From the NCBI GenBank assembly GCA_045542335.1, contig JAZQKV010000086.1, positions 1,478 through 65,477 of the forward strand: a DNA stretch of 64,000 bases, written 5' to 3'. Every line of letters begins with the position of its first letter. The first letter of the stretch is position 1. Below are positions 1 through 64,000 of the stretch, piece by piece. The notes under the pieces are model-generated. The model was not told the DNA's origin. It saw nothing but the letters and a program-made list of their open reading frames with translations, and ran no database searches. The stretch comes from Eubacteriales bacterium (lineage in GTDB: Bacteria; Bacillota; Clostridia; Oscillospirales; CAG-382). A program made the translations under genes and the position numbers.

Positions 1-3000
1 CAGTTACCCACACCTCCACAAAGGGTGTTTACAATGTTGTTTCCGACACCTACAACTATGCAGAGCTTGTTAATGCAGACGGTGAGACGGTTGACGAAGC
101 AATAATCGTTGGCGGCGGACAGCTCACCGCACCCGGATACGGCGTATACACGGTTGCTTTCTCCAACAAGGAAATTTACAGTGCGGTATACGTTACATCT
201 CCTTATGACGAGATTTGTCCCGATGCTTATGCGGTGACAAGCGACGAAACTGACAAGCTCACAATCACGCTTCCCACGCTTGACAATCAGACCGCACACA
301 CCTTTAAGGGTTGGACAACCACCGAGGGTGGCGAAAGCGCAGAATATGCCGGCGGTGTAGAGTACACCCTTGCAGGCGAGGTTACATTCTATGCGGTATG
401 GGAAACAATTCCCACCTCCACCGTCATCTTCAAGAACGACAACGGAGAAACAATTCACACCGTAACCGGATATGTCGGCTCTCCCCTTACATTCCCCGAA
501 GATAACCCTTACAGATATGGTGAAAAGCTTCTCGGATACGCTTATGAGGGAACAACCGATGTTCTTGCAGACGATGCAACAATTCCCTCCGAGGACAAGA
601 TTGCTCTTCCTGTATGGGGTGCAATTCCTGCAGGAGAAACAAGACTTTATGTAAACGCTACTGCAGGTGATGACAGCAACACCGGTACTTCTCCCGATGC
701 TGCTCTTGCAACAATCGCAAAGGCTGTTTCTCTCCTTGCAACCGACGGCGGTTATATCATTCTCACCGGTGGCGCAAACACCCTCACAGGAGATTGGAAC
801 AACACCGGCGATATTACGCTTACATCCCTTGACCCTGTGACAGGTATAAACTACAAGGCAACTACAATTTCTGCAGACAAGCTTTCCTTTACAGGCGGTG
901 CAACCGTTCCTTACAAGGCTCTGAATTTCGGCTTCACTTCAATTGACGGAAAAATCACGCTTGACAACCTCGCAATGGTAAACACCGGCAGCTATCAGTT
1001 CGTCAACTTCAACGGACATCCTTATGAAATCGGCGAGGGTATCACGGTTTATCAGCAGGCAGACGCAAGCTCCGAAATTGTCGGCGGTGTGCTTTACATG
1101 AGATCTCTCGGCGAGGGAAATTCCATAAAAACACTTGACGATGGTCTTCACTTCACTCTTAACACCGTTTCCCCCAGTGCTGTACTGAAAATGCTCGGCA
1201 AGGCAGGAAGCGATATCCCGGGAGTTAACCTTACTGTCAACTCGACTTATAACGGCGATCTTCAGTTCGGAAACGACTCCGGTGGAGGCAAAGCAACCGT
1301 TACAGGCGATTCAAGATTCACCTTCAACGCCGGCACCTCCAAGGCAATGGCATTCCAGAGCGCATGGACAAATCCCATTGAAGGTAATGTTTACGCAATT
1401 TTCAACAACGATGTTTCAGTTAACCTTTCCGCACTTGTATTTGCAGAGGGTTATGGCCTTTATCAGATTCATTCCGGAAGCAAAGCAACTCTTGCACATG
1501 GCGAGGTTGCAGGCACATTCGAGCTTACACTTAAAGATGATTACAACTACAAATTTGTAAAGCTCCTCAATTCAGCAGGAACAATTGTTGACTATGTGGC
1601 AATAACCGATGGCAAGGCATTTATCACTCTCCCTGCACTTGATACCTACACTCTTGACTACACTGATGTTTCGTTCCACAAGATTACCTTTGCAACCGGT
1701 GACGAAAGCATTGTAATAAGTGATGCATGGCATGAAGACAACACGGATATCGAGATTCCCACTGAGCTCTACCGTTACGGTTATGAGTTCGGCGGTTGGA
1801 CCGACGGTACAACAACCTACACCGATGGTCTTATAACAATGCCCGAAAAGAACATCACTCTCACGGCAGTATGGACTGTTGCACCCGAATATACAATTAC
1901 ATTTGATGCTAATGGTGCTGACATTACAGTTCCCGAAAGTGTTACAGATTACGTCAACGAAAACATCGTTCTCGAAAGCAAAAAATCGGAGAATTCAACC
2001 TTTATCGGTTGGAGCGAAGACCCCAACAGCACAGTTGGCGTTCTCAACCATGTAATCAAGGAAGACACAACCCTTTATGCAATAACCACCACTGAGCCTG
2101 TCTACATTATCGAATCTCATTTCAGAGGAGATCCCAATGATTACACAGGTCCAAGATGTCAGTTCAGACGCTATGTTGTTGATGTTTATCTTGAAAACGC
2201 AGTTGCAAACTCCGGTTCATTCAAGCTTAACACCAATAATAAGTTTCTTTATTATCTTGGTCATGTTCCCGTTGTGGGCGTTGATGCAACGGTAACAGCG
2301 CAAAATTCCTCAGGTACTGTTGCGGGAATGCCCGGCCTTGGCTATCATTTCACAAGCAGTATTGAATTCAAATGGACAAGTGATGAGCCGGTTGACACCA
2401 CAAACGGCAGAAGACGTGTGGCACGCATCATGTTGTATTTCGGCGTTTGGGGCATGGGTTACAGCGAAATCGAAAGCCGCACAACCGACGAGGTTGTATC
2501 TCCATTTGCCGGCTACACAGCTCTTGCAGGAGAAGACACAGCTCTTGTTACAGCAAACTTCTACAAGGGTGTAAAGAGTGAGGAAGTTAAACTCACAGGT
2601 AAGGTTACAATTGAAGGCAGAGAAAGAGGCGACAGCGCAAAGTATGATTACGCGAAGCTTTATATTCTCGACAGCGAGGGCGACGCAGTTGAATACATCG
2701 TTCTTGAAGATTCAGATGCCGACAGACGCACATTCACCTATTCCACAAACATTATCCCCGGAGATTACACACTTCGTGTTATCAAGTCGGGATATGCAAC
2801 AAGAAATGTTCCCTTCACCGTAACCGAAAGCGGAACTGCTCCAAGTGTGGTTCTCTTTGCAGGTGACACAGCAGATGAAAGCGGACACGGCGACGGAATT
2901 GTTGACATTGATGACTTCTTGAAGATTCTCCGCAGTTTCTCCACCGACTTCCCCACCGAAGAATACATAAGTGCCCTTGACGTGAACGAAGACGGAAAAA

Positions 3001-4538
3001 TAAACGTTGCAGACGTGGCAATTATAAAGAACAACATCACCATGGTAGTCAACAATGCAACAGTTGAAAGCGAAATTGACACAACAATCTGCAAGCTCTC
3101 CGACTGGACGACTTTGGTCAAGGATGGCGTAATCAAGGTGACAGGCGGAAGCGAAACAGCCATTAACAATGCCATGGCATATCTTGAAGAATGCAAAAAA
3201 GGCAACTCTTATGCAATTCCTGCGCAGATGAGCCATTGTGAGGACTATGATCTTTCCGACATAAGAATCGGCGACAAGAGTATCAGCGAATACAAAATTG
3301 TAATTGCCGAGAACGACGAAATTGCTGCAGATTATGCACAGTATATTTACGACTACATTTCCGAAGTTTCCGGTTTCGGACTTGACATTGTTTACGATAC
3401 TGAAACCGAAAGCGCATATGAAATAGTCGTTGGAAATACTGCAAGACTTGCAAATCCCATAACCGAAGTTGAAAAATACAGTGTTTATGAGCAGGACGGC
3501 AAGTTTTATGTGTTCTATGGCGATGAGCAGAGCGCAGAAATGGCGTGCCTTGATCTTTGTGAAAAAATCCTCGGCAAAGCAAGCGCAGGCTTTGACGGTG
3601 ATTCTGTCGTAAATGTTGTAAGAGGCGAAAAGCACGAGGGTGCATGGTCTGTTCTCACAAGATTCGGCGTTATGTCTGATACTCACGTTGGAGTTGGTAA
3701 GAAGTGGGCTAACTACGATTGGCTCCACAGCACCTTTGATAACTTTGAAAAGATTCACGCAGAAAATCCCCTTGACTTCATGGTTTCCCTTGGTGACAAC
3801 ATTGACGACGGTTATACAAACACCTATGCAACAGACTATGCAATATATCTTGAAGAGATGAAGAATCTTGACATCTGCGATCCTGTTAACCCCATTGATG
3901 GCAGAGCTGATGGCATGATTCCTCACTACGAAATCTGCGGAAACCACGACCCCATTGCAGGTCAGCTTGACAGCAACGGCGACCTTAAAATCCGTTTCTT
4001 CAAGAACAAGCTGTGGTACACCGAAAATGAAGCAGGCGAAAAGGTTGCACATATCGCATTCTTTACAGATTACGGCGGATATCCGCTTTATAACGTCGAA
4101 TACTCCCAAAGCACGGACAGCTACCGTTCTTATGGTAAAGCAAATGATGAAATGGTTAAGTTTGTTGAGGACTCCATAATCGAAGCAAATGCCGAGGGCG
4201 CAAAGCATATTATTCTTTACAACCACTACGGTATTGCGCAGGATCTCGGCGCACCCGTTCTTCCCGAAACAGGTCTTGAAAAGATTGCGAAAGTTTGCGA
4301 AAAGTATGGCATTAAGCTGTTCTTCAACGGTCATGAGCACGACAACCCCTATACGCTCAGACGTTATAACGACATTTATGACTACGACTGTTCAATGACT
4401 GCCGCAAAGCACTCAGTTGTTGAAATAACAACCCTGCGTGCAAAGGTTACAATCTACACTAAGGACGGCTCTATTTACCGTCAGGACATCATTCCCCTCT
4501 CCGGTAGAGGCGAAGCGGTTCAGGTATACGCACAGTAA
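1..4538 (+). CDS. Large secreted multidomain protein with its N-terminus outside the window. It has Listeria/Bacteroides-type (Flg_new) repeats, a beta-helix-like region, an internal X-module + dockerin, and a C-terminal calcineurin-like metallophosphoesterase.
   Basis: The frame is open from nt 3, with no stop before the GTG at 234 used by the ORF track, so the 5' end is truncated. Flg_new-like repeats are FKGWTTTEGG..FYAVWE, GYEFGGWTDG..LTAVWT and FIGWSEDP..LYAI. The dockerin reads GDGIVDIDDFLKILRSF..DVNEDGKINVADVAIIKNN. Phosphoesterase motifs are GVMSDTHVG, SLGDNIDDG, CGNHD and FNGHEHD. A strong terminator follows. Confidence 0.85.
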   Translation, partial: VTHTSTKGVYNVVSDTYNYAELVNADGETVDEAIIVGGGQLTAPGYGVYTVAFSNKEIYSAVYVTSPYDEICPDAYAVTSDETDKLTITLPTLDNQTAHTFKGWTTTEGGESAEYAGGVEYTLAGEVTFYAVWETIPTSTVIFKNDNGETIHTVTGYVGSPLTFPEDNPYRYGEKLLGYAYEGTTDVLADDATIPSEDKIALPVWGAIPAGETRLYVNATAGDDSNTGTSPDAALATIAKAVSLLATDGGYIILTGGANTLTGDWNNTGDITLTSLDPVTGINYKATTISADKLSFTGGATVPYKALNFGFTSIDGKITLDNLAMVNTGSYQFVNFNGHPYEIGEGITVYQQADASSEIVGGVLYMRSLGEGNSIKTLDDGLHFTLNTVSPSAVLKMLGKAGSDIPGVNLTVNSTYNGDLQFGNDSGGGKATVTGDSRFTFNAGTSKAMAFQSAWTNPIEGNVYAIFNNDVSVNLSALVFAEGYGLYQIHSGSKATLAHGEVAGTFELTLKDDYNYKFVKLLNSAGTIVDYVAITDGKAFITLPALDTYTLDYTDVSFHKITFATGDESIVISDAWHEDNTDIEIPTELYRYGYEFGGWTDGTTTYTDGLITMPEKNITLTAVWTVAPEYTITFDANGADITVPESVTDYVNENIVLESKKSENSTFIGWSEDPNSTVGVLNHVIKEDTTLYAITTTEPVYIIESHFRGDPNDYTGPRCQFRRYVVDVYLENAVANSGSFKLNTNNKFLYYLGHVPVVGVDATVTAQNSSGTVAGMPGLGYHFTSSIEFKWTSDEPVDTTNGRRRVARIMLYFGVWGMGYSEIESRTTDEVVSPFAGYTALAGEDTALVTANFYKGVKSEEVKLTGKVTIEGRERGDSAKYDYAKLYILDSEGDAVEYIVLEDSDADRRTFTYSTNIIPGDYTLRVIKSGYATRNVPFTVTESGTAPSVVLFAGDTADESGHGDGIVDIDDFLKILRSFSTDFPTEEYISALDVNEDGKINVADVAIIKNNITMVVNNATVESEIDTTICKLSDWTTLVKDGVIKVTGGSETAINNAMAYLEECKKGNSYAIPAQMSHCEDYDLSDIRIGDKSISEYKIVIAENDEIAADYAQYIYDYISEVSGFGLDIVYDTETESAYEIVVGNTARLANPITEVEKYSVYEQDGKFYVFYGDEQSAEMACLDLCEKILGKASAGFDGDSVVNVVRGEKHEGAWSVLTRFGVMSDTHVGVGKKWANYDWLHSTFDNFEKIHAENPLDFMVSLGDNIDDGYTNTYATDYAIYLEEMKNLDICDPVNPIDGRADGMIPHYEICGNHDPIAGQLDSNGDLKIRFFKNKLWYTENEAGEKVAHIAFFTDYGGYPLYNVEYSQSTDSYRSYGKANDEMVKFVEDSIIEANAEGAKHIILYNHYGIAQDLGAPVLPETGLEKIAKVCEKYGIKLFFNGHEHDNPYTLRRYNDIYDYDCSMTAAKHSVVEITTLRAKVTIYTKDGSIYRQDIIPLSGRGEAVQVYAQ
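2889..3038 (+). other. Dockerin module (subtype A: degenerate first Ca loop, canonical second loop), internal to the protein
   Basis: The sequence is GDGIVDIDDFLKILRSFSTDFPTEEYISALDVNEDGKINVADVAIIKNNI. It is preceded by a CarboxypepD_reg-like X-module (GDYTLRVIKSGYATRNVPFTV). Confidence 0.75.
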
Positions 4539-4550
4539 GTGCAGTTCTAC

Positions 4551-4585
4551 AAAGGGTGTGCTTTTTACAAAAAGCACACCCTTTT
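4551..4585 (+). terminator. Rho-independent terminator
   Basis: The arms AAAGGGTGTGCTTTTT and AAAAAGCACACCCTTT are perfectly complementary and are followed by Ts, 13 nt after the stop codon. Confidence 0.8.
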
Positions 4586-4711
4586 AATCTATCCGGGATA
4601 CCGACACAAAAACTTCGCAAGCTCTATGATGAAGAATTAACCATTCTGAATCAAGGGTAGCATCGTTTCTGTATCAAAATCTCACAGCTTAAATAAAAGT
4701 GTTTTGGAAAC

Positions 4712-4742
4712 AAAAAAGCTGAACGAATTATTCTCGTTCAGC
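4712..4742 (-). terminator. Rho-independent terminator of the SGNH hydrolase gene
   Basis: GCTGAACGA / TCGTTCAGC forms a 9-bp stem with a 7-nt loop. A run of six A on the plus strand gives a U-run on the minus transcript. Confidence 0.75.
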
Positions 4743-4791
4743 CTTTTGGTTTGTTTTTAAAACGAAAAATGTTATAAAACCGTCCTTTCTT

Positions 4792-5415
4792 TTAAATGCC
4801 GCGCTTTGACGAAATCTCACCGATTATTGTATCGGCAATAAGCTCATAGCCCTCTTGAACGAAATGAACCCCGTCATTGGACAGAAGCGAAGAATTCTCA
4901 AGAGTGACCGAATAAAGGTCAATGACATGAAGATTATATTTTCCGGCAATTTCAAGTGCTATTTTATTTCGTGCAACAACCCTTTTATCTCTTGCTTCAT
5001 TTGAAACGTGAGTTGTAAGAACCAGGAAAACAGGTGTGTCGCAAAAACTTTCCATGAGAAATCTGACCATTTTTTCGTAATATACAGCATATTCGGTTTC
5101 GTCACAGAGATGCCAGCCGTGAAGCCCATTATTGAAAAGAACTGCGTCACGTCTTTCCTCCTGTGCCGCAAAAATCTTAACGGAATCTATGAAATAAGGG
5201 TTATCAACCGCCTTGGAGGTGCCAAAGCCATCGAAAAGGATTTTTTCGTTTGTTCTCATGGTTGCGATTCTTCTTGTTCCGCAGGAAATTGAATCGCCTA
5301 TGTACAACACACGGGTGGATTCGGGTGTCGTTGCACGTTCTATCCACAAGTTGTCCCACTCATAGGTTTCGAGTTTTTCCTTTCTTTCATTTTGTTCGTA
5401 AGTGAAGCCTGTCAT
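4792..5415 (-). CDS. SGNH/GDSL-family hydrolase (esterase), cytoplasmic
   Basis: Block I is YIGDSISCG, the C-terminal block is DGVHF, and NGLHG is a central block. The RBS GAGGTG lies 5 nt upstream of the ATG. Confidence 0.75.
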   Translation of the reverse strand: MTGFTYEQNERKEKLETYEWDNLWIERATTPESTRVLYIGDSISCGTRRIATMRTNEKILFDGFGTSKAVDNPYFIDSVKIFAAQEERRDAVLFNNGLHGWHLCDETEYAVYYEKMVRFLMESFCDTPVFLVLTTHVSNEARDKRVVARNKIALEIAGKYNLHVIDLYSVTLENSSLLSNDGVHFVQEGYELIADTIIGEISSKRGI

Positions 5416-5482
5416 TTTGTCACCTCATATTAAAACATTGTAGCCTATCAGCATAAATGCACTTAAACATTTGTCAATTCAC

Positions 5483-5511
5483 ATTATATCACACAAATTT
5501 CCAAATATCAA
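5483..5511 (-). promoter_or_regulatory. Sigma-A type promoter for the SGNH gene
   Basis: The minus strand reads TTGATA-17 nt-TGATATAAT (extended -10). Confidence 0.55.
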
Positions 5512-5553
5512 CCCCTAAAAGCATTTTTAATCAAAAACCGGACATATCTGCCA

Positions 5554-6693
5554 TCAGCGCCGACCGCCCGGTTCGTCAAAGCCATGACCGCCATCGGAGT
5601 GCCCGTGTGGCATCGGACTTTTCGGTTCAGGTGCTTGCGGAAGTTCAGGAGTATGAACCCTCTCCGACTTTTGTGGAGGCGGTACTTCTTCCGGCGGATC
5701 TGTGACTTCCGGTGTTACGGAATATGAAGTTTCTTCGTGTGGCTCTGTCATTTCGGGCATAGCGGACACTTCGGGAAACTTTGGAGTATGAATTTTCTCC
5801 GACTTTGACGGAGGAGGTACTTCTTCCGGCGGTTCCTCAACTTCGGGCGTTTCTGAATGTGGAGCTTTTTCGGGAAGCTCCGCCGTTTCGGACACAGTAA
5901 GCACTTCTGAAACCTCCGGCAGTTCTTCTGTGCTCTCTGTCGTTACTGGCTCTGCTTGATTCTTCGATTCTTGATCATTTTCAGGTGAATTTTCATCGGT
6001 CGCTTCTTCAGGCAATGTGGGCGGTATTTTTTCGACATCGTTTTTGACGCCGACAGGTAACTTTTGATTTTTTTCTTCAGACTCTGCAGTGTAGGGGTAA
6101 ACGCTTTCACCGGTTTCTGCGTGTTTAACCTCCACCGTCACCGCAAGAGTCTCTCTGTATTTCGTGTTTATACTGCTTGCTATCTTCTCGCCCGTTTCGG
6201 CAATCCAGCTTTCATTTTTTGCTTTCAAGGCAACGGTTATTTCCCCACCATAAGCAAGGTATTCCTTTTCAACAGCTCGATCCACAATGTCATTTACAAC
6301 CGCATCAATGGGTTTGTTTTTATACCTGTAATCCGAGACAAGCGTTTTTCCGTCATCGTTTATTCCCTTGACATCAATTACGGCGTTGTCACGATTTACG
6401 TCAATGCGGATTTCAGGATTTATCGTTACGTAAACCGATCCGTATGGTACAGTTGCAAGCTTCAATACTCCAAGCGTTACAAGAACAAAACACGCCACCG
6501 CAACGGCAAAACAACCAAGGCATTTATATTTTGCAAAGCCTGACGCACTCTCGTTCTTCGGGCACAGCTCAACAATATCCGTCACCGTCTGTCCCACTTC
6601 ATAGTGCCTGTTTGCCACATTGTGAAAGCCTCCGCTTTCGTCAAGTACCACTGCATAGCTTAAATGACATTCCATTACGATATACTTTTTCAC
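5554..6693 (-). CDS. rsgI: Anti-sigma-I factor, RsgI family. It has an RsgI_N domain, one TM helix and an RsgI middle domain. The C-terminal tail is Pro/Glu-rich and repetitive, with no recognisable sensor module.
   Basis: The N-terminus MKKYIVMECHLSYAVVLDESGGFHNVANRHYEVGQTV is typical of RsgI_N. The TM helix is CLGCFAVAVACFVLVTLGVL. The extracytoplasmic part reads SVYVTINPEIRIDVNRDNAVIDVKGINDDG. The GTG start overlaps the sigI stop (GTGA), and the RBS GGGGGAG lies 7 nt upstream. Confidence 0.8.
   Translation of the reverse strand: MKKYIVMECHLSYAVVLDESGGFHNVANRHYEVGQTVTDIVELCPKNESASGFAKYKCLGCFAVAVACFVLVTLGVLKLATVPYGSVYVTINPEIRIDVNRDNAVIDVKGINDDGKTLVSDYRYKNKPIDAVVNDIVDRAVEKEYLAYGGEITVALKAKNESWIAETGEKIASSINTKYRETLAVTVEVKHAETGESVYPYTAESEEKNQKLPVGVKNDVEKIPPTLPEEATDENSPENDQESKNQAEPVTTESTEELPEVSEVLTVSETAELPEKAPHSETPEVEEPPEEVPPPSKSEKIHTPKFPEVSAMPEMTEPHEETSYSVTPEVTDPPEEVPPPQKSERVHTPELPQAPEPKSPMPHGHSDGGHGFDEPGGRR
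5648..5850 (-). repeat. Intragenic imperfect tandem repeat, period 135 bp (45 aa), encoding the PPEEVPPP..K/RS E K/R..HTP tail of RsgI
   Basis: Copy A (5648-5715) and copy B (5783-5850) align with few mismatches (ggagtatgaa..ctccgactt..ggaggnggtacttcttccggcgg). Confidence 0.8.
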
Positions 6694-7418
6694 GTGCGCT
6701 CTCCCCCTTTCACAACAAGCATAGGTTTGAGATGCTCACGGATAATTTCATACCCATTTGTCTGAATCAAAAGCATAACAAGAATATATTTTCTGTGACG
6801 TTCAAGTGTTTTTCTTTCAACACCTGTTCCCAAAACAAGTTTAGCAAGAGGAAGCTTTTTTGTTTCAAGAAGCTCGTCAAGAAGCTCCTTGTTTTGTGAT
6901 GCATATCTTATTGCAGCCTGACAGGCTTCAACAGTTCGCTTTTGTTTAGGGGAATTTTCCGACACGTCACAGAATCTTACACCAAATTGAGCCATAACAC
7001 CAGAAAGCTCGGCAATTTCCTGTTTTGTAGCTTCAAGTGTCAAGGCTTGCTCATAGTAGTCGATGTTATCTGTAAGGTTGTCTTTGAGCAGTTTTCCGTT
7101 ATTTCCAACTGCTTCATCAAGGGAAACATGCCCCTTGTGCCTCTGCTCCTTGCGTGAATAGTCTATAAGCCGGCTCTTTATAACCATTGCCGCATATTTT
7201 AAAAATGCTCCTCTTTTGCTTTGATAGCCTCGAATTGCCTCATGAAAGGCTATCATGGCAATGCTGAATTCATCGTCCTCGTCAAGACACGTTCTTGAAA
7301 GAAACTTTGAAGTTTCCGATTTTATAAATGGTATGTAATTGCGAATCATTTGGTCCGCACAGTGCATATCACACTTTGCTTGTTCAATTTGCTTCAAAAG
7401 TTCATTATCGTCGCTCAT
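6690..7418 (-). CDS. sigI: RNA polymerase sigma factor SigI
   Basis: The protein is 242 aa. Its region-2-like segment is IRNYIPFIKSETSKFLSR..DDEFSIAMIAFHEAIRGY. It lies immediately upstream of, and translationally coupled to, an RsgI_N anti-sigma gene. The RBS is AGAGG. Confidence 0.85.
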   Translation of the reverse strand: MSDDNELLKQIEQAKCDMHCADQMIRNYIPFIKSETSKFLSRTCLDEDDEFSIAMIAFHEAIRGYQSKRGAFLKYAAMVIKSRLIDYSRKEQRHKGHVSLDEAVGNNGKLLKDNLTDNIDYYEQALTLEATKQEIAELSGVMAQFGVRFCDVSENSPKQKRTVEACQAAIRYASQNKELLDELLETKKLPLAKLVLGTGVERKTLERHRKYILVMLLIQTNGYEIIREHLKPMLVVKGGERT

Positions 7419-7444
7419 CGGATCACACCTCTTTCCTTAAAGAA

Positions 7445-7490
7445 TACGTTAAAACTTTTGAAAAAACGGGGTGGCAAAATTTTTTTCGCA
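7445..7490 (-). promoter_or_regulatory. Candidate sigma-I-dependent (autoregulatory) promoter of sigI-rsgI
   Basis: The minus strand reads AAAAAAATTTTGCCACCCCGTTTTTTCAAAAGTTTTAACGTATTC. It has an A/T tract, a CCACCCCG -35-like element (7467-7474) and a CGTA -10-like element (7445-7448), about 27 nt upstream of the ATG. This resembles the A-tract/CCC...CGWA layout reported for sigma-I promoters. The spacing has not been verified against a matrix. Confidence 0.5.
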
Positions 7491-7520
7491 CAACTATCTT
7501 TGGCAACGCTACCGTTAACC

Positions 7521-7545
7521 ACTGTACTGTACTGTACTGTACTGT
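7521..7545. repeat. Pentanucleotide microsatellite (ACTGT)x5
   Basis: Five perfect ACTGT units are followed by ACTTT. The repeat lies 47 nt upstream of the sigma-I-like -35 element, in the sigI/GH28 divergent intergenic region. Confidence 0.95.
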
Positions 7546-7705
7546 ACTTTACACTTATATTATATCATGCCTAAAGGTTCTTTTTAAAGCTGTTTTTGTA
7601 AACTCAGATGATTCAAGAGAAGATGCTTCACCATATTCTGCCTTTATCTTCGCAGACAAAAAATAAATTATGATAGTTTTGTGCAACGCCGGATACAAAA
7701 TCACA

Positions 7706-7734
7706 TTGACTTTGCATCAGGATGATGATAGAAT
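7706..7734 (+). promoter_or_regulatory. Sigma-A type promoter (distal) upstream of the GH28 gene
   Basis: TTGACT-17 nt-TGATAGAAT. Confidence 0.45.
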
Positions 7735-7796
7735 AACTCCGAGCTTTAAACAGGTTATCTTTGGTTTAACTGTATAAACTTGTTTACCAAATTGTA

Positions 7797-7825
7797 TTGA
7801 TAAATGCACAACTCGGTGCTATAAT
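7797..7825 (+). promoter_or_regulatory. Sigma-A type promoter (proximal) upstream of the GH28 gene
   Basis: TTGATA-17 nt-TGCTATAAT (extended -10), 45 nt before the ATG. Confidence 0.55.
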
Positions 7826-7869
7826 TTAGTAGGTAAATAACTTGATTTCAAAATTTCAGGAGGTAGGAA

Positions 7870-9159
7870 ATGAAATTTTTCAAGCCATTTGAAATGCCCG
7901 TTCCACCGACATTTCCCGATAGAATCTTTGATATAAGAGATTATGGTGCAATTGACAACGCCGACGGTGAAACATCATCCTGGCAAGCCATTAAGAATGC
8001 CATCAAAGCCTGCAACGAAGCCGGAGGCGGCAGAGTGCTTTTTCCTGCAGGAACCTGGCACACCGGACCGATTCACCTTATGGACAATGTAAATCTTCAT
8101 TTTGAGGATGGCTGTTACGTCCATTTCAGCGAAAATTTTTACGACTATCTTCCCACAGTTTTTGGCATACTTGGTGGAAACCGCTGTTACAGCCCATCTC
8201 ATTTTCTTTACGCCTACAAATGCAAAAACATTGCAATAACCGGAAGCGGAACACTTGACGGTCACGGCAAAGCGTGGTGGTATATGAAGCATCATCAACC
8301 CGGAATGGAAGATCTCACCCTTAAGGGAAGGCTTCGTCGTCCCCTCTCTGAACGTGTTTATGACAAGCCGGAAGACGGTGTTCGCCCAAGAATGTTACAG
8401 TTTGTCGAGTGTGAAAACGTGCTTATTGAGGGCATAACAATGAAAAACAGTCCGTCCTGGACGGTTCATCCTGCATGGTGCAAGAACATAATTGTGCGTG
8501 GACTTACAATCAGAAATCCTCATGATGCTCCCAATACTGACGGCGTAAACTTTGACTCCTGCAAGCGCGGACTTATTGAGCATTGCAACGTAAAAACCGG
8601 CGACGACATGGTATGTCTCAAGGCAGGAAAGGACCAGGATGCATGGGATGTGGGTGTGCCATGCGAGGACATTGTTGTCCGCTATTGTACGGCTGAGGGC
8701 GGTCATGGCGGGCTTACAATCGGAAGCGAAACAAGCGCCTGCATCAAGAACGCCTACATACATGATTGCACCTTCGGCAAGCTTTTCAGCGCCGCAAGAA
8801 TCAAGACCATGAAAGGCAGAGGCGGTTATGTTGAGAATATCGACTTTGAAAACTTTACCATACAGTGTGCAACAAATCAGGCAATTTCCATAACCATGCG
8901 TTACACCGGTGAACCGCTTGATGACCAGTCAAAGCCTCTCGAAAATATGCCCGAAATCCGGAACATTTCCGTAAACAACTTGAAGTGCGTGGACTCCAAT
9001 GCAGGTATTGAGCTTTACGGAATCAAGGGCTACGAGCTTAAAAACATACATCTGTCAAATCTTGATATCCGCAGTGCACGCCCGGTTTTTGCGGAAAATG
9101 TGCTTGGTCTGAATATGGAAAACGTAAATCTCCACCAGGGTGAAGAACAGGAAAAATAA
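7870..9159 (+). CDS. Glycoside hydrolase family 28 (exo-polygalacturonase / rhamnogalacturonase-like), no signal peptide
   Basis: The four GH28 signature blocks are present: NTDGVNFDSC, GDDMVCLKAG, GGHGGLTIGSE and ARIKT. The RBS GGAGG lies 6 nt upstream of the ATG. Confidence 0.85.
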   Translation: MKFFKPFEMPVPPTFPDRIFDIRDYGAIDNADGETSSWQAIKNAIKACNEAGGGRVLFPAGTWHTGPIHLMDNVNLHFEDGCYVHFSENFYDYLPTVFGILGGNRCYSPSHFLYAYKCKNIAITGSGTLDGHGKAWWYMKHHQPGMEDLTLKGRLRRPLSERVYDKPEDGVRPRMLQFVECENVLIEGITMKNSPSWTVHPAWCKNIIVRGLTIRNPHDAPNTDGVNFDSCKRGLIEHCNVKTGDDMVCLKAGKDQDAWDVGVPCEDIVVRYCTAEGGHGGLTIGSETSACIKNAYIHDCTFGKLFSAARIKTMKGRGGYVENIDFENFTIQCATNQAISITMRYTGEPLDDQSKPLENMPEIRNISVNNLKCVDSNAGIELYGIKGYELKNIHLSNLDIRSARPVFAENVLGLNMENVNLHQGEEQEK

Positions 9160-9161
9160 TC

Positions 9162-10046
9162 ATGGGATATATTTTTATTCTTTTAACATCAATTTTCAAT
9201 GTAACCAAAGGGTTATGCTCAAAAAAGGCAAGCTACAAAATGGATTGTCTTTCGGACAACATAAACATGAACCTTCTTCGAAACTCAATGTGTGTCATAC
9301 TCGGTGCTTTGTTTATTTTGTTCATTGGCAACGGCGAGTTTTCCATGCCTCCGATGGGGTTGTTTATATGCACCTGCTCGGGAGCTGTCATGGCTTTCAG
9401 TTATGTTGTATGGGTAATGTCGCTTAAAACCGACTCCTATATGTTTGCAAGTGCCGCAAACAATGCAGGCTTCATCATTGCAGCTCTGTGCGGAATTCTC
9501 TTTTTTGGAGAAAAGTTAACTATCTGCAAGGCATTTGCTATATTGTTCATTATTATAGCCCTATACTTTATGACGCTTTATCAGACATCTTTTGACAAAA
9601 AGCCGTCTGCACATGATATTTTTGTGTTGGTACTTGTTTTTGCAAGCTCCGGTCTTAACGCCACTGTGCAAAAGTGGTTTACCGTAGCTCTTCCGGGCAC
9701 TGCTGTTCACCTTTATACCTTCTACACATTCATTGTATCCGTTATTCTTCTTTCAGTTTATCGCCTTATTTCACGTTCCCCTAAAACCGTGTCTGATGAG
9801 GTTGCAACCATGAAAACCGTTTTCCCACTAGTGGTGATAATGAGCTTTTCCCTTTACGGTGCAACATATTTTCAGGCTCTTGCGGCAACAATGCTTGATG
9901 CAGTTGTGCTTTATCCCACAAGCAATGCTATCAACCTTATCGGAGGAAGTATAATGGCGTGGATTATGTTTGGTGAAAAGCCGAACAAATACAGCATCAT
10001 AGGCACAGTTCTCATCTTCATCGCACTTGTCATGTCACGATTCTGA
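9162..10046 (+). CDS. Polytopic membrane transporter, DMT/EamA-like (about 10 TM helices), co-transcribed with GH28
   Basis: The protein is hydrophobic throughout and shows a two-fold internal pattern of about 5+5 helices. The start lies 3 nt after the GH28 stop. The family assignment is by general appearance only. Confidence 0.55.
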   Translation: MGYIFILLTSIFNVTKGLCSKKASYKMDCLSDNINMNLLRNSMCVILGALFILFIGNGEFSMPPMGLFICTCSGAVMAFSYVVWVMSLKTDSYMFASAANNAGFIIAALCGILFFGEKLTICKAFAILFIIIALYFMTLYQTSFDKKPSAHDIFVLVLVFASSGLNATVQKWFTVALPGTAVHLYTFYTFIVSVILLSVYRLISRSPKTVSDEVATMKTVFPLVVIMSFSLYGATYFQALAATMLDAVVLYPTSNAINLIGGSIMAWIMFGEKPNKYSIIGTVLIFIALVMSRF

Positions 10047-10139
10047 TATATCGTATATAATAAATCGGGGATTTCCCAAAAGCTTTCGTGCAGTGTTGAT
10101 GTGCGTGCTTTTGCGAAATCCCCCATACTTTTCCAACCT

Positions 10140-10215
10140 ATTTAGATTTTTTTCTAAATACCTCTTGACAAAGTCAGAAAGATGTGATATAATCTATTTA
10201 GAAAGCTTTCTAAAT
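10140..10215 (+). promoter_or_regulatory. Consensus sigma-A promoter flanked by two identical-half-site inverted repeats (probable SdpR/ArsR operators)
   Basis: The promoter is TTGACA (10165-10170)-17 nt-TGATATAAT (10188-10193). IR1 is ATTTAGA-TTTTTT-TCTAAAT (10140-10159). IR2 is ATTTAGA-AAGCTT-TCTAAAT (10196-10215). Confidence 0.7.
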
Positions 10216-10234
10216 ATCTGCAAAGGAGATTACA

Positions 10235-10513
10235 ATGGGACTTAACGAAACATTAAAAGCACTGTCCGACCCTGTAAGGCGTGACATACTGAATATGCTG
10301 AAGGACGGCAAAAAATCCGCAGGGGAAATTGCCGAGCATTTCAACCTCACGGGTGCAACTGTGTCATACCATCTTTCAAAGCTCAAAAGTGCAGACCTTG
10401 TTGCGGAGGAAAAATATAAGAATTTCATATATTACGAGCTTAACACCTCGGTTTTTGAGGAGTTGCTTTCATGGATTTATATGTTTGGAGGTAAAAATGA
10501 TGAAAACAATTAA
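10235..10513 (+). CDS. ArsR/SmtB-family transcriptional repressor, SdpR-like
   Basis: LKALSDPVRRDILNMLKDGKKSAGEIAEHFNLTGATVSYHLSKLKSADLV is a typical ArsR wHTH. The protein is 92 aa and lies upstream of an SdpI-like membrane protein. Confidence 0.85.
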   Translation: MGLNETLKALSDPVRRDILNMLKDGKKSAGEIAEHFNLTGATVSYHLSKLKSADLVAEEKYKNFIYYELNTSVFEELLSWIYMFGGKNDENN

Positions 10514-11111
10514 ATGGAAAATACTTGTTATCACCTGTCTTGTATGCCTTGCTTCGGTTCTGCCGGGCATTCTGATGTGGAAACAGCTTCCCGACACAAT
10601 GGCAATTCACTTTGACATAAACAACAATCCCGACGGCTTTGCTTCAAAAGGCTTTGCTGTGTTCGGATTTCCGCTTATGATGGTGGCACTTCAGATTATC
10701 TGCTGTGTTATCAACGACGTAAATGCACGCAAGCACGGGGAAAGAAAAAAGTTTGAGAGAGTGACAAAATGGATACTCCCCTGCATGGCAATAATCCTGC
10801 AGACACTTACCGTTGCTTTTTCCCTGGGCATGGACATTGATGTGAGAAAATGTGCCGCACTCATTGTGGGTGTGATTTTTCTTGCAATCGGAAACTATCT
10901 TCCAAAGTTTGACTATATCAAAAATGCTGATGTTGACACTTCGAAAGCACGAAGAATCAACCGTTTTATAGGGATCGAAACAGTTATCATGGGAGTTCTT
11001 TTTATTGTGAGCATTTTTTTGCCGTCGGTTGTGAGTCTTGTTTGTCTTTGGCTGCTCATTCCATATGCAATTATTGCAATTATTTACAGCGTGGTTATTT
11101 GCCGCAAATAG
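10497..11111 (+). CDS. SdpI/YhfL-family membrane protein with an N-terminal DUF1648-like segment
   Basis: I chose the ATG at 10497 (MMKTIKWK) with RBS GGAGGT 5 nt upstream. The longer ORF-track start at 10329 overlaps sdpR and has no RBS. Motifs are LPDTMAIHFDINNNPDGFASK and IGNYLPK, and the protein has 4-5 TM helices. Confidence 0.65.
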   Translation: MMKTIKWKILVITCLVCLASVLPGILMWKQLPDTMAIHFDINNNPDGFASKGFAVFGFPLMMVALQIICCVINDVNARKHGERKKFERVTKWILPCMAIILQTLTVAFSLGMDIDVRKCAALIVGVIFLAIGNYLPKFDYIKNADVDTSKARRINRFIGIETVIMGVLFIVSIFLPSVVSLVCLWLLIPYAIIAIIYSVVICRK

Positions 11112-11183
11112 TCTGACTTGCAGTTACAATCGTGGGAAATCAAAAAACTTTACCAAAAACTTGCAAAAAAATCAGAAAACGTA

Positions 11184-11212
11184 TTGCAAAAAGGGAAATG
11201 TTGTGATATAAT
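11184..11212 (+). promoter_or_regulatory. Sigma-A promoter of galT
   Basis: TTGCAA-17 nt-TGATATAAT (extended -10). Confidence 0.6.
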
Positions 11213-11256
11213 ATAAAAGTTAATGCTAAATTGAAAATATTGGAGCGTGCAAAAAC

Positions 11257-12753
11257 ATGATATATCAAAACATTGATAAGCTTGTATCCTACGGCATTCT
11301 CACAGGAATGATCGACAAATCCGACAGTATGTATGTGAGAAACCGTCTTCTGACAAAGCTCGGACTTGATTCTTATGAGGAAACAGGTGCTGTTTGTGCC
11401 GACATTTCCGAACTTGACGGTATTCTTGAGGGTATTCTCGACTACGCCGCCGAAAACGGACTTCTCGAAAACAACAGCGTTGTTTACCGTGACATTTTCG
11501 ACACAGAAATTATGGATACCCTTACCCCCTATCCCTCAACCGTCATAAACACTTTCAACTCTCTTTACGAAAAATCCTCCAAGGCGGCGACCGACTATTT
11601 TTATAAGCTTTCCTGCGACAGCAACTACATCCGCCGTGGACGCATTGCAAAGGACGTTAAATGGGAGGTAGATTCAAAATACGGCGAGATTGAAATAACA
11701 ATCAACCGTTCAAAACCCGAAAAAGACCCCAAGGCAATTGCGGCGGCAAAGCTCGTTAAGCAGTCGTCTTACCCTAAATGCCAGCTTTGCGTTGAAAATG
11801 AAGGTTACGGCGGACGTGTGAATCATCCTGCACGTCAGAATCACAGAATTATCCCCATTGAAATTGCCGGTGGAAAGTGGTGCTTCCAGTATTCGCCCTA
11901 TGTTTACTACAATGAGCACTGCATTGTTTTCAATTCAGAGCACATTCCTATGGTAATTGATGAAAAGGTTTTCGGAAAGCTCCTTGATTTTGTGACACGT
12001 TTCAATCACTATATAATCGGCTCAAATGCAGATCTCCCCATTGTAGGCGGTTCAATTCTCACCCATGAACATTTTCAGGGCGGCAACCATGTTTTCGCAA
12101 TGCACAAGGCAAAGAGCGACAAGTTTTACAGCATAAAGGGCTATGAGGACGTTGAAGTAAGCCGTGTTGAATGGCCGATGTCTGTTATCCGCATAAAGGG
12201 CACACACAAAGAAAAGCTGACAGCTCTTGCATCAAAGATACTTGCCTCATGGCGTGCCTACACCGACAAGGATGCATTTATTTTTGCCGAAACCGACGGT
12301 GTACCTCACAACACAATCACCCCCATTGCCTCCATGGCAGATGGTAAATACACCCTTGACCTTGTTCTTCGCAACAACATCACCACCGACGAGCATCCCA
12401 TGGGCGTTTACCATCCTCATGCCGAGCTTCACCACATCAAGAAAGAGAACATCGGCCTTATCGAAGTTATGGGTCTTGCGGTGCTGCCTTCAAGACTTGT
12501 TGAGGAGCTTGATGCTGTGGCAAATGCTATTCTCACGGGTGCAGACATGAGTGCGGATGAAAAAACAGCGGCTCATGCAGAGTGGGCAAAAGCAGTTGTT
12601 GCTTCAAATCCCGGAATCACAAAGGAAAATGTAATGGATATTCTCCACAAGGAAGTTGGCAAGGTTTTTGTTGAAGTTCTTGAACACGCAGGCGTTTACA
12701 AGAGAGATGAAAATGGTCTTGCGGCATTTGACAGATTCATGGCACAGCTTTAA
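11257..12753 (+). CDS. galT: UDP-glucose--hexose-1-phosphate uridylyltransferase (galactose-1-phosphate uridylyltransferase, long Gram-positive type)
   Basis: The protein is 498 aa. Matching segments include YPKCQLCVENEGYGGRVNHPARQNHR, GSNADLPIVGGSILTHEHFQGG and VLRNNITT. Confidence 0.88.
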   Translation: MIYQNIDKLVSYGILTGMIDKSDSMYVRNRLLTKLGLDSYEETGAVCADISELDGILEGILDYAAENGLLENNSVVYRDIFDTEIMDTLTPYPSTVINTFNSLYEKSSKAATDYFYKLSCDSNYIRRGRIAKDVKWEVDSKYGEIEITINRSKPEKDPKAIAAAKLVKQSSYPKCQLCVENEGYGGRVNHPARQNHRIIPIEIAGGKWCFQYSPYVYYNEHCIVFNSEHIPMVIDEKVFGKLLDFVTRFNHYIIGSNADLPIVGGSILTHEHFQGGNHVFAMHKAKSDKFYSIKGYEDVEVSRVEWPMSVIRIKGTHKEKLTALASKILASWRAYTDKDAFIFAETDGVPHNTITPIASMADGKYTLDLVLRNNITTDEHPMGVYHPHAELHHIKKENIGLIEVMGLAVLPSRLVEELDAVANAILTGADMSADEKTAAHAEWAKAVVASNPGITKENVMDILHKEVGKVFVEVLEHAGVYKRDENGLAAFDRFMAQL

Positions 12754-12781
12754 ATATATTACTGAATAGGAGACATTTCTC

Positions 12782-14164
12782 ATGAAAAGAATAATTTGCT
12801 TTTTAACAGCCCTCATAATGTGTTTCAGCCTTTGCGCCGTAAATGTTTTTGCAGACGGTGATTTTCTCGACTCCTGCATCAGCATTGACGACGGTGAACA
12901 GTTTTCACTTACCACCGCAAAAAGTGGAAGCGGTTGGACATACGACGGAAACTACACCCTCACCCTTGAAAACTTCAACGGAAGAAAGATTTATTTTTGT
13001 TCAAGCTACGAGGATAACCACAATCTCACCGTTGTTTTAAAGGGAAATAATGTTATTGCCGAGGGAATCATATCCGCAGACCACGCCGACACCGAGGGTC
13101 TTCGCTATGGCGTTATCACATTCACTGGCGATGGCACTCTCAAAGCAGGCTACCTTGCCGGTGGAACATATGTTATCAGCGCAAAAGAGGTTTCTACAAA
13201 CGGAACTCTTGGAATGCACCTCAGAAAGCTTGAAGTCACCAAGGGCGCAGTTGCAAATGTGGTTGAAAACAGCAGTGGCGGCTCTCTCAACGACAGCGAA
13301 GTGACTCTCAATATATGCGGCGGCGTTTTGAATATTTATAACAATCAGCAGAGCTATTTCAATGTTGAAAAAGAAAAGCGTATAATCAAGGACGGCGGCG
13401 TTATCAATCTTATAAACGGCTCAGATTCTTCCGCACTCAGCATGAGATATGACAGCACCGCTTTCTTAAGCTACCTATTTACAGATATGGACGGAAATCC
13501 CGCAGAACTCGAACTCAACCGCTTTGGAAACATCAGCGGAGATGTTGTTTCAAGCGCAAACCCCACAGCTCCCCTTTCAAAGCTCATGATCCGTGAATTC
13601 ATGCTTATTTCAAAGGGTGGAAACAAGGTTGACAAATGGGCGCAGGACAGCATAAACAAGGTTATTGATGGCGGACTTATGCCCTCCTGTCTTGCAGGCA
13701 AGGATCTGACGGTTAACATCAGCCGTGCAGAATTTGCCTCTGTCGCAGTTAAGCTTTATGAAAAAATGGGCGGCACAAAACCCGAAATGCAAGACCTTCC
13801 TTTTGCCGATCTCGGCGGTCTTTCCGAAACGCTTTATTATGATATTCAAAAGGCTTATTCCCTTGGACTTATAAATGGTGTAAGCGCAACCTCCTTTGCC
13901 CCTGCTTCTTCTCTCACAAGAGAACAGGCATCGACAATTCTTTTCAGAATTTACGCAAAGCTCGGCGGCAAAGCTGATGCCACTAATGCAAACCCATTTG
14001 CAGACAACGATAGCATTTCCACATGGGCAAAGGATGCGGTTTACTTCATGGCATCAAAGGGTATTCTGAACGGTGTCGGAAGCAATAACTTTGCTCCCAA
14101 AAACAACACTCAGGCACAACAGGCACTTATCATCGCCTTGAGAATGCTTGAAGCCCTTGCATAA
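12782..14164 (+). CDS. Secreted cell-wall-anchored protein with an N-terminal domain of unknown function and three C-terminal SLH repeats
   Basis: The signal peptide is MKRIICFLTALIMCFSLCAVNVFA. SLH-like repeats are WAQDSINKVIDGGLMP..ISRAEFASVAVKLY, FADLGG..AYSLGLINGVSATSFAPASSLTREQASTILFRIY and FADNDSISTWAKDAVYFMASKGILNGVGSNNFAP. Confidence 0.8.
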   Translation: MKRIICFLTALIMCFSLCAVNVFADGDFLDSCISIDDGEQFSLTTAKSGSGWTYDGNYTLTLENFNGRKIYFCSSYEDNHNLTVVLKGNNVIAEGIISADHADTEGLRYGVITFTGDGTLKAGYLAGGTYVISAKEVSTNGTLGMHLRKLEVTKGAVANVVENSSGGSLNDSEVTLNICGGVLNIYNNQQSYFNVEKEKRIIKDGGVINLINGSDSSALSMRYDSTAFLSYLFTDMDGNPAELELNRFGNISGDVVSSANPTAPLSKLMIREFMLISKGGNKVDKWAQDSINKVIDGGLMPSCLAGKDLTVNISRAEFASVAVKLYEKMGGTKPEMQDLPFADLGGLSETLYYDIQKAYSLGLINGVSATSFAPASSLTREQASTILFRIYAKLGGKADATNANPFADNDSISTWAKDAVYFMASKGILNGVGSNNFAPKNNTQAQQALIIALRMLEALA

Positions 14165-14182
14165 ACAATGCATATAAAAAAC

Positions 14183-14227
14183 ACATCGGATGTGCAACTT
14201 CACGTTTCGCATCCGATGTTTCTTTTT
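14183..14227. terminator. Bidirectional rho-independent terminator between convergent genes
   Basis: ACATCGGATG / CATCCGATGT forms a 10-bp stem. A-rich sequence lies on the 5' side and TTCTTTTT on the 3' side. Confidence 0.8.
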
Positions 14228-14238
14228 AAAGACGACTG

Positions 14239-15138
14239 TCATTCCAACGACTTGCGGTATTCTCCGGGCGACACTCCGAATTGCTCCCTGAAAACCTTGC
14301 AAAAATATGCACAGTCTTTGAAACCCGCTTGTTCAGCGATTAGAGATATTGCCATATTTGTACCGGCGAGCAATTCCCTCGCACTTTCAAGGCGTTTCAT
14401 TCGTATATACTTTTTAGGAGACATACCAAAGTTTTCAAAAAAGTAGTTGTGCACAGTTCTTGTTGTTATACCGAAATGCAGTGCAATGCTCCCAAGGGTC
14501 AGATTGTATGAAAGATTCTCAGCAACATATTTTGAAAGCTCTTTTGCCATACCGCCGCTTTCAACCTTGTCTTCCGCTTTTGTCTGAAAATCCTGCCCGT
14601 TTTTGATTTTCCGGATCACCCCCGCCAACTCAAGCACCGTGCTCATCACCTTTTCGGGAGGATCCTCAACTATCTTTGCTTCATCAAAAATGCGGTGAAA
14701 ATAGTATGAGACATTATGCGATGAATCAGTATGGACAACATCAAAGGGTGTTTCAAACCCAAAAACCGCTTCCACACAATCGAAGAAACTTCCACTTCCG
14801 CAAAAGCTTATTTTTGTAAAAGGAACTTCACTATCCGTCCAATAACTCACGCCCTCAACCGCACCGATGTAAAAAAAGTCACCTTTGTTTAATTCTTTCA
14901 CAACTCCATCGCATTTGATATAACCTTTGCCGGAAACAATAAATTGAAACGAATAATGGTATTTATAGTGTTCGATAGCATAGTTTTTATGAGGATATGA
15001 AATACCTGTAGCATTCAGATAGAAATGCGAATTTACCGGCTCTCTGTTCAGATAAATGAATCTATCATTGAATCTTGGCAATGCCGTCACACGTCGTTTT
15101 ATAATTCTCCCCCCCTTATATGTCAAAAGCTTTATCAA
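14239..15138 (-). CDS. AraC-family transcriptional regulator (cupin-like N-terminal domain + HTH_18)
   Basis: The C-terminus is LGSIALHFGITTRTVHNYF..ISLIAEQAGFKDCAYFCKVFREQFGVSPGEYRK. The start is uncertain: the ORF track uses a TTG at 15138 and there is no clear RBS. Confidence 0.85.
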   Translation of the reverse strand: MIKLLTYKGGRIIKRRVTALPRFNDRFIYLNREPVNSHFYLNATGISYPHKNYAIEHYKYHYSFQFIVSGKGYIKCDGVVKELNKGDFFYIGAVEGVSYWTDSEVPFTKISFCGSGSFFDCVEAVFGFETPFDVVHTDSSHNVSYYFHRIFDEAKIVEDPPEKVMSTVLELAGVIRKIKNGQDFQTKAEDKVESGGMAKELSKYVAENLSYNLTLGSIALHFGITTRTVHNYFFENFGMSPKKYIRMKRLESARELLAGTNMAISLIAEQAGFKDCAYFCKVFREQFGVSPGEYRKSLE

Positions 15139-15223
15139 CTAGATTCTATCCCATGTTTTTAAATTCAGAAAAAACACGCCGTTAATTTTCTTGAAATTCA
15201 TATTCTATTTTCTTTATAATACA

Positions 15224-15252
15224 TTGACGCCATATCTTTTAAGGTGTATAAT
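15224..15252 (+). promoter_or_regulatory. Sigma-A promoter
   Basis: TTGACG-17 nt-TATAAT, 44 nt upstream of the ATG at 15296. Confidence 0.55.
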
Positions 15253-15295
15253 AACGACAGTGTAGGAATTTTACATATAGAAAGGGACTCAACAA

Positions 15296-17512
15296 ATGAA
15301 AAACCTCCGGATATCAAAAGGCGCTCTTGTATTATTTCTGTGCGTCATTGTGCTTTTTTGCACTGTCAATATGTTCTCTCACAAAGCCTCTGCGGCAACT
15401 ATTAGTGAAGCAAGTCTCGCCGAAACCCATGTCCTCCTTGACTGGCAACCCACTGCTTGCGCTTTCTGGGAATCCACAAGCCGCATAGATCTTGCCATAA
15501 GCCCCAATGATGATTTTTATAAAAAATTTGTCTCATCTGCTGTCAGATTCACAAAAGATGACATCCCCGTCGGAAGTGTGATTTACATTGATTCCGGGTA
15601 TCAATACCGCCCTGATGGCTGGCAAACCGCAACAGGAAAAAACACTGCGACCCGTCCCGGAAATGTCACAACCTCATGCATTGAGGTTGACGAAACATGG
15701 TGGGGTAATTTTACACTGCGTGCCTTTAATGTAAGCCGTCCCGACGGTGCTTTGCTGAATGAAAAAGTTGACGAAGTTGAAAAGGCTCTGAGAATATACG
15801 TTCCCCGAAAATACCCTTATACCGAATTTACGTGGGAAAACGGCTTCTACGATTCCACCAAAGGCTCAACAATCGCAACCGGGACCGACCTTGCCAAAAA
15901 GTTTGTCGCAACACAGATTTTTTCAAAAGATCAGATTCCCGTAGGCTCTGTTATTACCATTGATTCAGGTTATCAATACCGTGCGAATCTCTGGGTTAAT
16001 ACGAGTACAAACGCATCGTCAAGACCGAATAATGTCACAACCGCAAGTGTCACCGTCACCGATACATGGTGGGGAAGTTATAACTATGTTGCCTTCAATA
16101 TATCCACCACCTCTCTTGCCGATATAAGCAGCAACTATCTCGAGGTTGCGTCCCACTTCAACATTACGCTTCCCGACGGTACAAAGTTTGTTCACCCCGA
16201 AGCAGAAGATCCGGTCGATCCGAATCCCGTTGTTATTCCCGACGATGATTCAGCTGTCCGTATTCTTTCCATTGGTAACAGCTATTCCGGCGATGCCACC
16301 ATATATGCGGGAAAAATCGCAGACGGTCTTGGGATAAAAGCGGAGTTCTACAACCTTTATTACGGTGGATGTACTATCGAGAATCATTATAATTTCTATC
16401 AGAGTGACAGTGCCCAATATGACTTTTATAAAGATATGACAGAATATGTAAGCACCAAAGTCACACTGAAGAATGTACTTGAAGCGGCACAGTTTGACTA
16501 TATTACATTCCAGCAAGGGTCGTGGCAATCTGACGATTATGCAAATTATGCACTTCTTGATGAGCTTATGGCGATTGCGAGAGAGTATCAGCCCGATGCC
16601 GAATTTTTGATTCACCAAACATGGGGGTACTGTGAAGCGAGAGCTTGTAGCGGGGATGCAGATCATACAACCGGATACAAAGGCTATGCAACAAGTGCTG
16701 ATATGTTCACAAAAGTTGAAGAGTGTTATGCAAATGCGGCTGCCGACAACGGAAACCTTAGAATAATCAAAAGCGGTAGGGCGATTGAACTTGCAAAAAC
16801 AGTTTTCACATACACAGACGATTATGGCAAAGAAAACTCCGTTTATTCCGACTTCAACTCGCATCTTTCAGGCAAAGGTGACTACATTGCCGGCTGTGTG
16901 TTTGTGGAAACCATTTTCGGTGATGATGAAGCAGATGTAAGAAATACAAGCTTTACTGCCGGTTTCGACGATGCCTATGTTCTGCGTGAAATTGCACATC
17001 AGGTTGTACACTCAACAAGCGGTGCCGCAATCTCATTTAACAGCAATATCTCCCCTACATATGCTCCCATCATGAAAAGTGCCGACAAGGATGGCTTTAA
17101 TTATGATGGCAGAACACGTCTTACTCTTACAAATGCCGCAAGCGGAAAAACCGTGATGGTTGTATATCAGAACTCCGACGGCACATTCCCCTCCCTTGAA
17201 TATATGCCTGAGGGAACCTTTAATCTCACAGCCGAGAAAAGCGGCTTTTTGCCCACCACTTTAAGCGTTTCGCTTACCCGTGATGGCAATACTACACTTC
17301 CCGGATTCTCCCTTGTCCCCGGCGACATAAAGGAAAATGAATCGGATTTTTCCGGTGACGGAATTATTGATATTGATGATTTACTTAGAATTTTAAGAGC
17401 GTTTACAAATAACTGCACTGAATATCTGAAAACAATAACCGATCTTAACGGCAACGGCGTTGCTGATGTGGAAGATTTTTCCCATGTCAAAGCAGGACTT
17501 ATATCGAAATAA
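15296..17512 (+). CDS. Secreted dockerin protein with a duplicated N-terminal domain of unknown function, a DUF4886/SGNH-like esterase domain, and an X-module + C-terminal dockerin
   Basis: A signal peptide is present. The tandem units of about 124 aa carry KKFV..F.KD.IPVGSVI.IDSGYQYR..W...RP.NVTT...WWG..AFN.S. ILSIGNSYSGDA is a GDSL-like block I. The X-module reads GTFNLTAEKSGFLPTTLSVSL, and the dockerin reads GDGIIDIDDLLRILRAF..DLNGNGVADVEDFSHVKAGL. Confidence 0.75.
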   Translation: MKNLRISKGALVLFLCVIVLFCTVNMFSHKASAATISEASLAETHVLLDWQPTACAFWESTSRIDLAISPNDDFYKKFVSSAVRFTKDDIPVGSVIYIDSGYQYRPDGWQTATGKNTATRPGNVTTSCIEVDETWWGNFTLRAFNVSRPDGALLNEKVDEVEKALRIYVPRKYPYTEFTWENGFYDSTKGSTIATGTDLAKKFVATQIFSKDQIPVGSVITIDSGYQYRANLWVNTSTNASSRPNNVTTASVTVTDTWWGSYNYVAFNISTTSLADISSNYLEVASHFNITLPDGTKFVHPEAEDPVDPNPVVIPDDDSAVRILSIGNSYSGDATIYAGKIADGLGIKAEFYNLYYGGCTIENHYNFYQSDSAQYDFYKDMTEYVSTKVTLKNVLEAAQFDYITFQQGSWQSDDYANYALLDELMAIAREYQPDAEFLIHQTWGYCEARACSGDADHTTGYKGYATSADMFTKVEECYANAAADNGNLRIIKSGRAIELAKTVFTYTDDYGKENSVYSDFNSHLSGKGDYIAGCVFVETIFGDDEADVRNTSFTAGFDDAYVLREIAHQVVHSTSGAAISFNSNISPTYAPIMKSADKDGFNYDGRTRLTLTNAASGKTVMVVYQNSDGTFPSLEYMPEGTFNLTAEKSGFLPTTLSVSLTRDGNTTLPGFSLVPGDIKENESDFSGDGIIDIDDLLRILRAFTNNCTEYLKTITDLNGNGVADVEDFSHVKAGLISK
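17354..17500 (+). other. Dockerin module (subtype A), C-terminal
   Basis: GDGIIDIDDLLRILRAFTNNCTEYLKTITDLNGNGVADVEDFSHVKAGL. Confidence 0.75.
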
Positions 17513-17530
17513 TCCCATAATATGTTTTAA

Positions 17531-17570
17531 GCGGACTAACCCGTTCTCTCCCGGGTTAGTCCGCTTTTTT
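17531..17570 (+). terminator. Rho-independent terminator
   Basis: GCGGACTAACCCG / CGGGTTAGTCCGC forms a 13-bp stem followed by TTTTTT. Confidence 0.9.
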
Positions 17571-17586
17571 CATATTAATTTGTTAT

Positions 17587-18420
17587 TTAGTCCATTCTCG
17601 CAAAAACCTTTATCGCATTCATAACATCCTCTTTCATTGCCTTTTGCGCTTCAACTGCAACGTCATGGAAGAAGGTTGTATCTGTCATTTTTGCAACGGC
17701 ACTTCCTGCCGCCTTTGCCATGTAGGTATAGTAGTTAATTTTTCTTACACCGCAATCGATTACCTTCTTGTAATCCTCAACGCTCACACCGCTTCCACCA
17801 TGCATTACGATAGGAGCATCAATGAGAGACTTTATCTTACAAACTCTGTCAAAATCAAGCTTGGGCTTTGTGAGATAAACTCCGTGAGCAGTACCAAATG
17901 CACAGGCAAGGGCATCAACACCGGTCTCCTCAACAAACTTCTTTGCAAGCTCAGGGTCAGTGTAAATGCTGTCGCCGCCTTCGCCACCGCTTTCTCTTGC
18001 GCCCATGCTTCCCACTTCTGCTTCAACCGATGCGCCATACTGTGCCGCAAGCTCAACAACAATGCTTGTGTTTGCAGTATTTTCGGAAAGCTCCTTTTCA
18101 GAGCCATCGTACATTACAGATGTAAAGCCAAGGTCGAGTCCGCGCTTAACATAGTCAAGATCAACTCCATGGTCAAGGTGCATACATACAGGCACACTTG
18201 CCCTCTCTGCAAAATACTGCATCACAGGTGCAATGTCATCAATCTTGCAAAGACCCATGTCATCGTGAACCTGAGCGTGCATAATAATAACAGGCTGATT
18301 AAGTTCTTCTGCCGCCGCAATTACTGCAAGCAAACTCTCAAGATTGGGTGTGTTAAACGAACCAATGGCGCATTTCTTCGCCTCGGCAATTTTAAGGATA
18401 CTTTTTAAAGTTACAAGCAT
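17587..18420 (-). CDS. Class II ketose-bisphosphate aldolase family protein (FBA/tagatose-bisphosphate aldolase fold)
   Basis: Motifs are CMHLDHG, VMYDGS, FGTAHGVY and PIVMHGGSG. The start overlaps the upstream gene by 10 nt. Confidence 0.82.
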   Translation of the reverse strand: MLVTLKSILKIAEAKKCAIGSFNTPNLESLLAVIAAAEELNQPVIIMHAQVHDDMGLCKIDDIAPVMQYFAERASVPVCMHLDHGVDLDYVKRGLDLGFTSVMYDGSEKELSENTANTSIVVELAAQYGASVEAEVGSMGARESGGEGGDSIYTDPELAKKFVEETGVDALACAFGTAHGVYLTKPKLDFDRVCKIKSLIDAPIVMHGGSGVSVEDYKKVIDCGVRKINYYTYMAKAAGSAVAKMTDTTFFHDVAVEAQKAMKEDVMNAIKVFARMD

Positions 18421-19409
18421 TTTATTTCTTCCTCGCTATCCGTGAATTTAAGTTCAATTGCTGTTTTATAAGACTGTCCGGGAGCTATGAATTTCAAAAG
18501 ACCTTGCTTTCTCATGACATCTCTGCCGTCAGGAGTGCAGTTCGCAGGTTCAAGTCCGAGAACATATTCGCCCTCGCCCATCATTTTCCATTCGGTAAAA
18601 TAATCAAGAGTTTGCTTGTCATAGCTCATCTTGAGTCCCTTTTTAATATCGGGATTGAATATTCCGACAGAGGCTGTGCCGTTTTTGTCCTTGACATCAT
18701 AAAAATAGCACATTTCTTCATAGTTTGCCTGCGGAACTTCCATTTTCTTTCTGTTTTCAATGTCAGAATCCGCATGGGCATTTCTTGCTTTAACAGAGTT
18801 TTCCGGAATAACAACCACAGAATTTTCCGAAAGAAGCGGATAACCCATGTTGAAATGGTAAAGAAGCATACAAGGGCTGTCCGTTGTCCCAAGGTTTATT
18901 ACAGAGTCCTCAATTTTAAGAATGTTTTCGTTTTTGGAACAGATATACTTTCTTTCAAGCATGAGCTTTCTTCCAAAAAGCGAAGCATCCCTGACAGACG
19001 CATTTATAACTATCTCATTTTCAGTTTCGGTGTAATAATAGTTTTCGCAAGGGGTGTTTGAGATTGTTCCATGCAAAGGAAGCTCCTCTCCCTCGTCAAC
19101 ACAAGGCGAACCCACTGCAGTAAGACCGCAGGTGGTAAGAAAACCTGCCGTGAAGGATTTCAGAAAGCCTCCGCCAACACCGTCATAAAACGCAGGCGCA
19201 ACATAACCGCAAGGAGCAAAGAAGCCCATGTTCACACCCTCAAAAGAGAGTCTTGAGATATCCATTGCACGATCCGCCGAAAGAGTGAACTGCAGTCCCT
19301 TGCCGTTGCGCACTTCAAGCAAAGTCATGCCCTTACCCTTGCCTTTGGCAAGAGTCATTTCCTCAACGCCGCAAAGCTGGGAAGGATGACCGATATATCC
19401 GTTAATCAT
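18411..19409 (-). CDS. Aldose-1-epimerase-like (galactose mutarotase fold) protein, DUF4432-type
   Basis: The protein is 332 aa and its N-terminus is GVEEMTLAKGKGKGMTLLEVRNGKGLQFTLSADRAMDISRLSFEGVNMGF. The call is by resemblance only. The gene overlaps the kinase stop by 8 nt. Confidence 0.55.
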   Translation of the reverse strand: MINGYIGHPSQLCGVEEMTLAKGKGKGMTLLEVRNGKGLQFTLSADRAMDISRLSFEGVNMGFFAPCGYVAPAFYDGVGGGFLKSFTAGFLTTCGLTAVGSPCVDEGEELPLHGTISNTPCENYYYTETENEIVINASVRDASLFGRKLMLERKYICSKNENILKIEDSVINLGTTDSPCMLLYHFNMGYPLLSENSVVVIPENSVKARNAHADSDIENRKKMEVPQANYEEMCYFYDVKDKNGTASVGIFNPDIKKGLKMSYDKQTLDYFTEWKMMGEGEYVLGLEPANCTPDGRDVMRKQGLLKFIAPGQSYKTAIELKFTDSEEEIKCL

Positions 19410-20850
19410 TTGAATAAATCTCCTTTACTGCGGAGTAGATTTTCTTGTACTTTGCATACTGCTTCACATAAAACTCATGCTTTGCCATATCTGGCGTAAA
19501 GACCTTTCTCTTGCTGAGAAGCCTCACATCATCGCCGTACATTCCCACCGCTTTACCGGCAAGGTATGCCGTACCTGCCGCACCTACTTCACTTCCGTTA
19601 AGTGCAGTAACAGGGATCCCCAACACATCTGCCTTTATCTGAAGCCATACGTCAGAGTTTGCGCCGCCCCCCGTTGCGATGAGCATTTTGGGAGCAATGC
19701 CGAAGCTACCGAGCACCTCAAGGTTGAGCATAATCTCGTATGCCGTACCCTCCATAAGTGCCTTGTAAATATCCGATTTTCCGTGTTCAAAGGTAAGTCC
19801 TATTATTGCCGCCGTTGATGTGCCATCCATGTAAGGTGTCGCCGCACCCGCAAAGTGAGGCATAATCATAAGTTCCGACGGAGCATCCTTGACGGTTTTG
19901 TCCATCACGGCATAGGAACAATCCGAGAAATTGTCCCTGAACCACTTGAGGGTCGCTCCTCCTGCATACGAAAGCACATAGCAGGCATATTTGCCGTTAA
20001 TGTGCGGAGCAATGGAATATCCTGCATCATAAAGGGCAAAATCCTTGGGCACGCTGTCAAATATAACCGGTACGCACTCAACCGTACCTGTGCCGTCCAT
20101 AACCTCATCGCACTCAAACACATTTGCACCCGTCATTGCGGCAATCTGGTCATGGCATCCCGATACAATCACAGTTTCATCGGAAAGTCCAAGCTCTGCT
20201 GCAATATCGGGTTTTATCTTACCGGCAACACTTCCTGTCGCAACAGGTGTTGACAAAAGGCTCTCATCTATACCGCAGTAATCAAGAAGCTCCTTGTCCC
20301 AACATTTGCCCACAATGTCAAAGCACGCCGTTCTTGCTGCAAGGGAATAGTCAATTCTACGCTCACCTGTGAGCATATAGACAACAAAATCCTGCATGAG
20401 AAGTATGCACTTTGCCTTTGCATAGGCATCGGGCATATTGTTTTTCACCCACATGATTTTGGGCAGGGAGTACATTTCGTGGGGAGCTACGCCTGTTCTG
20501 AATGCGAGATTCTGTGCACCAAATTTTGCAACAAGCTCCGAAACATACTCTTTTCCTCTTGGGTCTGTGTAAAGCATGGAAGGAGCACACGGTACGTCGT
20601 TACTGTCAAGCATGGTAAAGGTTTCTCCGAAGCTTGTCACGGCAATAGAGCAGAGCTCATCGCACGCCGCCTTCGAAAGAATCTCCTTTACGCTTTCAAA
20701 AATCTCCTTTGCATCTACATTGTGCAAACCGTTTTCACGTTTTACATCATATTCCTTATAGAAGCTGTTATGTAAATTGCCTTTTTCATCGTAGATTACG
20801 ATTTTGCAACCGCTTGTTCCGATGTCAAGTCCGCCTGCGTACATTATCAT
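19402..20850 (-). CDS. FGGY-family carbohydrate kinase (substrate not assignable)
   Basis: The N-terminus is GLDIGTSGCKIVIYD and the C-terminus is ATGGGANSDVWLQIKADVLGIPV. The protein is 482 aa. Confidence 0.88.
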   Translation of the reverse strand: MIMYAGGLDIGTSGCKIVIYDEKGNLHNSFYKEYDVKRENGLHNVDAKEIFESVKEILSKAACDELCSIAVTSFGETFTMLDSNDVPCAPSMLYTDPRGKEYVSELVAKFGAQNLAFRTGVAPHEMYSLPKIMWVKNNMPDAYAKAKCILLMQDFVVYMLTGERRIDYSLAARTACFDIVGKCWDKELLDYCGIDESLLSTPVATGSVAGKIKPDIAAELGLSDETVIVSGCHDQIAAMTGANVFECDEVMDGTGTVECVPVIFDSVPKDFALYDAGYSIAPHINGKYACYVLSYAGGATLKWFRDNFSDCSYAVMDKTVKDAPSELMIMPHFAGAATPYMDGTSTAAIIGLTFEHGKSDIYKALMEGTAYEIMLNLEVLGSFGIAPKMLIATGGGANSDVWLQIKADVLGIPVTALNGSEVGAAGTAYLAGKAVGMYGDDVRLLSKRKVFTPDMAKHEFYVKQYAKYKKIYSAVKEIYSND

Positions 20851-20884
20851 GCCCTTCCTTTCAGATAATCTATGTACTTATCAA

Positions 20885-22282
20885 TTAAAGCTCAATCATT
20901 TCATATCCGAGGTAAGTTGTAAAGGCTTCTCTGATAATGTGAGCCATGTGTCCCTTACCTACTGCGGTATGATGGCGGTAGCCGTTCTTTGCAAGCTTGA
21001 TAAGCTTTCTCTGGAGATCATCGATAACAGCAACGCCGCCGCAACCAAAGAATTCTTTTTCAATTTCCTCGTCTGTAAAGCGTCCCTCATCAACATAGCA
21101 GATGAGCTTTCCGTCCTCTGTTTTGCAGTTGGAGAAGGTCATATCAAATGCGGCAATTCTTCCCTCGTTGCTTCCCCATCCACAGCCGGGACAGCCCTTT
21201 GCAAACATCTTGTGGTCAGTTACTGTTCCCTTTTCGGTCATGAGGCTCTGTGCGATAGGTCCGCAATGGAAAAGGATAACCTTGTTGGGATCGTCGCCGT
21301 AGTTATTGTTCCAGTCAACGCAGGCTGTGGGGGTTTCGGATGCAAGCTGCATTGCATACATATTGATTGCAGAGCAAAGGTCGATTTCGCAAGATGCAAC
21401 AATACCTCTGTCGTTAAGCTCACTGAGAAGCACGCAAGGAGCAACTCCGAGAACTGTCTGCATTTCCTCCCAGCAACGCAGTGTCACGCAGTCAAGGTGA
21501 TACTCACTCATCATGTCGTCAATGGCAACGGAAACCTTTGCAAGTGTAATGGTCTTATCCTTTGGTACAAGCGAGAAGTCTGTATAATTTACAAGTCTTT
21601 CGACCTTTGCAACCACCTTTGCATCGTCGTCCTTCATGTTCTGAACACGGTAGAACAATTCGGAAAGGTCGTATGTATCGCAGGTGATGCCGTATTTTTG
21701 GAGAGTTATTTCATCATAACGAACGGTCTTGAACTTTGTTGTTCTTGCACCGATAACGCCGATTGTGAAACGCTTCATACCCTTTACGACACGGCACACA
21801 GCGGCAAAATCCTTGATGTTCTTGTCAAATTCCTCTGTGCAAGGGTGAACAACGTGAGGCGTCATAACAGTAAAGGGGATCTTATACTGATAGAAAACGT
21901 CGCAGAAAGAAAATTTTCCGCAATAGGAGTCACGGCGATGCTCAAAATCCATTTTGCCGATTTCGTCGGGATAAGCCTGAATGAAAATGGGAGTTCCGCA
22001 GTCCTTGATTGCGGCAACCGCACCGTTTTCATCGCTGAAGTTGGGAAGTGACATGATAACACCGTCGTATTCGCCCTCATGGGATTTGAGCCACTTTGCA
22101 TATGCAATGCCCTCGTCCTTGGTTTCAACGGCACCATATCTTGTCATGTCTGCCGGAGGCATAAGAAAATCATAGCCTGCCTTTACAACCGCACCGGAAA
22201 CCTCATCTCTTGCAGAAGCGATAAGAGTTTCGGGGAAAAATCCTCTGTTACCGAAAAATAACGCGAATGTCTGTTTTTTCAT
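20885..22282 (-). CDS. L-fucose/L-arabinose isomerase-family protein (COG2407-like sugar isomerase)
   Basis: MKKQTFALFFGNRGFFPETLIASARDE...PNFSDENG is typical of this family. I prefer the ATG at 22282 (RBS AAAGGTG) over the GTG at 22294, which lies inside the RBS. Confidence 0.68.
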   Translation of the reverse strand: MKKQTFALFFGNRGFFPETLIASARDEVSGAVVKAGYDFLMPPADMTRYGAVETKDEGIAYAKWLKSHEGEYDGVIMSLPNFSDENGAVAAIKDCGTPIFIQAYPDEIGKMDFEHRRDSYCGKFSFCDVFYQYKIPFTVMTPHVVHPCTEEFDKNIKDFAAVCRVVKGMKRFTIGVIGARTTKFKTVRYDEITLQKYGITCDTYDLSELFYRVQNMKDDDAKVVAKVERLVNYTDFSLVPKDKTITLAKVSVAIDDMMSEYHLDCVTLRCWEEMQTVLGVAPCVLLSELNDRGIVASCEIDLCSAINMYAMQLASETPTACVDWNNNYGDDPNKVILFHCGPIAQSLMTEKGTVTDHKMFAKGCPGCGWGSNEGRIAAFDMTFSNCKTEDGKLICYVDEGRFTDEEIEKEFFGCGGVAVIDDLQRKLIKLAKNGYRHHTAVGKGHMAHIIREAFTTYLGYEMIEL

Positions 22283-22306
22283 AGTTCTATACACCTTTCA
22301 CAAAAA

Positions 22307-22335
22307 ATTTTATTTCACCATATTGATTTTATCAA
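22307..22335 (-). promoter_or_regulatory. Sigma-A promoter of the isomerase-kinase-epimerase-aldolase operon
   Basis: The minus strand reads TTGATA-17 nt-TAAAAT. It interleaves with the divergent regulator promoter. Confidence 0.45.
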
Positions 22336-22350
22336 ATATTGTGATATAAT
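22323..22350 (+). promoter_or_regulatory. Sigma-A promoter of the PocR/AraC regulator gene
   Basis: TTGATT-16 nt-TGATATAAT. Confidence 0.5.
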
Positions 22351-22405
22351 TATAGTCAATTCTATCTAAAAAATTGTAAATTTGTACGAAACGGTGGATA
22401 AATTT

Positions 22406-23209
22406 ATGAAATTAAAACTGAATATCCAAAAGCTCGAAGAAATCATGAGGGCGTTTTACACGCTCACAGGCATCCGCTTTGTGATTTTTGACAGCGACTA
22501 CAACGAAATACTTGCATATCCGGAGGTGCCGTGTGAGTTTTGTGCAAAGCTACGGTCAAATCCGACACTTCGTGAAAAATGTCGCATGAGCGATATTTGT
22601 GCATTTGAAAAGTGCCGTAAAAGCAAGGAAGTGCTTATTTACAAATGCCATGCAGGTCTTGTGGAAACCTGCACTCCCATAAAAAATGAGGACAAGATTC
22701 TGGGATATGTGATTTTCGGTCAGATTGCAGACACAAAGGACAAGGATGAGCTTAAAAGCATAACAAGCAAATCCGCACCCCAATGCCCCACCGACGGCAT
22801 AAACTACAAGAGCGAGAGCGAAATTCTTGCAGCAGCAAAGCTTCTTGAGATGTGTACGGACTATCTTCTTTTAAAGGAGATAATAGAGGCAGATACCGAA
22901 AAAATCATCACCGACGTAAAGGAGTATATTTCCCTGCATCTCGGGCAGGACATAAAAACAAGCGACCTTTGCACTTTAGCAAACGTCACCCGTACAAAGC
23001 TCTATGAAATCTTTGCCCGTGAATGTGGAATGGGAATTGCACGCTACATAAAAACCGAGCGTCTGAAAAAAGCACGACATCTTCTCAAAACAACCTCGCT
23101 TTCCATAACCGAGATTTCCGATTCAACAGGGTTTGCGGATTACAACTATTTCAGCCGTGTTTTCAAGGACTATTTCGGCGTTTCTCCGTCAAAGTTCAGA
23201 AAAAAATAG
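22406..23209 (+). CDS. AraC-family regulator with an N-terminal PocR sensory domain
   Basis: The PocR-like Cys-rich segment is PCEFCAKLRSNPTLREKCRMSDICAFEKCRKSKEVLIYKCHAGLVETCTPI. The C-terminus is LSITEISDSTGFADYNYFSRVFKDYFGVSPSKFRK. I prefer the ATG at 22406 (RBS GGTGGA 7 nt upstream) over the TTG at 22382. Confidence 0.82.
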   Translation: MKLKLNIQKLEEIMRAFYTLTGIRFVIFDSDYNEILAYPEVPCEFCAKLRSNPTLREKCRMSDICAFEKCRKSKEVLIYKCHAGLVETCTPIKNEDKILGYVIFGQIADTKDKDELKSITSKSAPQCPTDGINYKSESEILAAAKLLEMCTDYLLLKEIIEADTEKIITDVKEYISLHLGQDIKTSDLCTLANVTRTKLYEIFARECGMGIARYIKTERLKKARHLLKTTSLSITEISDSTGFADYNYFSRVFKDYFGVSPSKFRKK

Positions 23210-23246
23210 ATTCTCCTCTTTTCACAATGCCTTTACACAAAAAGCG

Positions 23247-23286
23247 TCGCCGCAGACAAGTCTTTCCTGTCTGCGGCGGTGTTTTT
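23247..23286. terminator. Bidirectional rho-independent terminator (ends the heme operon and the regulator gene)
   Basis: CGCCGCAGACA / TGTCTGCGGCG forms an 11-bp stem followed by GTGTTTTT. A-rich sequence lies on the other side. Confidence 0.85.
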
Positions 23287-23293
23287 AGCTTTT

Positions 23294-24442
23294 TTACTGT
23301 TCTGCCACACTCTTAAGTGCAGATTTTACATGAGAGAGGTCTTCGACTGTAACCGTGCCATCCTCATTTATGTCAAGGCGTTCAATGGTGTTGTCCTCGG
23401 TAAACTCGGAGAAGCCACGCATTACTCTTATAAAGTCGTCAATGTCAACAACTCCGTCGCCGTAAGGCTCGGAATAAGAGCCGGAAATGTCGCCGGGAGA
23501 AAGCGTGATGTCGCCAAGCGAAGCACCTGACGGGGTGACGGTAAATTCAACGGTATATGGCAGATAGCCGTTCTTGAGAATCTCGCCGTAATAGCTTCCG
23601 GGTGCGACTACAATGCTGAACGGAATGCTTCCGACAGCGGTATCCGGCGTTTCAAGCTGTGCGCTTCTCACAAGCTGATTCTTGTCGGAGGAGGTGTAAA
23701 TATTCAGCGTAGCAAGGTTTGAATATCCGCTTTCGGCGTTAACAATCGGCGTGTCTCCGTCGGCACGAATCGTCACAAGATTTCCGGTGATGCTTGCTTC
23801 GTCGGCATCATATGCAAAGGTAAATTCCGAGAGCACCGCACCCGTTTCTCCGTCCGCCGAAAGATAGAACACTCTTGAAGCATTGTCTATCTTTACAGGG
23901 GAAGCAGTGGTCGATGTCGGGAACACACCGGAAAGTGCACTGTCGGTAAGCTCCGCCGTTTCCAGACGCAGGGAGGATGCTGATTTGCTCTTGCCTTCGG
24001 CGACTTTATAGGTAAAACCGCACACGGTAGCCTTTGTGCTGAAATCTGCACCGTCCGCCTCGGTTGAAAGCGAAAGGTTTACGGTTGTAAGTGTGCCGTT
24101 GACAACATATTCAGGTGCGAGAAGGTTAAATCCCATGGCAGGCACAAAGCAAGCCGTCACCTCTGATTGCTCCGATGCACTTATTTCAAGAGCCGTTCCG
24201 TCTGCCGCACAAGGCACTATAACCGTGTTGTCATAGGAAAACACGAACTGTACCGAGCGCAGAGTGTCGGAGGTTACATCAAAATTCAGCGTGCAAATGC
24301 CATCCATTTCTTCTCCGACACTTTCGGTTATGCTGACGTATGCGGTTTTGTCACCCGTATGAGCAACGGCTGTGATAATTCCCACAACAATGGTAAGGGC
24401 AATCAGAACTGCGCTTACTGCAAAAATACTTTTTTTACGCAT
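23294..24442 (-). CDS. Membrane-anchored or secreted protein with cohesin-like beta-sandwich module(s), an X-module and a C-terminal dockerin
   Basis: The N-terminal hydrophobic anchor is IFAVSAVLIALTIVVGIITAV. The cohesin-like segment is ICTLNFDVTSDTLRSVQFVFSYDNTVIVP...GTLTTVNLSLS...CGFTYKVAEGKS. The X-module is GSYYGEILKNGYLPYTVEFTV. The dockerin is GDGVVDIDDFIRVMRGF..DINEDGTVTVEDLSHVKSAL. The RBS GGGGGAG sits 12 nt after the upstream stop. Confidence 0.7.
   Translation of the reverse strand: MRKKSIFAVSAVLIALTIVVGIITAVAHTGDKTAYVSITESVGEEMDGICTLNFDVTSDTLRSVQFVFSYDNTVIVPCAADGTALEISASEQSEVTACFVPAMGFNLLAPEYVVNGTLTTVNLSLSTEADGADFSTKATVCGFTYKVAEGKSKSASSLRLETAELTDSALSGVFPTSTTASPVKIDNASRVFYLSADGETGAVLSEFTFAYDADEASITGNLVTIRADGDTPIVNAESGYSNLATLNIYTSSDKNQLVRSAQLETPDTAVGSIPFSIVVAPGSYYGEILKNGYLPYTVEFTVTPSGASLGDITLSPGDISGSYSEPYGDGVVDIDDFIRVMRGFSEFTEDNTIERLDINEDGTVTVEDLSHVKSALKSVAEQ
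23315..23461 (-). other. Dockerin module (subtype A), C-terminal
   Basis: GDGVVDIDDFIRVMRGFSEFTEDNTIERLDINEDGTVTVEDLSHVKSAL. Confidence 0.75.
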
Positions 24443-24454
24443 TTTAACTCCCCC

Positions 24455-27400
24455 TTACTCCGAAACTGTATCCGACGCTTCACAGCCCATAACTCTTATT
24501 TCGGTAACAGCGGGCCAACGGTCGGTGGTTGTATTGTTGAGCTCTTTGATTTTAATGCTTGTTGTTGTGACAGGCTCATCAAATTCAAGCCACATCATTT
24601 CGCTTGTCTTTTTCATTGCAAGCCAGGCGGTCGTGCCGTCTGAAAGTTCAACAGTGCAGGATGTAAAGTAATCATCATGGTCAAAATCCGCCCGAATCTT
24701 TATTCCCACAGAGCTTACACACACGCTTCTTCCAAAGTCTATGCTTGCATAATCGTCGCTTGCATCGCCCTGATTAAGTCCCCAGCTCATAACGGGGTAG
24801 CCAAGACCTGTTGCGTCGTAATAGTGCAGAAGATTCATTTCAAAGCCATCAATAAGCGCACGGGCACGACAGTAATTTGAGCTGTAACGTGAAGAAACCG
24901 TCGCGTGCGGATAAATACCGGTGGCATCGTCGAGGTCAAAGGGATTGAGCGCAAGGTTACGCACAGAGGAAAGCTCGTCGTTGGTGGGAATTCTTGCGCT
25001 TGCAGTGTTCTCGGTGTAAAGCGTAAAGGCTTCCGTCGGGAAAACCGTTGACGCATACGAGGGAAATGTGTAAGTGAACACACCGTCAGGAACATAGATT
25101 ATGCTTTCGGCAACCTTGGGTGTAAAGGTGAAAGCAAGATATTTATGTCCTTCGGGAAGTGTTACGGTAAAGGTGTCACCCTGAGCATATTTGCGGGGAA
25201 TTGTGATGTACGCAGATTCGCTGTCTGTTGCAGAAGTACTTACGCCGTCTGCTCCGGCAAAGCTTATGGTTATCTCACCGGGCATTTCAAGACCTGCAAG
25301 CTTTTTCTTTGCCTGAGTGTCAAGCATTTCATAGAAATCACGTTTGCTGTCCTTTTCGGTGGCATCCCTCAGGTCATTGTCGCTCCAATTGACATTTTTA
25401 TCATACTTACCATAGGCGGGAACGCCAAGGTCAATCCATGCTCTTATGGTGCGAAGCTCGGCATCGGTAAGGTTATACGGTTCAAGAAGTGTGAAAAGTC
25501 CGGTGCTTGTCTTTGAGCCATACTCATAGGGCTCAAGCATTTCAGGCTTACTCATGGAATATATCCAATTGATATAGCTGTTTTGATAATCTCCGATCCA
25601 TTGAATATTGCTCTTTGGAGTTGAGCCTGTAAGCACGAGATAGGAAAGCGGGAAGGACTTCTTCATTCTTGGCGCAGGCATGAGCTTGCCGCCGAGATAG
25701 ATTTTTGAAGGCTCGGACACAATACTGCTTTGCTCGCCGCCAACTTTTATGTCGTATGCATACAGTGCAAAATCTGCGCCTATTTCGCCGCTCGCATTGG
25801 GTACTTCCATTGCAAGGATATTCTGACCCTGCACAAAATACTTTGATATTGCAGTGCCGAGGTCAAATATGTCATACCCTGTATTATAGCCGTTCTTTTC
25901 CCATATAAGGTTTCCGTTGAGATAAAGCTTTGGGTCTTCATCATAAAGTGCATACAGCTTGATGCCGCAATTTGAATACTCCGCAAGATTCTCAATATTA
26001 AAGGCTGTCCTTGCATAAAGTGTATTTCCGTCGCCTTTGTATTCCGTATTATAGCCCACGGCTTTCATGTTTCCAAACGGTGCGTCGTTAAGTGTCCACG
26101 AAGAATCATCAAAAGTGTTTGATGTCCATGAGGAATCGGGAGCTTCTGCGGTGTAAACATTGGTCCAGGTAGCTCTCGGATCAACCAGATATTTTTCGTC
26201 AAATGCCTTAAAATGGGCATAAAGACCAAGGTCAAAATATCCGCCGTAAGCATTTGTAGGGTTGGTAAGTCTGACGGAAATCACGTTATCGCCCACAACA
26301 AGGGCATCCTTGAAGGCTTCGTCAAGGTAAACATCTCTGTAACCCCAACCGGTATAATAGCCTCCGCTTCCGCCGGCGGTATTGTTAAGGAACTTTGTTC
26401 CGTTGACGTAAAATTCGGGAGCTTGTGCATAAAAGGCATTGAGGCTGAAGTCTGCCTTTGCAAGCATATCCGCAGTAACGGTGAAATGCTTTCTTACCCA
26501 AAGATAGCCTGCAACCTGAAGTTCGCCCCATGTCGTTGCGTAGGTTCTCTTTGTGCCGTTACCAAAGGGAGCATTGCCGGTTGACCAGGACGAAGCATCA
26601 AAGTCTGCGGCGTGAACAGCCGTGCCGAGGGTATCACTTGAAGCGACGTTATAGCTCCAGCTTGAACCCTTGTCGATAAGTGTTGTGGTATAGCTTTCGG
26701 TAATGAGGTTTCTTTCCACAATACCGCTTGCAAGCAATGCCATATCATAGCCTGCCTCGCCGTTTGCCTCATTTGGAGCAGCCGTCGCAAGGACATTTGT
26801 ACCCTCGCGAAGATACTTTGTGCAGGTTGAGCCAAGGTCAATCGTTGTGTAACCTGTTGTATAGCCGGAGGTAGAATAGATGAGGTTGCCGTTAAGGTAA
26901 ATGCTCGGGTCTTGGTCGTAAAGCAGATTCATTTTAAGGGTCACGCCCTCATATTCTGAAAGGTCTTCAATTTCAAAGCTCTGACGGACATACATGGTGT
27001 TTCCACCGGCAACTACAAAATTTGAGTTTGTTCCCACGCATTTTACGTTTCCGATGGGACCTTCACCCGATGTCCATGAACTGTCATCAAAGTCCACGGC
27101 GGTCCAGTTTTCGGGAGCACCCGTCGCATTGTCAATCACGCTGTATTTAAGCTCACTTCTTGCTTCAACAAGGTACTTTTCGTCGTACTTGCGGAAATCT
27201 GCGTAAAGTCCAAGGTCAAACGCACCGCCATTTGCATTTGCGTTTGTTGGGTTGGTAAGTCTGACGGCGATTGTGTTTGTGCCAACCTTTAAGGCACTCT
27301 TGAAATCTTCGTCAAGGTAAACGTCACGGTAGCCCCAGCTTGTGAACCAGCCGCCGCTTCCGGAGGTGGTATTATTAAGGAACTTTTTGCCGTTGACGTA

Positions 27401-30124
27401 AAATTCGGGTGCTTGTGCGTAATACGCATTAAGTCTGAAATCCGCTTTGTCGAGTGTGGTCTGATCGGGAATGGTAAAGGTCTTTCTCACCCAAAGGTAT
27501 CCCGAGGCGTTCTTTTCATACCATACTGTATTGTGTGTGACCGTACCGTTTCCGAAAGGTGCAGCCCCCGTGAGCCAAGTGGAGGTATCGTAATCCTCTG
27601 CATACCACTCTGCACCGTCAAGCGAATTTGAGGTATTCATGAAGTATGTCCAGTCCGCACCATGATCTATAAGAGTATCGGTGTAAGCTTCGAGGATTGC
27701 GTCGTCGGGGATGACTATGTCGCCCTCGGGAAGAACAACAGGCTTATTGTCGGAATACATTTTGAATGAGAACACAGGTGCTTGCAAGTACGGTGCTTGA
27801 ACCTTTACAGCAATGGTGTTCTCACCCATGCGGAGCATTGAAATCATATCGTCCGTAAAGAAATTCCGTACGGTTTCCGAAGCACCGCTTCCGGAAAGGG
27901 CAAGCTCTCCGTTGAGATATACTGTATAGTTGCCCGTTGAGATAACCTCAAACAAAGGCGTGTACTCACTTATCATGTAGTTATCGGCGGTAAACTTACG
28001 TCTCAAATAAAGCTCACCGCTTTCCCAGACGGAGTTGACTTCGCAAAGTCCGTTTGCGTGTGCACCAAAAGGAGCATAAAGTCCATGCCAAGCGGAGGAA
28101 TCAAAGTCCTCGGCGTACCATGTTCCGCTTTGCGCTTCAAAGGAAACGTCCCATTTATCGTCCGCAAGTATCGCAACGGGACGGGCATCAGAGTCAAGTC
28201 CTGTCATAGAAGAGGCTGAAACGGCAACCATCGCCTGGGAGATATTCGAATAATCGGTGGTTGTTTTTTCGTTAAATATCTTCTGAACCTCATCCTCGTA
28301 GTCGAAGCCGATCGGCTCGTCTGTATACGGATCATAGTCCGCATAAATGTCATCCTCCTGCCATGCTTCACGGGTTATTTTCTGCACTCCCTTTTTGAGT
28401 GCAAGTGTGGGGGTTGCGTTTGCAGGGGGAACATTGTCCTTGTTCTCGTGGCAGCCAACGCACGAAAAGCTCTCGCCGGGCATAAGTGTTGTCCAGCTTC
28501 GCATACTTGCTATTACACAGCCCTCATCGTCAAGCACCTGGAAATAAAGCGGTGTATCCGAGGGAGCTTCAAACAGGCATGAGCCGTCCTCCTCTATGGG
28601 TACGCTTCCAAGCACCGCCTTTACGTCCCATGCGCCATAGCCCGTCGAAATCGGAGAGAACGGGTCTGCACCGGGCTGAACGGTAGCACCTATTGCGTAG
28701 TTTCTGAATTTGAGTGCAACGACACGGAGTTCTTTTGCCGTTCCTCTTTCAACGCCCGTCATTCCCTCGCCTGCGTAAACGTTTCCGATATAATATGTTC
28801 CGCTTTTCTTTGCATAGTTTACCATAGAGCTTCTGAGGAACATTTCACGGGTCTTTACAGGGACAACCTGTGCCGGAGAATAGTTGTTTTCAAAGTACGA
28901 AATGGGTACAAGGTTTTCCGTGGAGCTTCCGTCGCTAAGATAAAGGTTAAACTGTGCATCTGACGACGGAATTTTCCACACATCCCAGTTGTCGGGATCT
29001 TCGATAATGCCGTCAAGGTCGGCAGCAATAAAGAAGGTTTCGCTGTCAATGGGATAAGGATATCGGTAAATTGCGCCGACCTGACCATATTGGTCAACGT
29101 TGTCTGTCTTTTCGGAATACTCGTCAGGGAAAACAAAATTCACAGCATCCTTGCTGTTTCTTTCAATGTTGACATCAACCGTAACAAGCTTTCCGAGCTG
29201 AGTTGTGTGGTGACCCGTGGCAATCGCCATATACTTTCCGCTTTCGCCGGGGATTTCACGGGCGTGAATCAGAGAGGTGGGGAAGTTTGAATTGTTGCCG
29301 TAAAGCTCGGTCTGATTGGTGCCGTCGGGCATCATCTGGAAAAGGCTCTGGATATAGAGCTGTGTTCTGTCGTTATAGTCCCAACGGGTGTAAATAATTC
29401 TGCCGTCGCCTGTGAGCTTTGGGGTAGTGGTATGAACCTGATCATAACCGATTCTTCTGATGTTTGAGCCGTCGGGATTCATTATGAAAAGATTTGATAC
29501 AGGCACTTTCCAGCAGTCAACCGTCTGGATAATCCTGCTTGAAGAGAACATGATATTTCCGTCGGGAAGATATATAGGCTCGAAATCAGAAACACCGTCG
29601 CCGAAAGTAAGCTGTTTTACACTTCTGTCGGCAAGGGTCATTTCGTAAATTTTGAAATCCTCATATTTGTTTGCTCTCTGTGAATATATAACTGTTTTTC
29701 CGTCAGCCGAAACATCCGGGTCACGGACAACGCCGCTTGGCAGGTCAACGAGTATTTCCTCGGTTACAGTGATAGAACTTTCAGAGGCCTTTTCAACAGA
29801 GAGAAGTACCATTCTTGATGGTGTGCCCTTTATGCTCGCTTCACCTTTTTCGGGAAGTGATGTACCGTAAATGATTTCCTCGGCAAGATCCTCCGTATAG
29901 GAAAAATGCGAGCCGCCCATGCGCTTGATTTTGGTGAGAATATATGTACTTGAATGTTCAAGCGCACGGTCAACAACCGCCATTTGATCAGCGGTGAGGT
30001 TTTCAACTGTTATTGTGGTAACATCACCAACAGCGGCTCCAACCTTTGCGGTATCGCTGTAAATCACCGTCATGGGAAGAACAAGTACAAGGGTGAGCAC
30101 GAGTGAAAGTATTCTGTTTTTCAT
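24455..30124 (-). CDS. 1889-aa secreted protein. It has a TolB/PD40-type beta-propeller, an HzsA-middle-domain-like region with one CxxCH heme c site, five galactose-binding-like (CBM-type) modules, and a C-terminal discoidin (F5/8 type C)-like domain.
   Basis: The signal peptide is MKNRILSLVLTLVLVLPMTVIYS. PD40-like repeats include VSADGKTVIYSQR..IYLPDGNIMFSSSR. The heme region is DGSCLFEAPSDTPLYFQVLDDEGCVIASMRSWTTLMPGESFSCVGCHE. There are five modules with the D(D/S)SxW..(A/G)P(F/I)G motif. The C-terminus is ALIDGFEMN...VTEIRVMG. The RBS AGGGAGGA sits 15 nt after the upstream stop. Confidence 0.75.
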   Translation of the reverse strand: MKNRILSLVLTLVLVLPMTVIYSDTAKVGAAVGDVTTITVENLTADQMAVVDRALEHSSTYILTKIKRMGGSHFSYTEDLAEEIIYGTSLPEKGEASIKGTPSRMVLLSVEKASESSITVTEEILVDLPSGVVRDPDVSADGKTVIYSQRANKYEDFKIYEMTLADRSVKQLTFGDGVSDFEPIYLPDGNIMFSSSRIIQTVDCWKVPVSNLFIMNPDGSNIRRIGYDQVHTTTPKLTGDGRIIYTRWDYNDRTQLYIQSLFQMMPDGTNQTELYGNNSNFPTSLIHAREIPGESGKYMAIATGHHTTQLGKLVTVDVNIERNSKDAVNFVFPDEYSEKTDNVDQYGQVGAIYRYPYPIDSETFFIAADLDGIIEDPDNWDVWKIPSSDAQFNLYLSDGSSTENLVPISYFENNYSPAQVVPVKTREMFLRSSMVNYAKKSGTYYIGNVYAGEGMTGVERGTAKELRVVALKFRNYAIGATVQPGADPFSPISTGYGAWDVKAVLGSVPIEEDGSCLFEAPSDTPLYFQVLDDEGCVIASMRSWTTLMPGESFSCVGCHENKDNVPPANATPTLALKKGVQKITREAWQEDDIYADYDPYTDEPIGFDYEDEVQKIFNEKTTTDYSNISQAMVAVSASSMTGLDSDARPVAILADDKWDVSFEAQSGTWYAEDFDSSAWHGLYAPFGAHANGLCEVNSVWESGELYLRRKFTADNYMISEYTPLFEVISTGNYTVYLNGELALSGSGASETVRNFFTDDMISMLRMGENTIAVKVQAPYLQAPVFSFKMYSDNKPVVLPEGDIVIPDDAILEAYTDTLIDHGADWTYFMNTSNSLDGAEWYAEDYDTSTWLTGAAPFGNGTVTHNTVWYEKNASGYLWVRKTFTIPDQTTLDKADFRLNAYYAQAPEFYVNGKKFLNNTTSGSGGWFTSWGYRDVYLDEDFKSALKVGTNTIAVRLTNPTNANANGGAFDLGLYADFRKYDEKYLVEARSELKYSVIDNATGAPENWTAVDFDDSSWTSGEGPIGNVKCVGTNSNFVVAGGNTMYVRQSFEIEDLSEYEGVTLKMNLLYDQDPSIYLNGNLIYSTSGYTTGYTTIDLGSTCTKYLREGTNVLATAAPNEANGEAGYDMALLASGIVERNLITESYTTTLIDKGSSWSYNVASSDTLGTAVHAADFDASSWSTGNAPFGNGTKRTYATTWGELQVAGYLWVRKHFTVTADMLAKADFSLNAFYAQAPEFYVNGTKFLNNTAGGSGGYYTGWGYRDVYLDEAFKDALVVGDNVISVRLTNPTNAYGGYFDLGLYAHFKAFDEKYLVDPRATWTNVYTAEAPDSSWTSNTFDDSSWTLNDAPFGNMKAVGYNTEYKGDGNTLYARTAFNIENLAEYSNCGIKLYALYDEDPKLYLNGNLIWEKNGYNTGYDIFDLGTAISKYFVQGQNILAMEVPNASGEIGADFALYAYDIKVGGEQSSIVSEPSKIYLGGKLMPAPRMKKSFPLSYLVLTGSTPKSNIQWIGDYQNSYINWIYSMSKPEMLEPYEYGSKTSTGLFTLLEPYNLTDAELRTIRAWIDLGVPAYGKYDKNVNWSDNDLRDATEKDSKRDFYEMLDTQAKKKLAGLEMPGEITISFAGADGVSTSATDSESAYITIPRKYAQGDTFTVTLPEGHKYLAFTFTPKVAESIIYVPDGVFTYTFPSYASTVFPTEAFTLYTENTASARIPTNDELSSVRNLALNPFDLDDATGIYPHATVSSRYSSNYCRARALIDGFEMNLLHYYDATGLGYPVMSWGLNQGDASDDYASIDFGRSVCVSSVGIKIRADFDHDDYFTSCTVELSDGTTAWLAMKKTSEMMWLEFDEPVTTTSIKIKELNNTTTDRWPAVTEIRVMGCEASDTVSE
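28448..28462 (-). other. CxxCH heme c attachment motif (CVGCH)
   Basis: The plus strand reads gtggcagccaacgca, which on the minus strand is TGC GTT GGC TGC CAC. Confidence 0.7.
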
Positions 30125-30139
30125 TGTTTATTCCTCCCT

Positions 30140-32788
30140 TCAGTTGTTTACAAGCACAAGGTCGGTTGCATACGCCCTGCCGCTTCTTGTTTCGGTAATT
30201 GTAAAGGTAAGAGTTCCGCCTTCAGCAAAATCTTCGGGTATTTCAAAGGACGAGGGGAACTGCACCGTATAAAGTGCGCCGTATTTCATTGCCGGAAGCT
30301 CAAAGCTCTTGCTTTCAAGAGAGTTTCCGTCGGCATCTGCAAGGGTAATTGTGACGGTCGCCTCCCTTGCATATTTATCTTGCTTTCTTACGGTGAAATA
30401 ATCGGGTACGGCACCGGGAGCAATCTTTGAGTAGAGAGTTGCTCCATCGGAGGCAGTGGCAAAAATCTGCTCGATACCGTAGGCTTCATTCTCCGCACCT
30501 ATTGAAAGTACATATTCCGTAAGGTCGTCGATTTCGCTTTGGGAAAGGTTCAGACCCTCGGTATCATGCACGACACTTTCACGGGCTGTCGCAAACTTTC
30601 CGTTAAAGCGGTACGGTGCGCTTCTCCAGACCTCAACAAGAGTCGATGTATCAAAGGGTCTGTATTCCCAGCCGTCGGTTTCGGGGTCAATAATTCCGTT
30701 ATCGTGAAGCTTCATATCCGTGTAAAGGGGCGCAGGATGGCAGGTGATACACCCCGCCTCATCAAACAGCTGCTTTCCGTTTTGTGCCGATGACGTGAGT
30801 GTTCCGTCACGGTTAAGATAAGGAGATGCAACCGGAGAAAGGCTCTTTAAATATTCGTCGATTGCCGCCATGCCTTCCTCGGGAATAACGTTGAATTGAA
30901 TGTATTTCATACCTGCTCTGACAGCAGTTTCGGCGTTTGCTCTGATACCCGTCACCATTACGGGCGGTGTTCTGTGGGAATAAAGCATACTCTTTGCGCT
31001 CTTGTGTGTTCCGATGCCGTCGTTGAGGTTGTCCCAGTTAAGTCCGTCTACGCGTGCGTCGGGATGACAACTGTTACAGGACTGCCAGCTCTGATAGCAA
31101 AGGGTTGCGTCACTCCAGAGGATATGTCCTTGGCGCACCACATCATTTTCGGGCTGTGCACCAAGAGAAACGGTTTCTACCTCCATGGTATCAAGTGAAA
31201 GTGCGGCAATGTCGCCTGTAAAATACTGTGCAAAATACGCTGTATTTCCATCGGCGGCAACCGCAACGCCCCTCGGACCATTGCCCGAAAGAGCAATTCT
31301 CTGTCTTGCACCATCAAGGAAATTAAGGCTGTTTGCGGTGCTCGAAAGAGTACCTGTGCTTTCCTCGGAACTCAATTTATCGTTGAGTGTGGGAATGTCA
31401 ATTACCATCGCCTCATGTACACCGGAAAGAGCAACGACCAGCTTGTCGCCGGAAATTTCAATACCCCATGGATTTGCCGCGCCAAGGTCAGTCTTGTCAA
31501 GGAGTACGGTGGCATAAGGCGTGTCGGTAGTGCAGTCGAAAATCGTTACTGCGTTGGTGTTTATCCAACCTCTGTCAAGCTGGGTCGTGGGATAGGCGTA
31601 TCTTCCGAGCACATGAGTTATGTAAAGCCTTCCGTTTCCGTCAGCGACAACATCCTTTACACCCGATGCGCCGTTGATAATAGGCTCGGTCTTTATAACG
31701 GTGTTTGTTTCAAGGTCAATGACCGAAACCTTTGCGGAAACGACGTCCTCCGTTGCCGCATCATCTGTAAGGTGATGCACTGCATAAAGCTTACCGTCTG
31801 ATACTGCAAGGGCTATCGGCTCACGGATGACGTCAATGTGCGTAGTTATACTGTAATCGGAGGTGTCAATGACCGAAATTGTGTTTGAAAACCTATTGGC
31901 AACATAAAGCTTACCGTCTGAAAGCGCCATGTCCGTGGGGGTGTGACCGACTTCAAGAGTTTCAATGACCGCAAAGTCGTCTGCGTCAAGCACGCTTACA
32001 ACACCCGAAAGACCTCCTTCGGCAACATAGACCATTCCGTCTTCTGCCATTACGCCGTTTACGTCATCCGAAGCAATGTAAGTCTTTGCGATTTCACCGT
32101 CGGAAAGCCTGAGCTTATAGACCGCTCCCCTTGTTTCGTCGCCTACCGCCGCATAATTCCCGTCAATAACGGCAAGAGATGCGGGAGAAATGTATTCAGA
32201 TTCATCTATATAACGCTCTCCCTCAAAAATTGCGTCGGTTAAAGTCTTGCCCTTGCCCGAAAGCAGTATAGCCAGGTCCTCTGTGTCCACCTTACCGTCC
32301 GAGGTAAGGTCGGAAAGGGGATTTTCAAGATTTGCTTTCTTTTTATTGTAGTCCGCATTAAGGAGTGCAAGATCCTCCCCGTCAATTCTTCCGTCGGTGT
32401 TTATGTCACCACCGAAGGCACGCAGATCAACAGCCGCAAGCTCCTCGCCCGACTGCACCTTTACGGAGTTTATTCTGTAAGGCAAAAATCCGTCTGCCTC
32501 TATAACCAGGGTATAATAGCCTTCAACGGGAATATCCGAAAGCTTAAAGCTTTTTCCCTTGGTGGTGGTCCTGCTTACCGTAGCCATTGTTTCGGCGTCA
32601 AGAAGCGAAACCGTGTATACCTTTTCAACGGTATTTACATCAAGCGAGCCGTTTACGGAATATCCGTTTGAAAACAGATCAACAATTCCGGAAAGTCCCA
32701 CATCGGAAACGGCAAACACCGCAATTCCGAGAACAATCACCGTCGCTACAGCGCAAATTGCCACTGTCAGTTTTTTCTTACCGAGCAT
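30140..32788 (-). CDS. Secreted or anchored protein with an X-module, a canonical N-terminal dockerin, a YVTN-type beta-propeller and a C-terminal di-heme cytochrome c peroxidase/MauG-like domain
   Basis: The anchor or signal is LTVAICAVATVIVLGIAVFAV. The X-module is GYYTLVIEADGFLPYRINSV. The dockerin is DINTDGRIDGEDLALL..DLTSDGKVDTEDLAILL. YVTN-like blades include DGKLYVANRFSNTISVID and DGKLYAVHH. The CCP-like part is GHILWSDATLCYQSWQSCNSCHPD, GKQLFDEAGCITCHPAPLYTD and TLVEVWRSAPYRFNG. I prefer the ATG at 32788 (GGGAGG 8 nt upstream) over the TTG at 32794. Confidence 0.78.
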   Translation of the reverse strand: MLGKKKLTVAICAVATVIVLGIAVFAVSDVGLSGIVDLFSNGYSVNGSLDVNTVEKVYTVSLLDAETMATVSRTTTKGKSFKLSDIPVEGYYTLVIEADGFLPYRINSVKVQSGEELAAVDLRAFGGDINTDGRIDGEDLALLNADYNKKKANLENPLSDLTSDGKVDTEDLAILLSGKGKTLTDAIFEGERYIDESEYISPASLAVIDGNYAAVGDETRGAVYKLRLSDGEIAKTYIASDDVNGVMAEDGMVYVAEGGLSGVVSVLDADDFAVIETLEVGHTPTDMALSDGKLYVANRFSNTISVIDTSDYSITTHIDVIREPIALAVSDGKLYAVHHLTDDAATEDVVSAKVSVIDLETNTVIKTEPIINGASGVKDVVADGNGRLYITHVLGRYAYPTTQLDRGWINTNAVTIFDCTTDTPYATVLLDKTDLGAANPWGIEISGDKLVVALSGVHEAMVIDIPTLNDKLSSEESTGTLSSTANSLNFLDGARQRIALSGNGPRGVAVAADGNTAYFAQYFTGDIAALSLDTMEVETVSLGAQPENDVVRQGHILWSDATLCYQSWQSCNSCHPDARVDGLNWDNLNDGIGTHKSAKSMLYSHRTPPVMVTGIRANAETAVRAGMKYIQFNVIPEEGMAAIDEYLKSLSPVASPYLNRDGTLTSSAQNGKQLFDEAGCITCHPAPLYTDMKLHDNGIIDPETDGWEYRPFDTSTLVEVWRSAPYRFNGKFATARESVVHDTEGLNLSQSEIDDLTEYVLSIGAENEAYGIEQIFATASDGATLYSKIAPGAVPDYFTVRKQDKYAREATVTITLADADGNSLESKSFELPAMKYGALYTVQFPSSFEIPEDFAEGGTLTFTITETRSGRAYATDLVLVNN
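30737..30751 (-). other. CxxCH heme c attachment motif 2 (CITCH) of the CCP/MauG-like domain
   Basis: The plus strand reads atggcaggtgataca, which on the minus strand is TGT ATC ACC TGC CAT. Confidence 0.75.
31064..31078 (-). other. CxxCH heme c attachment motif 1 (CNSCH) of the CCP/MauG-like domain
   Basis: The plus strand reads atgacaactgttaca, which on the minus strand is TGT AAC AGT TGT CAT. Confidence 0.75.
32255..32413 (-). other. Dockerin module (subtype B: both Ca-binding loops canonical), N-terminal position
   Basis: GGDINTDGRIDGEDLALLNADYNKKKANLENPLSDLTSDGKVDTEDLAILLSG. Confidence 0.75.
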
Positions 32789-32814
32789 TTTCAATGCCTC
32801 CCATGATAGAATTA

Positions 32815-33582
32815 TTAAGAGTATGTGTGAAGTGAATCCGATGGAATCATGTCCACAAAAAGAAGTGTAAATACAAGTGCAAAAAATCCGATTATGACGA
32901 AAGCCTTCGCAAATCGCCTAAATCGCCCGACCCTTCGCATATGCAGATAACCGCTGTAAAAAAGCAAAGTCAGAAGTGAAAAGCACTCCTTGACGTCCCA
33001 CGTCCAGAACTCGCCCCACACTTCATTTGCCCACGTTGCGCCGCAAAGCATACCCGAAAGCATAAAGGGCAACGCCGTTTTCACGAGCAGACCGCAGGCG
33101 TTTTCACATTCCCCTGCCCTATCAGTAAAAATCATCCCCCACACACAGCACACAAAGGACACGGCGCAAAGAGTATAGGAAATCATGTATAAAAAAACAT
33201 GGGGTACAAAAAACGGTGAATCAAGTGCCGGCGGAAAGTGCCAGGCACCGCTGTCAGACATAAAGCCAACGCCGACAAGAATTATGCCCGAAAGTGCCGG
33301 GAAAAATTTCAATATGAACATTTGCTTTTTGACCATACACATATATATGGCTGAAAATGTCATCGTCACCGCAAGGAAAGTAAGCACCTGATACATACTC
33401 ACAAACGGCACATATCCGTTTATAACGGCGTTTCTCAAAACAAGAAACAGATTTATGCACATACCGCCTGCGTAAAGCACATTCATAAGCTTTGGAAGCT
33501 TTCCTGTTGCTATAAGAAGCGCACTCACAATATAAAGCGCCGCACCGCAGAAGGTTATTGCCATAAGCAGCTTTACGGTCAT
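32815..33582 (-). CDS. ccsA: Cytochrome c biogenesis protein CcsA/ResC (System II heme-handling subunit)
   Basis: The Trp-rich WWD motif WANEVWGEFWTWDVKE is at nt 32986-33033. Conserved His contexts are PPALDSPFFVPHV and YSGYLHMR. The protein is polytopic. The ATG overlaps the ccsB stop (ATGA). Confidence 0.85.
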   Translation of the reverse strand: MTVKLLMAITFCGAALYIVSALLIATGKLPKLMNVLYAGGMCINLFLVLRNAVINGYVPFVSMYQVLTFLAVTMTFSAIYMCMVKKQMFILKFFPALSGIILVGVGFMSDSGAWHFPPALDSPFFVPHVFLYMISYTLCAVSFVCCVWGMIFTDRAGECENACGLLVKTALPFMLSGMLCGATWANEVWGEFWTWDVKECFSLLTLLFYSGYLHMRRVGRFRRFAKAFVIIGFFALVFTLLFVDMIPSDSLHTYS

Positions 33583-34325
33583 GCCTTATCACCGCCTTCC
33601 GAAGTATCTTGCTCCGACGGTGCATTACCGTCCTTTTTCTTTTTTCTTTCCGGTGCAAACGCCGTGACAAAAGCTCCAGCCACCATGCAGATTATTCCGA
33701 CAAGGCTTATAAACTCCCCGGGGTCACGCTTTATAAGCAGATTCACCTGCAAGCTCTGCCCCATTCCGTAAAAGCCCATGAGATATATTTTATATCCGTT
33801 TTTCCTTACAGGCTTGTTAACAGAAATATCAAGGCTCTCGGCAAGGCGGCTTCTCTTTTGAGTAAATGTAAGCACTCCGTTGTACTCCTTATCCGAGCCG
33901 TCGGGATAAGTGACAATTTCGAAGGAATCAAGCGACATTTCGAAGGGAAGACTTACACTTTCATAGTTTCCGTCGGACTTTTCGTTTTGTATTTCCGAAT
34001 ACACCAAATCGGGATCGGGCGGCATAGAAACGTTGTATTTTGCACCCGTAAAGTTGTAAATCGTAATTCCCGCTAAGAAAAACACCATTCCGAAATGAAG
34101 TGCAAGAACGCCGATTGACCGGAGTGTAGGTCTTGACGTGTACGCAAGTACAAGCACAGCACCGGTCGCCGACAACACAAGCAACAATGCCGATATAACA
34201 AAAGTCACAGGCGTATCTGCAGAAAATGCAATTCTGTGTGCCACATATACCGTACAAAGCACAGCTTCCACGGCGCACAATATTCCAGACAAACTTAAAA
34301 TCTTCTTTTTTGCGCCACTTGACAT
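33579..34325 (-). CDS. ccsB: Cytochrome c biogenesis protein CcsB/ResB, short form
   Basis: The TM His context is VLALHFGMVFFLAG. The ResB-like C-terminal motif is ISVNKPVRKNGYKIYLMGF, followed by a last TM helix. I chose the ATG at 34325 (MSSGAKKK..). The ORF-track ATG at 34361 lies inside a palindrome and has no RBS. The AAGGAGG for 34325 is 14 nt upstream, so the start is not certain. Confidence 0.75.
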   Translation of the reverse strand: MSSGAKKKILSLSGILCAVEAVLCTVYVAHRIAFSADTPVTFVISALLLVLSATGAVLVLAYTSRPTLRSIGVLALHFGMVFFLAGITIYNFTGAKYNVSMPPDPDLVYSEIQNEKSDGNYESVSLPFEMSLDSFEIVTYPDGSDKEYNGVLTFTQKRSRLAESLDISVNKPVRKNGYKIYLMGFYGMGQSLQVNLLIKRDPGEFISLVGIICMVAGAFVTAFAPERKKKKDGNAPSEQDTSEGGDKA

Positions 34326-34349
34326 ATGGTTTCTCGTTCCCTCCTTATT

Positions 34350-34373
34350 CACGTTAACCATTCGGTTAACGTG
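34350..34373. promoter_or_regulatory. Perfect 10-bp inverted repeat in the ccsB leader (candidate operator or RNA hairpin)
   Basis: CACGTTAACC-ATTC-GGTTAACGTG. It lies between the predicted TSS and the RBS of ccsB. Confidence 0.5.
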
Positions 34374-34442
34374 TCAATATATCGGCGTACCTGTAAACAT
34401 TTTGGTTAATTTTACCAAAGCACCCAATCGATTCACAAGTAA

Positions 34443-34471
34443 AATATATCATATTTTCACAAATTTGTCAA
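34443..34471 (-). promoter_or_regulatory. Sigma-A promoter of the ccsB-ccsA-heme protein operon
   Basis: The minus strand reads TTGACA-17 nt-TGATATATT (extended -10). The leader is about 110 nt. Confidence 0.6.
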
Positions 34472-34501
34472 GTACTTTTTTGGATTTTTTCCAAAATCCT
34501 C

Positions 34502-34530
34502 TTGACAACTTCATTTTGTTGTGTTATCAT
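34502..34530 (+). promoter_or_regulatory. Sigma-A promoter of the ArsR-like regulator / GH51 unit
   Basis: TTGACA-17 nt-TGTTATCAT. It lies 30 bp from the divergent ccsB promoter. Confidence 0.6.
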
Positions 34531-34564
34531 ATAGGCAAACGAAATTAACCTTTTGGAGAACACT

Positions 34565-35476
34565 ATGAAGCATTTTTCTCTGTCAGACTCACTTCCCGTT
34601 TTCAAAGCTCTTGCCTGCCAGACAAGGCTCGACATATTGCGCATCATAAGCTCACGCCCGTGTACACAGAGGGACATCGCATCTTTGCTCGGTATAAGCC
34701 CTGCAATTGTGTCGGAGCATATAAAACAGCTGTGCGATGCGGGGCTTGTAAAGTTCGAGCCAATCGGCAAAGAACGCAAAAATATGTGCTTTGTCGCGGA
34801 AAGCAAATTCTTATTCACTATTGCGGGAAATTCGGGCACAAATGCAGAATCTTTTTCTTTCAAAAATAGCATTCCTGTCGGAATGTTCTCGGCACACAAG
34901 GTCAGTCCGACCTGCGGAATGGTTGGAAAACTCGATCAGCTTGTTGAAAACGACAACCCCGAAGAATTTCTGTCACCGCTTCGTGCTCAGGCTCAGCTTT
35001 TGTGGTTTGCAAAGGGCTTTGTTGAATACGAAATCCCCGTCAGAATCTCAAACCGCAGTCTTAAAAAAGTATCCTTCACCGCAGAGTTAAGCTCCGAAGC
35101 ACCTTGCTATAATGAACACTGGCAATCCGAAATTCACTTTTATCTGTGTGGCACTCACCTTGGCTCATGGCTATGCCCCGGTAACTTTGGTGAGCGTCAC
35201 GGGAATCTCACTCCGTCTTTCTGGCGCACAGGACTTGCAAGTCAATATGGAATACTCAAAACCGTGACGATTGATGATACAGGCTGTTATATTGACAGCG
35301 AAAAGATTTCCGATGTGACAATTGACATGATTGATATTTCAAGCGGAAGGTTTTCGCTTCGCTTTTCCTGCGACGAGGACTCAGCTGTCCCCGGAGGTAT
35401 TACACTTTTTGGCAAGGAATTTGGTGATCATCCGTACGACATTGAGTTTACGCAGATGTACAATCTGAAAAATTAG
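34565..35476 (+). CDS. ArsR-type winged-HTH regulator with a C-terminal domain of about 200 aa and unknown function
   Basis: The wHTH is VFKALACQTRLDILRIISSRPCTQRDIASLLGISPAIVSEHIKQLCDAGLV. I prefer the ATG at 34565 (GGAG 6 nt upstream) over the TTG at 34553. Confidence 0.75.
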   Translation: MKHFSLSDSLPVFKALACQTRLDILRIISSRPCTQRDIASLLGISPAIVSEHIKQLCDAGLVKFEPIGKERKNMCFVAESKFLFTIAGNSGTNAESFSFKNSIPVGMFSAHKVSPTCGMVGKLDQLVENDNPEEFLSPLRAQAQLLWFAKGFVEYEIPVRISNRSLKKVSFTAELSSEAPCYNEHWQSEIHFYLCGTHLGSWLCPGNFGERHGNLTPSFWRTGLASQYGILKTVTIDDTGCYIDSEKISDVTIDMIDISSGRFSLRFSCDEDSAVPGGITLFGKEFGDHPYDIEFTQMYNLKN

Positions 35477-35546
35477 TAAAACACTGCAAGCCTATGGACA
35501 GTTTGTCTGCGTGCAAAAAGTATTGTTAAATTTATGGAGGGATAAT

Positions 35547-37055
35547 GTGAATTTCAAAACTCAGATAACGGTGAACAAGGACGGAGCAATCGGCAAAATT
35601 TCACCGCTTATATACGGCTCTTTTATTGAGCATACGGGCAGATGCGTTTACGACGGCGTTTATGCGCCGGGTACACCTGCGGCAGATGAGCGTGGTTTTA
35701 ACACAAATCTTATAAAGGAATGTAAATCCATGCGGCTTCCCCTTGTACGCTATCCCGGCGGAAGCTTTATATCCACATGGAACTGGGAAGATGCAATAGG
35801 TCCGAAGTCCGGGCGAAAAAAGGTGCTGAATCTCCCATGGGGCGAAATGGAACCGTCGGAATTCGGCATAGGCGAAGCTTATGAATGGGCAAAGGACGTG
35901 GGCTGTGAGCTCATGATATGCTTAAATCTTGCCACGGGCACAATCACGGACGCTCTGCATCTGCTTGAATACTGCAACTTTCCCGGCGGTACATATTACA
36001 GCGACCTGCGCCGCTCCCACGGTTACGAAGAGCCTTTCGGCATAAAGTATTTCAGCATGGGTAACGAGCCTGACGGCTGGTGGCAGATAAATCTTGAAAC
36101 CGCCGAGCGCTATGCCCACATTTCCGCTGAATGTGCAAAGGCAATGAAAATGCTTGACCCAAAAATTGAAACAATCTGCTGTACGGGGATTATGGGTGGC
36201 GATTGGACAGAGGAAACACTCCGCTGCGGCTATAAATTCTATGACCACATTTCATGGCACTCATACATTGCCAACAAGGAGAACAATTTTGCGTACTATA
36301 TGGCAAAAACACGCAAGTACGAAAGCTCAATCCGGAAGGTATGCAAGCTTGCCGACGACATAGGTGCCGAGCTTGGCTTTGAAAAAAAACTCATGGTTTC
36401 AGTAGACGAGTGGAATGTGTGGTATCATAGTCTTGACGCAGACAAAAAGCTTGCAAGGTGGCAGCTCGCCCCCCACAGACTCGAGGATATTTACAACATG
36501 GAGGATGCGCTTGCGGTTGGCGAATATCTCCTTACATTTATGCGTTGCTGTGACAGAGTTTCAATAGGCTGTATGGCACAGCTTGTAAACGTAATCGCAC
36601 CGTTTTTTACGGACAAGGACGGCAATGTTCTGCATCAGAGCATATTTTATCCTTACCGTGATGCCTGCGTTTACGGCAGAGGCACGGCGATAAAGCCGGA
36701 AATAGTCTGTCCGACCTTTGATGCTACGGCAGGCGAAAGCGAAATAAAGGGGCTTCCGCTTATTGATTGCATGGTGACCTCCGACGGTGAGGATTGGAGA
36801 AGCACGGTATCCGTGTTTATCATCAACTTCTCCGAAAATGACAGCACCGATTGCGTCATAACCCTCTCCGACGAAGCACACCTTAAAATCGTCCGTACCG
36901 CAGAGCTTTATAACGAAGACATCAAGGCAGAAAACAGCTTTGAAAATCCAACAAAGGTATCGGAAACTGAGCTTGAATGTACCCTTTCCGGTAATGTGCT
37001 TTCCACGGTGTTAAAACCACATTCGTGGAATATGATAGTTCTCGAAAGGGCATAA
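35547..37055 (+). CDS. Alpha-L-arabinofuranosidase, glycoside hydrolase family 51
   Basis: Motifs are ISPLIYGSFIEHTGRCVYDGVY, RYPGGSFISTWNWEDAIGP, MGNEPDG (acid/base Glu) and VDEWNVWY (nucleophile Glu). I prefer the GTG at 35547 with GGAGGG 5 nt upstream over the upstream GTG at 35511. Confidence 0.88.
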   Translation: MNFKTQITVNKDGAIGKISPLIYGSFIEHTGRCVYDGVYAPGTPAADERGFNTNLIKECKSMRLPLVRYPGGSFISTWNWEDAIGPKSGRKKVLNLPWGEMEPSEFGIGEAYEWAKDVGCELMICLNLATGTITDALHLLEYCNFPGGTYYSDLRRSHGYEEPFGIKYFSMGNEPDGWWQINLETAERYAHISAECAKAMKMLDPKIETICCTGIMGGDWTEETLRCGYKFYDHISWHSYIANKENNFAYYMAKTRKYESSIRKVCKLADDIGAELGFEKKLMVSVDEWNVWYHSLDADKKLARWQLAPHRLEDIYNMEDALAVGEYLLTFMRCCDRVSIGCMAQLVNVIAPFFTDKDGNVLHQSIFYPYRDACVYGRGTAIKPEIVCPTFDATAGESEIKGLPLIDCMVTSDGEDWRSTVSVFIINFSENDSTDCVITLSDEAHLKIVRTAELYNEDIKAENSFENPTKVSETELECTLSGNVLSTVLKPHSWNMIVLERA

Positions 37056-37068
37056 AAGGAGTTTAGCC

Positions 37069-37383
37069 ATGAATTATACCGGACTAATAACAGGTCTTTT
37101 TGCGTTTGTCATAATCGGACTTTTCCACCCGCTTGTAATCTACGGAGAATACTATTTCGGTGTAAAATGCTGGTGGGGATTTGCCGTTGCGGGAGCTATA
37201 CTTGCGGTGTCTGCTCTCTTTGTCAAAAGCTTTATTGCATCCTCTCTGCTCGGAATTACGGGATTCTCCTGCTTTTGGAGTATCCATGAGCTTTTTCAAC
37301 AGCAAAAGAGAGTTGAAAAGGGGTGGTTTCCGAAGCGTGACAAGAGTGAAAACGTTTCACAAAGCAAAAACAACGCCCACTAA
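37069..37383 (+). CDS. Small integral membrane protein (3 TM helices, DUF4491-like)
   Basis: The protein is 104 aa and hydrophobic. The RBS GGAG lies 7 nt upstream. The family label is from memory only. Confidence 0.6.
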   Translation: MNYTGLITGLFAFVIIGLFHPLVIYGEYYFGVKCWWGFAVAGAILAVSALFVKSFIASSLLGITGFSCFWSIHELFQQQKRVEKGWFPKRDKSENVSQSKNNAH

Positions 37384-37612
37384 AAATAAAGGACGATCTC
37401 ATGAAAAGACACTTATTTGTCGTTGCAGGCTTTTTGCTTGCTTTTTCTGCGTATTGTTTTCGCCGTTGTTGCGGTGTCGCATTATTACGCCTTTATCTTT
37501 AAAATAAAAACCGTTCCGGGACAAAAAGCGAAAAACGGCAGTGGCGAAACGAAAGACAAAGAATCCTGAAAACGTGCCTTTGACGCACTCGACATCACCT
37601 CACCAATACAAA

Positions 37613-37657
37613 AAGACAACCTCGAATCATTTTACGATCCGAGGTTGTCTTATATTT
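37613..37657. terminator. Bidirectional rho-independent terminator
   Basis: AAGACAACCTCG / CGAGGTTGTCTT forms a 12-bp stem followed by ATATTT, between convergent genes. Confidence 0.75.
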
Positions 37658-37664
37658 ATGTGTC

Positions 37665-38474
37665 TTACATTTCCGAAAGCTTTTTCAATGCCGCATATGC
37701 TCTTTCGTAATACTGCTTTGCAGAGAAACCGTAGTATGTGCCAAGGTCTGCCCTCACACTTGCCTCTATCATAAGCACGCCTTTGTAGTCAACGCTTCTT
37801 ATATCACGCATGACTCTCTCAAAGTCTATCGCTCCGTCGAGAGGAAGCATATGGCAATCTCCGTGGATAATCGGCACTTTTGTGTAGCTTGCACCGTAGT
37901 TGTCGTGGATATGTGTGCAGCAAAGCTTGTCTCCGTAAAGAGGAATAAAACGCATACCCGGTGTGCAGATTGACTCATGTCCCGTGTCAAAGCAAAAGCC
38001 AATGTTTTCGTTTTTGAATTCCTCCATAACAAGACCGAGAATTTCTGGATACTCAAGGTTTTCAAAGCAAACCTTTACACCACAGTTTGTGGCAGTATCT
38101 ATAATACGTTTGAAACGTTCCAGACCTATAACGCTTCCCACAGGCTCTGGTGCACCTGCCGTAGGATGCACAATAATATGCTTTATACCGAGCTTTCCCG
38201 CTTCTCTTGCACAGTTCATGATACGTTCTGTGTATTCATCTCCGGCGCTGCCTTCAAGCCATACGCAGTTGAAGCCTGCAAAAGGTGCGTGAAAGTTGTC
38301 TATTTCAATGCCGTATTTTTCGCAAAGTCTTGCTCTCTCGCAGTTATCATACTTTTCATCCCAACCAAAAAATGTAGCCTCAAAGCCTGCATCTGCAATT
38401 GCGGAAATGTTCTGCTCAAGAGTGAGCTCCTCATTGAAGCCTCCCGAGAGGCATATTCCAAGCTTATTTTTCAT
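37665..38474 (-). CDS. Xylose isomerase-like TIM-barrel protein (sugar phosphate isomerase/epimerase family), paralog 2
   Basis: Motifs are HIIVHP, CFENLE, GFCFDTGHE and THIHDN. The RBS GGGAGG overlaps the end of the upstream paralog. Confidence 0.75.
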   Translation of the reverse strand: MKNKLGICLSGGFNEELTLEQNISAIADAGFEATFFGWDEKYDNCERARLCEKYGIEIDNFHAPFAGFNCVWLEGSAGDEYTERIMNCAREAGKLGIKHIIVHPTAGAPEPVGSVIGLERFKRIIDTATNCGVKVCFENLEYPEILGLVMEEFKNENIGFCFDTGHESICTPGMRFIPLYGDKLCCTHIHDNYGASYTKVPIIHGDCHMLPLDGAIDFERVMRDIRSVDYKGVLMIEASVRADLGTYYGFSAKQYYERAYAALKKLSEM

Positions 38475-38489
38475 CTTTATATACCTCCC

Positions 38490-39308
38490 TTAATTCTTTC
38501 CGTCGCAAAGCTCACGAAGTTTGAGTGCCGATTCATACGCCTTCTTGTAGAATTGCTCGGGAGTATAACCCTTATAGAAATCATAGTCCTTGCGGTTTGC
38601 AACCTCAAGCATGAGCGTACCCTCAAAGCCTGTTGCCTTTATGCCACGGCACACCTCTGAAAAATCAATGTTTCCGTCAAAGGGAATACGGTGGAGATCG
38701 TCACGGTAATCCATGTCTTTTGTGGGGGCAATACCAAGGTTGTCATGTATGTGCGTGCAGAAAAGTCTGTCGCCAAAAAGGGGAAGATACTTAATTCCGG
38801 GAGAATAGCAGTGCTCGTGTCCCACGTCATAGCAGAATCCCACATTTGGGCTGTCCTTAAACTCGTCCATAACAAGAGCAAGATGTCTTACAAACTCAAG
38901 GTTTTCAAACGCAAGCTTAACACCAAGCTTTTGTGCCTCATGCACAATCTTTCCGAATCTTACAATTCCGAGATTTGAAACAAGAGGAGCTCTGTTTGTA
39001 CAGGTGGTGTGTACGACAACATATGGAATTCCGTATTCCGCCGCAACCCATACGCAACGTCTCAATCTTTCCGTGTATCTGTCGCCTATCTCCCCCTCGT
39101 TCCATATTTCGCTTACAACATCAAACGGGGAATGAAGTGTCTCGATCTCGATGCCGAGTTCATGTGCCCTGGCGGAAAACGCCTTTGCATCTACGTTGTC
39201 GTCCCATAAGTAAAATGTCTTTGTAAACCCTGCCTCGGCAATAAGCCCCATGTTTTCAAGTGCGCTGTTGCCGAGCAATGCACATGTAATACAGCCTAAA
39301 TCTCTCAT
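38490..39308 (-). CDS. Xylose isomerase-like TIM-barrel protein (sugar phosphate isomerase/epimerase family), paralog 1
   Basis: Motifs are YVVVHT, AFENLE, GFCYDVGHE and THIHDN. The start is either the ATG at 39308 (MRDLG, AAAGGA 9 nt upstream) or the ATG at 39326. Confidence 0.75.
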   Translation of the reverse strand: MRDLGCITCALLGNSALENMGLIAEAGFTKTFYLWDDNVDAKAFSARAHELGIEIETLHSPFDVVSEIWNEGEIGDRYTERLRRCVWVAAEYGIPYVVVHTTCTNRAPLVSNLGIVRFGKIVHEAQKLGVKLAFENLEFVRHLALVMDEFKDSPNVGFCYDVGHEHCYSPGIKYLPLFGDRLFCTHIHDNLGIAPTKDMDYRDDLHRIPFDGNIDFSEVCRGIKATGFEGTLMLEVANRKDYDFYKGYTPEQFYKKAYESALKLRELCDGKN

Positions 39309-39364
39309 TTTTCCATATCCTTTCATGCGTGATTTGAAAATTTCATTTTCAACAATGTGCTTAC

Positions 39365-39393
39365 ATTATACACCATGAAATCAGAAAAGTCAA
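39365..39393 (-). promoter_or_regulatory. Sigma-A promoter of the TIM-barrel pair
   Basis: The minus strand reads TTGACT-17 nt-TATAAT. Confidence 0.55.
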
Positions 39394-39508
39394 CAGATTT
39401 AAAATAAAAACAAAAAAATATCCCCTCCCATGCCAAAACTCTTTCCGGGGTTAAACGAGGACTATCCGGTCCTTTTAAATGTTTTCAACTGCTTTTCCGT
39501 TATTTTTG

Positions 39509-39537
39509 TTGACAAAAGGCTTAATGTGTGTTACAAT
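39509..39537 (+). promoter_or_regulatory. Sigma-A promoter of the BNR-propeller gene
   Basis: TTGACA-17 nt-TGTTACAAT. Confidence 0.6.
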
Positions 39538-39572
39538 GTCAAAAAGTGAATTATATCCGAGAGGTGAAACAA

Positions 39573-40667
39573 ATGAAAAAAATCGGACGCGAAGTTCTTT
39601 TTCTTCCTGTAAAACCGGGAAATCCCCGAAACGGTGAGGGTGCTTTTTTGCGGCTCAACGACGGAAGAATCATGCATTTCTACACAAAATATGACGGCAA
39701 CCGTTGGGACGACCACTGCCTTGCGGATATCGTGGCTATTTTTTCAAATGATGAAGGCGAAACCTGGGGCAATGAAAGGGTGATTGTGTCGAAGGCAGGA
39801 AAATATGGGAACAATATGTGTCCCGCACCTGTCAGAATGGCAAACGGCAACATCGGTCTTGTTTTCTGCAGTCACGACACAATCGACGGATGCATACCGC
39901 AATTTATGTATTCCGAAGACGACGGAAGCACATGGTCCGAGCCTGTCGTAATCCCCGGGAACACCGAAGAATACTATGTTCTTGAAAATCAGCACACCAT
40001 TGTGCTTTCCACAGGCAGAGTGCTTATACCTGCAAACAGGCATGAGTTTGTGACAAAACCCGACGGAACAAAAACCATATCCTACCACGGAAAAATGCTT
40101 TTCTTTGCAAGCGACGACAACGGCAGAACATGGTCTACCCTTTCGGAGGAATACGACATCCCCAACCCCGAAATGAGCGCGACGGGTCTTCAGGAGACCA
40201 TGGTTTACGAAAGACTCGACGGTTCACTCCGTGCTTTTTCAAGAACAGATATGCTCTGTCAGTATGAATCCACCTCCACAGACGGAGGAAAAACATGGTC
40301 TACTCCAAAGCCTAATAAATTCTTCTCTTCACCCGATGCCCCCATGCTTATGGGGCGTGCAGGAAACAAGCTTGTGGCTGTTTTCAATCCCATTCCAAAA
40401 TACACAAGCCGTGGAATCGGTGCCAACAGCGGACACGCCTCCGACAACTGGGGAAGAACTCCCTTTATAATTGCGGTGAGCGAGGACGACGGAAAGACAT
40501 TCCCAAGAATATATTACCTGGAAGATGACCTTACCAACGGATACTGCTATCCTGCGATTTTCGACGGAGGTAACTATATTCTCGTTTCGTACTACCATTC
40601 AGACGGTGCCGGTGTTCCGCTTCAGGCAGAAAAGATGGTAAAAATCGACTATTCCGAGCTTTCATGA
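39573..40667 (+). CDS. BNR/Asp-box repeat beta-propeller protein (sialidase-superfamily glycosidase-like), no signal peptide
   Basis: The five Asp-boxes are SNDEGETW, SEDDGSTW, SDDNGRTW, STDGGKTW and SEDDGKTF. I prefer the ATG at 39573 (MKKIGREV, RBS GAGAGGTG). Confidence 0.7.
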   Translation: MKKIGREVLFLPVKPGNPRNGEGAFLRLNDGRIMHFYTKYDGNRWDDHCLADIVAIFSNDEGETWGNERVIVSKAGKYGNNMCPAPVRMANGNIGLVFCSHDTIDGCIPQFMYSEDDGSTWSEPVVIPGNTEEYYVLENQHTIVLSTGRVLIPANRHEFVTKPDGTKTISYHGKMLFFASDDNGRTWSTLSEEYDIPNPEMSATGLQETMVYERLDGSLRAFSRTDMLCQYESTSTDGGKTWSTPKPNKFFSSPDAPMLMGRAGNKLVAVFNPIPKYTSRGIGANSGHASDNWGRTPFIIAVSEDDGKTFPRIYYLEDDLTNGYCYPAIFDGGNYILVSYYHSDGAGVPLQAEKMVKIDYSELS

Positions 40668-40688
40668 TAGAACGGCATAAAACAACAA

Positions 40689-40730
40689 GCAGAGCTGAAT
40701 CCAAAAACTGATTCAGCTCTGCTAATTTTA
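40689..40730. terminator. Bidirectional rho-independent terminator
   Basis: AGCAGAGCTGAATC / GATTCAGCTCTGCT forms a 14-bp stem followed by AATTTTA. Confidence 0.85.
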
Positions 40731-40738
40731 TGCCGTTA

Positions 40739-43700
40739 TTACTTTGTGTAAGAAATAGTCTTTACAGGGTTATAACCATGGGTCTTGTTCTGAATAAAGG
40801 TAAGGGACTTTTCACAAGTCATTGCCTTATAAAGAACTGTAATGCCGGAGGGAGGACAGATGTAGTCGCCAAGACCTGCCGTGATAGTTGTGGGAGCGGT
40901 AAGTCTCTTTGCGAAGTTTACTGTATCATAATAGATGATGCCCTCGTTGTAGGAAGGACGCCAGCCGGCAAGTCTGCCATTGTTTTCGCTTCCCACATCG
41001 CAAAGCCACGGAATCTGTATGTCAAGCTTTGTGACAACATCCTTCATGAGAGATGCAACTGCAGTTGCCTGGAAAGCCCCCATGCTTCCGCCGTAAATCT
41101 CAACGTCAACGCCGTTCCAGAGGTCTGCATATGCGCTCATAAGATAGCGCACGCCCTGACAGTCACGGAGAATCATATTTCTGAAATAGGAGTTTTCGGG
41201 GGGATTGTTGTTTGAAAAGCCGAATCCGCTGAGCTCTCCTGCCTTGAGGTCGCTGTAATAGGTTGCATCCTGTCCGTTTTCAATACCGTGGGGGTTGATG
41301 TACATTGTTATATATCCCGCCGCAGAATTGATGTAAGCGGTGTCAACGCCATAGCCCTGATACATAACTCTGAGCTTAAGGCTTTTTTCGGTCGCTCCCT
41401 GCGGAACGCTCACATAACCCGATGTGGGGCGTGAGCCGTCAACGCAAGCAACCTTTACGTCATATACGTCAAAGCCTGTGTGGCTATGACCTTCAACAAG
41501 CACGCTTTCTGTTGCAACAGGGTCAACTGCTTCAAGAAGATCAATCTGTTTTTCCCAGAAGCTGTCAAAATCTGCAGGCTCTGCATAGCTTTGTGTGATG
41601 CCGTCAAAGTCTGCACACGCACCGCCTTCAAAAATGCTGATACCTGTTCCGGAAATGACGTTCTTATCTTCATCGCAGGGATAAACCTTAAGTCTCACAT
41701 AGCCGGGCACAGAGCAGGATGCCGCAATTGTTGCCTTGCCATTTGGTGCCTCGATGTAACCTGTTTCGGAAGAACCGTCGTCTGCGGAAAGCTCATACTT
41801 AAAGAAAGGTGCGGAAATAATCTCGCCGTCGCCATAAAGCTCAATTGTGAACAACATAGGCTCACCGACAGCATACTCAAGGGGATTCTTGTCGGTATCA
41901 CCGAGGAAATAAACCTTTGTAAATGTGTCGGCAATTGATTTCTCGGGAATTTCGCTCTCTATTTCCGGCGTATAAATACTGCTTGTGGTCTTTCCAAAAT
42001 TGGACTTGATGTTTGCAAGATCATCAACGCCGATGATTCCGTCTTCGTTGATATCAGCCGCCACACGGAGATTCTTTGAGGAATTTTCGGTAAATCCGCG
42101 GAGAATTCTTATAAAGTCGTCAATGTCAACAATTCCGTCGCCCTGAAGGTCTGTGTAGCTGCCCTTGATGTCGCCGGGGATAAGCTCGATTGTTCCAAAC
42201 TCTGCGCCTTCGCTGTCTACCGTAGCTTCGCCGCAGAACTGGAGATAACCGTTCTTTGTTATGCGGTAATCATATTCGCCCTCGGGAAGCTCAAGTTCAA
42301 AGGAAATCTCGTCGCCTGTTGTGTTTGCGCTTTCAATATACTTTGAAATAACGGGAGTGGTCTTGCCCTTTTCAAACACGCTGAGGATTGCAAGATTGTT
42401 TGCATAGGGTTTGCTTTGTGCATCTCTTGTGAGAAGAATTGCTCCTGTCGGCGTGTATGTATCAACGGGAATGCCATAAGCTTCAAGCTCCCAGATTGAC
42501 ATACCGTATGTGTCGCCGACACAGCCTGCTGCAAGAATTTTTAGCCATCTTCCGGTACCACTTATCTCATATGTGTTTATACCATTTTTGGGTCCTTCAA
42601 AGGTTCCTATTGTAACAAAATTTTCTCCGTCAATGGATGTCTGTACATAGAACTTTTCAGGTCTTGCATACTCGAATACTATATTAAGACTGCTAAGCTC
42701 ATAATAGTCACCCATATCAACGCAAATCCACGGAGTGTCTATGTCATACACAGGAGAACGATACTGTGAACTCCAACGTGTACTAACATCGCCGTCAACT
42801 GCTTTATCTTTAAGGTAGCCGTCGCTTGTACTCTCGGAGCTTACCGTTACAGTCTTATTAAGTGTAACGTTTTTCGGCTCTATTGCATCACCCCATACAT
42901 ACCACTCGAAAATGGACATACTGTATTTTGTAGAACAACCAAGTGCCTGAATCTTTACATATCTGCCTGTTGCCTCAAAATCAACGTTCTGACCGTTCTT
43001 GACAACTGCATCAACCGTTGCAACAGTTTTAAAATCAGTACCGTTGTTGGAAACCTGAATTTCATATGCTGTCGGCATTGCGCTTTCCCACTCAATGCGG
43101 CTTCTTACAAGGTCATACTTCTTGCCAAGGTCAACGCAAATCCAAGGGGTTTCAATATCAAGAGTAGGCTCTCTGTATTCACCGCCCCAACGAGTTTCGA
43201 GGTTGCCGTCAACAGCATATTCCTTTTTCTGTCCATAAGCCGGTGCTTCCGAGCTTACCGTTACGGTCTTGCCCTGTGTAAGGCTTTCGTCAAGAGGTCT
43301 TGCCTTTGCATCAAAGGTAAGTGTGCGGAGTGAGTAAACTTCCTCGCCGTCAAGTGTGTAGCTTGCTCTTACGTTTACCTTTGCATCGTCCTCAACAGAG
43401 CCTGTGGGGATATTGAATGTAAAGGAGTCGGAAACGATATCCTCGCCTGTTGTGCCTGCTTCCTTGAGAGAATATGTTCTTGTTTCTGTGAAAATAACAT
43501 TTTCACCGTTTGTAACGGTAAGAGTAACGGGCAGGTCAACGATATCATGATTGTAGTCGTTTACAAGGATGATGGGATATGTGCTGTCGCCCGAAGCGAT
43601 TGAAAGGTCATATTTTGCAAGAGTGATGCCGAGAGGAGCAAAGGAACTCTTGAGTCTGTCCTTGATCATGGGACGTATCTGAGGATTGGAAAGGTCGGGC

Positions 43701-46700
43701 ATAAATACGTCGCCTGTCGCACCCTCCTGACCGGGTTTTGCGTAGCTAAGTCCCACAAAATGCTGAATGGAGGCGATGTTTCTGCCGGAACGGTAGAACT
43801 CGGTCAGCCATGCAGTAGATGTGGTGTAAAGCTCAAATCTTTCTTCGGCTGTGGAACCGGGAATGAGCTTGTCGTAATTCTTCTTGGAAATGGAGGTGGG
43901 CTCGCCGTCACGGTTAAGCCAGAGAGAAGCGTATTCGTTTACAATCTTGGGGTTTGTTTCGTTAGAGCCGTTCGCACCTGCATTCCAGGGCTTCTTGTTG
44001 TTTTCTGTATTGAGCTTGTCGATGTTTGCACCGCTGATGAAAGGATAGGGGTGATACTCGACAGGCTGTGTTTCGTCAACAGGATTTGACCAACCGTTGT
44101 CCCAATGTCTTTCTGCAATATCAACTCTCTCGGAGATAAGCTGACGGATTGCGTCACCCGTTACGGGCCAGTCAACCTTTACGCCATCAACAGTGGAGTT
44201 TGCCTCGTTCTGTGCGTCCCAATAGAGCACGCAGGCATTGGTCTGCTTTTCCTCAACCATAGCTCTGTACTCAGGGAGAAGTGATTCAGTCGTACACTTG
44301 GAGCATTTACCCCAGATAGCGTACTCGTCAACCATCATCATACCGATTTCATCGCATATCTCAAGCCACATGGAAGGCATAGGACCGTTGTGTGTTCTGA
44401 AGATTTCCCAGTTTGTGTCCTTGAACTCTGCGAGAACCTGTCTTGCCCATGCTTCATTCCAGGGATAAGAGCCTCTCTGAGGATCTTCATAGAAACGGTA
44501 AGGAGCGATGTTTGTACCTCTGAGGTAATATACCTTGCCATTGAGCATGGGGAGCTTTGTTGTGCTGTCAAAATGGAACTCCTTCATACCAAAACGCTTG
44601 GAGAAGGTATCATTTGGAAGTACAACTTCGATTTCGTAGAGGTAAGGATTCTTGGGTTCCCAGCACTTTGTTGCCTTTGCAAATTCGGAAATTGCAATAT
44701 CCTCTGCGCTGATAAGGGTCTGAACACCGGCTGTGATGCTTGCGGTGGTGGTGTATGTACCAACCTTTGTTCTGCCTGCAGAGCCTGTTCCGTTTGTGAT
44801 GATACCAAGCTCATAGAAGTTTACTGTTACGGGAACATCTGCAACATCCTCGGTTGCTTCAAGCTTAACCTGGATTTCAACAGTGCCGTTTTCAAGGTCG
44901 GGAGCGACCTGAACTGCCTTTGTGTAAGCCTTGCCCGTGAGAATGAGGTTTACGTTGTCGGTGATACCGGGCTGATAAACCTTTCTTTCGGAGTCAGAGC
45001 CTGTGTGAACATGGTTTTCTGCGGAATTCTGTCCGGAGTAGCTGCCGAGCATGATGACAATGTCATTCTCGCCGGGTCTCAGATACTCGGTAATGTCTGT
45101 GTGGGAATATGTGTAGTTGTAAGCATAGCTGTCAACATAGTTGCCGTTTACATAAATGTGTCTGCCGTAAAGGGCACGAACAATCTGAAGTCTTACAACA
45201 ACATCTCCGTTGGGGTCAAAATCCTCGGGCATTGATACAACCTTCTTATACCAGAGGCTCTTGCCGGGGTAGCTTCCGAGAGAAACGGATGCCATGTCCC
45301 AGAGACCGGGTACGGGGATTGTGTTGTCAAACTCATCGGGAACGGAAAGCTCGGATGCGCCCTGTGAAAGGTCTGCACCTGTCTGACAGTTCCATGTTCC
45401 GTTAAGGCTTACGGTTACACGCTCGCCCTCGCCGGGAAGTGCAGCGATATTCTGCACCTCTGCAGGTGTAACATAGCTGAGCTTGATATAGTCAAGCATA
45501 ACGCCCTCTGCCTCGGTGTTGAACACAATGTCGCTTCCTGCTTCAAAGTTTTCGGTAAAGGAAATTCTTGAAGTCTTATATTCAATTTCGCTTGCTTCAA
45601 GCTTCATTATCTTTGAGCCGATATTAGCTGTGGATTCGTTTTCGGAGCGGTATGCAATAACAACTGTATTATAGTCCCGCGAAAGAGTTTCGGGAAGTGT
45701 GAAGGCATAATCCGTGCCGGGAGTTACCTCCACTGCTGTTCCAACGAGAGCCATGATGTCCTCAACGGTACTTTCTGCTGCCTCGGGAATGTTCTTTGCA
45801 AGGATGTATGTTTCATCTAGCTCCTCTTCGGTCTTTGCAATCTGCTTCAAGAACTCAAAGTTGTCAATTATAAGCTTGCAGTTTGCTGTGATACGCACTG
45901 CGCTGTTCTCTGGAATGTAGATAACATCGGAGTAAACCTCTGTAAGAGCACCGACTGTTTCCTCCATCATTGTCGCAAAGGGAATCTCGCCCTTGTTGAC
46001 CCATGCGCCATCCTCAAGCACCTCAACGGTAACAGAGCCGTTTTCCGCACTTGCGTATATCATCTTGATGCTGTTTGACTCTGCAATATTGACAAACTCA
46101 AAGGCAACGCCTGAGCCGAGGGAAATATACTTGCCTCCGCTTGCGCCCTCTGCCTCGACTATTGAAAAGCTTCCGACGCCGGGGGTAGCATCCTCAGCCT
46201 CAACTGCGGATACTGTTTCATACTTTGACTGATAGAAGTCGAAATAGTCAAGGTTTACACCGTATCCTACCTTTACAATTAAGGTGCATCCTTCGGGGAA
46301 GGAATAACCGTCGATTGTGTGCATGGTAGCTGTGTTCATAGACCAGCCGCCGTTGTTGGCGTGGTTAACTGTAGGAAGGACAACCTCTGCACCGGATGGG
46401 TTTCTCACGCTTACCGTGATTACGGAGTCCGCATTACAGGCAACGGGGAAAGAAAGCTTGTTGAATGCGGGAACATTCTTGTATGTAAAGGTCTTGCCGC
46501 TTGTGTTATCCACCCTTGTGCCGTTTGTGGCATAGGAGTCGGTCTGAATCTTCCAACCGTAGGTTTCCATATCCTCCTCGCAGGTTTCGACTTCGATTCT
46601 GCCTGTGAGAATTTCGGTAGGCTCTACATAGGAAAACTCGATGTAGTCGTAGTTTATACCCGAACTTGAATAATGTGTCACGGAAGAGCCCTCAGGAATA

Positions 46701-47158
46701 TCAAAACTGAGTGTAAGGTCTATGTGGTCCTGCATACCCCAGGTGGTAGTTGTCGTGAACAACATTGTTCCGGCGGTTTCCCATGTTTCGCTGCCCGGCT
46801 TTTTAATCTTCACCGTAATAGACGCAGGGCTTGTTTCGCCGCCACCTCTTATAGAAGCACTTCTGAGAGTTATCTTGTTGGACGCCGGCACATTCTCATA
46901 CAAAAACGTTACGTAATTTGTAGACGAAGCATAAACGCCGCCGCTTGAATAAGTGGGATCGGTCTCTGTTTTGTATGTCGCTGTACTGTCAGGGCTGACA
47001 GCCGCAGTTTCGCACTCATACCTTGCAACGACTGTTTCTTCGTCGGACGATGCCTCACTTGCGCAAGCCGGGATGCAAACACCTATAAGCATGCACGCAA
47101 GCATCATAAGTCCTATTGTCTTAAAAAGCTTTTTTCGGAAATTCATGATTTTACTCAT
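40739..47158 (-). CDS. 2139-aa secreted enzyme. It has about 4 CBM6/35-like modules, a GH2-type glycosidase, 2 discoidin (F5/8 type C) domains, an X-module + internal dockerin, and a C-terminal CE7 acetyl-xylan-esterase-like domain.
   Basis: A signal peptide is present. CBM-like units are bounded by RYECETAAV..YDYIEFSY, RIEVETCE..LDYFDFYQ, AVEAEDA..IDNFEFL and ..MLDYIKLSY. GH2-like segments are WEPKNPYLYEIEVV, NGKVYYLRGTN, FRTHNGP..MVDEYAIWG and WDAQNEAN. Discoidin segments are AVDGNLETRWGG and AVDGDVSTRWSS. The dockerin is GDGIVDIDDFIRILRGF..DINEDGIIGVDDLANIKSNF. CE7-like segments are ADFDSFWEKQ, IYGGSMGAFQ and GLGDYICPPSG..THGY. The RBS GGAGG lies 7 nt upstream. Confidence 0.78.
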   Translation of the reverse strand: MSKIMNFRKKLFKTIGLMMLACMLIGVCIPACASEASSDEETVVARYECETAAVSPDSTATYKTETDPTYSSGGVYASSTNYVTFLYENVPASNKITLRSASIRGGGETSPASITVKIKKPGSETWETAGTMLFTTTTTWGMQDHIDLTLSFDIPEGSSVTHYSSSGINYDYIEFSYVEPTEILTGRIEVETCEEDMETYGWKIQTDSYATNGTRVDNTSGKTFTYKNVPAFNKLSFPVACNADSVITVSVRNPSGAEVVLPTVNHANNGGWSMNTATMHTIDGYSFPEGCTLIVKVGYGVNLDYFDFYQSKYETVSAVEAEDATPGVGSFSIVEAEGASGGKYISLGSGVAFEFVNIAESNSIKMIYASAENGSVTVEVLEDGAWVNKGEIPFATMMEETVGALTEVYSDVIYIPENSAVRITANCKLIIDNFEFLKQIAKTEEELDETYILAKNIPEAAESTVEDIMALVGTAVEVTPGTDYAFTLPETLSRDYNTVVIAYRSENESTANIGSKIMKLEASEIEYKTSRISFTENFEAGSDIVFNTEAEGVMLDYIKLSYVTPAEVQNIAALPGEGERVTVSLNGTWNCQTGADLSQGASELSVPDEFDNTIPVPGLWDMASVSLGSYPGKSLWYKKVVSMPEDFDPNGDVVVRLQIVRALYGRHIYVNGNYVDSYAYNYTYSHTDITEYLRPGENDIVIMLGSYSGQNSAENHVHTGSDSERKVYQPGITDNVNLILTGKAYTKAVQVAPDLENGTVEIQVKLEATEDVADVPVTVNFYELGIITNGTGSAGRTKVGTYTTTASITAGVQTLISAEDIAISEFAKATKCWEPKNPYLYEIEVVLPNDTFSKRFGMKEFHFDSTTKLPMLNGKVYYLRGTNIAPYRFYEDPQRGSYPWNEAWARQVLAEFKDTNWEIFRTHNGPMPSMWLEICDEIGMMMVDEYAIWGKCSKCTTESLLPEYRAMVEEKQTNACVLYWDAQNEANSTVDGVKVDWPVTGDAIRQLISERVDIAERHWDNGWSNPVDETQPVEYHPYPFISGANIDKLNTENNKKPWNAGANGSNETNPKIVNEYASLWLNRDGEPTSISKKNYDKLIPGSTAEERFELYTTSTAWLTEFYRSGRNIASIQHFVGLSYAKPGQEGATGDVFMPDLSNPQIRPMIKDRLKSSFAPLGITLAKYDLSIASGDSTYPIILVNDYNHDIVDLPVTLTVTNGENVIFTETRTYSLKEAGTTGEDIVSDSFTFNIPTGSVEDDAKVNVRASYTLDGEEVYSLRTLTFDAKARPLDESLTQGKTVTVSSEAPAYGQKKEYAVDGNLETRWGGEYREPTLDIETPWICVDLGKKYDLVRSRIEWESAMPTAYEIQVSNNGTDFKTVATVDAVVKNGQNVDFEATGRYVKIQALGCSTKYSMSIFEWYVWGDAIEPKNVTLNKTVTVSSESTSDGYLKDKAVDGDVSTRWSSQYRSPVYDIDTPWICVDMGDYYELSSLNIVFEYARPEKFYVQTSIDGENFVTIGTFEGPKNGINTYEISGTGRWLKILAAGCVGDTYGMSIWELEAYGIPVDTYTPTGAILLTRDAQSKPYANNLAILSVFEKGKTTPVISKYIESANTTGDEISFELELPEGEYDYRITKNGYLQFCGEATVDSEGAEFGTIELIPGDIKGSYTDLQGDGIVDIDDFIRILRGFTENSSKNLRVAADINEDGIIGVDDLANIKSNFGKTTSSIYTPEIESEIPEKSIADTFTKVYFLGDTDKNPLEYAVGEPMLFTIELYGDGEIISAPFFKYELSADDGSSETGYIEAPNGKATIAASCSVPGYVRLKVYPCDEDKNVISGTGISIFEGGACADFDGITQSYAEPADFDSFWEKQIDLLEAVDPVATESVLVEGHSHTGFDVYDVKVACVDGSRPTSGYVSVPQGATEKSLKLRVMYQGYGVDTAYINSAAGYITMYINPHGIENGQDATYYSDLKAGELSGFGFSNNNPPENSYFRNMILRDCQGVRYLMSAYADLWNGVDVEIYGGSMGAFQATAVASLMKDVVTKLDIQIPWLCDVGSENNGRLAGWRPSYNEGIIYYDTVNFAKRLTAPTTITAGLGDYICPPSGITVLYKAMTCEKSLTFIQNKTHGYNPVKTISYTK
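41996..42142 (-). other. Dockerin module (subtype A), internal (followed by the CE7 domain)
   Basis: GDGIVDIDDFIRILRGFTENSSKNLRVAADINEDGIIGVDDLANIKSNF, preceded by GEYDYRITKNGYLQFCGEATV. Confidence 0.75.
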
Positions 47159-47207
47159 TTTGTTACCTCCTGCTCCTTATGTTTGTGGGTAGTCCCACTC
47201 AATCTAT

Positions 47208-47236
47208 ATTATACATCAAATTGCTTTGTTCGTAAA
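47208..47236 (-). promoter_or_regulatory. Activator-type promoter of the 2139-aa gene (good -10, weak -35)
   Basis: The minus strand reads TTTACG-17 nt-TATAAT. The -35 abuts the proximal ATGGACTTTTT repeat. Confidence 0.45.
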
Positions 47237-47267
47237 TGGACTTTTTAACGAGATACATGGACTTTTT
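47236..47267. promoter_or_regulatory. Direct repeat ATGGACTTTTT x2 with 21-bp periodicity (candidate AraC-type binding sites)
   Basis: Identical 11-mers lie at 47236-47246 and 47257-47267, in the divergent region between the AraC gene and the 2139-aa enzyme gene. Confidence 0.5.
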
Positions 47268-47374
47268 TCAAAATGTGCATATCTTTATTAACATATTTAT
47301 GTATATAATGGTTTTATAAAATAAAAACGCCCCCGATTATCAACGGAAAATCGGAAAAAAAGCGAGGGGAAAAT

Positions 47375-48238
47375 ATGAATTCGATTCTGTGGGACGGCAC
47401 AAGCGATGTCCCCTATTCGTGTGACAACAACAGATACCTATTTATAAACAGTTGCTCGGTTGACCATTACAATATGCAGAGCGCAGACGAATTTGTTCTT
47501 GACAGAAGGCGCGAGGACTGGTATCTCGTCTACTTCACAAAGGGAGTGGCATATGCGGAGTTTGACGGCAGTCAGCACAAGGTTTCCGAGGGGGATATTC
47601 TCATGTACGAGCCGGGAATGTTCCAGAAGATTGTACGCAAAAAGTCCGGCAAGGCGTGCAACTATTATGCCCATTTCACAGGCTACGCCGTAAAGGATAT
47701 GATGAACGATTGCGGACTTACGCACAGCGGTATTTACAAGACCGGCGGAGATCCTCTCATTGAAGAAACCTTTGCACAGCTCATCGCCGCCTATACAAGC
47801 GGCTCGGGATATCCCCACATCAACTATCTTTTTTCAAAGCTGCTCATGCACATAAGTGAAAGTCTGAGCAGCACCCAAAAAAACGCCGAAGCAAACTACA
47901 AAGCCTCGGGAAAAATCATGAACGGTCTTACAAGGCTTGACTTTGAAGGCATTATGCGTGACAGCAAGATAGAGTATTATGCAAAAATAAGCAACTACGG
48001 ATCATCACAGTTTGTCAAAAGTTTTAAAGAAATAATGGGCAAAACGCCTAAAAAGCACGTCATGGACAAGCGAATCAAAAAAGCCCGTGAGCTTCTTTTG
48101 TCAACCTCCCTTTCAATAACCGAGGTTGCAACCTCAATTGGCTACAAAGACCCTCTATATTTCAGCAGGATATTTAAAAAATACGTCGGAATGTCGCCAA
48201 GAGAATTTCGCAAATCCGGCGAAAAGAAAGAGAAATGA
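47375..48238 (+). CDS. AraC-family transcriptional regulator
   Basis: It has a cupin-like N-terminus. The C-terminus is LSITEVATSIGYKDPLYFSRIFKKYVGMSPREFRK. The RBS GAGGGG lies 5 nt upstream. Confidence 0.88.
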   Translation: MNSILWDGTSDVPYSCDNNRYLFINSCSVDHYNMQSADEFVLDRRREDWYLVYFTKGVAYAEFDGSQHKVSEGDILMYEPGMFQKIVRKKSGKACNYYAHFTGYAVKDMMNDCGLTHSGIYKTGGDPLIEETFAQLIAAYTSGSGYPHINYLFSKLLMHISESLSSTQKNAEANYKASGKIMNGLTRLDFEGIMRDSKIEYYAKISNYGSSQFVKSFKEIMGKTPKKHVMDKRIKKARELLLSTSLSITEVATSIGYKDPLYFSRIFKKYVGMSPREFRKSGEKKEK

Positions 48239-48450
48239 GTCACTTCTTGTTTTTAACGCAAAGTGCCTGTGCTTCTCGTCACATCAGAACAAGCTTTTTA
48301 ACTCATCCCCTTCTGCCTGCCTCAAGGCTGTTTGTGCCAAAGCTATGTACATAAAAATACAAATTATATTTTTTTACATTTACTTCTCTTTCGGAGATGT
48401 GTATAATTTCAGTATATAAATGTACAACATTCACAGCAAGGAGACCGTAT

Positions 48451-49137
48451 ATGAAAAAGATATTTCTCATGGGCGACTCAATACGCCAGGGCTACGACAG
48501 ATATGTAAAGGAAAGCATGGCAAACATGGCAGAGGTGTACTATCCAAGTGAAAACTGCCGTTTTGCGGAGTATACTCTGCGTAACATCCACAACTGGAAA
48601 GACGATTTGAGACTTGACCGTGCGGATGCAGTTCATTGGAACGTAGGTCACTGGGACACAATCCGCATCTACGGTGATGAGCCTCTCACGCTCCCCGAAG
48701 TTTTTGCCGACTACATAAAACGTATACACGACCGCATACGCTTTCTTTTTCCCGAAGCAAAGATAATCTTTGCCACCTCCACTCCTGTGCGAGAGTGTGA
48801 CTTTATCGAAGAATTTGAAATGCGTTACAACAGGGATGTGGAAAAATTCAACAACATTGCCATCGATGTTCTAAAACCCCAAGGGGTTATCATAAACGAC
48901 CTTTACGCCCTCATGAAAGACACCCCCGATTCCTACCATTCCGACCAAACCCATTATTACACAGCCGAGGCAACCGAGCTTATGGGCGGAGCGGTAAACA
49001 GAGTACTTTGCAAGGCACTTGATCTTGACGAGAAAAATCTCCTCACCCCCAACAAAAACGATTTTGTCCGCAATGGGATTCCCACAGACAAAGAATCCTA
49101 CGTCAAAGTCGGTCATCTTTATGAGAAGAAAAAATAA
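48451..49137 (+). CDS. SGNH/GDSL-family hydrolase (esterase), cytoplasmic
   Basis: Blocks are IFLMGDSIRQGY, NVGHWD and the C-terminal SDQTHY. I prefer the ATG at 48451 with RBS AAGGAGA over the ORF-track start at 48397. Confidence 0.72.
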   Translation: MKKIFLMGDSIRQGYDRYVKESMANMAEVYYPSENCRFAEYTLRNIHNWKDDLRLDRADAVHWNVGHWDTIRIYGDEPLTLPEVFADYIKRIHDRIRFLFPEAKIIFATSTPVRECDFIEEFEMRYNRDVEKFNNIAIDVLKPQGVIINDLYALMKDTPDSYHSDQTHYYTAEATELMGGAVNRVLCKALDLDEKNLLTPNKNDFVRNGIPTDKESYVKVGHLYEKKK

Positions 49138-49157
49138 TCCGCTTATACAGACTTAAA

Positions 49158-49196
49158 GTACGATGCTTGTAAAAAATGCATCGTGCTTTTTCTTTT
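49158..49196 (+). terminator. Rho-independent terminator
   Basis: GTACGATGC / GCATCGTGC forms a 9-bp stem with one G-U pair, followed by TTTTTCTTTTC. Confidence 0.65.
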
Positions 49197-49346
49197 CAAG
49201 CATTTCAACATTTACGCACTTTTTCTCTCTTTAAAAAACGCTTATTTAGTTTGTAAAGTCCAAAATATTCATAGTATACCTGTTTACTTTTGAAAATGTA
49301 TGTGGTAAAATGTCCTTGAAAACAATTTCGAGGAGGTACACATCTC

Positions 49347-51626
49347 GTGGGAAAGGAAAACTACAAACAAAAAATAGAAATTCACAACGGCAGGCCTGCC
49401 ATTATCATTGACGGCAAACCCTACCCTCCCATGATGGCAACAATCCGCACAAATAACCGCACAAATATGATTATTGACAAGGAATATTACCGTGAGCTCG
49501 GGAAGGCAGGTATAAAGATTTACTTCCTCATATGCGACACGGTATGGCTTAAACCCAACGCCATTGAGCTTTTCCGTGAAGAAGCCGAGGCACTTCTTGA
49601 GGTTGTCCCCGACGCTTTCATCATTCCCCGAATCGGTATGCACCCCACAAACGAATGGATAGAGGCTCACCCCTCCGAAACTCTCACCTATGCCGACGGC
49701 TCACGCCCACCTGTTCATCTCTTCACCGAGTCCTATGAAACCGAGCTTCCCGCACTCTATTCCCTTTGCTCAACCGAGTGGCGACGTGATGCAGGAAAGG
49801 CACTTGAAGAAACCTGGAACGTTCTCATGTCCTTGCCTTATGCAGACCGCATAATAGGCTGTTTCTTTGCCGCAGGAGGCACATCCGAGTGGTACTATCT
49901 CCACCCGACTGTAAATGCAGACGGATTTGCCGCCGACCACAGCGAAAGCTTTAAGCGTCAGTTTTCAAGCTACCTCACCGAAAAATACGAAAACGATGAA
50001 AACCTCCGTAAAGCATGGAAAAATCCCAATGCCACCCTTGCAAATCCTCCCATTCCCGATGCAAGCAAGCACTATTATTCCTTGCAGGTGGATTATGATG
50101 CCTCAGGTCCTCGCACAATGCTTTCCAACGCTCCTGTTCCCGTTATGGAGGGCAACGGCACAAACATCGGCTCTTTTGTTGATATGGATAACCACGCCGA
50201 TATTTTCGATTTTTACCGTGCATGGCACAACGGCACCGCAGACTCTGTGCTTTATTTTGCAAATGTAATCAAGACCCTCACTCCCGACAAGCTTACAGGT
50301 GCATTCTATGGTTCGTGGGGCTGTACGAACTTTTTCAAGGATGGCACAAGCGGCGGCGTTGTAAAAATCCTGAACAGCGATCGCATTGACTTTCTTGCTG
50401 CCCCCGGAGTTTACGAAAACCGTGGTCCCGGCGGCTTTGTGGGTCAGCGTGAAATGCACGATTCTTTTGCAATAAACAACAAAATCTACATAATCGAAGA
50501 TGACTGCCGCACGCACATGGAAAACCGCTATTTCCGTGCAAAGTATAACCATTATGACATTGGAGACACGGAAAACATCATGAAACGTGAATTTGGCAGA
50601 ACAATCTGTGAGGATGTGCAGGCATGGTGGTTTGACCAACTTCTCGGCGGAAAGCGTTTCAAGCATCCGGAAATTTACAAGCTCATCACACGTCAGCAGG
50701 AAATCGCCGCCGAAGCTTATACAAAAGACCGCAGAAAGGCAAGTGAAATTGCTTTTATCTTCGACGAGGAAAGTGCACAGGCTGTTTCCTGTCAGACAAC
50801 AAGAGAGCTTGTTGAGCTTATGCGTAACTATGAAATTGCACGCATCGGAGCTCCTGTTGACCAGTATTTCCACAACGACATGGCAAATCCCGATATGCCG
50901 TCATACAAAATGTACATCTTCTTCAACACCTTTGTGCTTACAGACAGCGAACGCAAGGTTATACACGACAAGCTCAAGAAAGACGGTGCTGTGGCAGTGT
51001 GGATGTATGCCTCCGGTGTTATAAACCCCGATGCCGGAACAAAATTTGATGTTGCCAACATAACACAGCTTACAGGCATTTCTGCCGCCATGATAAACGA
51101 CTGCTATGATGCAAAATTCCGTATAAATGGAGAGCCATCACAGTTTACCGGCGAGCTTGATCGTCACTTTATTTTCGGAACACTCGACCGCAAACGTGAT
51201 CTTGTTGTGGGATACACAAACAATCTCAACTGGGACACCTACCTCTGGCCTCTTTTCTACACCGATGACAAGGATGCCACCGTTGCGGCAAAATTCCTCA
51301 CAAGTGAAGTCCCCGCAATCACGGTCAAGGAATGTGACGGCTTCACCTCTGTTTTCTATGGTTCAAAGCATATCAGAAGCAACGTTATGAGGAATTTTGC
51401 AAAGGCGGCAGGAGTGCACATCTATGCTGACCACGACGATGTCCTGTTTGCAAACCGCAATTATATAACCTACCATGCCTCCGAAACCGGCACAAAAACG
51501 ATAAGGCTTCCGAAAAAGTGCAACGTATATGAGGTTTATGAAGGTAAATACTACGCACAGGATGCAACTGAGTTTTCCTTTGAAACCTACCTTGGCGAAA
51601 CAAAAATGTTCAGGCTTGATTATTGA
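49347..51626 (+). CDS. 759-aa cytoplasmic protein of unknown family, possibly a glycoside-hydrolase-like TIM-barrel enzyme
   Basis: This is a long clean ORF with a GTG start, RBS GAGGAGG about 10 nt upstream, and promoter TTTACT-17-TAAAAT at 49283-49311. The CAZyme locus context suggests a glycosidase, but I recognise no diagnostic motif. Confidence 0.6.
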   Translation: MGKENYKQKIEIHNGRPAIIIDGKPYPPMMATIRTNNRTNMIIDKEYYRELGKAGIKIYFLICDTVWLKPNAIELFREEAEALLEVVPDAFIIPRIGMHPTNEWIEAHPSETLTYADGSRPPVHLFTESYETELPALYSLCSTEWRRDAGKALEETWNVLMSLPYADRIIGCFFAAGGTSEWYYLHPTVNADGFAADHSESFKRQFSSYLTEKYENDENLRKAWKNPNATLANPPIPDASKHYYSLQVDYDASGPRTMLSNAPVPVMEGNGTNIGSFVDMDNHADIFDFYRAWHNGTADSVLYFANVIKTLTPDKLTGAFYGSWGCTNFFKDGTSGGVVKILNSDRIDFLAAPGVYENRGPGGFVGQREMHDSFAINNKIYIIEDDCRTHMENRYFRAKYNHYDIGDTENIMKREFGRTICEDVQAWWFDQLLGGKRFKHPEIYKLITRQQEIAAEAYTKDRRKASEIAFIFDEESAQAVSCQTTRELVELMRNYEIARIGAPVDQYFHNDMANPDMPSYKMYIFFNTFVLTDSERKVIHDKLKKDGAVAVWMYASGVINPDAGTKFDVANITQLTGISAAMINDCYDAKFRINGEPSQFTGELDRHFIFGTLDRKRDLVVGYTNNLNWDTYLWPLFYTDDKDATVAAKFLTSEVPAITVKECDGFTSVFYGSKHIRSNVMRNFAKAAGVHIYADHDDVLFANRNYITYHASETGTKTIRLPKKCNVYEVYEGKYYAQDATEFSFETYLGETKMFRLDY

Positions 51627-51648
51627 TTTAACCATATATCACATTGCA

Positions 51649-51688
51649 AAAACCGCATCGGATGCCCCCGATGCGGTTTTGATTTTTG
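51649..51688. terminator. Bidirectional rho-independent terminator
   Basis: AAAACCGCATCGG / CCGATGCGGTTTT forms a 13-bp stem followed by GATTTTTG, between convergent genes. Confidence 0.85.
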
Positions 51689-51700
51689 TAAAATAATGCA

Positions 51701-52543
51701 TTATTTGTAAAGATAAAATCCGTTTCCCTGGATTTTTTGCGACTCGGAGAATACAATAAATGCTTCCGGGTCAAAGGAAAGAATTTTGCGTTGAAAATCA
51801 GCGATTTCGCTCTCCTTAAGCGCGCAAAAAAGCATTTTCTTGTTTTCAAAAGTATATGCGCCAACAACATCTATTATTGTGACACCGCGCGGAGAGGTTG
51901 AAACAAGATTCTTTGAAATATCCTCGCCTTTATCTGTGATAACAAAAGCAATTTTCGAGACATTGAACTGTGCGATAACCGTGTCAATTGCGAAGCTTGA
52001 AATGAGAAGCGATATAACGCCCACAAGCGTGAGTTCAAACTGCCCAAAAGCAACAAACGATGCCACAATGACAACAATGTCCACCGCAAGAACAAGCTTT
52101 CCAATGGGAACAGACGGAAACCTGTTTTGAATAAGTCTACCAAGAATATCCGTGCCGCCCGTTGATGCACCGGCTGCAAAACCAAGACCGATTCCTATTC
52201 CGTAAAGCGCACCTCCAACAACAGTAGCAAGGAATGTGTCATCCGTATAAAACGGCACATAGGAAAACAACTGAACAAAAATCGAAAGCATTCCTGCGCC
52301 AAACAAGGTTTTAAGAGTGAAAGACTTGCCAAGAACACGAAGTCCCAAAATCAGAAGAACAACATTTATAATTGCAAAGGAAATACCCGGCTGAACACCG
52401 AGGGAATGAAAAAGAATCGTTGCAATACCCGAAACGCCGCCACCGACAATCTTATTGGGCGTGAGAAAAACGCCGATTCCCATACCTGTTATAAGTGTAC
52501 CGAGAAACGTGAACAAAATGGATTTTGATTGCTTCATAAACAC
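51701..52543 (-). CDS. YitT-family membrane protein (DUF161 + DUF2179)
   Basis: Matching segments are LGTLITGMGIGVFLTPNKIVGGGVSGIATIL..GASTGGTDILG and a C-terminal soluble domain VTIIDVVGAYT. Confidence 0.82.
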   Translation of the reverse strand: MFMKQSKSILFTFLGTLITGMGIGVFLTPNKIVGGGVSGIATILFHSLGVQPGISFAIINVVLLILGLRVLGKSFTLKTLFGAGMLSIFVQLFSYVPFYTDDTFLATVVGGALYGIGIGLGFAAGASTGGTDILGRLIQNRFPSVPIGKLVLAVDIVVIVASFVAFGQFELTLVGVISLLISSFAIDTVIAQFNVSKIAFVITDKGEDISKNLVSTSPRGVTIIDVVGAYTFENKKMLFCALKESEIADFQRKILSFDPEAFIVFSESQKIQGNGFYLYK

Positions 52544-52612
52544 ACCTTCGTCAAAATATTTAGCAGGACTCTATTTTGCCCTTTGAACGTATCCTTTATT
52601 TTTCCGATGTGT

Positions 52613-52641
52613 ATTTTACCACCAATCCTTTTGTTTGTCAA
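52613..52641 (-). promoter_or_regulatory. Sigma-A promoter of the YitT-family gene
   Basis: The minus strand reads TTGACA-17 nt-TAAAAT. Confidence 0.55.
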
Positions 52642-52849
52642 GATGTATATTTTTTTGCAAATGAGCATTTGACCCCAAACAAATGGTTACACAGCAAAGA
52701 ATTTTCGGAAATTTGACGTTTTAAAAGTTATTATTTCGGTTTTCAGTAATTATTATAAGGTTAAAGGAAAAATAAAACTTTTTTCAAGATACTTGCTCTA
52801 TGTGTGTTCAAAACGGTGAAATACAAAACAATCTTTGACATCAACATAT

Positions 52850-52880
52850 AAGGGGTGCTTTTTGACAAAAGCACCCCTTT
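52850..52880 (-). terminator. Hairpin terminator downstream of the SLH/beta-helix gene
   Basis: AAGGGGTGCTTTT / AAAAGCACCCCTT forms a 13-bp stem. The trailing U-run on the minus transcript is poor. Confidence 0.55.
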
Positions 52881-52917
52881 AGCTAAACTACATTCAATTC
52901 ACTTTTCGCAATACATC

Positions 52918-55900
52918 TTAATATGTTCTTGCGTTTGCAACTGCTGTTGAAAAGTCATAATAAGGTATCTCTTCAACAAAGTAGAAGTCAGCACCTGTTT
53001 CTTCAAGCTCTACTGCAAGGTTATAGGAAGTAAGAAGATCATACTTGAACTGCTTTCCTGTGCCTATGCCCCACATTGCAAGACCATTGCCAAAGCCCTG
53101 GATGTATGTGTTGTTTTCGAGCTTGGGAAGCCATGCCTTGTACTGTGCGCAGATGTGGAACATATTCCACATAGAGCGGTCAAAAATGTTGTTCTTGATA
53201 ACGTAGTTTTCAAACTCGTTACGACTTGACCAGCCCTTGATATGAGCCTGATTATTGCCGTCGGGACGTGTAGAACCGAAGCCGTAGCCTGCAGTTCTGA
53301 GTATGTTGTCCTCGATAAGAACGTTCTTACCGTCTCTCTTGGGATTGCCTGCATCAGCTGCACCGAGGAAGTACTCGATGTTGTATACGCAGTCCTCAAT
53401 GAGGTTTCCACGATATGTGATGTTATACATGGAAATGTCCTCTGTGCCGTTGCCGAACTGGTGTGTAACACCTGCGTCGTAGTTCTGATAGATATAGTTG
53501 TTTTCAACGAGGTAGCCATCGCATCCGCCGTAGATTTCGACACCGTTACCGAAACGTGTTACTCTGCCGTCTGTTGCATTTCTGAAGTTATAGGACTGGA
53601 TAGAGCCGCCAATCCAACCGAGAACGCAGTTCTTTACTGTGAGGTTCTTTGTTGTGCCGGAACCGATACCGTGGTTACCGCCGTACATGATGCAAAGGTT
53701 GTCGATGGTGACATCGTGACCTGCTATGCCAATGATATTACCCTTGGTGTTAAATTCGATTGTCTTATAGAGTTCACCGGGGTTCCCCTTGTCGCATCTG
53801 AGATAGAGAGGACCGCTAGAACGTGTTGCGTCAGGAGCAGTTGTGCCCATAACGGACTTTGCTTCATGGAAATATTCAAAGTCACGGTCAAGGTGAACAA
53901 GAACATTAAATTCGTCATTTGTACCTCTTACATAGAACTTGCCGTCACGGTAGTTGGGCACTTCCTTGTATGCATAGTACTGATGATCAAATGTGATAGC
54001 TCCGATGTCAGTTGTGATTCTTTCGGGATTCTTCAAAGTCCAGATCTTCTTGCCTGTTGCAGCGTCTTCGTGGAAGAGCTCCCAGTTTTCAGCACCTGTG
54101 CCATTGAAGGGTGAGCCATAAATTGTGGGCTTTGCGCCTGTGCCGTATGCAGAATAGGTTACGCCTGCCTTTGCGGAAATCTGTCCTCTCCAGAGGCCGC
54201 CTCTTTCAAAGAGAACTCCGTCGCCCTTCTTGAGAGCGGTTTTTGCAAGCTTTCCGAGAGTTGCCCATGCGGTTTCGGGAGACTTACCGTCTGCATCGTC
54301 GTTACCATTGTTGGAGATATAATACTTTGTGCCTGTGATTGTGGAGTAGTCAGATTCAGAGTTAAGGATCTTTGCCTTTCTTTCGTCTGCGAGCTTATCA
54401 ACCTCTGCAAGCTTTGCGTTGCCTTCGGTGAAGTCGTTCATAACCATGTTCTTGCTGAGCATTTCAACAGGGTTGAGCATTGCATAAACCCATTTGCCGT
54501 CCATTGTTACATGAGGAACTGTGGCTTCGGCAATGTTTGCATATGCCCAATGTGTTTCGTCAACATCGAGGAAGACCATATTGAATTCGCCGGAGAGTGT
54601 GTCAACTGTCATGTTTCTGCCGCGTGCACGGTTTACAATTGTAACAACCTGAGCTCTGGTGATTGTTCTGTCAGGAAGGAATGTACCGTCCGCATAACCG
54701 TCGATAAGACCTGCGGAAGCTGCCGCCATGATTGCCGCATACTTGGGATGAGCCGCTGTCACGTCAGTAAATGTCTTTTTGTTTGCAGGATTTTCCTTTG
54801 CAAGACCCATGTTGTAAACGAGTTCTGCAAACTCTGCTCTTGTGATGTTCTGCTCGGGAGCAAATGTGCCGCTGTAAGACTTAAGAAGTCCCTTTGCTTC
54901 ACAGAAGGAGATGTACTTGGTGTACCACTTGGAAACTGCAACATCTGTGAAAGAGGTTGTGGTATTCTTTGCGATATTTTCTTCTGTATCAAGGAGTCTT
55001 GCAACAACGGTGCAGGCTTCAGCTCTTGTCATTGTCTTGTTGGGCTTGAAGGTTGCATCGGTGTAGCCGGTCATATAGCCGGTATGGACTTCAAGGTTAG
55101 GCTTTTCCTTGAAGAACATAAGCTGGTTGATATAGATGATGTCGCCCTCGGTAAGAGATGTAAGCTCTGTGTTCTGACCGAAAGGATAAATGTGCATCTG
55201 GCGCATAACATGGCTGTTTGCGGGATCAAGAACCGCGTTTACACCTGTCATGTCAAACAAAGCAAAGTTCCATCCGCCTGCGCTGATTTCCTCTGTGGAA
55301 TCGTTACCGAAGGCCTTGGTGATGACGTTGCCGTTCTTCATGATGTTTATACGCATCTTTGCATGAATGGGGTTTGTGGACTCATATCTGTAGGAAATAA
55401 CAAACCACTGATAATGACCGAGGTCAATGCCTGCGCCGGAGTAACTCCAGCCATCAAGAGCAAGTCTCTTTGTAAGCTCTGCATGAGGATTAGGAACAAT
55501 CTTTACAACAGGCTTGCCGTCGAATTCGGTTGCTTCATACTCAAGTGTGCTGTCCTTATGGTCAACGACGCCGTTCTGATAATCACGGAAGTCGATGGCA
55601 ATATAGTCGCTGAGCTCCTTTGTTTCGTCCCAGACAGCCTCAAAAGATACATCTGCATCAATTGCGGTGAATGTGTCTCCAACATTATAAAGCTTGTTGT
55701 CTATGCTGTATTTCCAACCCTTAAATTTACCGTAGCCGAGAGTGAAGGTACATTCGGGAAGTGTGAAGGTCTGACCCTCTTTTGTTGTGATGGATGCAGG
55801 AGCTGTACCTACAGCATCGGGGTTGCCCTTGCGGAATTCAACTGTCTGAACTGCGTTGGGGTCGGGGTTCTTTTCATAGAATGTGTACTTTGCGATATAC

Positions 55901-56493
55901 ATTACATCGTCAGATGTAAGAGTGGAAAGTGTTCCGGAGCCGTAAGGGCTGAAATGCACCTGGTTGATATAAGGCTTGTCGGAATCGGGATTAATAACAT
56001 ACTTTCCGCTGAAAGAGAAGATAGCCTCAGCCCACTGCTTTGTAACGATAGGAGTTTCTGACTTTACAGAAGCAGAAGCCTTGAGTGCCTTTGTGCTTCC
56101 GGTGAGCATATTGAACACCATCTGACCGTCAAAATTAGGTTCATCTGTGTCATAGTAGTATGTAACACCAACGTACTTATACTTGGGCACTTCAACCTTT
56201 GCTTCATATCCTGCAAGGGACCAGCAGTCCATTGTAAGGGTGTTGGCCTGAGCAGTTTCGGGAGTAGGCACAACTTTAACTGCGCTCTTTCCCTCAAAGG
56301 TCACCTTTTCCCAGTTTGCGTTTGTCTGTCTGTTTACGACACCGCCTGTAACCTGGGCATAGTCAAAAGAGATATAGCCGTCGCCAACCTCAGGGGCATA
56401 CTTTGCTGCTTCCTCTGCCTGTGTGTACATGGTCATAGCTGAAACAGCCATAAGCACAGCAAGCATCAGAGCGAGAAATCTTCTTGTTCTCAT
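52918..56493 (-). CDS. Secreted cell-wall-anchored protein with a duplicated N-terminal domain of unknown function, a Flg_new repeat, three central SLH repeats and a C-terminal right-handed parallel beta-helix (pectate-lyase-fold) domain
   Basis: I prefer the ATG at 56493 (MRTRRFLALMLAVLMAVSAMTMYTQA signal peptide, RBS AAGGAAG) over the ORF-track start at 56586. SLH segments are FKPNKTMTRAEACTVVARLL, FTDVAVSKWYTKYISFCEAKGLL..ITRAEFAELVYNM and FTDVTAAHPKYAAIMAAASAGLIDGY..ITRAQVVTIVNRA. The beta-helix entry is YYISNNGNDDADGKSPETAWATLGK. Confidence 0.78.
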   Translation of the reverse strand: MRTRRFLALMLAVLMAVSAMTMYTQAEEAAKYAPEVGDGYISFDYAQVTGGVVNRQTNANWEKVTFEGKSAVKVVPTPETAQANTLTMDCWSLAGYEAKVEVPKYKYVGVTYYYDTDEPNFDGQMVFNMLTGSTKALKASASVKSETPIVTKQWAEAIFSFSGKYVINPDSDKPYINQVHFSPYGSGTLSTLTSDDVMYIAKYTFYEKNPDPNAVQTVEFRKGNPDAVGTAPASITTKEGQTFTLPECTFTLGYGKFKGWKYSIDNKLYNVGDTFTAIDADVSFEAVWDETKELSDYIAIDFRDYQNGVVDHKDSTLEYEATEFDGKPVVKIVPNPHAELTKRLALDGWSYSGAGIDLGHYQWFVISYRYESTNPIHAKMRINIMKNGNVITKAFGNDSTEEISAGGWNFALFDMTGVNAVLDPANSHVMRQMHIYPFGQNTELTSLTEGDIIYINQLMFFKEKPNLEVHTGYMTGYTDATFKPNKTMTRAEACTVVARLLDTEENIAKNTTTSFTDVAVSKWYTKYISFCEAKGLLKSYSGTFAPEQNITRAEFAELVYNMGLAKENPANKKTFTDVTAAHPKYAAIMAAASAGLIDGYADGTFLPDRTITRAQVVTIVNRARGRNMTVDTLSGEFNMVFLDVDETHWAYANIAEATVPHVTMDGKWVYAMLNPVEMLSKNMVMNDFTEGNAKLAEVDKLADERKAKILNSESDYSTITGTKYYISNNGNDDADGKSPETAWATLGKLAKTALKKGDGVLFERGGLWRGQISAKAGVTYSAYGTGAKPTIYGSPFNGTGAENWELFHEDAATGKKIWTLKNPERITTDIGAITFDHQYYAYKEVPNYRDGKFYVRGTNDEFNVLVHLDRDFEYFHEAKSVMGTTAPDATRSSGPLYLRCDKGNPGELYKTIEFNTKGNIIGIAGHDVTIDNLCIMYGGNHGIGSGTTKNLTVKNCVLGWIGGSIQSYNFRNATDGRVTRFGNGVEIYGGCDGYLVENNYIYQNYDAGVTHQFGNGTEDISMYNITYRGNLIEDCVYNIEYFLGAADAGNPKRDGKNVLIEDNILRTAGYGFGSTRPDGNNQAHIKGWSSRNEFENYVIKNNIFDRSMWNMFHICAQYKAWLPKLENNTYIQGFGNGLAMWGIGTGKQFKYDLLTSYNLAVELEETGADFYFVEEIPYYDFSTAVANARTY

Positions 56494-56595
56494 GTGATTT
56501 CTTCCTTTCTTTAACGTGACGTTGCACGAAGTATGAATGATAAAGCACCTGACAGCATCATTGCACTGATGCTTATGATGTTCCATCTACCTTTT

Positions 56596-56624
56596 ATTCT
56601 ATCACAAATCAGCCAATGTGTCAA
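56596..56624 (-). promoter_or_regulatory. Sigma-A promoter of the SLH/beta-helix gene
   Basis: The minus strand reads TTGACA-17 nt-TGATAGAAT. Confidence 0.6.
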
Positions 56625-56675
56625 TAGTATTTTGCATTTTTCAACTCAATTTGTATAAAATTAACATTTTAATCG

Positions 56676-56715
56676 CAAAAAAACACACGGAAAGTCGTTT
56701 TGAAACTTTCCGTGT
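56676..56715 (-). terminator. Rho-independent terminator of prmC
   Basis: CACGGAAAGT / ACTTTCCGTG forms the stem. A run of A on the plus strand gives a U-run on the minus transcript. Confidence 0.8.
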
Positions 56716-56722
56716 ATTATCG

Positions 56723-57553
56723 TCATTTTACTCCAATGCAAGCTCTCGGAATTCCATTGACATCGGGCATTATTCCGGTTTCAAGACCTGCGTTTTTCAT
56801 AAGCTGTGCAACATTCTCCGTCGTATCAAATCCCGCTTCAAAGAGCATAACACCGCCTTTTTGAAGAGTTGGTGCAAAGCGTGAAATAATAGTTCTGTAA
56901 AAATCAAGTCCGTCCTTACCGCCGTCAAAAGCAATCTTAGGCTCAAACTGCATGGTCTTGTCAAAGGCTTCCACATCCTCGGTTTTAACATACGGAGGAT
57001 TTGATACAATCACATCTGCCATGCCCTGCACGGTGAAATCCGCCACATCGCCGCACACAAGAGTAAGCCTTTCCGAAACGCCGTGAAGCTCTGCATTACG
57101 CCTTGCATATTCAAGAGCCTCTGGGGAAATATCCACCGCCGTTACCGTCACATCGGGACGACTTTTCAGAATCGCCACGCTTATGCAACCGCTTCCGGTG
57201 CAAAGATCAAGCACATTTCCATTGTGAGGAATAAGCGAAACCGCACTTTGCACAAGCATCTCCGTTTCCCATCTCGGAATAAGGCAACCTTTTCCGCAAA
57301 GCATACGAAGTCCGCAAAACTCCCATTCGCCAAGAACATATTGAAGCGGCTCTCCGCTAAGACGGCGTTCAAGCTTTTGTTCAAGCTCGCAAGCCTTTTC
57401 TTCGGGAATGTCCTCTCCCCTTTTTGCAAGGTACTCCGCCTGCGTCATGCCACACACGCCGCACACAAGCTGAACAATCTCCGATTTTATATCGTCTATT
57501 CCGCTATTCTCAAGAAGTTTTTCCGCTTTAATTCTGAACTGATTATATGTCAT
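56723..57553 (-). CDS. prmC: Peptide chain release factor N5-glutamine methyltransferase (HemK/PrmC)
   Basis: The SAM motif is VLDLCTGSGCI, the catalytic motif is VSNPPY, and PLQYVLGEWEF is present. The start is uncertain (ATG 57553, 57565 or 57613), and all three overlap the 3' end of the upstream gene. Confidence 0.88.
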   Translation of the reverse strand: MTYNQFRIKAEKLLENSGIDDIKSEIVQLVCGVCGMTQAEYLAKRGEDIPEEKACELEQKLERRLSGEPLQYVLGEWEFCGLRMLCGKGCLIPRWETEMLVQSAVSLIPHNGNVLDLCTGSGCISVAILKSRPDVTVTAVDISPEALEYARRNAELHGVSERLTLVCGDVADFTVQGMADVIVSNPPYVKTEDVEAFDKTMQFEPKIAFDGGKDGLDFYRTIISRFAPTLQKGGVMLFEAGFDTTENVAQLMKNAGLETGIMPDVNGIPRACIGVK

Positions 57554-58652
57554 TTTCCTCGCCATTGTCCGCAGGAATTTCCTGTTCTGAAGCCTCTGAC
57601 TGTTCTTGCTCATCCTTTACAGGCTCAGCTTCTTGCTCCGTCTGTTGTTCTGACACCGGTTCAGAGGATTCCTGAGGTTGTTCCTCTTTTTCTTCGGGTG
57701 GATAAATGTCAGGAAGCGCAAGCTTCAAAGAGGATATAGCAACTTCAATCATGCCATCATCGGGCTCTTTTGTGGTGAGATTCTGCATCCACAGTCCCGG
57801 CGCAGAGAAAATTCTCACAAAGAGGTTATCGTGTTTGCCTGCGTACTTTATAAATTCGTAACCCACTCCGACAACTATGGGGAGTGTCAGTATCTTGAGA
57901 AGTGTGTAAAGCCAACCGGAAACGTTTGCATAGAAAGTGGAAACAAAAATTCCAAGAATCATCATCACAAACATAAAGCTTGTTCCGCATCTCGGGTGAA
58001 ATCTCGATTGCTTTCTCACATTTTCAACCGTCAACTCTGCTCCACTTTCATGGCAGAAAATGGACTTATGCTCTGCTCCGTGATACATAAAAGTTCTTTT
58101 AATATCGGGAAGCAAAGAAACCAATGCGATATAGCCAACAAAAATGCCGATACGCAGTATTCCCTGGAGTGCGCTTTTAAGAAAGGGGTTGGGATTCTCC
58201 GTAAAGGGATTTATGGCAACGTCTGAAAGAAGCTTCGGGAGATAGATAAAAAGTCCCACAGAAAGAAGCACTCCAAGCACCGCACCAATAACTGATGCCA
58301 CCGCGACAAGACTTTTTCCAAAGGTCTTTTCAAGCCAGATTTCAAATTTTGACGGCTGTTCTTCTTCCTCAATTCCAAGAAGCTCTGCCGAACGGTTAAG
58401 TGTCCCAAAGCTTTGAATCATTGACTCAACGAAGCCTCCGACGCCCCTTATGATTGGAAGTTTAAAAATTGGATACTTTTGCGCAAGAGGCTTTACTGTT
58501 TTCACCTCTGTTTTGAGATTACCGTCAACGTCCCTGACCGTAAGAGCAATTCTGTTTTTGGCTTTCATCATAACGCCCTCAAGCACAGCCTGACCGCCAA
58601 CTGTTCCAAGTCTTTCGCCAATTGCGCAAGAGGATTTTTTATTATTATTCAA
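57543..58652 (-). CDS. DUF1385 (YqhQ-like) membrane protein with an acidic C-terminal tail
   Basis: LGTVGGQAVLEGVMMK..YHGAEHK is typical of DUF1385, which is commonly found next to prmC in Firmicutes. The TTG start has GGTGA 7 nt upstream and an in-frame stop immediately before it. Confidence 0.78.
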   Translation of the reverse strand: MNNNKKSSCAIGERLGTVGGQAVLEGVMMKAKNRIALTVRDVDGNLKTEVKTVKPLAQKYPIFKLPIIRGVGGFVESMIQSFGTLNRSAELLGIEEEEQPSKFEIWLEKTFGKSLVAVASVIGAVLGVLLSVGLFIYLPKLLSDVAINPFTENPNPFLKSALQGILRIGIFVGYIALVSLLPDIKRTFMYHGAEHKSIFCHESGAELTVENVRKQSRFHPRCGTSFMFVMMILGIFVSTFYANVSGWLYTLLKILTLPIVVGVGYEFIKYAGKHDNLFVRIFSAPGLWMQNLTTKEPDDGMIEVAISSLKLALPDIYPPEEKEEQPQESSEPVSEQQTEQEAEPVKDEQEQSEASEQEIPADNGEENDI

Positions 58653-58821
58653 TTACAATTCACCGTCACTTTCAAAAGTATATTCCGAAGACAAACTCCG
58701 ATTCAGTTCATTATACCACATTTAGCGTTGCCTTTCAAACAACATTTATAAGATATTTTAATAAATTATGGTAAACAAAACTATTGCAAAACAATTCTAT
58801 GGAAATATGGGCAAAAAACTC

Positions 58822-58850
58822 TTGACAAAACTGCCAAAAAGTTGTATTAT
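58822..58850 (+). promoter_or_regulatory. Sigma-A promoter of the HIT gene
   Basis: TTGACA-17 nt-TATTAT. Confidence 0.55.
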
Positions 58851-58945
58851 ATTTGTTGTAAGAATATTTCAAAAAATGTGGTTTACGGTACAAAACACCG
58901 TTGCCTCAAAGCAATTGATACAATACGAAAGGACGGTTTGAAATT

Positions 58946-59284
58946 ATGGATTGCCTTTTTTGCAAAATTATTGCGGGAGAAATTCCCTCCAACAAGGTTT
59001 ATGAGGACGACAAAATTCTTGCTTTTCACGATATAAGCCCCATGGCAAAGGTTCACGTTCTTGTGATTCCCAAGGAACACATTTCCTCTGCCGCAGATGT
59101 AACTCCCGAAAACTCCGCATATGTTCAGCACATTTTTGAGAAAATCCCCGAAATTGCAAAGTCCCTTGGACTTTCCGACGGTTTCAGAGTCATAACAAAC
59201 TGTGGCGAGCATGGTTGTCAATCCGTAAAGCATCTTCATTTCCACATTCTTGGCGGCGAACAGCTCCCCGGTCAGTTGGTATGA
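58946..59284 (+). CDS. HIT-family (histidine triad) nucleotide-binding protein
   Basis: MDCLFCKIIAGEIPS..VHVLVIPK..HLHFHILGG (HxHxHxx triad). The protein is 112 aa. Confidence 0.9.
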   Translation: MDCLFCKIIAGEIPSNKVYEDDKILAFHDISPMAKVHVLVIPKEHISSAADVTPENSAYVQHIFEKIPEIAKSLGLSDGFRVITNCGEHGCQSVKHLHFHILGGEQLPGQLV

Positions 59285-59466
59285 GATGGCATAGCTCAGC
59301 CACATGGCACTTATACTTTTTCAAAAAGGTATATTCAACATTTTGTGTCAGATTAAAAGGCTAAGCTTTTTTGGACATTTATTTCAAACATATTTTTGTG
59401 AATTTTTGGCAATTTGCACCGTTGAATAAGCAAGTGCAATCTGCCTACAATATAAGGAGTATTAAC

Positions 59467-60009
59467 ATGAACGGATATTACAGAATTAAAGTTGCAGGTC
59501 TTGAAAGAGATTTGCCCATATGCCCCATAAACGAGCATCTTGACATTGCAGGCTTTGTCATTTTCGGTGACTACGAGCTCACCGAGGCTTGCGCTCGTGA
59601 GCTTATAAAAAAGCTTCCCGAGCATGACTACATCATAACCGCCGAGGCAAAAGGTATTCCTCTTGCCCATGAAATCGCCCGTCAACTTGGCGAAAAGAAG
59701 CATTTTGTTGCTCGCAAAGGCGCAAAGGCATACATGAAAGACCCGATAAGTGTACAGGTAAAATCAATCACCACCGCAAAGCTTCAGACACTTTATCTTG
59801 ACGGCAAAGATGCCGAAACAATGAAAGGTAAGAGAATTGTTATTGTTGACGATGTTATAAGCACAGGAGAATCTCTTACCGCCGTTGAAAAGCTTGTTGA
59901 GGCGGCAGGCGGAAACATTGTCGGACGTGCTGCAATTCTTGCAGAGGGTGATGCGGCAAAGAGGGATGACATTATTTTCCTTGAGGAATTACCCCTTTTC
60001 TTTAAATAA
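59467..60009 (+). CDS. Type I phosphoribosyltransferase (adenine/purine PRTase-like)
   Basis: The PRPP-binding loop is RIVIVDDVISTGESL. I prefer the ATG at 59467 with RBS AAGGAG over the ORF-track start at 59371. Confidence 0.72.
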   Translation: MNGYYRIKVAGLERDLPICPINEHLDIAGFVIFGDYELTEACARELIKKLPEHDYIITAEAKGIPLAHEIARQLGEKKHFVARKGAKAYMKDPISVQVKSITTAKLQTLYLDGKDAETMKGKRIVIVDDVISTGESLTAVEKLVEAAGGNIVGRAAILAEGDAAKRDDIIFLEELPLFFK

Positions 60010-60031
60010 TATTTATAAATATGTTTAACAA

Positions 60032-60068
60032 AAGCGTGATACTCATTTTGTGAGCGTCACGCTTTTTA
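60032..60068. terminator. Bidirectional rho-independent terminator
   Basis: AAGCGTGA / TCACGCTT forms the stem, followed by TTTAAT, between convergent genes. Confidence 0.65.
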
Positions 60069-60075
60069 ATATTGC

Positions 60076-60807
60076 TTATTGTTTCTTGCCGCAACTACTG
60101 CAGAACAAAGCTTCCTTGCTGATTTTTATACCGCAATACATGCAATACTTAGTTGCAATTTCACCATCAGGATTTACTTGATTTGCGCCCTGTTTCATTG
60201 TGTATACTGTGGAAACAGATTCTTCGACCTTGTTGTCACTTACTTGTTCGTTTTCATATTCCTGATGTTTTTCCTGATACTCCGCAAGCTTTTCATTCAC
60301 GATGCCAACAATTGCAGTTGCATTTTCTATAAAGAAACACTCGATTCTTTGAGACGTTGTCCTAAAGCATATTTTATTGGTTCTTGATTCTGCGTCCCAA
60401 CCAAGTGTCACATCAACCAAATCGTCATAATAAATCTGAAAAGGAACTGCATTTTCCTTGTTGCAATTACATTTTACACCTTCAATACCCTCATCGTGCA
60501 AGCAAATATAAATTCTGCACAAAACATTTTCCTGCACTGAAAGTGCGTATAGCAACACAATGTTTGAAACACTCATAATTCCTGCGATGCCAAAACACAA
60601 GAATTTCAGTATGCCAAATATTTCCCTTGCAGATTTTTCATATTCGTAAGAATCTTCTTCCATATTCATGAACACAAATCCAAGAATAACCAAAAATACT
60701 GCGATGCATATTTCAACCACATATCTTATTCTTTGTTTTGAAACGCTTTCAACGACACTGCTTTCAACATTAAATCGTTTTGATCTTCCGTAAAATCCAC
60801 CTGTCAT
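60076..60807 (-). CDS. Membrane protein of unknown function with a C-terminal zinc-ribbon
   Basis: It has two TM helices and a C-terminal CMYCGIKISKEALFCSSCGKK (CxxC..CxxC). The gene is AT-rich relative to its neighbours. Confidence 0.6.
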   Translation of the reverse strand: MTGGFYGRSKRFNVESSVVESVSKQRIRYVVEICIAVFLVILGFVFMNMEEDSYEYEKSAREIFGILKFLCFGIAGIMSVSNIVLLYALSVQENVLCRIYICLHDEGIEGVKCNCNKENAVPFQIYYDDLVDVTLGWDAESRTNKICFRTTSQRIECFFIENATAIVGIVNEKLAEYQEKHQEYENEQVSDNKVEESVSTVYTMKQGANQVNPDGEIATKYCMYCGIKISKEALFCSSCGKKQ

Positions 60808-60811
60808 AGTC

Positions 60812-61315
60812 TTATATACTCCTATAATTATTTTCTATTTGCCTTTTAAAATTTATCAAATCATTTTCATATGTATTTATAAGCTTATTGAAGGAAACTC
60901 CGATTCTCACCATTCCCAAAACAATACCGGCAAAAACTGCAAAAGCAATCAGCGAAACCACCATTGAATCCGCAGTATCCGAAGAAATCCCAACCTGCAT
61001 CAGATTCAAAGAGCTTGAAACACCAACCATCAGAGCAATAAATGCAATAATTGCACAAGTTATCAGGCGTACGTTTCTTTGTTCCTTTGTTGCTTCGATT
61101 TTTTCAAGCATAAGCTTCTGATTTTCCCTGTCGGATTTTTCTGCCCACTCCAATCCTCTTTGCGACAAAGGTTGCTTGACATGGCATTGCATTTGTTGCC
61201 CGACAACCTGTTGCTTGTTTTCAACGCTCTCGGAAAGAATCTGCACTTTTGTTCCGCACATAGAACAAAATACAGCACCATCAATAAGCTGACTTCCACA
61301 TTTTATGCAAAACAT
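60812..61315 (-). CDS. Membrane protein of unknown function with an N-terminal zinc-ribbon
   Basis: MFCIKCGSQLIDGAVFCSMCGTKV is followed by two TM helices. I prefer the ATG at 61315 with RBS AAGGAGA over the ORF-track start at 61396. Confidence 0.6.
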   Translation of the reverse strand: MFCIKCGSQLIDGAVFCSMCGTKVQILSESVENKQQVVGQQMQCHVKQPLSQRGLEWAEKSDRENQKLMLEKIEATKEQRNVRLITCAIIAFIALMVGVSSSLNLMQVGISSDTADSMVVSLIAFAVFAGIVLGMVRIGVSFNKLINTYENDLINFKRQIENNYRSI

Positions 61316-61611
61316 TTCTTTCTCCTTGCAATCTGTAGTTTGAATCTGATATTCCATTATTTCGACACATTGACATTCGCCAAATATCATCTTCAAAAAT
61401 ATTATAACACACCATTATCCGGTTGTCAAGAACTAAATTTCTAAACTGCCAAAGTATATGCAATACATGCAAGCATCAAACATAAAAGCACAATGCACGC
61501 AACTTTTTCGTTTTTTCTATTAACAAGTGTAAAAACAAACCATGATTTTTAATCCGTCGCCTGCACCTTATGAAATGGTAATGATGCATTGTAAACAGCT
61601 TCGTCTTAAAG

Positions 61612-61647
61612 TGAAATAAAAATCGGATGCAGTAACTACATCCGATT
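61612..61647 (-). terminator. Rho-independent terminator of the decarboxylase alpha-subunit gene
   Basis: AATCGGATG / CATCCGATT forms a 9-bp stem. The minus transcript continues TTTTTATTT. Confidence 0.8.
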
Positions 61648-61668
61648 TTTTGTATATATCAAGCTTTA

Positions 61669-63063
61669 TCAAACGGAATGAATCTTCTTTTCCTCATCCG
61701 CATTGTTCTCATCGAGCTTATACTTTTCAGCCTTTCTGTGCTTGAAGTATTTGATTGCAACCTGATCAAAGAGTGCATAAGAGAGAACGTCCTCGTCCTG
61801 CTCGGTGTACTCAATAATCTGCTTCTTGAGATTTTCAAGTTCAGGCTTAAGAGCATCTGCAGGTCTGCCTGTGATTGCAGGGTCGTTGCCGATGATCTTC
61901 TTCTTGAATTCAGGGTTGATTTCGCATGGGGTCTTACCATATTCGCCACGAACCATGCCCTTGAATTCCTTTGTTACCATCTTATATCTTTCGCCCATGA
62001 TAACGTTCATAACAGCCTGTGTACCAACAATCTGGGAGGTAGGAGTAACAAGCGGAGGGAAGCCTGCGTCTTCACGCACTCTCGGTACTTCCGCAAGAAC
62101 CTCGTCAAGCTTGTCAGACTTGTTAGCCTGCTTGAGCTGGGAAACAAGGTTGGAAAGCATTCCGCCGGGAACCTGATAAAGAAGTGCATTAACGTCAACC
62201 TTAAGCACCTTGGGGTCGAGAAGACCGCTTTCAAGATACTTTTCACGAAGAGGTGCAAACGCCTTGCACACCTTGTCGAGCTTGCCAAGGTCAAGACCTG
62301 TGTCGTACTCTGTTCCTGCAAGAGCCGCAACAATCGGCTCTGTAGGAGGCTGTGATGTACCCATTGCAAGGGGAGAAATTGCAGTGTCAATAATATCAAC
62401 GCCTGCCTCAACTGCCTTCATTATTGTCATGGAAGCAAGACCTGAGGTGTAGTGTGTGTGAAGCTGAACGGGAACCTTAACTGCACCCTTGATTTCCTTA
62501 ACAAGGTCATATGCTTCATAGGGTTTGAGAAGACCTGCCATGTCCTTGATACAGATGGAATCTGCGCCCATGGACTCAAGCTGCTTTGCATATTTTGCAA
62601 AATACTCATTATTGAAAACAGGGCCTGTTGTGTAGGAGATAGCCGCCTGAACGTGACCGCCCTCTTTCTTTGTTGCTTCGATTGCGGTCTTGAGGTTTCT
62701 GGGGTCGTTGAGAGCGTCAAAAATTCTGATGATGTCAATGCCGTTTGCAATAGACTTCTGAACGAAGTATTTTACAACATCATCGGCATAGTGACGATAG
62801 CCGAGGATATTCTGTCCTCTGAAAAGCATCTGAAGCTTTGTATTCTTAACATTATCTCTGATAACACGAAGTCTCTGCCAGGGGTCCTCGTTGAGGAATC
62901 TGAGGCAAGCATCAAATGTTGCACCGCCCCAAACCTCCATTGCATGATAACCAACTTCATCAAGGAGAGGAAGAATGGGAAGCATTTCTTCGGTTGTCAT
63001 TCTTGTTGCGACCAAAGACTGATGGGAGTCTCTGAGCGCAGTTTCCATTACTTTAACTGCCAT
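61669..63063 (-). CDS. Carboxyltransferase subunit of the oxaloacetate decarboxylase alpha / pyruvate carboxylase B / transcarboxylase 5S type, without a biotinyl domain
   Basis: The N-terminus is VMETALRDSHQSLVATRMTTEEM. It has an HMGL-like TIM barrel (HTHYTSGLA) and a PYC_OADA region. At 464 aa it ends before any biotin-carrier motif. Confidence 0.85.
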   Translation of the reverse strand: MAVKVMETALRDSHQSLVATRMTTEEMLPILPLLDEVGYHAMEVWGGATFDACLRFLNEDPWQRLRVIRDNVKNTKLQMLFRGQNILGYRHYADDVVKYFVQKSIANGIDIIRIFDALNDPRNLKTAIEATKKEGGHVQAAISYTTGPVFNNEYFAKYAKQLESMGADSICIKDMAGLLKPYEAYDLVKEIKGAVKVPVQLHTHYTSGLASMTIMKAVEAGVDIIDTAISPLAMGTSQPPTEPIVAALAGTEYDTGLDLGKLDKVCKAFAPLREKYLESGLLDPKVLKVDVNALLYQVPGGMLSNLVSQLKQANKSDKLDEVLAEVPRVREDAGFPPLVTPTSQIVGTQAVMNVIMGERYKMVTKEFKGMVRGEYGKTPCEINPEFKKKIIGNDPAITGRPADALKPELENLKKQIIEYTEQDEDVLSYALFDQVAIKYFKHRKAEKYKLDENNADEEKKIHSV

Positions 63064-63188
63064 ATATGGTTAAACCATCCTTTCGTTAAAATCACTTATT
63101 CCGGCGAATCAGCACGCAGACTTCATTATTGTCCGGCCTTGCTTTATTGCCGGCAACCCGAAATGTGTGGGATAATCTTAAAATGCCA

Positions 63189-64000
63189 TTACTTAAAGAG
63201 TGCAAGGAACACGCCTGCCGCAACAGCAGAGCCGATAACGCCGGCAACGTTGGGTCCCATTGCGTGCATGAGAAGGAAGTTTGAGGGATCTTCTTTCTGA
63301 CCAACTGTCTGTGCAACTCTCGCCGCCATGGGAACAGCAGATACACCCGCAGAGCCGATAAGGGGATTTATCTTGCCGCCTGTGAGGAAACACATAACGT
63401 TTCCAAACATAACACCGCCAAAGGTTGCAAAGCAGAATGCCGCAAGTCCAAGACCTATGATAAGAAGTGTTCTGGGCTCAAGGAATGTTTCGGCATCTGC
63501 GGTTACACCAACGGAAACACCAAGGAAAATTGTAACAATATTGATAAGCTCGTTCTGCGCTGTCTTTGAAAGTCTGTCTGTAACTCCGCAGACATTCATA
63601 AGGTTTCCGAGCATGAGGAATCCAACAAGAGCCGCCGCATCGGGAAGAAGAAGGGAAACAATCGCCGCAACAACAATGGGGAATACAATCTTCTCAACCT
63701 TTGAAACAGGTCTGAGTGCGGTCATCTTGATTACTCTGTCTTCTTTTCTTGTGAAAAGACGCATAATCGGGGGCTGAATAATCGGAACAAGAGCCATGTA
63801 AGAGTAAGCCGCAACAGCAATTGCACCGAGAAGTGCCGGAGCAAGTGTCTTTGTTACAAAGATAGCCGTAGGTCCGTCTGCACCACCGATGATACCGATG
63901 GAAGCCGCCTCAGCAGGCGTAAACTGCATACTGATAAGTGCGCCTGCATAAGCAACGTAAATACCAAACTGTGCCGCCGCACCGAGAAGGAGCGACTTGG
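63189..64000 (-). CDS. Na+-translocating decarboxylase beta subunit (OadB/GcdB/MmdB family); the N-terminus is outside the window
   Basis: The frame stays open upstream of the ATG at 63929 to the window edge (..[47 protein letters not shown]). The protein is polytopic. Confidence 0.85.

Follow-up and report, generated by a model that had tools for sequence, protein, structure and literature searches.

Co-located genes for an HzsA-related alpha subunit and a fused beta-gamma subunit have been described as clades I-IV (Hagglund et al., 2025, PMC12758564), where such hydrazine synthase (HZS) homologs of non-anammox bacteria were judged not to be hydrazine synthases. HzsA-like genes in many phyla, under the name "previously undescribed HzsA," have been read as cryptic anammox-like nitrogen chemistry (PMC11828985). 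Clostridia hosts are reported in neither paper. The preliminary description of the locus studied here had held out the prospect of an undescribed system and left the identity of its two secreted heme proteins undrawn. The family is, however, already discussed in both papers and named "HzsA-related" by NCBI, and HMM, PDB and fold matches point to the two proteins as one HZS-homologous system.

The locus lies in the window, i.e., the whole 64,000-nucleotide stretch of Eubacteriales DNA that was analyzed, from a Clostridium of gut or rumen type. Its genes and transcription signals are as follows.

33579..34325, minus strand: ccsB/resB-like gene, 248 aa from Met13 (ORF 33579-34361), Pfam ResB
32815..33582, minus strand: ccsA/resC-like gene for the heme-handling subunit, 255 aa, Pfam Cytochrom_C_asm 1.2e-23
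30140..32788, minus strand: HZS beta-gamma-fusion homolog, 882 aa from ATG (884-aa ORF, 30140-32794)
24455..30124, minus strand: HzsA-related alpha-like protein, 1889 aa, Pfam HZS_alpha 2.5e-28
23294..24442, minus strand: lineage-specific secreted 382-aa protein, dockerin at 23315-23461
34443..34471, minus strand: operon promoter TTGACA-17-TATATT, extended TG, 11/12 match
34502..34530, plus strand: regulator promoter-like site TTGACA-17-TATCAT with TG, 11/12 match
23248..23278, minus strand: intrinsic terminator closing the operon, 13-bp stem with nine GC pairs, T-run

The five ORFs form a single transcription unit. The promoter at 34471..34443, the top-scoring minus-strand match in the region, has its counterpart in the divergent plus-strand promoter at 34502-34530, and 23278..23248 is the sole strong terminator found for the operon; internal terminator-like matches are weak and at chance level (16 seen, 15.4 expected). 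An ATGA overlap joins the ccsB stop to the ccsA start. The remaining junctions are gaps of 26, 15, and 12 nt preceded by GGGAGG, AGGGAGG, or GGGGGAG, the value of 26 holding only if betagamma starts at ATG 32788 and not at TTG 32794. The promoter, the five packed minus-strand genes, the end terminator, the lack of an internal one, the overlap, and the gaps with their ribosome-binding sites had all been listed in the preliminary description and were found again in their places. The start of ccsB is most likely Met13 (ATG 34325), preferred because the first ATG of the ORF falls within a conserved palindromic operator sequence (below) and is missing in the closest relative.

The 884-aa and 1889-aa proteins are, by sequence and by structural model, homologs of the HZS beta-gamma fusion and alpha subunit, since HMM, PDB sequence, and fold matches all put subunits A, B, and C of Kuenenia stuttgartiensis HZS (5C2V) closest. 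The beta-gamma-like protein consists of a signal peptide, an Ig-like CarboxypepD_reg module, a type I dockerin, a 7-bladed YVTN propeller and, in its C-terminal half, a di-heme gamma-like domain followed by a beta-sandwich. It matches NCBIfam hydrazine_BC at 1.5e-29 (under the cut-off), 5c2v_B at 2.7e-15, and 5c2v_C at 7.4e-14; with the family profile, the latter two become 2e-26 and 6e-27. Its AF2 model (pLDDT 74.7; propeller >90) has 5c2v_B as best Foldseek match (E 9e-21, TM 0.83). The alpha-like protein, which matches the HZS_alpha HMM that had been proposed for checking, contains a signal peptide, a TolB/Tricorn-like 6-bladed propeller, an HZS-alpha middle heme domain, five GH2_N-like galactose-binding-type modules within a degenerate heme alpha-II domain (GH2_N 3.4e-7, three stretches), and a C-terminal F5/8 type C module (F5_F8_type_C 1.1e-6). 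Alpha homologs of various phyla frequently carry F5/8-C and DUF7402. The alpha family profile matches 5c2v_A at 1.4e-23, and the model of residues 1-630 (pLDDT 74.9) retrieves 5c2v_A first (E 1e-23, 631 columns) and then TolB (2.5e-11). Over these N-terminal 630 residues, the window protein shares 39-45% identity with members from Planctomycetota, Lentisphaeria, Sumerlaeota, and Bacteroides. AF2 confidence is low at the heme-binding loops (betagamma residues 591-611, alpha 556-569), which limits active-site inference. Such low confidence is expected without cofactors.

Four heme-site positions could be placed on 5C2V.

31064..31078, minus strand: CNSCH, heme gamma-I-equivalent site, aligns with CASCH of 5c2v_C
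30737..30751, minus strand: CITCH, heme gamma-II-equivalent site, aligns with the CLECH region of 5c2v_C
28448..28462, minus strand: CVGCH, canonical, heme alpha-I-equivalent site
28250..28264, minus strand: TTTDY, degenerate second CxxCH, heme alpha-II-equivalent, aligns with CAMCH of 5c2v_A

The three intact motifs are where the preliminary description had put them, in secreted proteins with the propeller and di-heme content it had given. They exceed chance and are invariant across aligned homologs: CNSCH and CITCH in 30/30 (and present in all ~85 loci), CVGCH in 31/31. Elsewhere in the window, CxxCH is confined to two antisense shadow ORFs and is missing from every real gene. At the alpha-II position, C..CH occurs in all 30 aligned alpha homologs and is degenerate in the window protein; the loss is common to L085, the closest relative, as is that of a conserved histidine in "GHxGV," 24 residues ahead of AWIDL, where both have PYN. 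The alpha-like protein formerly had a second CxxCH, now degenerate in this lineage.

With K. stuttgartiensis HZS the two proteins share equivalent positions of the gamma-I, gamma-II, and alpha-I heme sites. In contrast to that enzyme, beta and gamma are fused, the Tyr591/Zn site, the third thioether of gamma-Cys165, the Asp168 loop, and heme alpha-II are missing, large carbohydrate-binding-type additions are present, and the predicted location is extracellular rather than anammoxosomal. The non-anammox homologs are likewise two-gene pairs with fused beta-gamma, two canonical gamma CxxCH and one in the alpha middle domain, Sec signal peptides, and no HZS-specific Tyr or Cys. From these the locus differs in its host phylum, in its gene order (betagamma before alpha, with a dedicated-looking ccsB-ccsA in front), in dockerin tethering, in the five galactose-binding-type modules within the alpha-II domain, in a divergent ArsR/MarR-type regulator with a conserved operator and, in this lineage, in the loss of heme alpha-II.

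A second kinship is with the di-heme CCP/MauG family. The C-terminal half of the beta-gamma-like protein matches CCPs by profile (3o5c 1e-14, 1iqc 2e-8) and has two CxxCH ~105 residues apart. It differs in its propeller fusion and in having a second heme-propeller subunit as partner, and the inter-heme Trp was not identified. The earlier CCP/MauG assignment stands as a family-profile relationship, whereas Pfam CCP_MauG itself is sub-threshold (17.4 against a gathering score of 25.6).

The first two genes were compared with System II cytochrome c synthases (CcsBA/ResBC; H. hepaticus, 7S9Y/7S9Z). CcsB matches Pfam ResB at 1.7e-22 (80 bits; cut-off 24.6), and a TM scan gives N-terminal TM helices, a soluble domain of ~110 aa, and a C-terminal TM helix. 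Its His89 (ORF numbering, LALHFG) aligns with the TM histidine of CcsBA 25vk_A, as does its VNKP..GYKIY region with the same protein. In CcsA aligned to 7S9Y, VPH128V corresponds to P-His1, WANEVWGEFWTWDVKE to WWD, YLH214MR to TM-His2, and SLH251TY to P-His2. With the four heme-handling histidines and WWD all present in alignment to solved CcsBA structures, and both Pfam gathering scores exceeded, ccsB and ccsA are a genuine, short System II pair, in agreement with the earlier call and the residues it named. Shared with System II are WWD, P-His1, P-His2, TM-His1, TM-His2, and separate genes with a stop-start overlap, as in many Firmicutes. The pair differs in being much shorter (248 + 255 aa), in falling below the TIGR03144 equivalog cut-off (CcsA, 108.6 bits against 187.6), and in apparently having one two-protein client instead of a respiratory cytochrome set. 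For CcsB, "minimal," as the pair had been called, is only relative: in the solved fused CcsBA 25vk, the soluble segment that aligns is about equally short. Neither a ccdA/resA-like gene nor a WCxxC protein was found within the window, as noted before.

Type I dockerins with two Ca-binding repeats link the locus to the cellulosomal enzymes and adaptor scaffoldins of Clostridia.

32264..32410, minus strand: type I dockerin of the beta-gamma-like protein (DINTDGRIDGED ... DLTSDGKVDTED), Pfam Dockerin_1 25.7 bits, cut-off 22.9

The dockerin of the 382-aa protein also passes that cut-off (26.4 bits), so that both earlier dockerin calls hold. Among the loci, a dockerin repeat pair on the beta-gamma subunit occurs only in the window, L085, and L086; pairs on the alpha C terminus occur independently in other lineages (L001, L002, L009, L011, L018, L069). 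The 382-aa protein combines a weak cohesin-like N-domain, a PEGA/Ig-like middle, and its dockerin, a domain logic known from adaptor scaffoldins, and its best PDB dockerin and cohesin matches come from the cellulosomes of Ruminococcus and Acetivibrio. Its dockerin is solid, but the cohesin assignment made earlier is weakly supported: Pfam Cohesin scores 14.9 bits (cut-off 24.1; E=0.03; profile positions 11-127/139), and all five PDB matches of a two-sequence profile are cohesins at E 0.16-0.36. The sole homolog is in L085 (58% identity). By this distribution the gene, although part of the operon here as described before, is lineage-specific and outside the conserved unit. CAZyme, SLH, dockerin, and RsgI genes abound in the window. 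No partner scaffoldin was seen in it. Unlike in cellulosomes, the predicted cargo is a heme-c redox complex and not a glycoside hydrolase.

Upstream of ccsB lies a divergent regulator gene, with putative operators between the two.

34553..35476, plus strand: ArsR/MarR-type winged-helix regulator, 307 aa, Pfam HTH_5 3.8e-12
34354..34369, no strand: perfect inverted repeat TTAACC-N4-GGTTAA in the ccsB leader, probable operator
34394-34409 and 34545-34560: degenerate copies of the repeat

The regulator matches an NCBIfam ArsR/SmtB metalloregulator subfamily at 9e-13, under the cut-off; its C-terminal ~230 aa have no family match. The perfect palindrome is the only one in the whole window, and 3/8 matches with <=2 mismatches fall inside this 200-bp region (2.5 expected per window). 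The same gene is upstream of ccsB in ~10 loci, and two copies of the palindrome lie in the respective intergenic regions of L001, L006, L008, L010, L023, L026, and L085. Judging from these sequences, the regulator probably represses the operon via TTAACC-N4-GGTTAA operators.

Although the preliminary description had cast the locus as an unusual case, the system is no rarity of this genome: relatives were located at 206 sites among GTDB species representatives, for the most part Clostridia of gut and rumen. In the neighborhood survey it had proposed, about 50 of the 58 informative loci in Clostridia, which come from gut and rumen MAGs, have the ccsB-ccsA-betagamma-alpha cassette, as does one cultured isolate. 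Specifically, in 49 of the 58 Firmicute-type loci with enough upstream DNA, ccsB-ccsA immediately precedes the betagamma-alpha pair, and in three more it is elsewhere in the locus. In a gut Bacteroidota contig (L087), a fused CcsBA is in the same operon as the pair. The maturation genes thus do look dedicated to the beta-gamma-like and alpha-like proteins, as had been suggested on the basis of this operon. Overall, the earlier interpretation is partly supported: the architecture, maturation genes, and dockerins stand; the identity of the substrates had been missed, and the rarity and the role of the fifth gene are not supported. Among Bacteroidota the pair lies in sugar-catabolic operons: six loci combine it in one operon with an FGGY kinase and a DeoC aldolase, and five of these contain a hybrid two-component sugar-type regulator; L079 has a DeoC above the TIGR00126 cut-off, a xylulokinase-like kinase, and an Fe-ADH. 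No carbohydrate-catabolic gene is conserved beside the cassette in Clostridia loci, among which a downstream FGGY/aldolase cluster is found in this window only.

Our best reading, which we consider probable, is that a dedicated heme-c maturation pair serves a redox enzyme built like HZS, tethered to the cell surface and associated with glycans. Its identity and assembly part is very likely, and its specifically glycan-linked catalytic role tentative. Sec would export the beta-gamma-like and alpha-like apoproteins, and CcsBA would export heme and attach it outside the membrane at the gamma-I, gamma-II, and alpha-I CxxCH sites; CcdA/ResA help could be dispensable because the anoxic exterior would keep the cysteines reduced. 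The two substrates, as predicted halves of one HZS-architecture complex, would associate as in HZS; both heme attachment and complex formation we infer from homology. The beta-gamma dockerin would hold the complex at the cell surface, where the cohesin-like/dockerin adaptor may mediate attachment, and the five galactose-binding-type modules and F5/8-C of alpha would place it on glycans. There the complex would work as a heme redox enzyme outside the cytoplasm, its substrate a small molecule located at glycans or derived from them; one active heme would supply a second by an internal route, as HZS does. Glycan association is argued from the dockerins, the GH2_N and F5/8-C modules, the Bacteroidota sugar-gene operons, and the CAZyme-rich window. 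Against this reading, the CBM-like modules may be no more than anchors, and the operon encodes neither an electron donor nor an electron acceptor for the turnover of an extracellular, dockerin-tethered redox enzyme.

Detoxification or scavenging, at the cell surface, of small reactive nitrogen or oxygen species (NO, hydroxylamine, nitrite, H2O2) is an unlikely alternative, in which the CCP-like di-heme domain would reduce the oxidant and the glycan-binding and dockerin modules would serve for positioning only, carbohydrate chemistry being absent. Host-associated anaerobes encounter NO and H2O2, and the regulator weakly resembles redox/metal-sensing ArsR/MsvR types. The gamma-like domain has di-heme peroxidases among its relatives (profile matches to CCPs 1e-14 to 1e-4) as well as HZS-gamma, whose heme gamma-I binds NO (PMC12607021). 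Yet a simple peroxidase or NO reductase needs no 600-residue heme-propeller subunit, and alpha is kept together with beta-gamma in 82/85 loci; the Bacteroidota operons have kinase, aldolase, and ADH under sugar-type regulators, not stress genes, and no electron donor is encoded.

We regard as improbable an extracellular electron-transfer conduit whose hemes, as a terminal reductase or a wire, pass fermentation electrons to external acceptors or flavin shuttles at the Gram-positive surface. Gram-positive bacteria with multiheme cytochromes for such transfer exist, e.g., Thermincola, and the covalent heme proteins are predicted to lie outside a Gram-positive cell with its own maturation system. 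But the hemes number only three and sit in propeller domains that are enzyme-like and share homology with a catalytic complex, the operon has no membrane-anchored cytochrome or quinol dehydrogenase, and the lineage has lost alpha-II, the electron-transfer heme of HZS, the opposite of what a wire needs.

The chemistry of the HZS-like complex is almost certainly not hydrazine synthesis, and a genuine hydrazine synthase or other N-N bond-forming enzyme with cryptic anammox-like chemistry is highly implausible, despite the same three-module architecture, the equivalent gamma-I, gamma-II, and alpha-I sites, and the alpha-II kept by most relatives. The NCBIfam equivalogs score far under their cut-offs (alpha 42 versus 800, betagamma 103 versus 1250), Asp563 replaces the alpha-Tyr591 proximal ligand, the gamma-Cys165/Asp168 loop is an HZS-only insertion, Thr stands at gamma-His144, and alpha-II is lost in the window protein. 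The host, moreover, is a CAZyme-rich fermentative Clostridium with no hydrazine dehydrogenase or nitrite reductase within the window, and a like conclusion was reached for other non-anammox homologs (PMC12758564).

That the operon is a decaying or non-functional remnant, as the loss of both the second CxxCH and its partner His in the alpha-like protein might suggest, is scarcely credible, since the same loss is seen in a relative at only 74% amino-acid identity, pN is far under pS in all six genes compared with the closest relative (0.13-0.33 against ~0.7-0.8; dN/dS ~0.09-0.19 where computable), and every ORF, the promoter, the ribosome-binding sites, and the terminator are intact.

Three CxxCH motifs had been reported in the products of the minus-strand operon (ccsB, ccsA, an 884-aa ORF here called betagamma, a 1889-aa ORF here called alpha, and a 382-aa gene): CNSCH (31064-31078) and CITCH (30737-30751) in betagamma, and CVGCH (28448-28462) in alpha. 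All three lie exactly at these positions, and no others were found in real genes of the window. When compared with the NCBIfam models of hydrazine synthase (HZS), betagamma matched the beta-gamma fusion (E = 1.5e-29), beta (4e-22) and gamma (3e-15) models, all far below their equivalog cut-offs. It also matches chains 5c2v_B and 5c2v_C of the K. stuttgartiensis HZS structure, and a 30-homolog profile lifts these matches to 2e-26 and 6e-27. An AF2 model of betagamma (mean pLDDT 74.7, propeller >90) gave 5c2v_B as the top Foldseek match among all propellers (E 9e-21, target TM 0.83). The alpha protein matches Pfam HZS_alpha (2.5e-28) as well as 5c2v_A; with a 31-sequence alpha profile the latter match reaches 1.4e-23, and the alignment spans both heme motifs of HZS alpha. 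The AF2 model of alpha residues 1-630 (pLDDT 74.9) was matched to 5c2v_A over 631 columns (E 1e-23), twelve orders of magnitude better than to TolB. On the basis of these HMM, profile and fold matches we conclude that the two proteins, earlier taken as two substrates of the maturation genes, each represent one half of an HZS-type complex. The preliminary description had proposed the HZS_alpha HMM as a check, and the model did match, but the HZS identity of the heme proteins had not been drawn from it. Its CCP-MauG-like label for betagamma fared unevenly: Pfam CCP_MauG scores 17.4 bits, below the 25.6 cut-off, while profile matches to CCP structures go down to 1e-14 and cover the second-heme half only.

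The genes have the make-up of the non-anammox HzsA-related/fused beta-gamma pairs, an alpha-like gene (propeller, PF18582 middle domain, CxxCH) being adjacent to a fused propeller/di-heme gene, and the N-terminal region of alpha is 39-45% identical to proteins named 'HzsA-related' by NCBI. They do not encode a hydrazine synthase proper. Alpha scores 42 bits against the HzsA equivalog NF052339 (cut-off 800), and betagamma 103 bits against NF052342 (HzsBC; cut-off 1250). In a profile alignment, CSGCHYGSY of 5c2v_A pairs with CVGCHENKD of alpha, so that Asp563 takes the place of Tyr591. In HZS, Tyr591 is the proximal ligand of heme alpha-I and His587 is diverted to Zn; ligation by alpha-Tyr591 is central in the current mechanistic picture of the enzyme (PMC12607021). 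The loop with gamma-Cys165, which forms the third thioether to heme gamma-I, and Asp168 ('rvcgrdpg' of 5c2v_C) is an HZS-only insertion relative to the family profile, and Thr615 of betagamma stands at the position aligned to HZS gamma-His144. HZS carries four hemes, including the bis-His heme alpha-II, whereas in alpha TTTDY replaces C..CH and PYN replaces GH. The alpha-I and gamma residues specific to HZS and missing here are also missing in non-anammox homologs (Hagglund et al., PMC12758564). The residues and the equivalog scores together lead us to reject an anammox or hydrazine synthase function.

The loss of heme alpha-II sets alpha apart from most of its own relatives. A second C..CH is present in all 30 aligned alpha homologs, 50-65 residues past the first, and aligns with CAMCH of HZS alpha-II; in alpha the corresponding TTTDY occupies residues 621-625 (28250-28264). 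The loss is common to L085, the closest relative among the fetched loci (74% identity). Both proteins also lack a conserved His, that of 'GHxGV' situated 24 residues ahead of AWIDL (window ~25430-25450, residues ~1535-1540), which is kept in every two-heme alpha homolog; most relatives keep both the CxxCH and the His. Given the two losses, the complex encoded here would contain three hemes, compared with four in most relatives. Five GH2_N-like galactose-binding-type modules, with the recurring motif W..DFD.SSW....APFG, lie between the degenerate motif and the remainder of the alpha-II domain. Decay into a pseudogene was rejected, as pN (0.13-0.33) is far below pS (about 0.7-0.8) for all six genes, a sign of purifying selection. 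The window lineage offers a ready natural variant for asking which hemes are essential. In another locus, L026, the second CxxCH is lost and the 'GHxGV' His is kept.

The two upstream genes were described as a System II cytochrome c maturation pair, and both assignments hold: CcsB belongs to the ResB family (Pfam ResB, 80.3 bits, cut-off 24.6) and CcsA to the CcsA family (Pfam Cytochrom_C_asm, 84.3 bits, cut-off 29.9). TIGR03144, a CcsB equivalog from NCBIfam and a stricter model, was missed (108.6, cut-off 187.6), which is consistent with a short, divergent version of the pair. CcsA aligns over its whole length with Helicobacter hepaticus CcsBA (7S9Y); its Trp-rich WWD segment, WANEVWGEFWTWDVKE, is conserved, and VPH128V, YLH214MR and SLH251TY correspond to P-His1, TM-His2 and P-His2, respectively. 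The expected transmembrane His of CcsB is H89 in the LALHFG segment, aligned with the His of the equivalent segment in a solved CcsBA (25vk_A), and the VNKP..GYKIY region is conserved in the alignment to the CcsB part of 25vk. As stated earlier, the window encodes no CcdA/DsbD-like or ResA/CcsX-like protein. No WCxxC protein was found in it, and no CcdA/ResA partner is conserved among the related loci. Thiol-reduction partners are accessory to System II and do not strictly define it. The thiol-reducing branch of Bacillus subtilis is required solely to reverse extracytoplasmic disulfide formation, and its absence would therefore be plausible in a strict anaerobe.

ORF calling returned the five minus-strand ORFs as previously described. 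The promoter TTGACA-17-TATATT with an upstream TG (34471..34443) was the top minus-strand promoter-like site in a consensus scan (11/12), which also placed a mirror-image site at 34502-34530, ahead of the divergent gene. The region has a single strong terminator (23278..23248; 13-bp stem, 9 GC pairs), and terminator-like matches inside the operon are weak and not more frequent than in shuffled sequence. The ccsB stop and ccsA start overlap as ATGA, and the other gaps are 26, 15 and 12 nt, with GGAGG-type sites ahead of the genes; the 26-nt value requires the third gene to start at ATG 32788 (882 aa) and not at TTG 32794. The ATG that opens the ccsB ORF falls within a conserved palindrome and has no counterpart in L085, whose gene was called at 240 aa, so the true start is probably Met13 (ATG 34325; stretch concerned 34325-34361). 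An AAGGAGG stands upstream of Met13 at rather long spacing.

The palindrome, a perfect TTAACC-N4-GGTTAA in the ccsB leader (34354-34369), has degenerate copies nearby at 34394-34409 and 34545-34560; the window contains eight matches at up to two mismatches, three of them within this 200-bp region. It occurs twice in the equivalent intergenic region of seven other regulator-carrying loci (L001, L006, L008, L010, L023, L026 and L085). The repeat lies between the divergent gene and ccsB and probably serves as operator for the ArsR/MarR-type regulator that the divergent gene encodes. This regulator gene is present again in about 10 loci, and the C-terminal ~230 aa of its product gave no family match. 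No known RNA element was found by an Rfam scan of 22000-36000.

Homologs of these proteins are numerous: in a 90%-clustered database betagamma has >948 and the N-terminal region of alpha >1028, and an exhaustive search of 1.84 billion representatives gave 1131 clusters at E<=1e-30. A betagamma relative is encoded in 206 stretches of GTDB species representatives. The best 80 of these 206 come mainly from gut and rumen MAGs labelled Oscillospiraceae, Acutalibacteraceae, Christensenellaceae, Candidatus Howiella, Faecousia, Eubacteriales and Clostridia; they also take in Lentisphaeria, Kiritimatiellia, Verrucomicrobia, Marinilabiliales and one cultured isolate, Bacilliculturomica massiliensis. Synteny was counted in the 58 Firmicute-type loci that have 2.2 kb or more of upstream sequence, ccsA presence being taken from a tblastn table. 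The ccsB-ccsA pair lies directly upstream of betagamma-alpha in 49 of them, elsewhere in the locus in three, and was not seen in six, which fits the view that the maturation genes look dedicated. The B. massiliensis locus (strain Marseille-P3303, a cultured human-gut Clostridia isolate; NZ_LR027602.1, 297072-318895) has the order alpha (1090 aa, two CxxCH), ccsB, ccsA, betagamma (two CxxCH) and a 1200-aa protein that groups with the alpha family and has no CxxCH. Since four genes (ccsB, ccsA, betagamma, alpha) make up the Firmicute cassette as a self-contained unit, and this cultured organism carries it, the function of the whole family is experimentally approachable.

Gene content outside the Clostridia gives a hint of function. 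Two gut Bacteroides-like contigs encode, in order, an SGL/NHL protein, two DUF6905 proteins, an FGGY kinase, a Zn-ADH, a DeoC aldolase, alpha, betagamma and a small propeller; in one of them (L087) there follow a RidA/chorismatase-like protein, then a 738-aa ResB-CcsA fusion and a hybrid two-component regulator of sugar type. Four Marinilabiliales loci contain alpha, betagamma, a small propeller, an Fe-ADH, DeoC and an FGGY kinase, with a hybrid two-component regulator immediately upstream in three of the four. The DeoC protein of L079 scores above the TIGR00126 cut-off, and the kinase of this locus is xylulokinase-like. Across phyla, alpha homologs often end in F5/8-type-C or DUF7402 modules. 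The content of the Bacteroidota operons and these C-terminal modules suggest a carbohydrate-derived substrate, at present the best available functional lead. Taken together, in six Bacteroidota loci (L087, 16387-18603; L003, L077, L079, L081 and L082) the HZS-like pair shares its operon with an FGGY (xylulokinase-like) kinase, a deoxyribose-phosphate aldolase and an ADH of the Zn or Fe type; five of the six loci include a hybrid two-component regulator, and four a RidA/chorismatase-like protein.

In the Clostridia loci no catabolic neighbour is conserved beside the cassette. The window itself has a same-strand cluster downstream of the terminator (17587-22294: isomerase, FGGY kinase, DUF4432, aldolase), which was considered because FGGY kinase and aldolase genes also occur in the Bacteroidota operons. 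It is absent from all other Clostridia loci, so its membership of the system is retained only as a lead. Its fucose/sulfoquinovose-isomerase-like protein matches NF048012 at 2e-31, far below cut-off, and its aldolase is a class II ketose-bisphosphate aldolase. Between the cluster and the operon lies one regulator gene:

22382-23209, plus strand: PocR-AraC regulator, downstream of the operon terminator

The type I dockerins reported in betagamma and the 382-aa protein were recovered by Dockerin_1 (25.7 and 26.4 bits, cut-off 22.9), and the duplicated Ca-binding repeat pairs of both are visible in the sequence; the best PDB match of the 382-aa dockerin is a Ruminococcus flavefaciens dockerin (5lxv_B). 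Among the fetched loci, N-terminal dockerin repeat pairs on betagamma are limited to the window lineage, and six other loci have such pairs on the C terminus of alpha, which argues that surface tethering was gained more than once. The N-terminal domain of the 382-aa protein matches Pfam Cohesin at E = 0.03 (14.9 bits, short of the 24.1 cut-off), the match running over positions 11-127 of the 139 in the profile, and the only PDB matches of a two-sequence profile are five chains, all cohesins, weak at E 0.16-0.36. A homolog search with this protein found only itself. The fifth gene had been counted as part of the operon; among the fetched loci it recurs in L085 alone and is not part of the conserved unit. 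Its restriction to the lineage with the betagamma dockerin would fit a possible role as an operon-encoded adaptor. No cohesin-bearing anchoring scaffoldin was recognised in the window, and the SLH proteins at 12782-14164 and 52918-56586 have no cohesin.

On the possibility, raised in the preliminary description, that the same operon might already be characterised in a relative, the literature searched gave nothing on such a cassette. The name 'HzsA-related' occurred in no paper found, 'Hydrazine synthase-like' in one Planctomycetota/KSB1 MAG paper, and no paper found tied dockerins to bacterial c-type cytochrome maturation; archaeal dockerin and cohesin proteins are covered in general terms by an ANME paper (PMC9012536). 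HZS homologs outside anammox bacteria are known already and are uncharacterised: non-Brocadiales homologs were read, from their residues, as non-anammox heme proteins in one report (PMC12758564, 2025), whereas another took HzsA-like genes in ten phyla as hidden anammox potential (PMC11828985, 2025). Clostridia, a linked System II, dockerins and the loss of alpha-II appear in neither. The operon is real and its four-gene cassette conserved, a variant of a recently recognised family with features new relative to both papers. The Clostridia and Bacteroidota contexts favour the non-anammox reading: the pair occurs in fermentative Clostridia of gut and rumen, where it comes with dockerins and carbohydrate-binding modules, and also in sugar operons of Bacteroidota. 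These settings are evidence, both ecological and genomic and independent of the residues, for another function of the family, and PF18582-type matches are unsafe as markers of nitrogen loss.

We prefer a reading in which a dedicated CcsBA would feed a surface-tethered, glycan-associated redox enzyme of HZS architecture. The main rival is that the complex is instead a surface detoxifying peroxidase or an NO reductase. Extending the glycan-associated enzyme to the family as a whole is a tentative step, and one we think rather unlikely to hold: HZS-architecture heme-c complexes might be widespread, unrecognised extracytoplasmic glycan-targeted redox enzymes of anaerobes that degrade polysaccharides (Clostridia, Bacteroidota, PVC) and, in some Clostridia, genuine cargo of the cellulosome or cell surface, and might oxidise or reduce a carbohydrate-derived substrate beyond the reach of hydrolases. 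If so, they would be the anaerobes' counterpart to auxiliary-activity redox enzymes, and 'hzsA-like' metagenome matches would indicate carbohydrate metabolism, not nitrogen loss. To our knowledge, the Clostridia lineages concerned are generally held to be cytochrome-c-free fermenters; heme-c proteins predicted to be covalently modified, with their own maturation system, are now placed in them on a putative cellulosome-type surface architecture.

Several other genes of the window were annotated. The gene pair at 5554-7418 encodes an RsgI-like anti-sigma factor together with a SigI-like sigma factor; such pairs regulate cellulosomal genes in cellulolytic Clostridia. A 1434-aa protein with Listeria-Bacteroides repeats, a dockerin and a metallophosphoesterase is encoded at 234-4538, and a 2139-aa protein with GH2 N-terminal and GH2 domains, two F5/8 type C modules and an acetyl-xylan-esterase domain at 40739-47158. 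The 759-aa ORF at 49347-51626 has zero Pfam matches at E<=0.01. Genes for an oxaloacetate decarboxylase alpha-like protein (HMGL/PYC_OADA) and a Na+-pumping beta subunit (61669-63929) point to sodium-motive decarboxylation energetics in this organism.

Follow-up and report, generated by a model that had tools for sequence, protein, structure and literature searches.

A predicted divergent cohesin encoded by the last gene of a clostridial heme enzyme operon: a putative adaptor scaffoldin

Cohesin-dockerin systems are known chiefly as assemblers of carbohydrate-active enzymes. In the window analyzed here (the whole stretch of 64,000 nucleotides), an operon encoding a di-heme/beta-propeller protein and an HZS-alpha-like protein of 1889 aa ends with a gene for a small, apparently secreted protein carrying a dockerin, which raises the question of what such a protein contributes to a c-type heme enzyme. 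An earlier note on this DNA had proposed that it combines a cohesin with a dockerin and bridges the dockerin of the di-heme protein to whatever binds dockerins of the type-A class.

The gene is an ATG-initiated open reading frame, representing the fifth of five genes on the minus strand (Table 1). It starts 12 nt after the stop codon of the gene for the 1889-aa protein, and an intrinsic terminator follows its own stop codon, in agreement with the earlier description of this gene as the last one of the heme operon. Likewise, the three module motifs quoted in that description are all present in the translation.

Table 1. Features of the operon and of the 382-aa protein within the window, together with CohC proteins encoded outside of it.
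Feature	Position	Strand	Remarks
Whole gene: secreted protein with cohesin, X module, and dockerin	23294..24442	-	382 aa, ORF listing
Signal peptide, residues 1-27, AVA↓HT	24362..24442	-	by-eye sequence reading
Divergent cohesin module, residues ~33-208	23819..24346	-	structurally closest to type II cohesins
X module, residues ~216-316, CarboxypepD_reg/PEGA-like beta-sandwich	23495..23797	-	phmmer, Pfam
Type-A dockerin, residues ~320-378	23309..23485	-	Pfam Dockerin_1, clade membership
Ribosome-binding site GGGGGAG	24448..24454	-	5 nt ahead of ATG, abuts TAA of the 1889-aa gene; from sequence
Intrinsic terminator closing the operon	23238..23278	-	13-bp stem, 9 GC pairs, T-run
Rest of the operon: promoter, ResB-like, CcsB-like, di-heme/propeller, and HZS-alpha-like genes	24455..34471	-	
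Promoter-like site	34471-34443	-	
Di-heme/propeller gene, 884-aa product	30140-32794	-	CarboxypepD_reg module, dockerin, beta-propeller, di-heme domain
HZS-alpha-like gene, 1889-aa product	24455-30124	-	HZS_alpha middle domain
CarboxypepD_reg-like X module, residues 61-119 of the 884-aa protein, ahead of its dockerin	32438..32614	-	Pfam E 7e-5
Proposed ligand: non-type-A dockerin, residues 127-179 of the 884-aa di-heme/propeller protein	32258..32416	-	Pfam Dockerin_1 25.7 bits
CohC protein C21_1304_3121	outside the window	-	two copies
CohC protein C67_6728_9937	outside the window	-	
CohC protein C22_30756_37445	outside the window	+	
CohC protein C114_11011_18366	outside the window	-	

The N-terminus of the 382-aa protein consists of MRKK, followed by a hydrophobic stretch of 23 residues up to the AVA↓HT site. 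The AXA site is retained at the same position in the ortholog P0129 (AFA↓LQ) and also occurs in other relatives; read by eye, these sites favor a cleavable signal peptide where the earlier note had named a hydrophobic anchor or signal. The X module noted ahead of the dockerin is homologous to the modules that are found before 12 further dockerins in this genome (phmmer, E-values down to 1.5e-14) and could thus be confirmed. Among the segments upstream of type-A dockerins, 12 of 23 matched CarboxypepD_reg (PF13620) and 10 of 23 matched PEGA in Pfam; for the X module of the 382-aa protein itself, only a faint PEGA match (E 0.072) and none to PF13620 was obtained.

The C-terminal dockerin was recognized by Dockerin_1 (PF00404) at residues 328-376 of the full protein (E 8e-6, 26.4 bits versus a cut-off of 22.9), with 27.8 bits for the C-terminal piece alone. 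As read from the sequence, it comprises two repeated calcium-binding loop-helix segments, the second loop (DINEDGTVTVED) being canonical and the first (EPYGDGVVDIDD) degenerate, with positions 5, 9, and 12 kept, but not position 3. This asymmetry of the repeats suggests a single binding mode. In the dockerin tree, type-A dockerins form a supported clade (97/93) representing approximately 23 proteins of this genome, mostly giant secreted ones, and including the 382-aa protein, whereas the dockerin of the di-heme protein falls outside; the distinction between subtypes A and B made in the earlier note is hence real. A further member within the window is a DUF4886 (esterase-like) protein of 738 aa (15296-17512, plus strand), which carries a C-terminal CarboxypepD_reg-like X module and type-A dockerin of the same kind.

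The assignment of the N-terminal module as a cohesin had been called weak, and sequence searches initially seem to bear this out. The Pfam Cohesin family (PF00963) gave no match on the full protein at E ≤ 1, and a six-frame search of the genome with this family did not list the module. When the module was searched in isolation, a match covering profile positions 11-125 of 139 was obtained in register (E 0.024); its score of 15.2 bits stays below the family threshold of 24.1, so that the Pfam check suggested in the earlier note resulted in a nearly full-length, but sub-threshold, match. Only one of the 21 clade members described below was touched by Pfam Cohesin. Searches of the PDB sequences by phmmer and with two family profiles found no match for the module. 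A Pfam match to RNA_pol_Rpb2_45 at residues 189-237 (19-23 bits, cut-off 28.2) was dismissed as a chance finding.

Structure prediction was more informative. A single-sequence AlphaFold run on the whole protein resulted in an uninformative model (pLDDT 36), whereas AlphaFold2 applied to the module with a family alignment of 23 relatives, none of them a recognized cohesin, reached a pLDDT of 82.7 and a pTM of 0.81. The predicted structure is a nine-stranded jelly-roll superposable on solved cohesins, and the best 44 matches in a Foldseek search against the PDB were cohesins, the best 25 of them being type II cohesins (E 2.3e-6 to 8e-5, TM up to 0.65), with 3fnk_C in the first place (E 2.3e-6, TM 0.64). 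The first non-cohesin, a CBM3a, followed at rank 45. The absence of a cohesin-fold prediction had been named in the earlier note as evidence that would speak against the assignment; such a prediction is present.

A profile comparison independent of the structure model pointed in the same direction. The clade profile was aligned by hhalign with a reference profile built on 32 cohesins recognized by Pfam within the same bacterial family, resulting in a modest signal of 80.4% probability (E 1.3e-5, 100 columns), in which the strands SYDN-TVIVP and F-Y/F-K-V-AEGK are in register. Controls remained far below this value, namely 0.6-2.1% for reversed profiles, at most 0.1% for 20 column-shuffled decoys, and 0.5% for the X-module profile. 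The beta-sandwich of approximately 175 aa represents a single module; of the 'one or two' proposed earlier, one stands (residues ~33-208), and the candidate second cohesin at residues 190-280 was rejected, as phmmer and the AlphaFold model assign this stretch to the end of the first module and the start of the X module. We consider a cohesin fold of the N-terminal module very probable and, on the predicted structure and the profile alignment, regard the module as a genuine, strongly divergent cohesin.

Type II cohesins are binders of X-dockerin units. The best structural matches of the module (E 2e-6 to 5e-5, TM 0.55-0.65, ~170 aa in size) are type II cohesins of scaffoldins serving as anchors or adaptors, namely ScaA/ScaB of A. 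cellulolyticus and SdbA/OlpB/ScaF of C. thermocellum (entries 3FNK, 2BM3, and 2B59). However, sequence identity to these cohesins is as low as 8-15%, and the Pfam family model fails on the module. Moreover, the X module of the 382-aa protein appears to be CarboxypepD_reg-like, whereas that of CipA/ScaA is Ig-like.

Relatives of the module are rare. In a word-indexed protein database, only the query itself was found, and two relatives were added by use of a profile; HMMER, run exhaustively against 1.8 billion representative proteins, returned four true relatives. The top E-value in the latter search (6e-14) belonged to P0003, a vertebrate-looking Ig-repeat protein of 2549 aa that matched query residues 147-200 in nine stretches and was rejected as an apparently repeat-amplified chance match. 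Scans of genomes and metagenomes raised the number of relatives to approximately 25. According to these searches, the module belongs to a rare clade that is not annotated as cohesin. It heads three kinds of proteins, namely proteins of ~440 aa, giant Ig-repeat proteins, and small cohesin-dockerin proteins. In the giant members, the module is N-terminal and the C-terminal repeats appear SLH-like by eye, a layout resembling that of anchoring scaffoldins of the SdbA type. Small cohesin-dockerin relatives, for example P0004, are found singly among housekeeping genes, an observation that speaks against the adaptor reading proposed below.

At 15 of 19 clade loci, the module gene is immediately preceded, on its own strand, by a gene for a secreted protein with an X module and a dockerin at its C-terminus; the gaps between partner and module gene range from -11 to 129 nt and are mostly below 45. 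Two partner proteins were scanned, and both their CarboxypepD_reg and Dockerin_1 domains scored above the Pfam cut-offs. Ten genomes bearing the module were scanned for dockerins; seven of them feature a dockerin immediately upstream of the module gene, and in G164 (Anaerovorax) and G166 this is the sole dockerin detected in the genome. The loci come from six or more lineages, Anaerovorax, Monoglobales, and Oscillospiraceae among them, so that the pairing is not one inherited accident. This conserved pairing of clade and dockerin genes is the strongest functional evidence obtained in this study, and the cohesin module of the 382-aa protein probably binds a dockerin of some kind.

Two further observations were made at the clade loci. 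The partner proteins feature an N-terminal conserved domain of ~100 aa (GEYYALV(I/V)VEGI...I.YIDQ.TA...GTVYLGGS) that precedes the CarboxypepD_reg-dockerin part and has no Pfam match; it was seen at L006:629-1477 (reverse-complement coordinates), L007-L013, L015, L018, and L021-L025. At L014, L019, and L020 (genomes G151, G152, and G150, respectively), the polypeptide continues after the divergent module with a Pfam-positive cohesin (38.6 bits for L019, 51 bits for L020, by eye for L014), and the upstream gene encodes a cytoplasmic-looking protein instead of a dockerin protein.

To which dockerin the module might bind is suggested by the di-heme protein, which carries near its N-terminus the same pair of CarboxypepD_reg module and dockerin (X-Doc) as the clade partners. 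A profile built from 15 partner dockerins was run against the approximately 37 dockerins of the genome and placed the di-heme dockerin at rank 1 with 42.2 bits, a small margin above ranks 2 and 3 (39.1 and 37.6 bits); the dockerin of the 382-aa protein itself reached rank 11 (28.4 bits). In the dockerin tree, the partner dockerins lie outside the type-A clade, as does the di-heme dockerin, which forms a long branch in a polytomy with them; because of this polytomy and of only 73 alignment columns, it is not placeable together with the partner dockerins. The family of the di-heme protein comprises more than 2,300 homologs, and the X-Doc N-terminus is common only to the two closest members. Within three operons, the X-Doc is conserved to a similar degree as the catalytic part of the di-heme protein (68-72% versus 71-76% identity). 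The di-heme gene is located two genes upstream of the cohesin gene and, hence, is not its direct neighbor.

Comparison of related operons suggested that the fifth gene accompanies the X-Doc. The contigs compared here are in line with a conserved core of four genes. The independent metagenome contig L062 encodes one of the two closest di-heme homologs and is of sufficient length to show the whole operon. Here, an ortholog of the 382-aa protein is encoded directly after the HZS-alpha-like gene (58% identical along 220 aa, where the contig ends), and the di-heme protein carries the X-Doc. Since this synteny refers to one contig, whose source is rather closely related (70% identity of the di-heme proteins), shared ancestry could explain it. 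The fifth gene is absent from the operons whose di-heme protein lacks the X-Doc (L064, L065, and G141). Other tethers are found in two of them, namely an alpha-like protein with a dockerin in L064, and SLH and esterase domains in G141; L065 has none. The HZS-alpha-like protein of L064 (L064:7967-13249, 1760 aa) features a C-terminal dockerin together with RicinB and F5/8-type-C modules, indicating that the tether can sit on either subunit. G141 represents a different genus within the same family, and its alpha-like and di-heme genes occur in the opposite order. Its di-heme/propeller protein (L060:13110-17690 on contig C24, 1526 aa) additionally contains SASA and GDSL esterase domains as well as SLH repeats, all in one polypeptide. 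This fusion hints at a carbohydrate-ester-related role of the heme enzyme, which may be anchored to the cell wall.

The 382-aa protein is the smallest, stand-alone version of a cassette of cohesin, X module, and type-A dockerin (Coh-X-DocA) that recurs in the genome. A protein with a non-type-A dockerin is co-encoded with each of four Coh-X-DocA proteins, one of them being the 382-aa protein, and another dockerin gene lies no more than two genes away from five of the seven cohesin-bearing genes. For example, the non-type-A dockerin genes C22_26868_30740 (plus strand) and C114_18385_19266 (minus strand) lie 16-18 nt upstream of giant cohesin-X-DocA proteins, the product of the former having an N-terminal X-Doc like that of the di-heme protein. 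No paralog of the cohesin type of the 382-aa protein was detected in the genome by phmmer. In four other proteins, the position directly before the X module and type-A dockerin is occupied by a second divergent cohesin family, designated CohC (motif FG(I/L/F)(G/K)YD.(S/T)VL), which reached 94% hhalign probability against real cohesins and gave no Pfam call at E ≤ 0.1. CohC modules, the N-terminal cohesin of C114 (32.5 bits), and the N-terminal cohesin of C7_54531 represent candidate acceptors for the type-A dockerin of the 382-aa protein.

Based on genome context, the bridging role proposed in the earlier note gains independent support, because the clade is habitually encoded beside CarboxypepD_reg-dockerin genes, the di-heme dockerin ranks first in the partner profile, and synteny of the gene is confined to the dockerin-bearing operon form. 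In the proposed mechanism, the 382-aa protein would be exported by the Sec pathway, and its N-terminal divergent cohesin would bind the N-terminal X-Doc of the di-heme/beta-propeller protein, the partner of the 1889-aa HZS-alpha-like protein. The C-terminal X module and type-A dockerin would insert into a cohesin accepting the dominant dockerin class of the genome, so that the pair of heme enzyme proteins would be joined to the cell-surface cohesin-dockerin network. We give about an even chance to this reading of the protein as a putative ScaC-like monovalent adaptor that bridges the dockerin of the heme enzyme to the type-A dockerin network.

In ScaC of Ruminococcus flavefaciens, the specificity of the cohesin differs from that of the cohesins bound by its own dockerin, and a wider set of proteins is recruited (PMC5429695). 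For the 382-aa protein, a comparable difference may be hinted at by the two distinct dockerin classes of the genome and by clade partners whose dockerins are not of type A. It shares the architecture of this adaptor type, both being small secreted proteins that combine a signal peptide with a single cohesin and a single dockerin and lack a catalytic module. In addition, the ScaC cohesin structure (5LXV) appeared at rank 26 of the Foldseek matches, and 5lxv_B was the best PDB sequence match of the dockerin. However, beyond the fold, no sequence relationship is detectable, and the 382-aa protein has an X module inserted between cohesin and dockerin. Its gene is located in the operon of the presumed cargo, whereas that of ScaC resides in the sca cluster, and a c-type heme enzyme, not a hemicellulase, would be this cargo.

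Alternatively, the cohesin-fold module may not bind dockerins at all, and the 382-aa protein could add an accessory, third component to the heme enzyme, having a structural, chaperone-like, or substrate- or polymer-binding function, contacting the enzyme by another surface and being tethered by its own X-dockerin. The distance of the module from canonical cohesins, reflected by the sub-threshold Pfam match and the empty profile searches of the PDB, would fit such a function. The jelly-rolls of cohesins and CBMs are, moreover, structurally close, as illustrated by the CBM3a heading the non-cohesin matches, and approximately 12 relatives are ~440-aa proteins headed by the module that end in an uncharacterized domain. 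Nevertheless, no CBM is found among the 44 best structural matches, and it is difficult to account for the frequent pairing with dockerin genes, seen even in genomes having only one dockerin, unless cohesin and dockerin interact. We regard an accessory subunit as unlikely, though worth keeping in view.

If the module does bind dockerins, the identity of its ligand has to be considered. Recognition of type-A X-dockerins, including its own, would make the protein a chain extender or multimerizer within the type-A network, in which case little could be concluded from the operon context about its cargo. A precedent exists in the amylosome of R. bromii, where the cohesin of Amy4/Sca1, an amylase of 1356 aa, binds its own dockerin (PMC4611034). 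The type II cohesins found as best structural matches are, furthermore, classical binders of X-dockerin units, an X module is present on all type-A dockerins, and the Coh-X-DocA cassette is a recurrent one. Amy4/Sca1 is similar to the 382-aa protein in that a cohesin and a C-terminal dockerin are combined in one protein within a system outside cellulose degradation; however, the 382-aa protein has no enzyme module, and its context points to another dockerin. The middling rank of its own dockerin in the partner profile, the position of the partner dockerins outside the type-A clade, and the specific co-occurrence of the gene with an X-Doc-bearing di-heme protein make binding of this kind decidedly unlikely. 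Alternatively, the protein could serve all non-type-A dockerins of the genome (for example, those of C22_26868, C49_39597, and C14_481) as a general adaptor without being dedicated to the heme enzyme. This view is compatible with C22_26868, having an N-terminal X-Doc, taking rank 2 in the partner profile, and with ScaC, which accepts whole groups of dockerins (PMC5429695). Such a broad role has a slim chance, since C22_26868 is co-encoded with a Coh-X-DocA protein of its own, the non-type-A dockerins are heterogeneous, and the gene is missing from the examined operons whose di-heme protein lacks the X-Doc.

Returning to the dedicated adaptor, we searched the literature for a bacterial precedent for the recruitment of a cytochrome enzyme by cohesin and dockerin and found none, the nearest case being that of ANME archaea. 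In these organisms, dockerin and cohesin proteins as well as abundant extracellular c-type cytochromes were described, and attachment of functional proteins to the surface was proposed (PMC9012536). Both cases have in common that cohesin-dockerin modules occur alongside extracellular c-type cytochromes, but in the ANME archaea neither a specific link between a heme enzyme and a cohesin nor an operon-encoded adaptor was shown. Tentatively, and with somewhat less than even confidence, we propose a broader reading, in which the 382-aa protein and its approximately 25 relatives form a cohesin clade invisible to Pfam that is organized in two-gene modules with a cognate CarboxypepD_reg-dockerin protein in several orders of Clostridia and was co-opted here as a dedicated adaptor for a c-type-cytochrome (hydrazine-synthase-like) enzyme. 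This would represent the first recruitment of a heme redox enzyme by a bacterial cohesin-dockerin pair.

Adaptor scaffoldins as such are already known; new are the Pfam-invisible cohesin clade, its conserved pairing with CarboxypepD_reg-dockerin proteins, and its use in the operon of a c-type heme enzyme. Since Pfam misses the whole clade as well as CohC, the numbers of cohesins in gut Clostridia are underestimated. If the adaptor reading is true, the site of action of a hydrazine-synthase-like heme enzyme found in gut and rumen Clostridia is the cell surface, beside giant fiber-associated proteins, which would help to limit the range of possible substrates. A single cohesin and a single dockerin represent a concrete pair that can be tested. 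As cognate cohesin and dockerin genes tend to adjoin in these genomes, it may become possible to predict binding specificities for uncultured bacteria.

Follow-up and report, generated by a model that had tools for sequence, protein, structure and literature searches.

A Clostridial gene pair encoding putative c-type haem proteins related to the subunits of hydrazine synthase

Within the window, i.e. the 64,000 nucleotides of contig JAZQKV010000086.1 of a Eubacteriales bacterium that were analysed as a whole, two adjacent genes were found to encode an HzsA-related protein of 1889 aa (gene A, 24455..30124) and an 882-aa fusion of an HzsB-like propeller with an HzsC-like di-haem domain behind an N-terminal extension (gene B, 30140..32788). 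Both are on the minus strand, as are all features given below. On balance it is considered probable that the A-B cassette provides, as a self-contained set, a c-type haem enzyme that works outside the cytoplasm and belongs to the hydrazine synthase (HZS) architectural class. The preliminary description of this DNA had given both open reading frames with the same limits, and its proposal that they reproduce the parts list of HZS (HzsA plus fused HzsBC) was borne out by specific homology at the level of sequence, profile and fold.

The pair is part of a five-gene operon in the order resB-like gene, ccsA-like gene, B, A and a gene for a 382-aa dockerin protein. A promoter-like site 5' of the resB-like gene (34443..34471; TTGACA, 17 nt, TATATT, extended TG) has 11 of 12 matches and is, as a consensus match only, the best one on the minus strand within 22300-34700. 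The resB-like gene (33579..34361) encodes a short ResB/CcsB-like protein of 260 aa belonging to system II cytochrome c biogenesis (Pfam ResB, E 1.7e-22) and overlaps by 4 nt with the ccsA-like gene (32815..33582), the 255-aa product of which is a CcsA/ResC-like haem-handling protein (Pfam Cytochrom_C_asm, E 1.2e-23) with a readable WWD-type motif, VWGEFWTWD. As the start of gene B the ATG at 32788, with GGGAGG 8 nt 5' of it, was preferred over the TTG at 32794. Its stop codon is separated by 15 nt from gene A, which has an ATG start and its own RBS. The last gene (23294..24442), 12 nt 3' of gene A and likewise provided with its own RBS, encodes a protein that is secreted or anchored and carries a dockerin at its C-terminus (Dockerin_1, 26.4 bits versus a cutoff of 22.9); the remainder of the protein was assigned to no family. 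It is a second dockerin protein besides B; a homologue with 58 % identity is encoded in locus L081 and none was found in the remaining 80 loci searched. The unit is closed by a hairpin (23248..23278; 13-bp stem with 9 GC pairs, T-tract), the strongest terminator-like site of the region. Hydrophobic N-termini were read from the sequences of A, B and the 382-aa protein, and those of A and B would serve as export or anchor sequences. In system II, haem attachment takes place outside the membrane. The resB-like and ccsA-like genes form a dedicated minimal maturase of this type that precedes the two apocytochromes A and B. Elsewhere in the window glycan-degrading genes are abundant, coding for GH51, a GH2/AXE1/discoidin protein and a BNR sialidase-like protein.

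Protein A starts with a signal peptide-like N-terminus (aa 1-31, 30032..30124; sequence reading, with a helix at 2-21 followed by disorder in the AF2 model) and continues with an N-terminal domain whose beta-propeller is, like that of HzsA, of the TolB/Tricorn_N type (aa 32-460, 28745..30031; TolB NCBIfam match). PF26549 Tricorn_N is recorded for relatives of A, and aa 32-460 lie within the Foldseek match to HzsA described below. The HzsA-middle-domain signature recognized in the preliminary description, aa 513-560, proved to belong to an HZS_alpha domain (aa 461-560, 28445..28744) that is matched by Pfam with E 2.5e-28 and 98.9 bits, the gathering score being 26.6. HzsA (5c2v_A) was the sole phmmer match of A in the PDB, and the family profile of A aligned to HzsA positions 452-666 (E 7.4e-25), spanning both HzsA haem motifs. 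A comparison of structures had the same outcome: with the AF2 model of aa 1-640 (pLDDT 82, pTM 0.85), the top Foldseek match was 5c2v_A (E 9e-26, TM 0.60, 632 aligned columns), whereas the runner-up, TolB, matched in the propeller only (about 1e-12, TM 0.34) and was about 13 orders of magnitude behind.

The single CxxCH of the window's A, CVGCH (aa 555-559, 28448..28462), aligns with the alpha-I motif CSGCH of HzsA, and its residues C555, G557, C558 and H559 are invariant among 80 sequences. The second motif, which is homologous to DAKCAMCH of HzsA and reads DESCxxCH in relatives, is nearly invariant in the family but has degenerated to FNEKTTTDY in the window (aa 617-625, 28250..28276); it is also gone in L081, a relative of about 70 %. 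The relatives have 2 + 2 CxxCH motifs (A + B), as does HZS. The alpha-II-type haem was lost in this lineage, so that three haems per A-B pair are to be expected, against four in nearly all relatives. No function has been assigned to alpha-II in HZS, where it lies beyond electron-transfer range (PMC12607021); the loss of the second haem fits with this. The rest of the C-terminal cytochrome-like domain (aa 1471-1580, 25385..25714; FPLSYLVLTGS...WIDLGVPAYG) matches the family consensus 3' of the second CxxCH and is split from its haem-motif end by an insertion of modules.

This insertion consists of five modules in tandem, each about 165 aa long and of the galactose-binding-domain-like (GBD) type (aa 652-1470, 25715..28171), namely m1 (27659-28171), m2 (27158-27657), m3 (26669-27157), m4 (26162-26668) and m5 (25715-26161), of which m2 and m4 are 65 % and m3 and m5 45 % identical. 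At the C-terminus a discoidin (F5/8 type C) / DUF7402-type domain was detected by Pfam (aa 1741-1876, 24497..24904) with 26.4-28.3 bits, which straddles the gathering score of 28.2. The five CBM-like modules and the discoidin domain announced for this protein are thus there as five repeats and a discoidin domain, but the repeats gave no significant match to CBM or other Pfam families. They are probably galactose-binding-domain-like jelly-rolls, a superfamily placement made through relatives only, in which sub-threshold or weak matches to PF14683 CBM-like, BetaGal_ABD2 and GH2_N overlap the module. A profile of the modules retrieved 9427 representative proteins, and the module family is also found on phosphatases, cadherin and PKD proteins. 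The idea that such decoration is peculiar to this organism had to be abandoned: Clostridial A proteins as a rule have GBD modules inserted after the second haem site and a discoidin/DUF7402 domain at the C-terminus (F5_F8_type_C in 27 and DUF7402 in 26 of 52), and both features occur in the PVC relatives too. What is specific to this lineage is limited to the module count of five, the missing second haem site and the B dockerin.

Protein B begins with the hydrophobic stretch MLGKKKLTVAICAVATVIVLGIAVFAV (aa 1-29, 32702..32788), which on reading the sequence is a signal peptide or a membrane anchor. It is followed by a weakly matching CarboxypepD_reg-like beta-sandwich (aa 59-117, 32438..32614; Pfam 23.5 bits versus a cutoff of 32.3), recorded also for the close relatives P0135 and P0136, and by a region (aa 126-178, 32255..32413) around a type I dockerin (aa 128-176; Dockerin_1 25.7 bits, gathering score 22.9) with two Ca-binding DxxxDGxxDxxD repeats, DINTDGRIDGEDL and DLTSDGKVDTEDL. 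The dockerin foreseen in the preliminary description is therefore present on B and not on the module-bearing A. Its occurrence is sporadic, being shared among the B homologues listed only with P0135, P0136, P0213 and P0226. The remainder of B comprises a YVTN-type beta-propeller homologous to HzsB (aa 190-540, 31169..32221; positions 24-348 of 352 in 5c2v_B), a di-haem domain of the CCP/MauG superfamily to which HzsC is closest (aa 545-775, 30464..31156; 5c2v_C) and a C-terminal domain (aa 776-882, 30143..30463), which has no Pfam match and is conserved in 26 related loci. As a single sequence against the PDB, B matched HzsB over nearly its full length (2.7e-15), HzsC (7e-14) and CCP with just 5e-4. 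With the family profile, HzsC (2.8e-25) and HzsB (7e-23) came before the best CCP (9.5e-16), and the MauG matches were the weakest listed, with about 19 bits versus 92 for HzsC. The top NCBIfam match of B was the hydrazine synthase beta-gamma fusion, at 102.7 bits versus a cutoff of 1250. The matches to HzsB and HzsC confirm that a propeller and a CCP/MauG-like di-haem domain are combined in one chain.

The haem motifs of B, CNSCH (aa 571-575, 31064..31078) and CITCH (aa 680-684, 30737..30751), align with gamma-I and gamma-II of HzsC. Seven residues before the first one a lone conserved cysteine, Cys564 (31097..31099), is nearly invariant in alignment A3 and kept in 46 of the 51 loci; its HzsC counterpart is Ser. 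In the propeller a conserved loop, RYAYPTTQLDRGWINTN (aa 396-412, 31553..31603), aligns with the HzsB segment WLPVCEAENGQVFTNN, which we take to be also the tunnel loop of Dietl et al. 2015. The loop pattern was found in 43/51 loci and is among the best-conserved segments of the B propeller. In the description of PMC12758564 the HzsB segment likewise corresponds to the tunnel loop. The invariance in A3 of seven positions of this aligned segment (R396, Y397, P400, T401, D405, W408 and N412) hints that the loop may sit at the A-B interface.

That the pair is a genuine hydrazine synthase, i.e. that a cryptic anammox-type chemistry exists in Clostridia, is refuted at the defining residues and scarcely conceivable. 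In its favour are only the common domain architecture and the beta-gamma-before-alpha gene order of anammox bacteria. Scores for the NCBIfam equivalogs were 42, 79, 56 and 103 bits versus cutoffs of 800, 560, 625 and 1250, and A is only about 17 % identical to HzsA. The position of alpha-Tyr591, the proximal ligand in HZS, is Asp in A, alpha-II is gone, and B is without the segment that bears gamma-Asp168 and gamma-Cys165, the third haem link, and has Val at the gamma-His144 position. No hdh, hao or nitrite reductase genes were found in the window or flanks. The preliminary description was right not to claim hydrazine synthesis. At the gamma-His144 position CCP and MauG have Trp (PMC12758564, PMC12607021), and B has the defining residues of neither known chemistry.

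The cassette is kept in at least 51 Clostridia genomes from gut and rumen. The pair is conserved as neighbours, as had been predicted, with B immediately 5' of A in 51/51 informative Clostridia loci at a median distance of 15 nt between stop and start (<=25 nt in 46/51). The ccsA gene is immediately 5' of B in 43 of these loci and a resB-like gene 5' of ccsA in 41. A, B and CcsA are co-inherited, their pairwise distances being congruent with one another (r = 0.79-0.85; Mantel 0/999). Furthermore, the cassette occurs in unrelated genomic contexts, e.g. next to FtsH/TilS/DnaB in L082 and L083, and with mixed flank orientation. The strict adjacency, the short gaps, the ccsA and resB genes 5' of B, the congruent distances and the unrelated contexts together indicate that the cassette behaves as one unit. 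Its most frequent neighbours are AraC-type regulators (15 of 126 flanking genes); no CAZyme family, electron donor or partner redox protein, nitrogen-cycle or oxidative-stress gene was recurrent in the flanks, and the cassette itself encodes no electron donor or partner redox protein. According to record titles the relatives come from anoxic guts and rumens, and the hosts seem to live there as anaerobes by fermentation. Outside Clostridia, the relatives nearest to A (Planctomycetota, Phycisphaerae, Victivallales and others) are about 41 % identical to it; in 22/23 of their loci no B-like gene was detected within 10 kb, even with the family HMM. The A-subfamily is thus not always neighboured by B, and A-type proteins may act without it.

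We lean towards an explanation in which A and B form an enzyme of the HZS class that is not a hydrazine synthase, acts on a small substrate and is tethered to glycan or cohesin. A, with its HzsA-like propeller, middle domain and one haem motif, and B, with its HzsB-like propeller fused to the HzsC-like di-haem domain, would assemble by analogy like the alpha and beta-gamma parts of HZS. The complex would bury two haem sites: the CCP/HzsC-like haem 1 of B and the haem of A, the latter ligated canonically via the CxxCH histidine. It may turn over a small diffusible substrate at the cell surface and not cleave polymers; peroxide or a nitrogen oxide/hydroxylamine-type species would be the most likely substrate, a guess from family resemblance only. 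We infer both complex formation and chemistry. Through its five GBD modules and discoidin domain (A) and its dockerin (B), the enzyme could be retained at glycan surfaces or on a cohesin scaffold of this Gram-positive glycan degrader. Tethering is suggested by the dockerin above the Pfam cutoff and by GBD-superfamily modules and discoidin/DUF7402 being general in the family; that the modules target glycans is presumed from their fold class alone.

Alternatively, A and B might be independent haem enzymes, clustered only through a common need of the CcsBA maturase, A working alone, as its PVC relatives seem to do, and B being a propeller-fused surface protector of the peroxidase type. This we regard as possible and clearly the less probable reading. 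It is consistent with the 22/23 PVC-type loci in which A has no B-like neighbour, with the membership of B in the CCP/MauG superfamily and with the expectation that haem-c clients cluster with ccsBA if, as may be the case, the hosts have no other cytochromes c. However, B is nearer to HzsB and HzsC, in HZS both obligate alpha partners, than to any free-standing CCP, it always directly precedes A at the short distance given above, and the loop aligned with the HzsB tunnel loop is among its most conserved parts. Moreover, several other phyla repeatedly show alpha-like genes co-localized with beta-gamma-like ones (PMC12758564).

Still less probable is that the pair acts oxidatively on polymers like a haem-based LPMO or RoxA analogue, which is targeted by its GBD, discoidin and dockerin parts to plant or host glycans or phenolics and oxidizes them with peroxide or O2. 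These modules, the glycan-degrading genes of the window, the AraC-type regulators as commonest neighbours and faint RoxA-like_Cyt-c matches in some B homologues argue for it. In the HZS architecture both catalytic haems reportedly are buried behind tunnels (Dietl et al. 2015), which suits small substrates and disfavours this reading; the habitats are anoxic, no CAZyme family recurs beside the cassette, which also has housekeeping neighbours, and many extracellular proteins other than CAZymes carry modules of this family. We consider it improbable that B is a MauG-type maturation enzyme that modifies A (e.g. with a cross-linked or hydroxylated cofactor) and not a catalytic subunit. MauG-like genes typically adjoin the gene of their protein substrate, and the strict A-B adjacency would agree with this, as would the superfamily of the B haem domain. 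Yet MauG gave the weakest matches, the inter-haem Trp that MauG requires for hole hopping is Val in B, and MauG systems have no counterpart of its large HzsB-like propeller.

Among known systems, anammox HZS (Kuenenia stuttgartiensis, PDB 5C2V) has in common with A the alpha-type propeller and CxxCH middle domain, and with B the beta-type YVTN propeller with a conserved inserted loop and the gamma-type di-haem CCP-like domain. As in B, beta and gamma form one chain in Scalindua HzsBC, the beta-gamma-before-alpha order is the same, and the 2 + 2 haem motifs, the second A motif being homologous to alpha-II, are shared with the wider family. In contrast to HZS, alpha-II is lost in the window and GBD modules, discoidin and dockerin are added; the hosts are Gram-positive gut/rumen Clostridia and not anammoxosome-bearing Planctomycetota, and hdh/hao partners are missing. 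HZS-like pairs outside anammox bacteria were published in 2023 and 2025 (PMC10732223, PMC12758564), both papers framing the genes as a broader enzyme family: hzs-like genes in Phycisphaerae UBA1845 (PMC10732223), and alpha plus fused beta-gamma homologues, clades I-IV, in non-anammox Planctomycetota, Desulfobacterota, Acidobacteriota and Verrucomicrobiota (Hagglund et al. 2025, PMC12758564). As in the window, adjacent genes are alpha-like and fused beta-gamma-like, and the HZS catalytic residues are not conserved. Clades I-III have the alpha gene first, an associated FG-GAP/CRTAC1 gene and Trp at the His144 position, and clade I has additional N-terminal multihaem domains (PMC12758564), whereas here beta-gamma comes first, there is no FG-GAP gene, the residue is Val and no extra haems are present. 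The dedicated ccsBA and the GBD, discoidin and dockerin decoration distinguish the cassette from clades I-IV. Clostridial proteins figure in PMC12758564 only as raw BLAST hits in the supplement, and neither the 2023 nor the 2025 paper (PMC10732223, PMC12758564) discusses the Clostridial form with its link to CcsBA and its glycan-module decoration.

A is a member of the NCBI 'HzsA-related protein' family (Tricorn_N + HZS_alpha, with or without F5_F8_type_C / DUF7402), which is abundant in Planctomycetota, Phycisphaerae, Lentisphaerota, Sumerlaeota and some Bacteroides. Identity with A is 39-45 % over 640 aa, and the motifs YTRWDYND, GHH and MRSW..L.PGE.FSC.GCHE as well as a C-terminal discoidin-type domain are shared. 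These proteins mostly have 800-1070 aa, keep the second CxxCH and were without a B-like neighbour in all but one of 23 sampled loci, whereas the window's A reaches 1889 aa, carries five inserted modules and has a second haem site that is degenerate. With the di-haem CCP/MauG proteins the C-terminal half of B shares the two-CxxCH, two-domain layout and a ...PY..DG-type segment. It differs from them in scoring below the Pfam CCP_MauG cutoff (17.4 versus 25.6 bits), in lacking the inter-haem Trp, in being fused to a propeller and in carrying the family-specific conserved Cys before haem 1.

Protein A (1889 aa; 24455-30124, minus strand) was compared with HzsA, the alpha subunit of anammox hydrazine synthase (HZS; HzsA/B/C, PDB 5C2V). 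It matched Pfam HZS_alpha with an E value of 2.5e-28 (98.9 bits vs. a gathering score of 26.6) in a domain that follows a Tricorn_N/TolB-type propeller, which places it among the HZS_alpha proteins of Pfam and the 'HzsA-related proteins' of NCBI. HzsA was its only match in PDB by sequence, and a profile of 80 A-family members aligned to HzsA chain positions 452-666 (E 7.4e-25). When an AF2 model of residues 1-640 (pLDDT 82, pTM 0.85) was submitted to Foldseek, HzsA (5c2v_A) came out on top (E 9e-26, TM 0.60, 632 columns), followed by TolB propellers (~1e-12, TM 0.34). The HZS_alpha score, the PDB and profile matches and the Foldseek lead over TolB indicate that the modelled resemblance of A to HzsA is specific and spans both the propeller and the middle domain. 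The arrangement is that of an HZS alpha subunit, with an N-terminal propeller and a middle domain that contains the CxxCH of haem alpha-I. In the preliminary description the HzsA middle domain had been recognized from a peptide; this peptide is present in A, and the identification is borne out by the Foldseek ranking. A cysteine in the propeller, Cys204, is invariant in the A family by sequence comparison. In HZS alpha a zinc site is formed by alpha-His587 and alpha-Cys303.

Window A contains a single CxxCH. A second one is present in nearly every A relative, Clostridial or not, 52-67 residues downstream of the first, and is homologous to the alpha-II site of HzsA: in the profile alignment EIQPILDxxCxxCH aligns with DIQPILDAKCAMCH, and DESCxxCH of the A family aligns with DAKCAMCH of HzsA. 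Whereas the alpha subunit of HZS holds a bis-His haem, alpha-II, in its C-terminal domain, the corresponding site in window A is degenerate (28250-28276, aa 617-625) and reads FNEKTTTDY; NEKTTTDYSN in window A corresponds to DERLLADYSN in its ~70 % identical relative from locus L081. Judged from these residues, the window lineage has lost the alpha-II-type haem. Such a loss agrees with the published account of HZS, in which alpha-II is given no role and lies beyond electron-transfer range (PMC12607021), and the lineage offers a natural experiment on what this haem does in HZS. At a further related locus, L007, the alpha-II-type site carries a CxxxxCH variant (CTSEGCH).

Protein B (882 aa; 30140-32788, minus strand) had been described as a propeller and a CCP/MauG-like di-haem domain in one chain. 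This was upheld by the two CxxCH motifs of B and by HzsB and HzsC, both of which outscored CCP in the PDB and profile matches. The best NCBIfam model for B was the hydrazine synthase beta-gamma fusion, and its propeller aligned with HzsB over almost the whole chain. With the single sequence the haem domain matched HzsC at 7e-14 vs. 5e-4 for the best classical peroxidase; a 43-sequence B profile gave 92 bits for HzsC, 84 bits for HzsB, 60 bits for the best CCP and ~19 bits for MauG. HZS beta is a seven-bladed propeller, one loop of which extends into the tunnel, and an Mg-binding Glu is conserved in it. The region of B that matches this loop is conserved as RYAYPTTQLDRGWINTN. A segment RYxxPTxxxDxxWxxxN, found in 43 of the 51 loci, aligns with the tunnel loop of HzsB, and the acidic residue of the region is an invariant Asp, shifted relative to the Glu of HzsB. 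A lone cysteine, Cys564 (31097-31099), lies seven residues upstream of the first CxxCH (CYQxWQSCxSCH); 46 of 51 B orthologues share it, and HzsC has Ser at the aligned position. Cys165 of HzsC, the segment of which is deleted in B, is not its homologue. Cys564 may provide a third link to the haem or act as an axial or redox ligand.

The possibility that A and B are a genuine hydrazine synthase was rejected on residues, scores and genomic context. The NCBIfam equivalog models for alpha, beta, gamma and the beta-gamma fusion gave 42.2, 78.7, 55.9 and 102.7 bits vs. cutoffs of 800, 560, 625 and 1250, respectively. In HZS alpha-Tyr591 is the proximal ligand of haem alpha-I (CHYGSY). The HzsA sequence CSGCHYGSY aligns with CVGCHEDKN in the family and CVGCHENKD in window A, where the Tyr591 position is Asp563 in the profile alignment; the same loss was described for other homologues (PMC12758564). 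The HzsC segment SLDRVCGRDPG, which contains Cys165 and Asp168, has no counterpart in B or in the B-family profile, both of which show a 12-residue gap there. Gamma-Cys165 is covalently bound to haem gamma-I as its third link, and gamma-Asp168 is located near the iron (PMC12758564; PMC12607021), the latter being the proposed proton donor (PMC12607021). At the gamma-His144 position (PPFRHEGF in HzsC vs. PPVMVTGI in B) a Val is found in B; this position is variable in the B-family consensus PPVMxTG and is occupied by Trp in CCP, in MauG and in clades I-III of the non-anammox HZS-like pairs (PMC12758564). No genes for hydrazine dehydrogenase (hdh), HAO-type proteins (hao) or nitrite reductase (nir) were found in the 64-kb window or among 126 genes flanking related loci.

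Upstream of B the window encodes a CcsA/ResC-like protein (255 aa; 32815-33582) and a ResB/CcsB-like protein (260 aa; 33579-34361), and downstream of A a 382-aa dockerin protein (23294-24442). All five genes are positioned head to tail on the minus strand, with 15 nt between B and A and 12 nt between A and the dockerin gene, and each downstream gene is preceded by a Shine-Dalgarno site. The best sigma-70-like site on this strand (34471-34443; TTGACA-17-TATATT with an extended TG) and the strongest terminator-like hairpin (23278-23248, minus strand) lie on either side of them. Given their order, the short gaps and these promoter-like and terminator-like sites, the five genes look like a single transcription unit of ~11.2 kb. 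The ResB-type protein matched Pfam ResB (1.7e-22) and the CcsA-type protein, which contains a WWD-type motif (VWGEFWTWD), matched Cytochrom_C_asm (1.2e-23); the pair is predicted to belong to the system II (CcsBA/ResBC) family. The ResB-like protein of the cassette is unusually short (~240-260 aa, including the orthologues in 41 loci), and in the ResB model of Pfam, which has 486 positions, its best match runs from 145 to 270. A canonical ResB protein is roughly double this length, and the short form may be a minimal CcsB devoted to two client cytochromes.

The unit is flanked upstream by divergent genes for an ArsR-type regulator and a GH51 arabinofuranosidase (35511-37055, plus strand) and downstream by an AraC/PocR regulator and sugar-catabolism genes. 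The former regulator is a 307-aa ArsR/MarR-type HTH protein (34553-35476, plus strand), the gene of which is transcribed away from the promoter region of the cassette. Back-to-back with the promoter-like site of the cassette lies another one, at 34502-34530, and the arrangement is kept in L081 (1542-2465). The protein is a candidate local regulator in the window lineage; in other Clostridia the neighbour of the cassette is more often of the AraC type.

More than 1000 relatives of A(1-640) were found at 39-53 % identity, some of them named 'HzsA-related protein' by NCBI, and A relatives are encoded in at least 571 species-representative genomes. Among the matches listed, the closest ~57 loci are from uncultured Clostridia, with titles naming Acutalibacteraceae, Oscillospiraceae, Ruminococcus, Lachnospiraceae, Christensenella and Catabacter and with goat, sheep, deer, buffalo, rabbit, chicken and human gut or rumen as sources. 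The neighbourhood of A and B noticed in the window is conserved in other genomes, as a B-like gene was located directly upstream of A in 51 of the 51 Clostridia loci with room for it (six other contigs, which start within ~600 nt of A, were left out). The median distance from the B stop to the A start in the Clostridia loci was 15 nt. ccsA precedes B in 43 loci and a resB-like gene is present in 41; in a few loci with more than 7 kb upstream (L043, L046) the ccsA/resB-like genes are not adjacent. Pairwise distances of A, B and CcsA were congruent over 40 loci (r = 0.79-0.85, Mantel 0/999): the three proteins have been inherited together. The surroundings vary by locus, with housekeeping genes in L082 and L083, and a census of 126 flanking genes revealed AraC as the sole recurrent family (15/126). 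As the order and distances of A, B and ccsA are kept while the surrounding genes differ, the Clostridial cassette of resB-like gene, ccsA-like gene, B and A is portable. The pair thus travels with its own haem-attachment machinery, so that the cassette as such could be transferred to a heterologous host for expression.

To our knowledge, HZS was long believed to have no relatives, and gut and rumen Clostridia are not usually credited with cytochromes c. Two recent papers describe distant pairs of HZS homologues, of which the function is not known, in a few anaerobic phyla. In 2023 hzsA-like genes next to fused hzsBC-like genes were reported in Phycisphaerae, and a broader enzyme family with alternative substrates was suggested (PMC10732223). 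In December 2025 co-localized alpha and beta-gamma homologues, grouped in clades I-IV and with catalytic residues missing, were described in Planctomycetota, Desulfobacterota, Acidobacteriota and Opitutus (PMC12758564). The window shares with these pairs the co-localization of an alpha-like and a fused beta-gamma-like gene, here 15 nt apart. However, in clades I-III the alpha gene comes first, an FG-GAP/CRTAC1 gene is a neighbour and Trp occupies the gamma-His144 position (PMC12758564), whereas in the window B precedes A and the residue is Val; the FG-GAP family was absent from the flank census. Clostridia, gut habitats, linked ccsBA, galactose-binding-domain-like (GBD)/discoidin decoration and dockerins are not discussed in either paper. 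In the supplement of PMC12758564 a few proteins of Oscillospirales, with 21 % identity, appear among the raw BLAST hits. A literature search on Clostridial HZS-like genes yielded nothing beyond the rows of one supplement table, and searches for cytochromes c, be it in Oscillospirales or on cellulosomes, gave nothing relevant. HZS-like pairs outside anammox are already in the literature; the Clostridial cassette with its putative surface-tethering architecture is not, and the HZS class is now extended to Gram-positive fermentative Clostridia of gut and rumen.

Immediately after its degenerate second haem site A carries five modules (m1-m5) of ~165 aa each, which split the C-terminal cytochrome-like domain of the family; the remainder of this domain resumes near aa 1471. 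The identities of 65 % between m2 and m4 and 45 % between m3 and m5 suggest that a two-module unit was duplicated. The window modules had no significant match in Pfam or PDB (best GH2_N, E 0.02), and a word-seeded protein search with m2+m3 gave 3 marginal matches only. An exhaustive HMMER search with the module profile (E at most 1e-3) retrieved 9427 representative proteins, usually with 2-8 copies each. The commonest Pfam matches in 53 sampled module proteins were PF14683 'CBM-like' (PL4 domain III; 17), BetaGal_ABD2 (7) and GH2_N (5), and they overlap the module where coordinates were checked (P0284, P0355). By virtue of this overlap in their relatives, the A modules are classified on sequence as GBD-like jelly-rolls, and the designation 'CBM-like' which they had received is fair as a fold label. 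The family is also found on purple-acid-type phosphatases and on PKD and cadherin proteins. An AF2 model of a single module from a 5-sequence alignment (pLDDT 51) was too poor for a fold search. GBD modules follow the second haem site in most Clostridial A loci. At the C-terminus of Clostridial A proteins a discoidin domain was detected in 27/52 and a DUF7402 domain in 26/52, and this region is also conserved in the consensus. A module similar to the Clostridial one was seen at the same site in a Victivallales protein (L073).

The dockerin that had been attributed to the haem-protein pair is indeed present, on B (aa 128-176), with a Pfam score of 25.7 vs. a gathering score of 22.9 and two visible Ca-binding repeats. 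The 382-aa protein, which has an N-terminal hydrophobic segment and a C-terminal dockerin (26.4 bits), is conserved in L081 (58 % identity); both dockerins are of type I. If this protein is an adaptor, it could bridge the B dockerin to a scaffold. Its middle part appeared cohesin-like by eye, but Pfam and PDB gave no support, and no cohesin is claimed. Dockerins are sporadic, with 4 in 52 A proteins and 4 in 120 among the B homologues listed. The CarboxypepD_reg-like domain plus dockerin at the N-terminus of B is specific to the lineage of the window, P0135, P0136 and L081 (~70-73 % identity), as are the five A modules, the loss of the second haem site and the 382-aa dockerin gene. Elsewhere the window encodes a third dockerin protein with Listeria-Bacteroides repeats and a metallophosphoesterase domain (1434 aa; 234-4538, plus strand), a GH2/AXE1/double-discoidin protein (2139 aa; 40739-47158, minus strand), an SLH protein (1222 aa; 52918-56586, minus strand) and a BNR sialidase-like protein (39528-40667, plus strand). 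The window host is predicted to be a Gram-positive glycan degrader that uses cohesin-dockerin; no cohesin was detected among the scanned window ORFs. PMC9012536 offers no precedent for dockerin-tagged cytochromes: the ANME dockerins are on transporter-binding and S-layer proteins, and the ANME giant cytochromes, with sugar-binding motifs, are described separately (PMC9012536).

The cassette has a system II maturase of its own, followed by genes for two exported apocytochromes whose folds are of the HZS type. We propose that A and B would form an HZS-like alpha/beta-gamma complex, in which two buried haem sites would be linked through the conserved loop region of B. At the cell surface the complex would turn over a small diffusible oxidant or N-species, and the dockerin, together with the GBD and discoidin modules, would be its putative hold on glycans or a cohesin scaffold. 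In HZS a tunnel links the two catalytic haems; for A and B, synteny, co-inheritance and the conserved loop lend such a complex indirect support. Of the preliminary interpretation, homology and synteny are supported; the complex, its channel, the targeting to glycans and the chemistry are inferred. Against such a complex it can be argued that A-type proteins stand alone in PVC bacteria. The nearest non-Clostridial A relatives are from Planctomycetota, Phycisphaerae, Victivallales, Sumerlaeota and Verrucomicrobia, and in 22 of 23 such loci no B-like ORF was found within reach of A, the family HMM included; the sole exception is a weak B-like match on the truncated contig of L070. This would suit a rival reading, in which A and B are enzymes independent of each other with a maturase in common.

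Alternatively, B could be a MauG-type maturation enzyme of A. It keeps the two CxxCH motifs and the relationship to the CCP/MauG superfamily; its score with Pfam CCP_MauG is under the gathering score (17.4 vs. 25.6 bits), and the inter-haem position that is Trp in CCP/MauG is Val, which leaves B outside the di-haem CCP/MauG class. The A-B pair might also be a polymer-oxidizing enzyme. As to functional hints, the flank censuses gave AraC regulators in Clostridia, a weak Pho signal in Phycisphaerae and nothing else, and no electron donor for A-B was identified in the cassette or in the related-locus flanks. If the HZS-like complex and its chemistry were established, fibre-degrading gut bacteria would be shown to have a new redox activity outside the cell, and there would be a second, experimentally simpler entry to the two-site tunnel-linked HZS architecture, its working and its evolution. 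The Clostridial pair as such should come as a surprise to those who study anammox or gut Firmicutes, and it offers a compact expressible system. We consider it rather unlikely that all of the following holds together: that many uncultured Clostridia of gut and rumen (Oscillospirales, Christensenellales and relatives) have no c-type cytochrome system other than resB-ccsA-B-A; that this cassette encodes a previously unrecognized glycan-tethered, cell-surface haem enzyme of the HZS class with two active sites; that this performs a new extracellular redox chemistry, perhaps conversion of N-oxide, hydroxylamine or peroxide at the fibre/mucus interface, perhaps an attack on glycans or phenolics driven by peroxide; and that the lone Cys before haem 1 is a new kind of haem link or ligand.

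The Pho-regulon signal in the Phycisphaerae flank census is phylogenetically narrow. Genes for an Na/Pi cotransporter, PhoU, a PhoR-like kinase and PhoB-like regulators were observed beside stand-alone A-type genes in L055, L067, L069 and a few other PVC loci, and the GBD module family was fused to purple-acid-type phosphatases in 9/53 cases. These A-type genes and GBD modules may have a link with phosphate; as the PVC loci are closely related, the Pho neighbours represent few independent events. In one Eubacteriales MAG (SRP315200_co1_690) two A-type genes were found on different contigs (L021 and L036), so that the cassette may be duplicated in some genomes.
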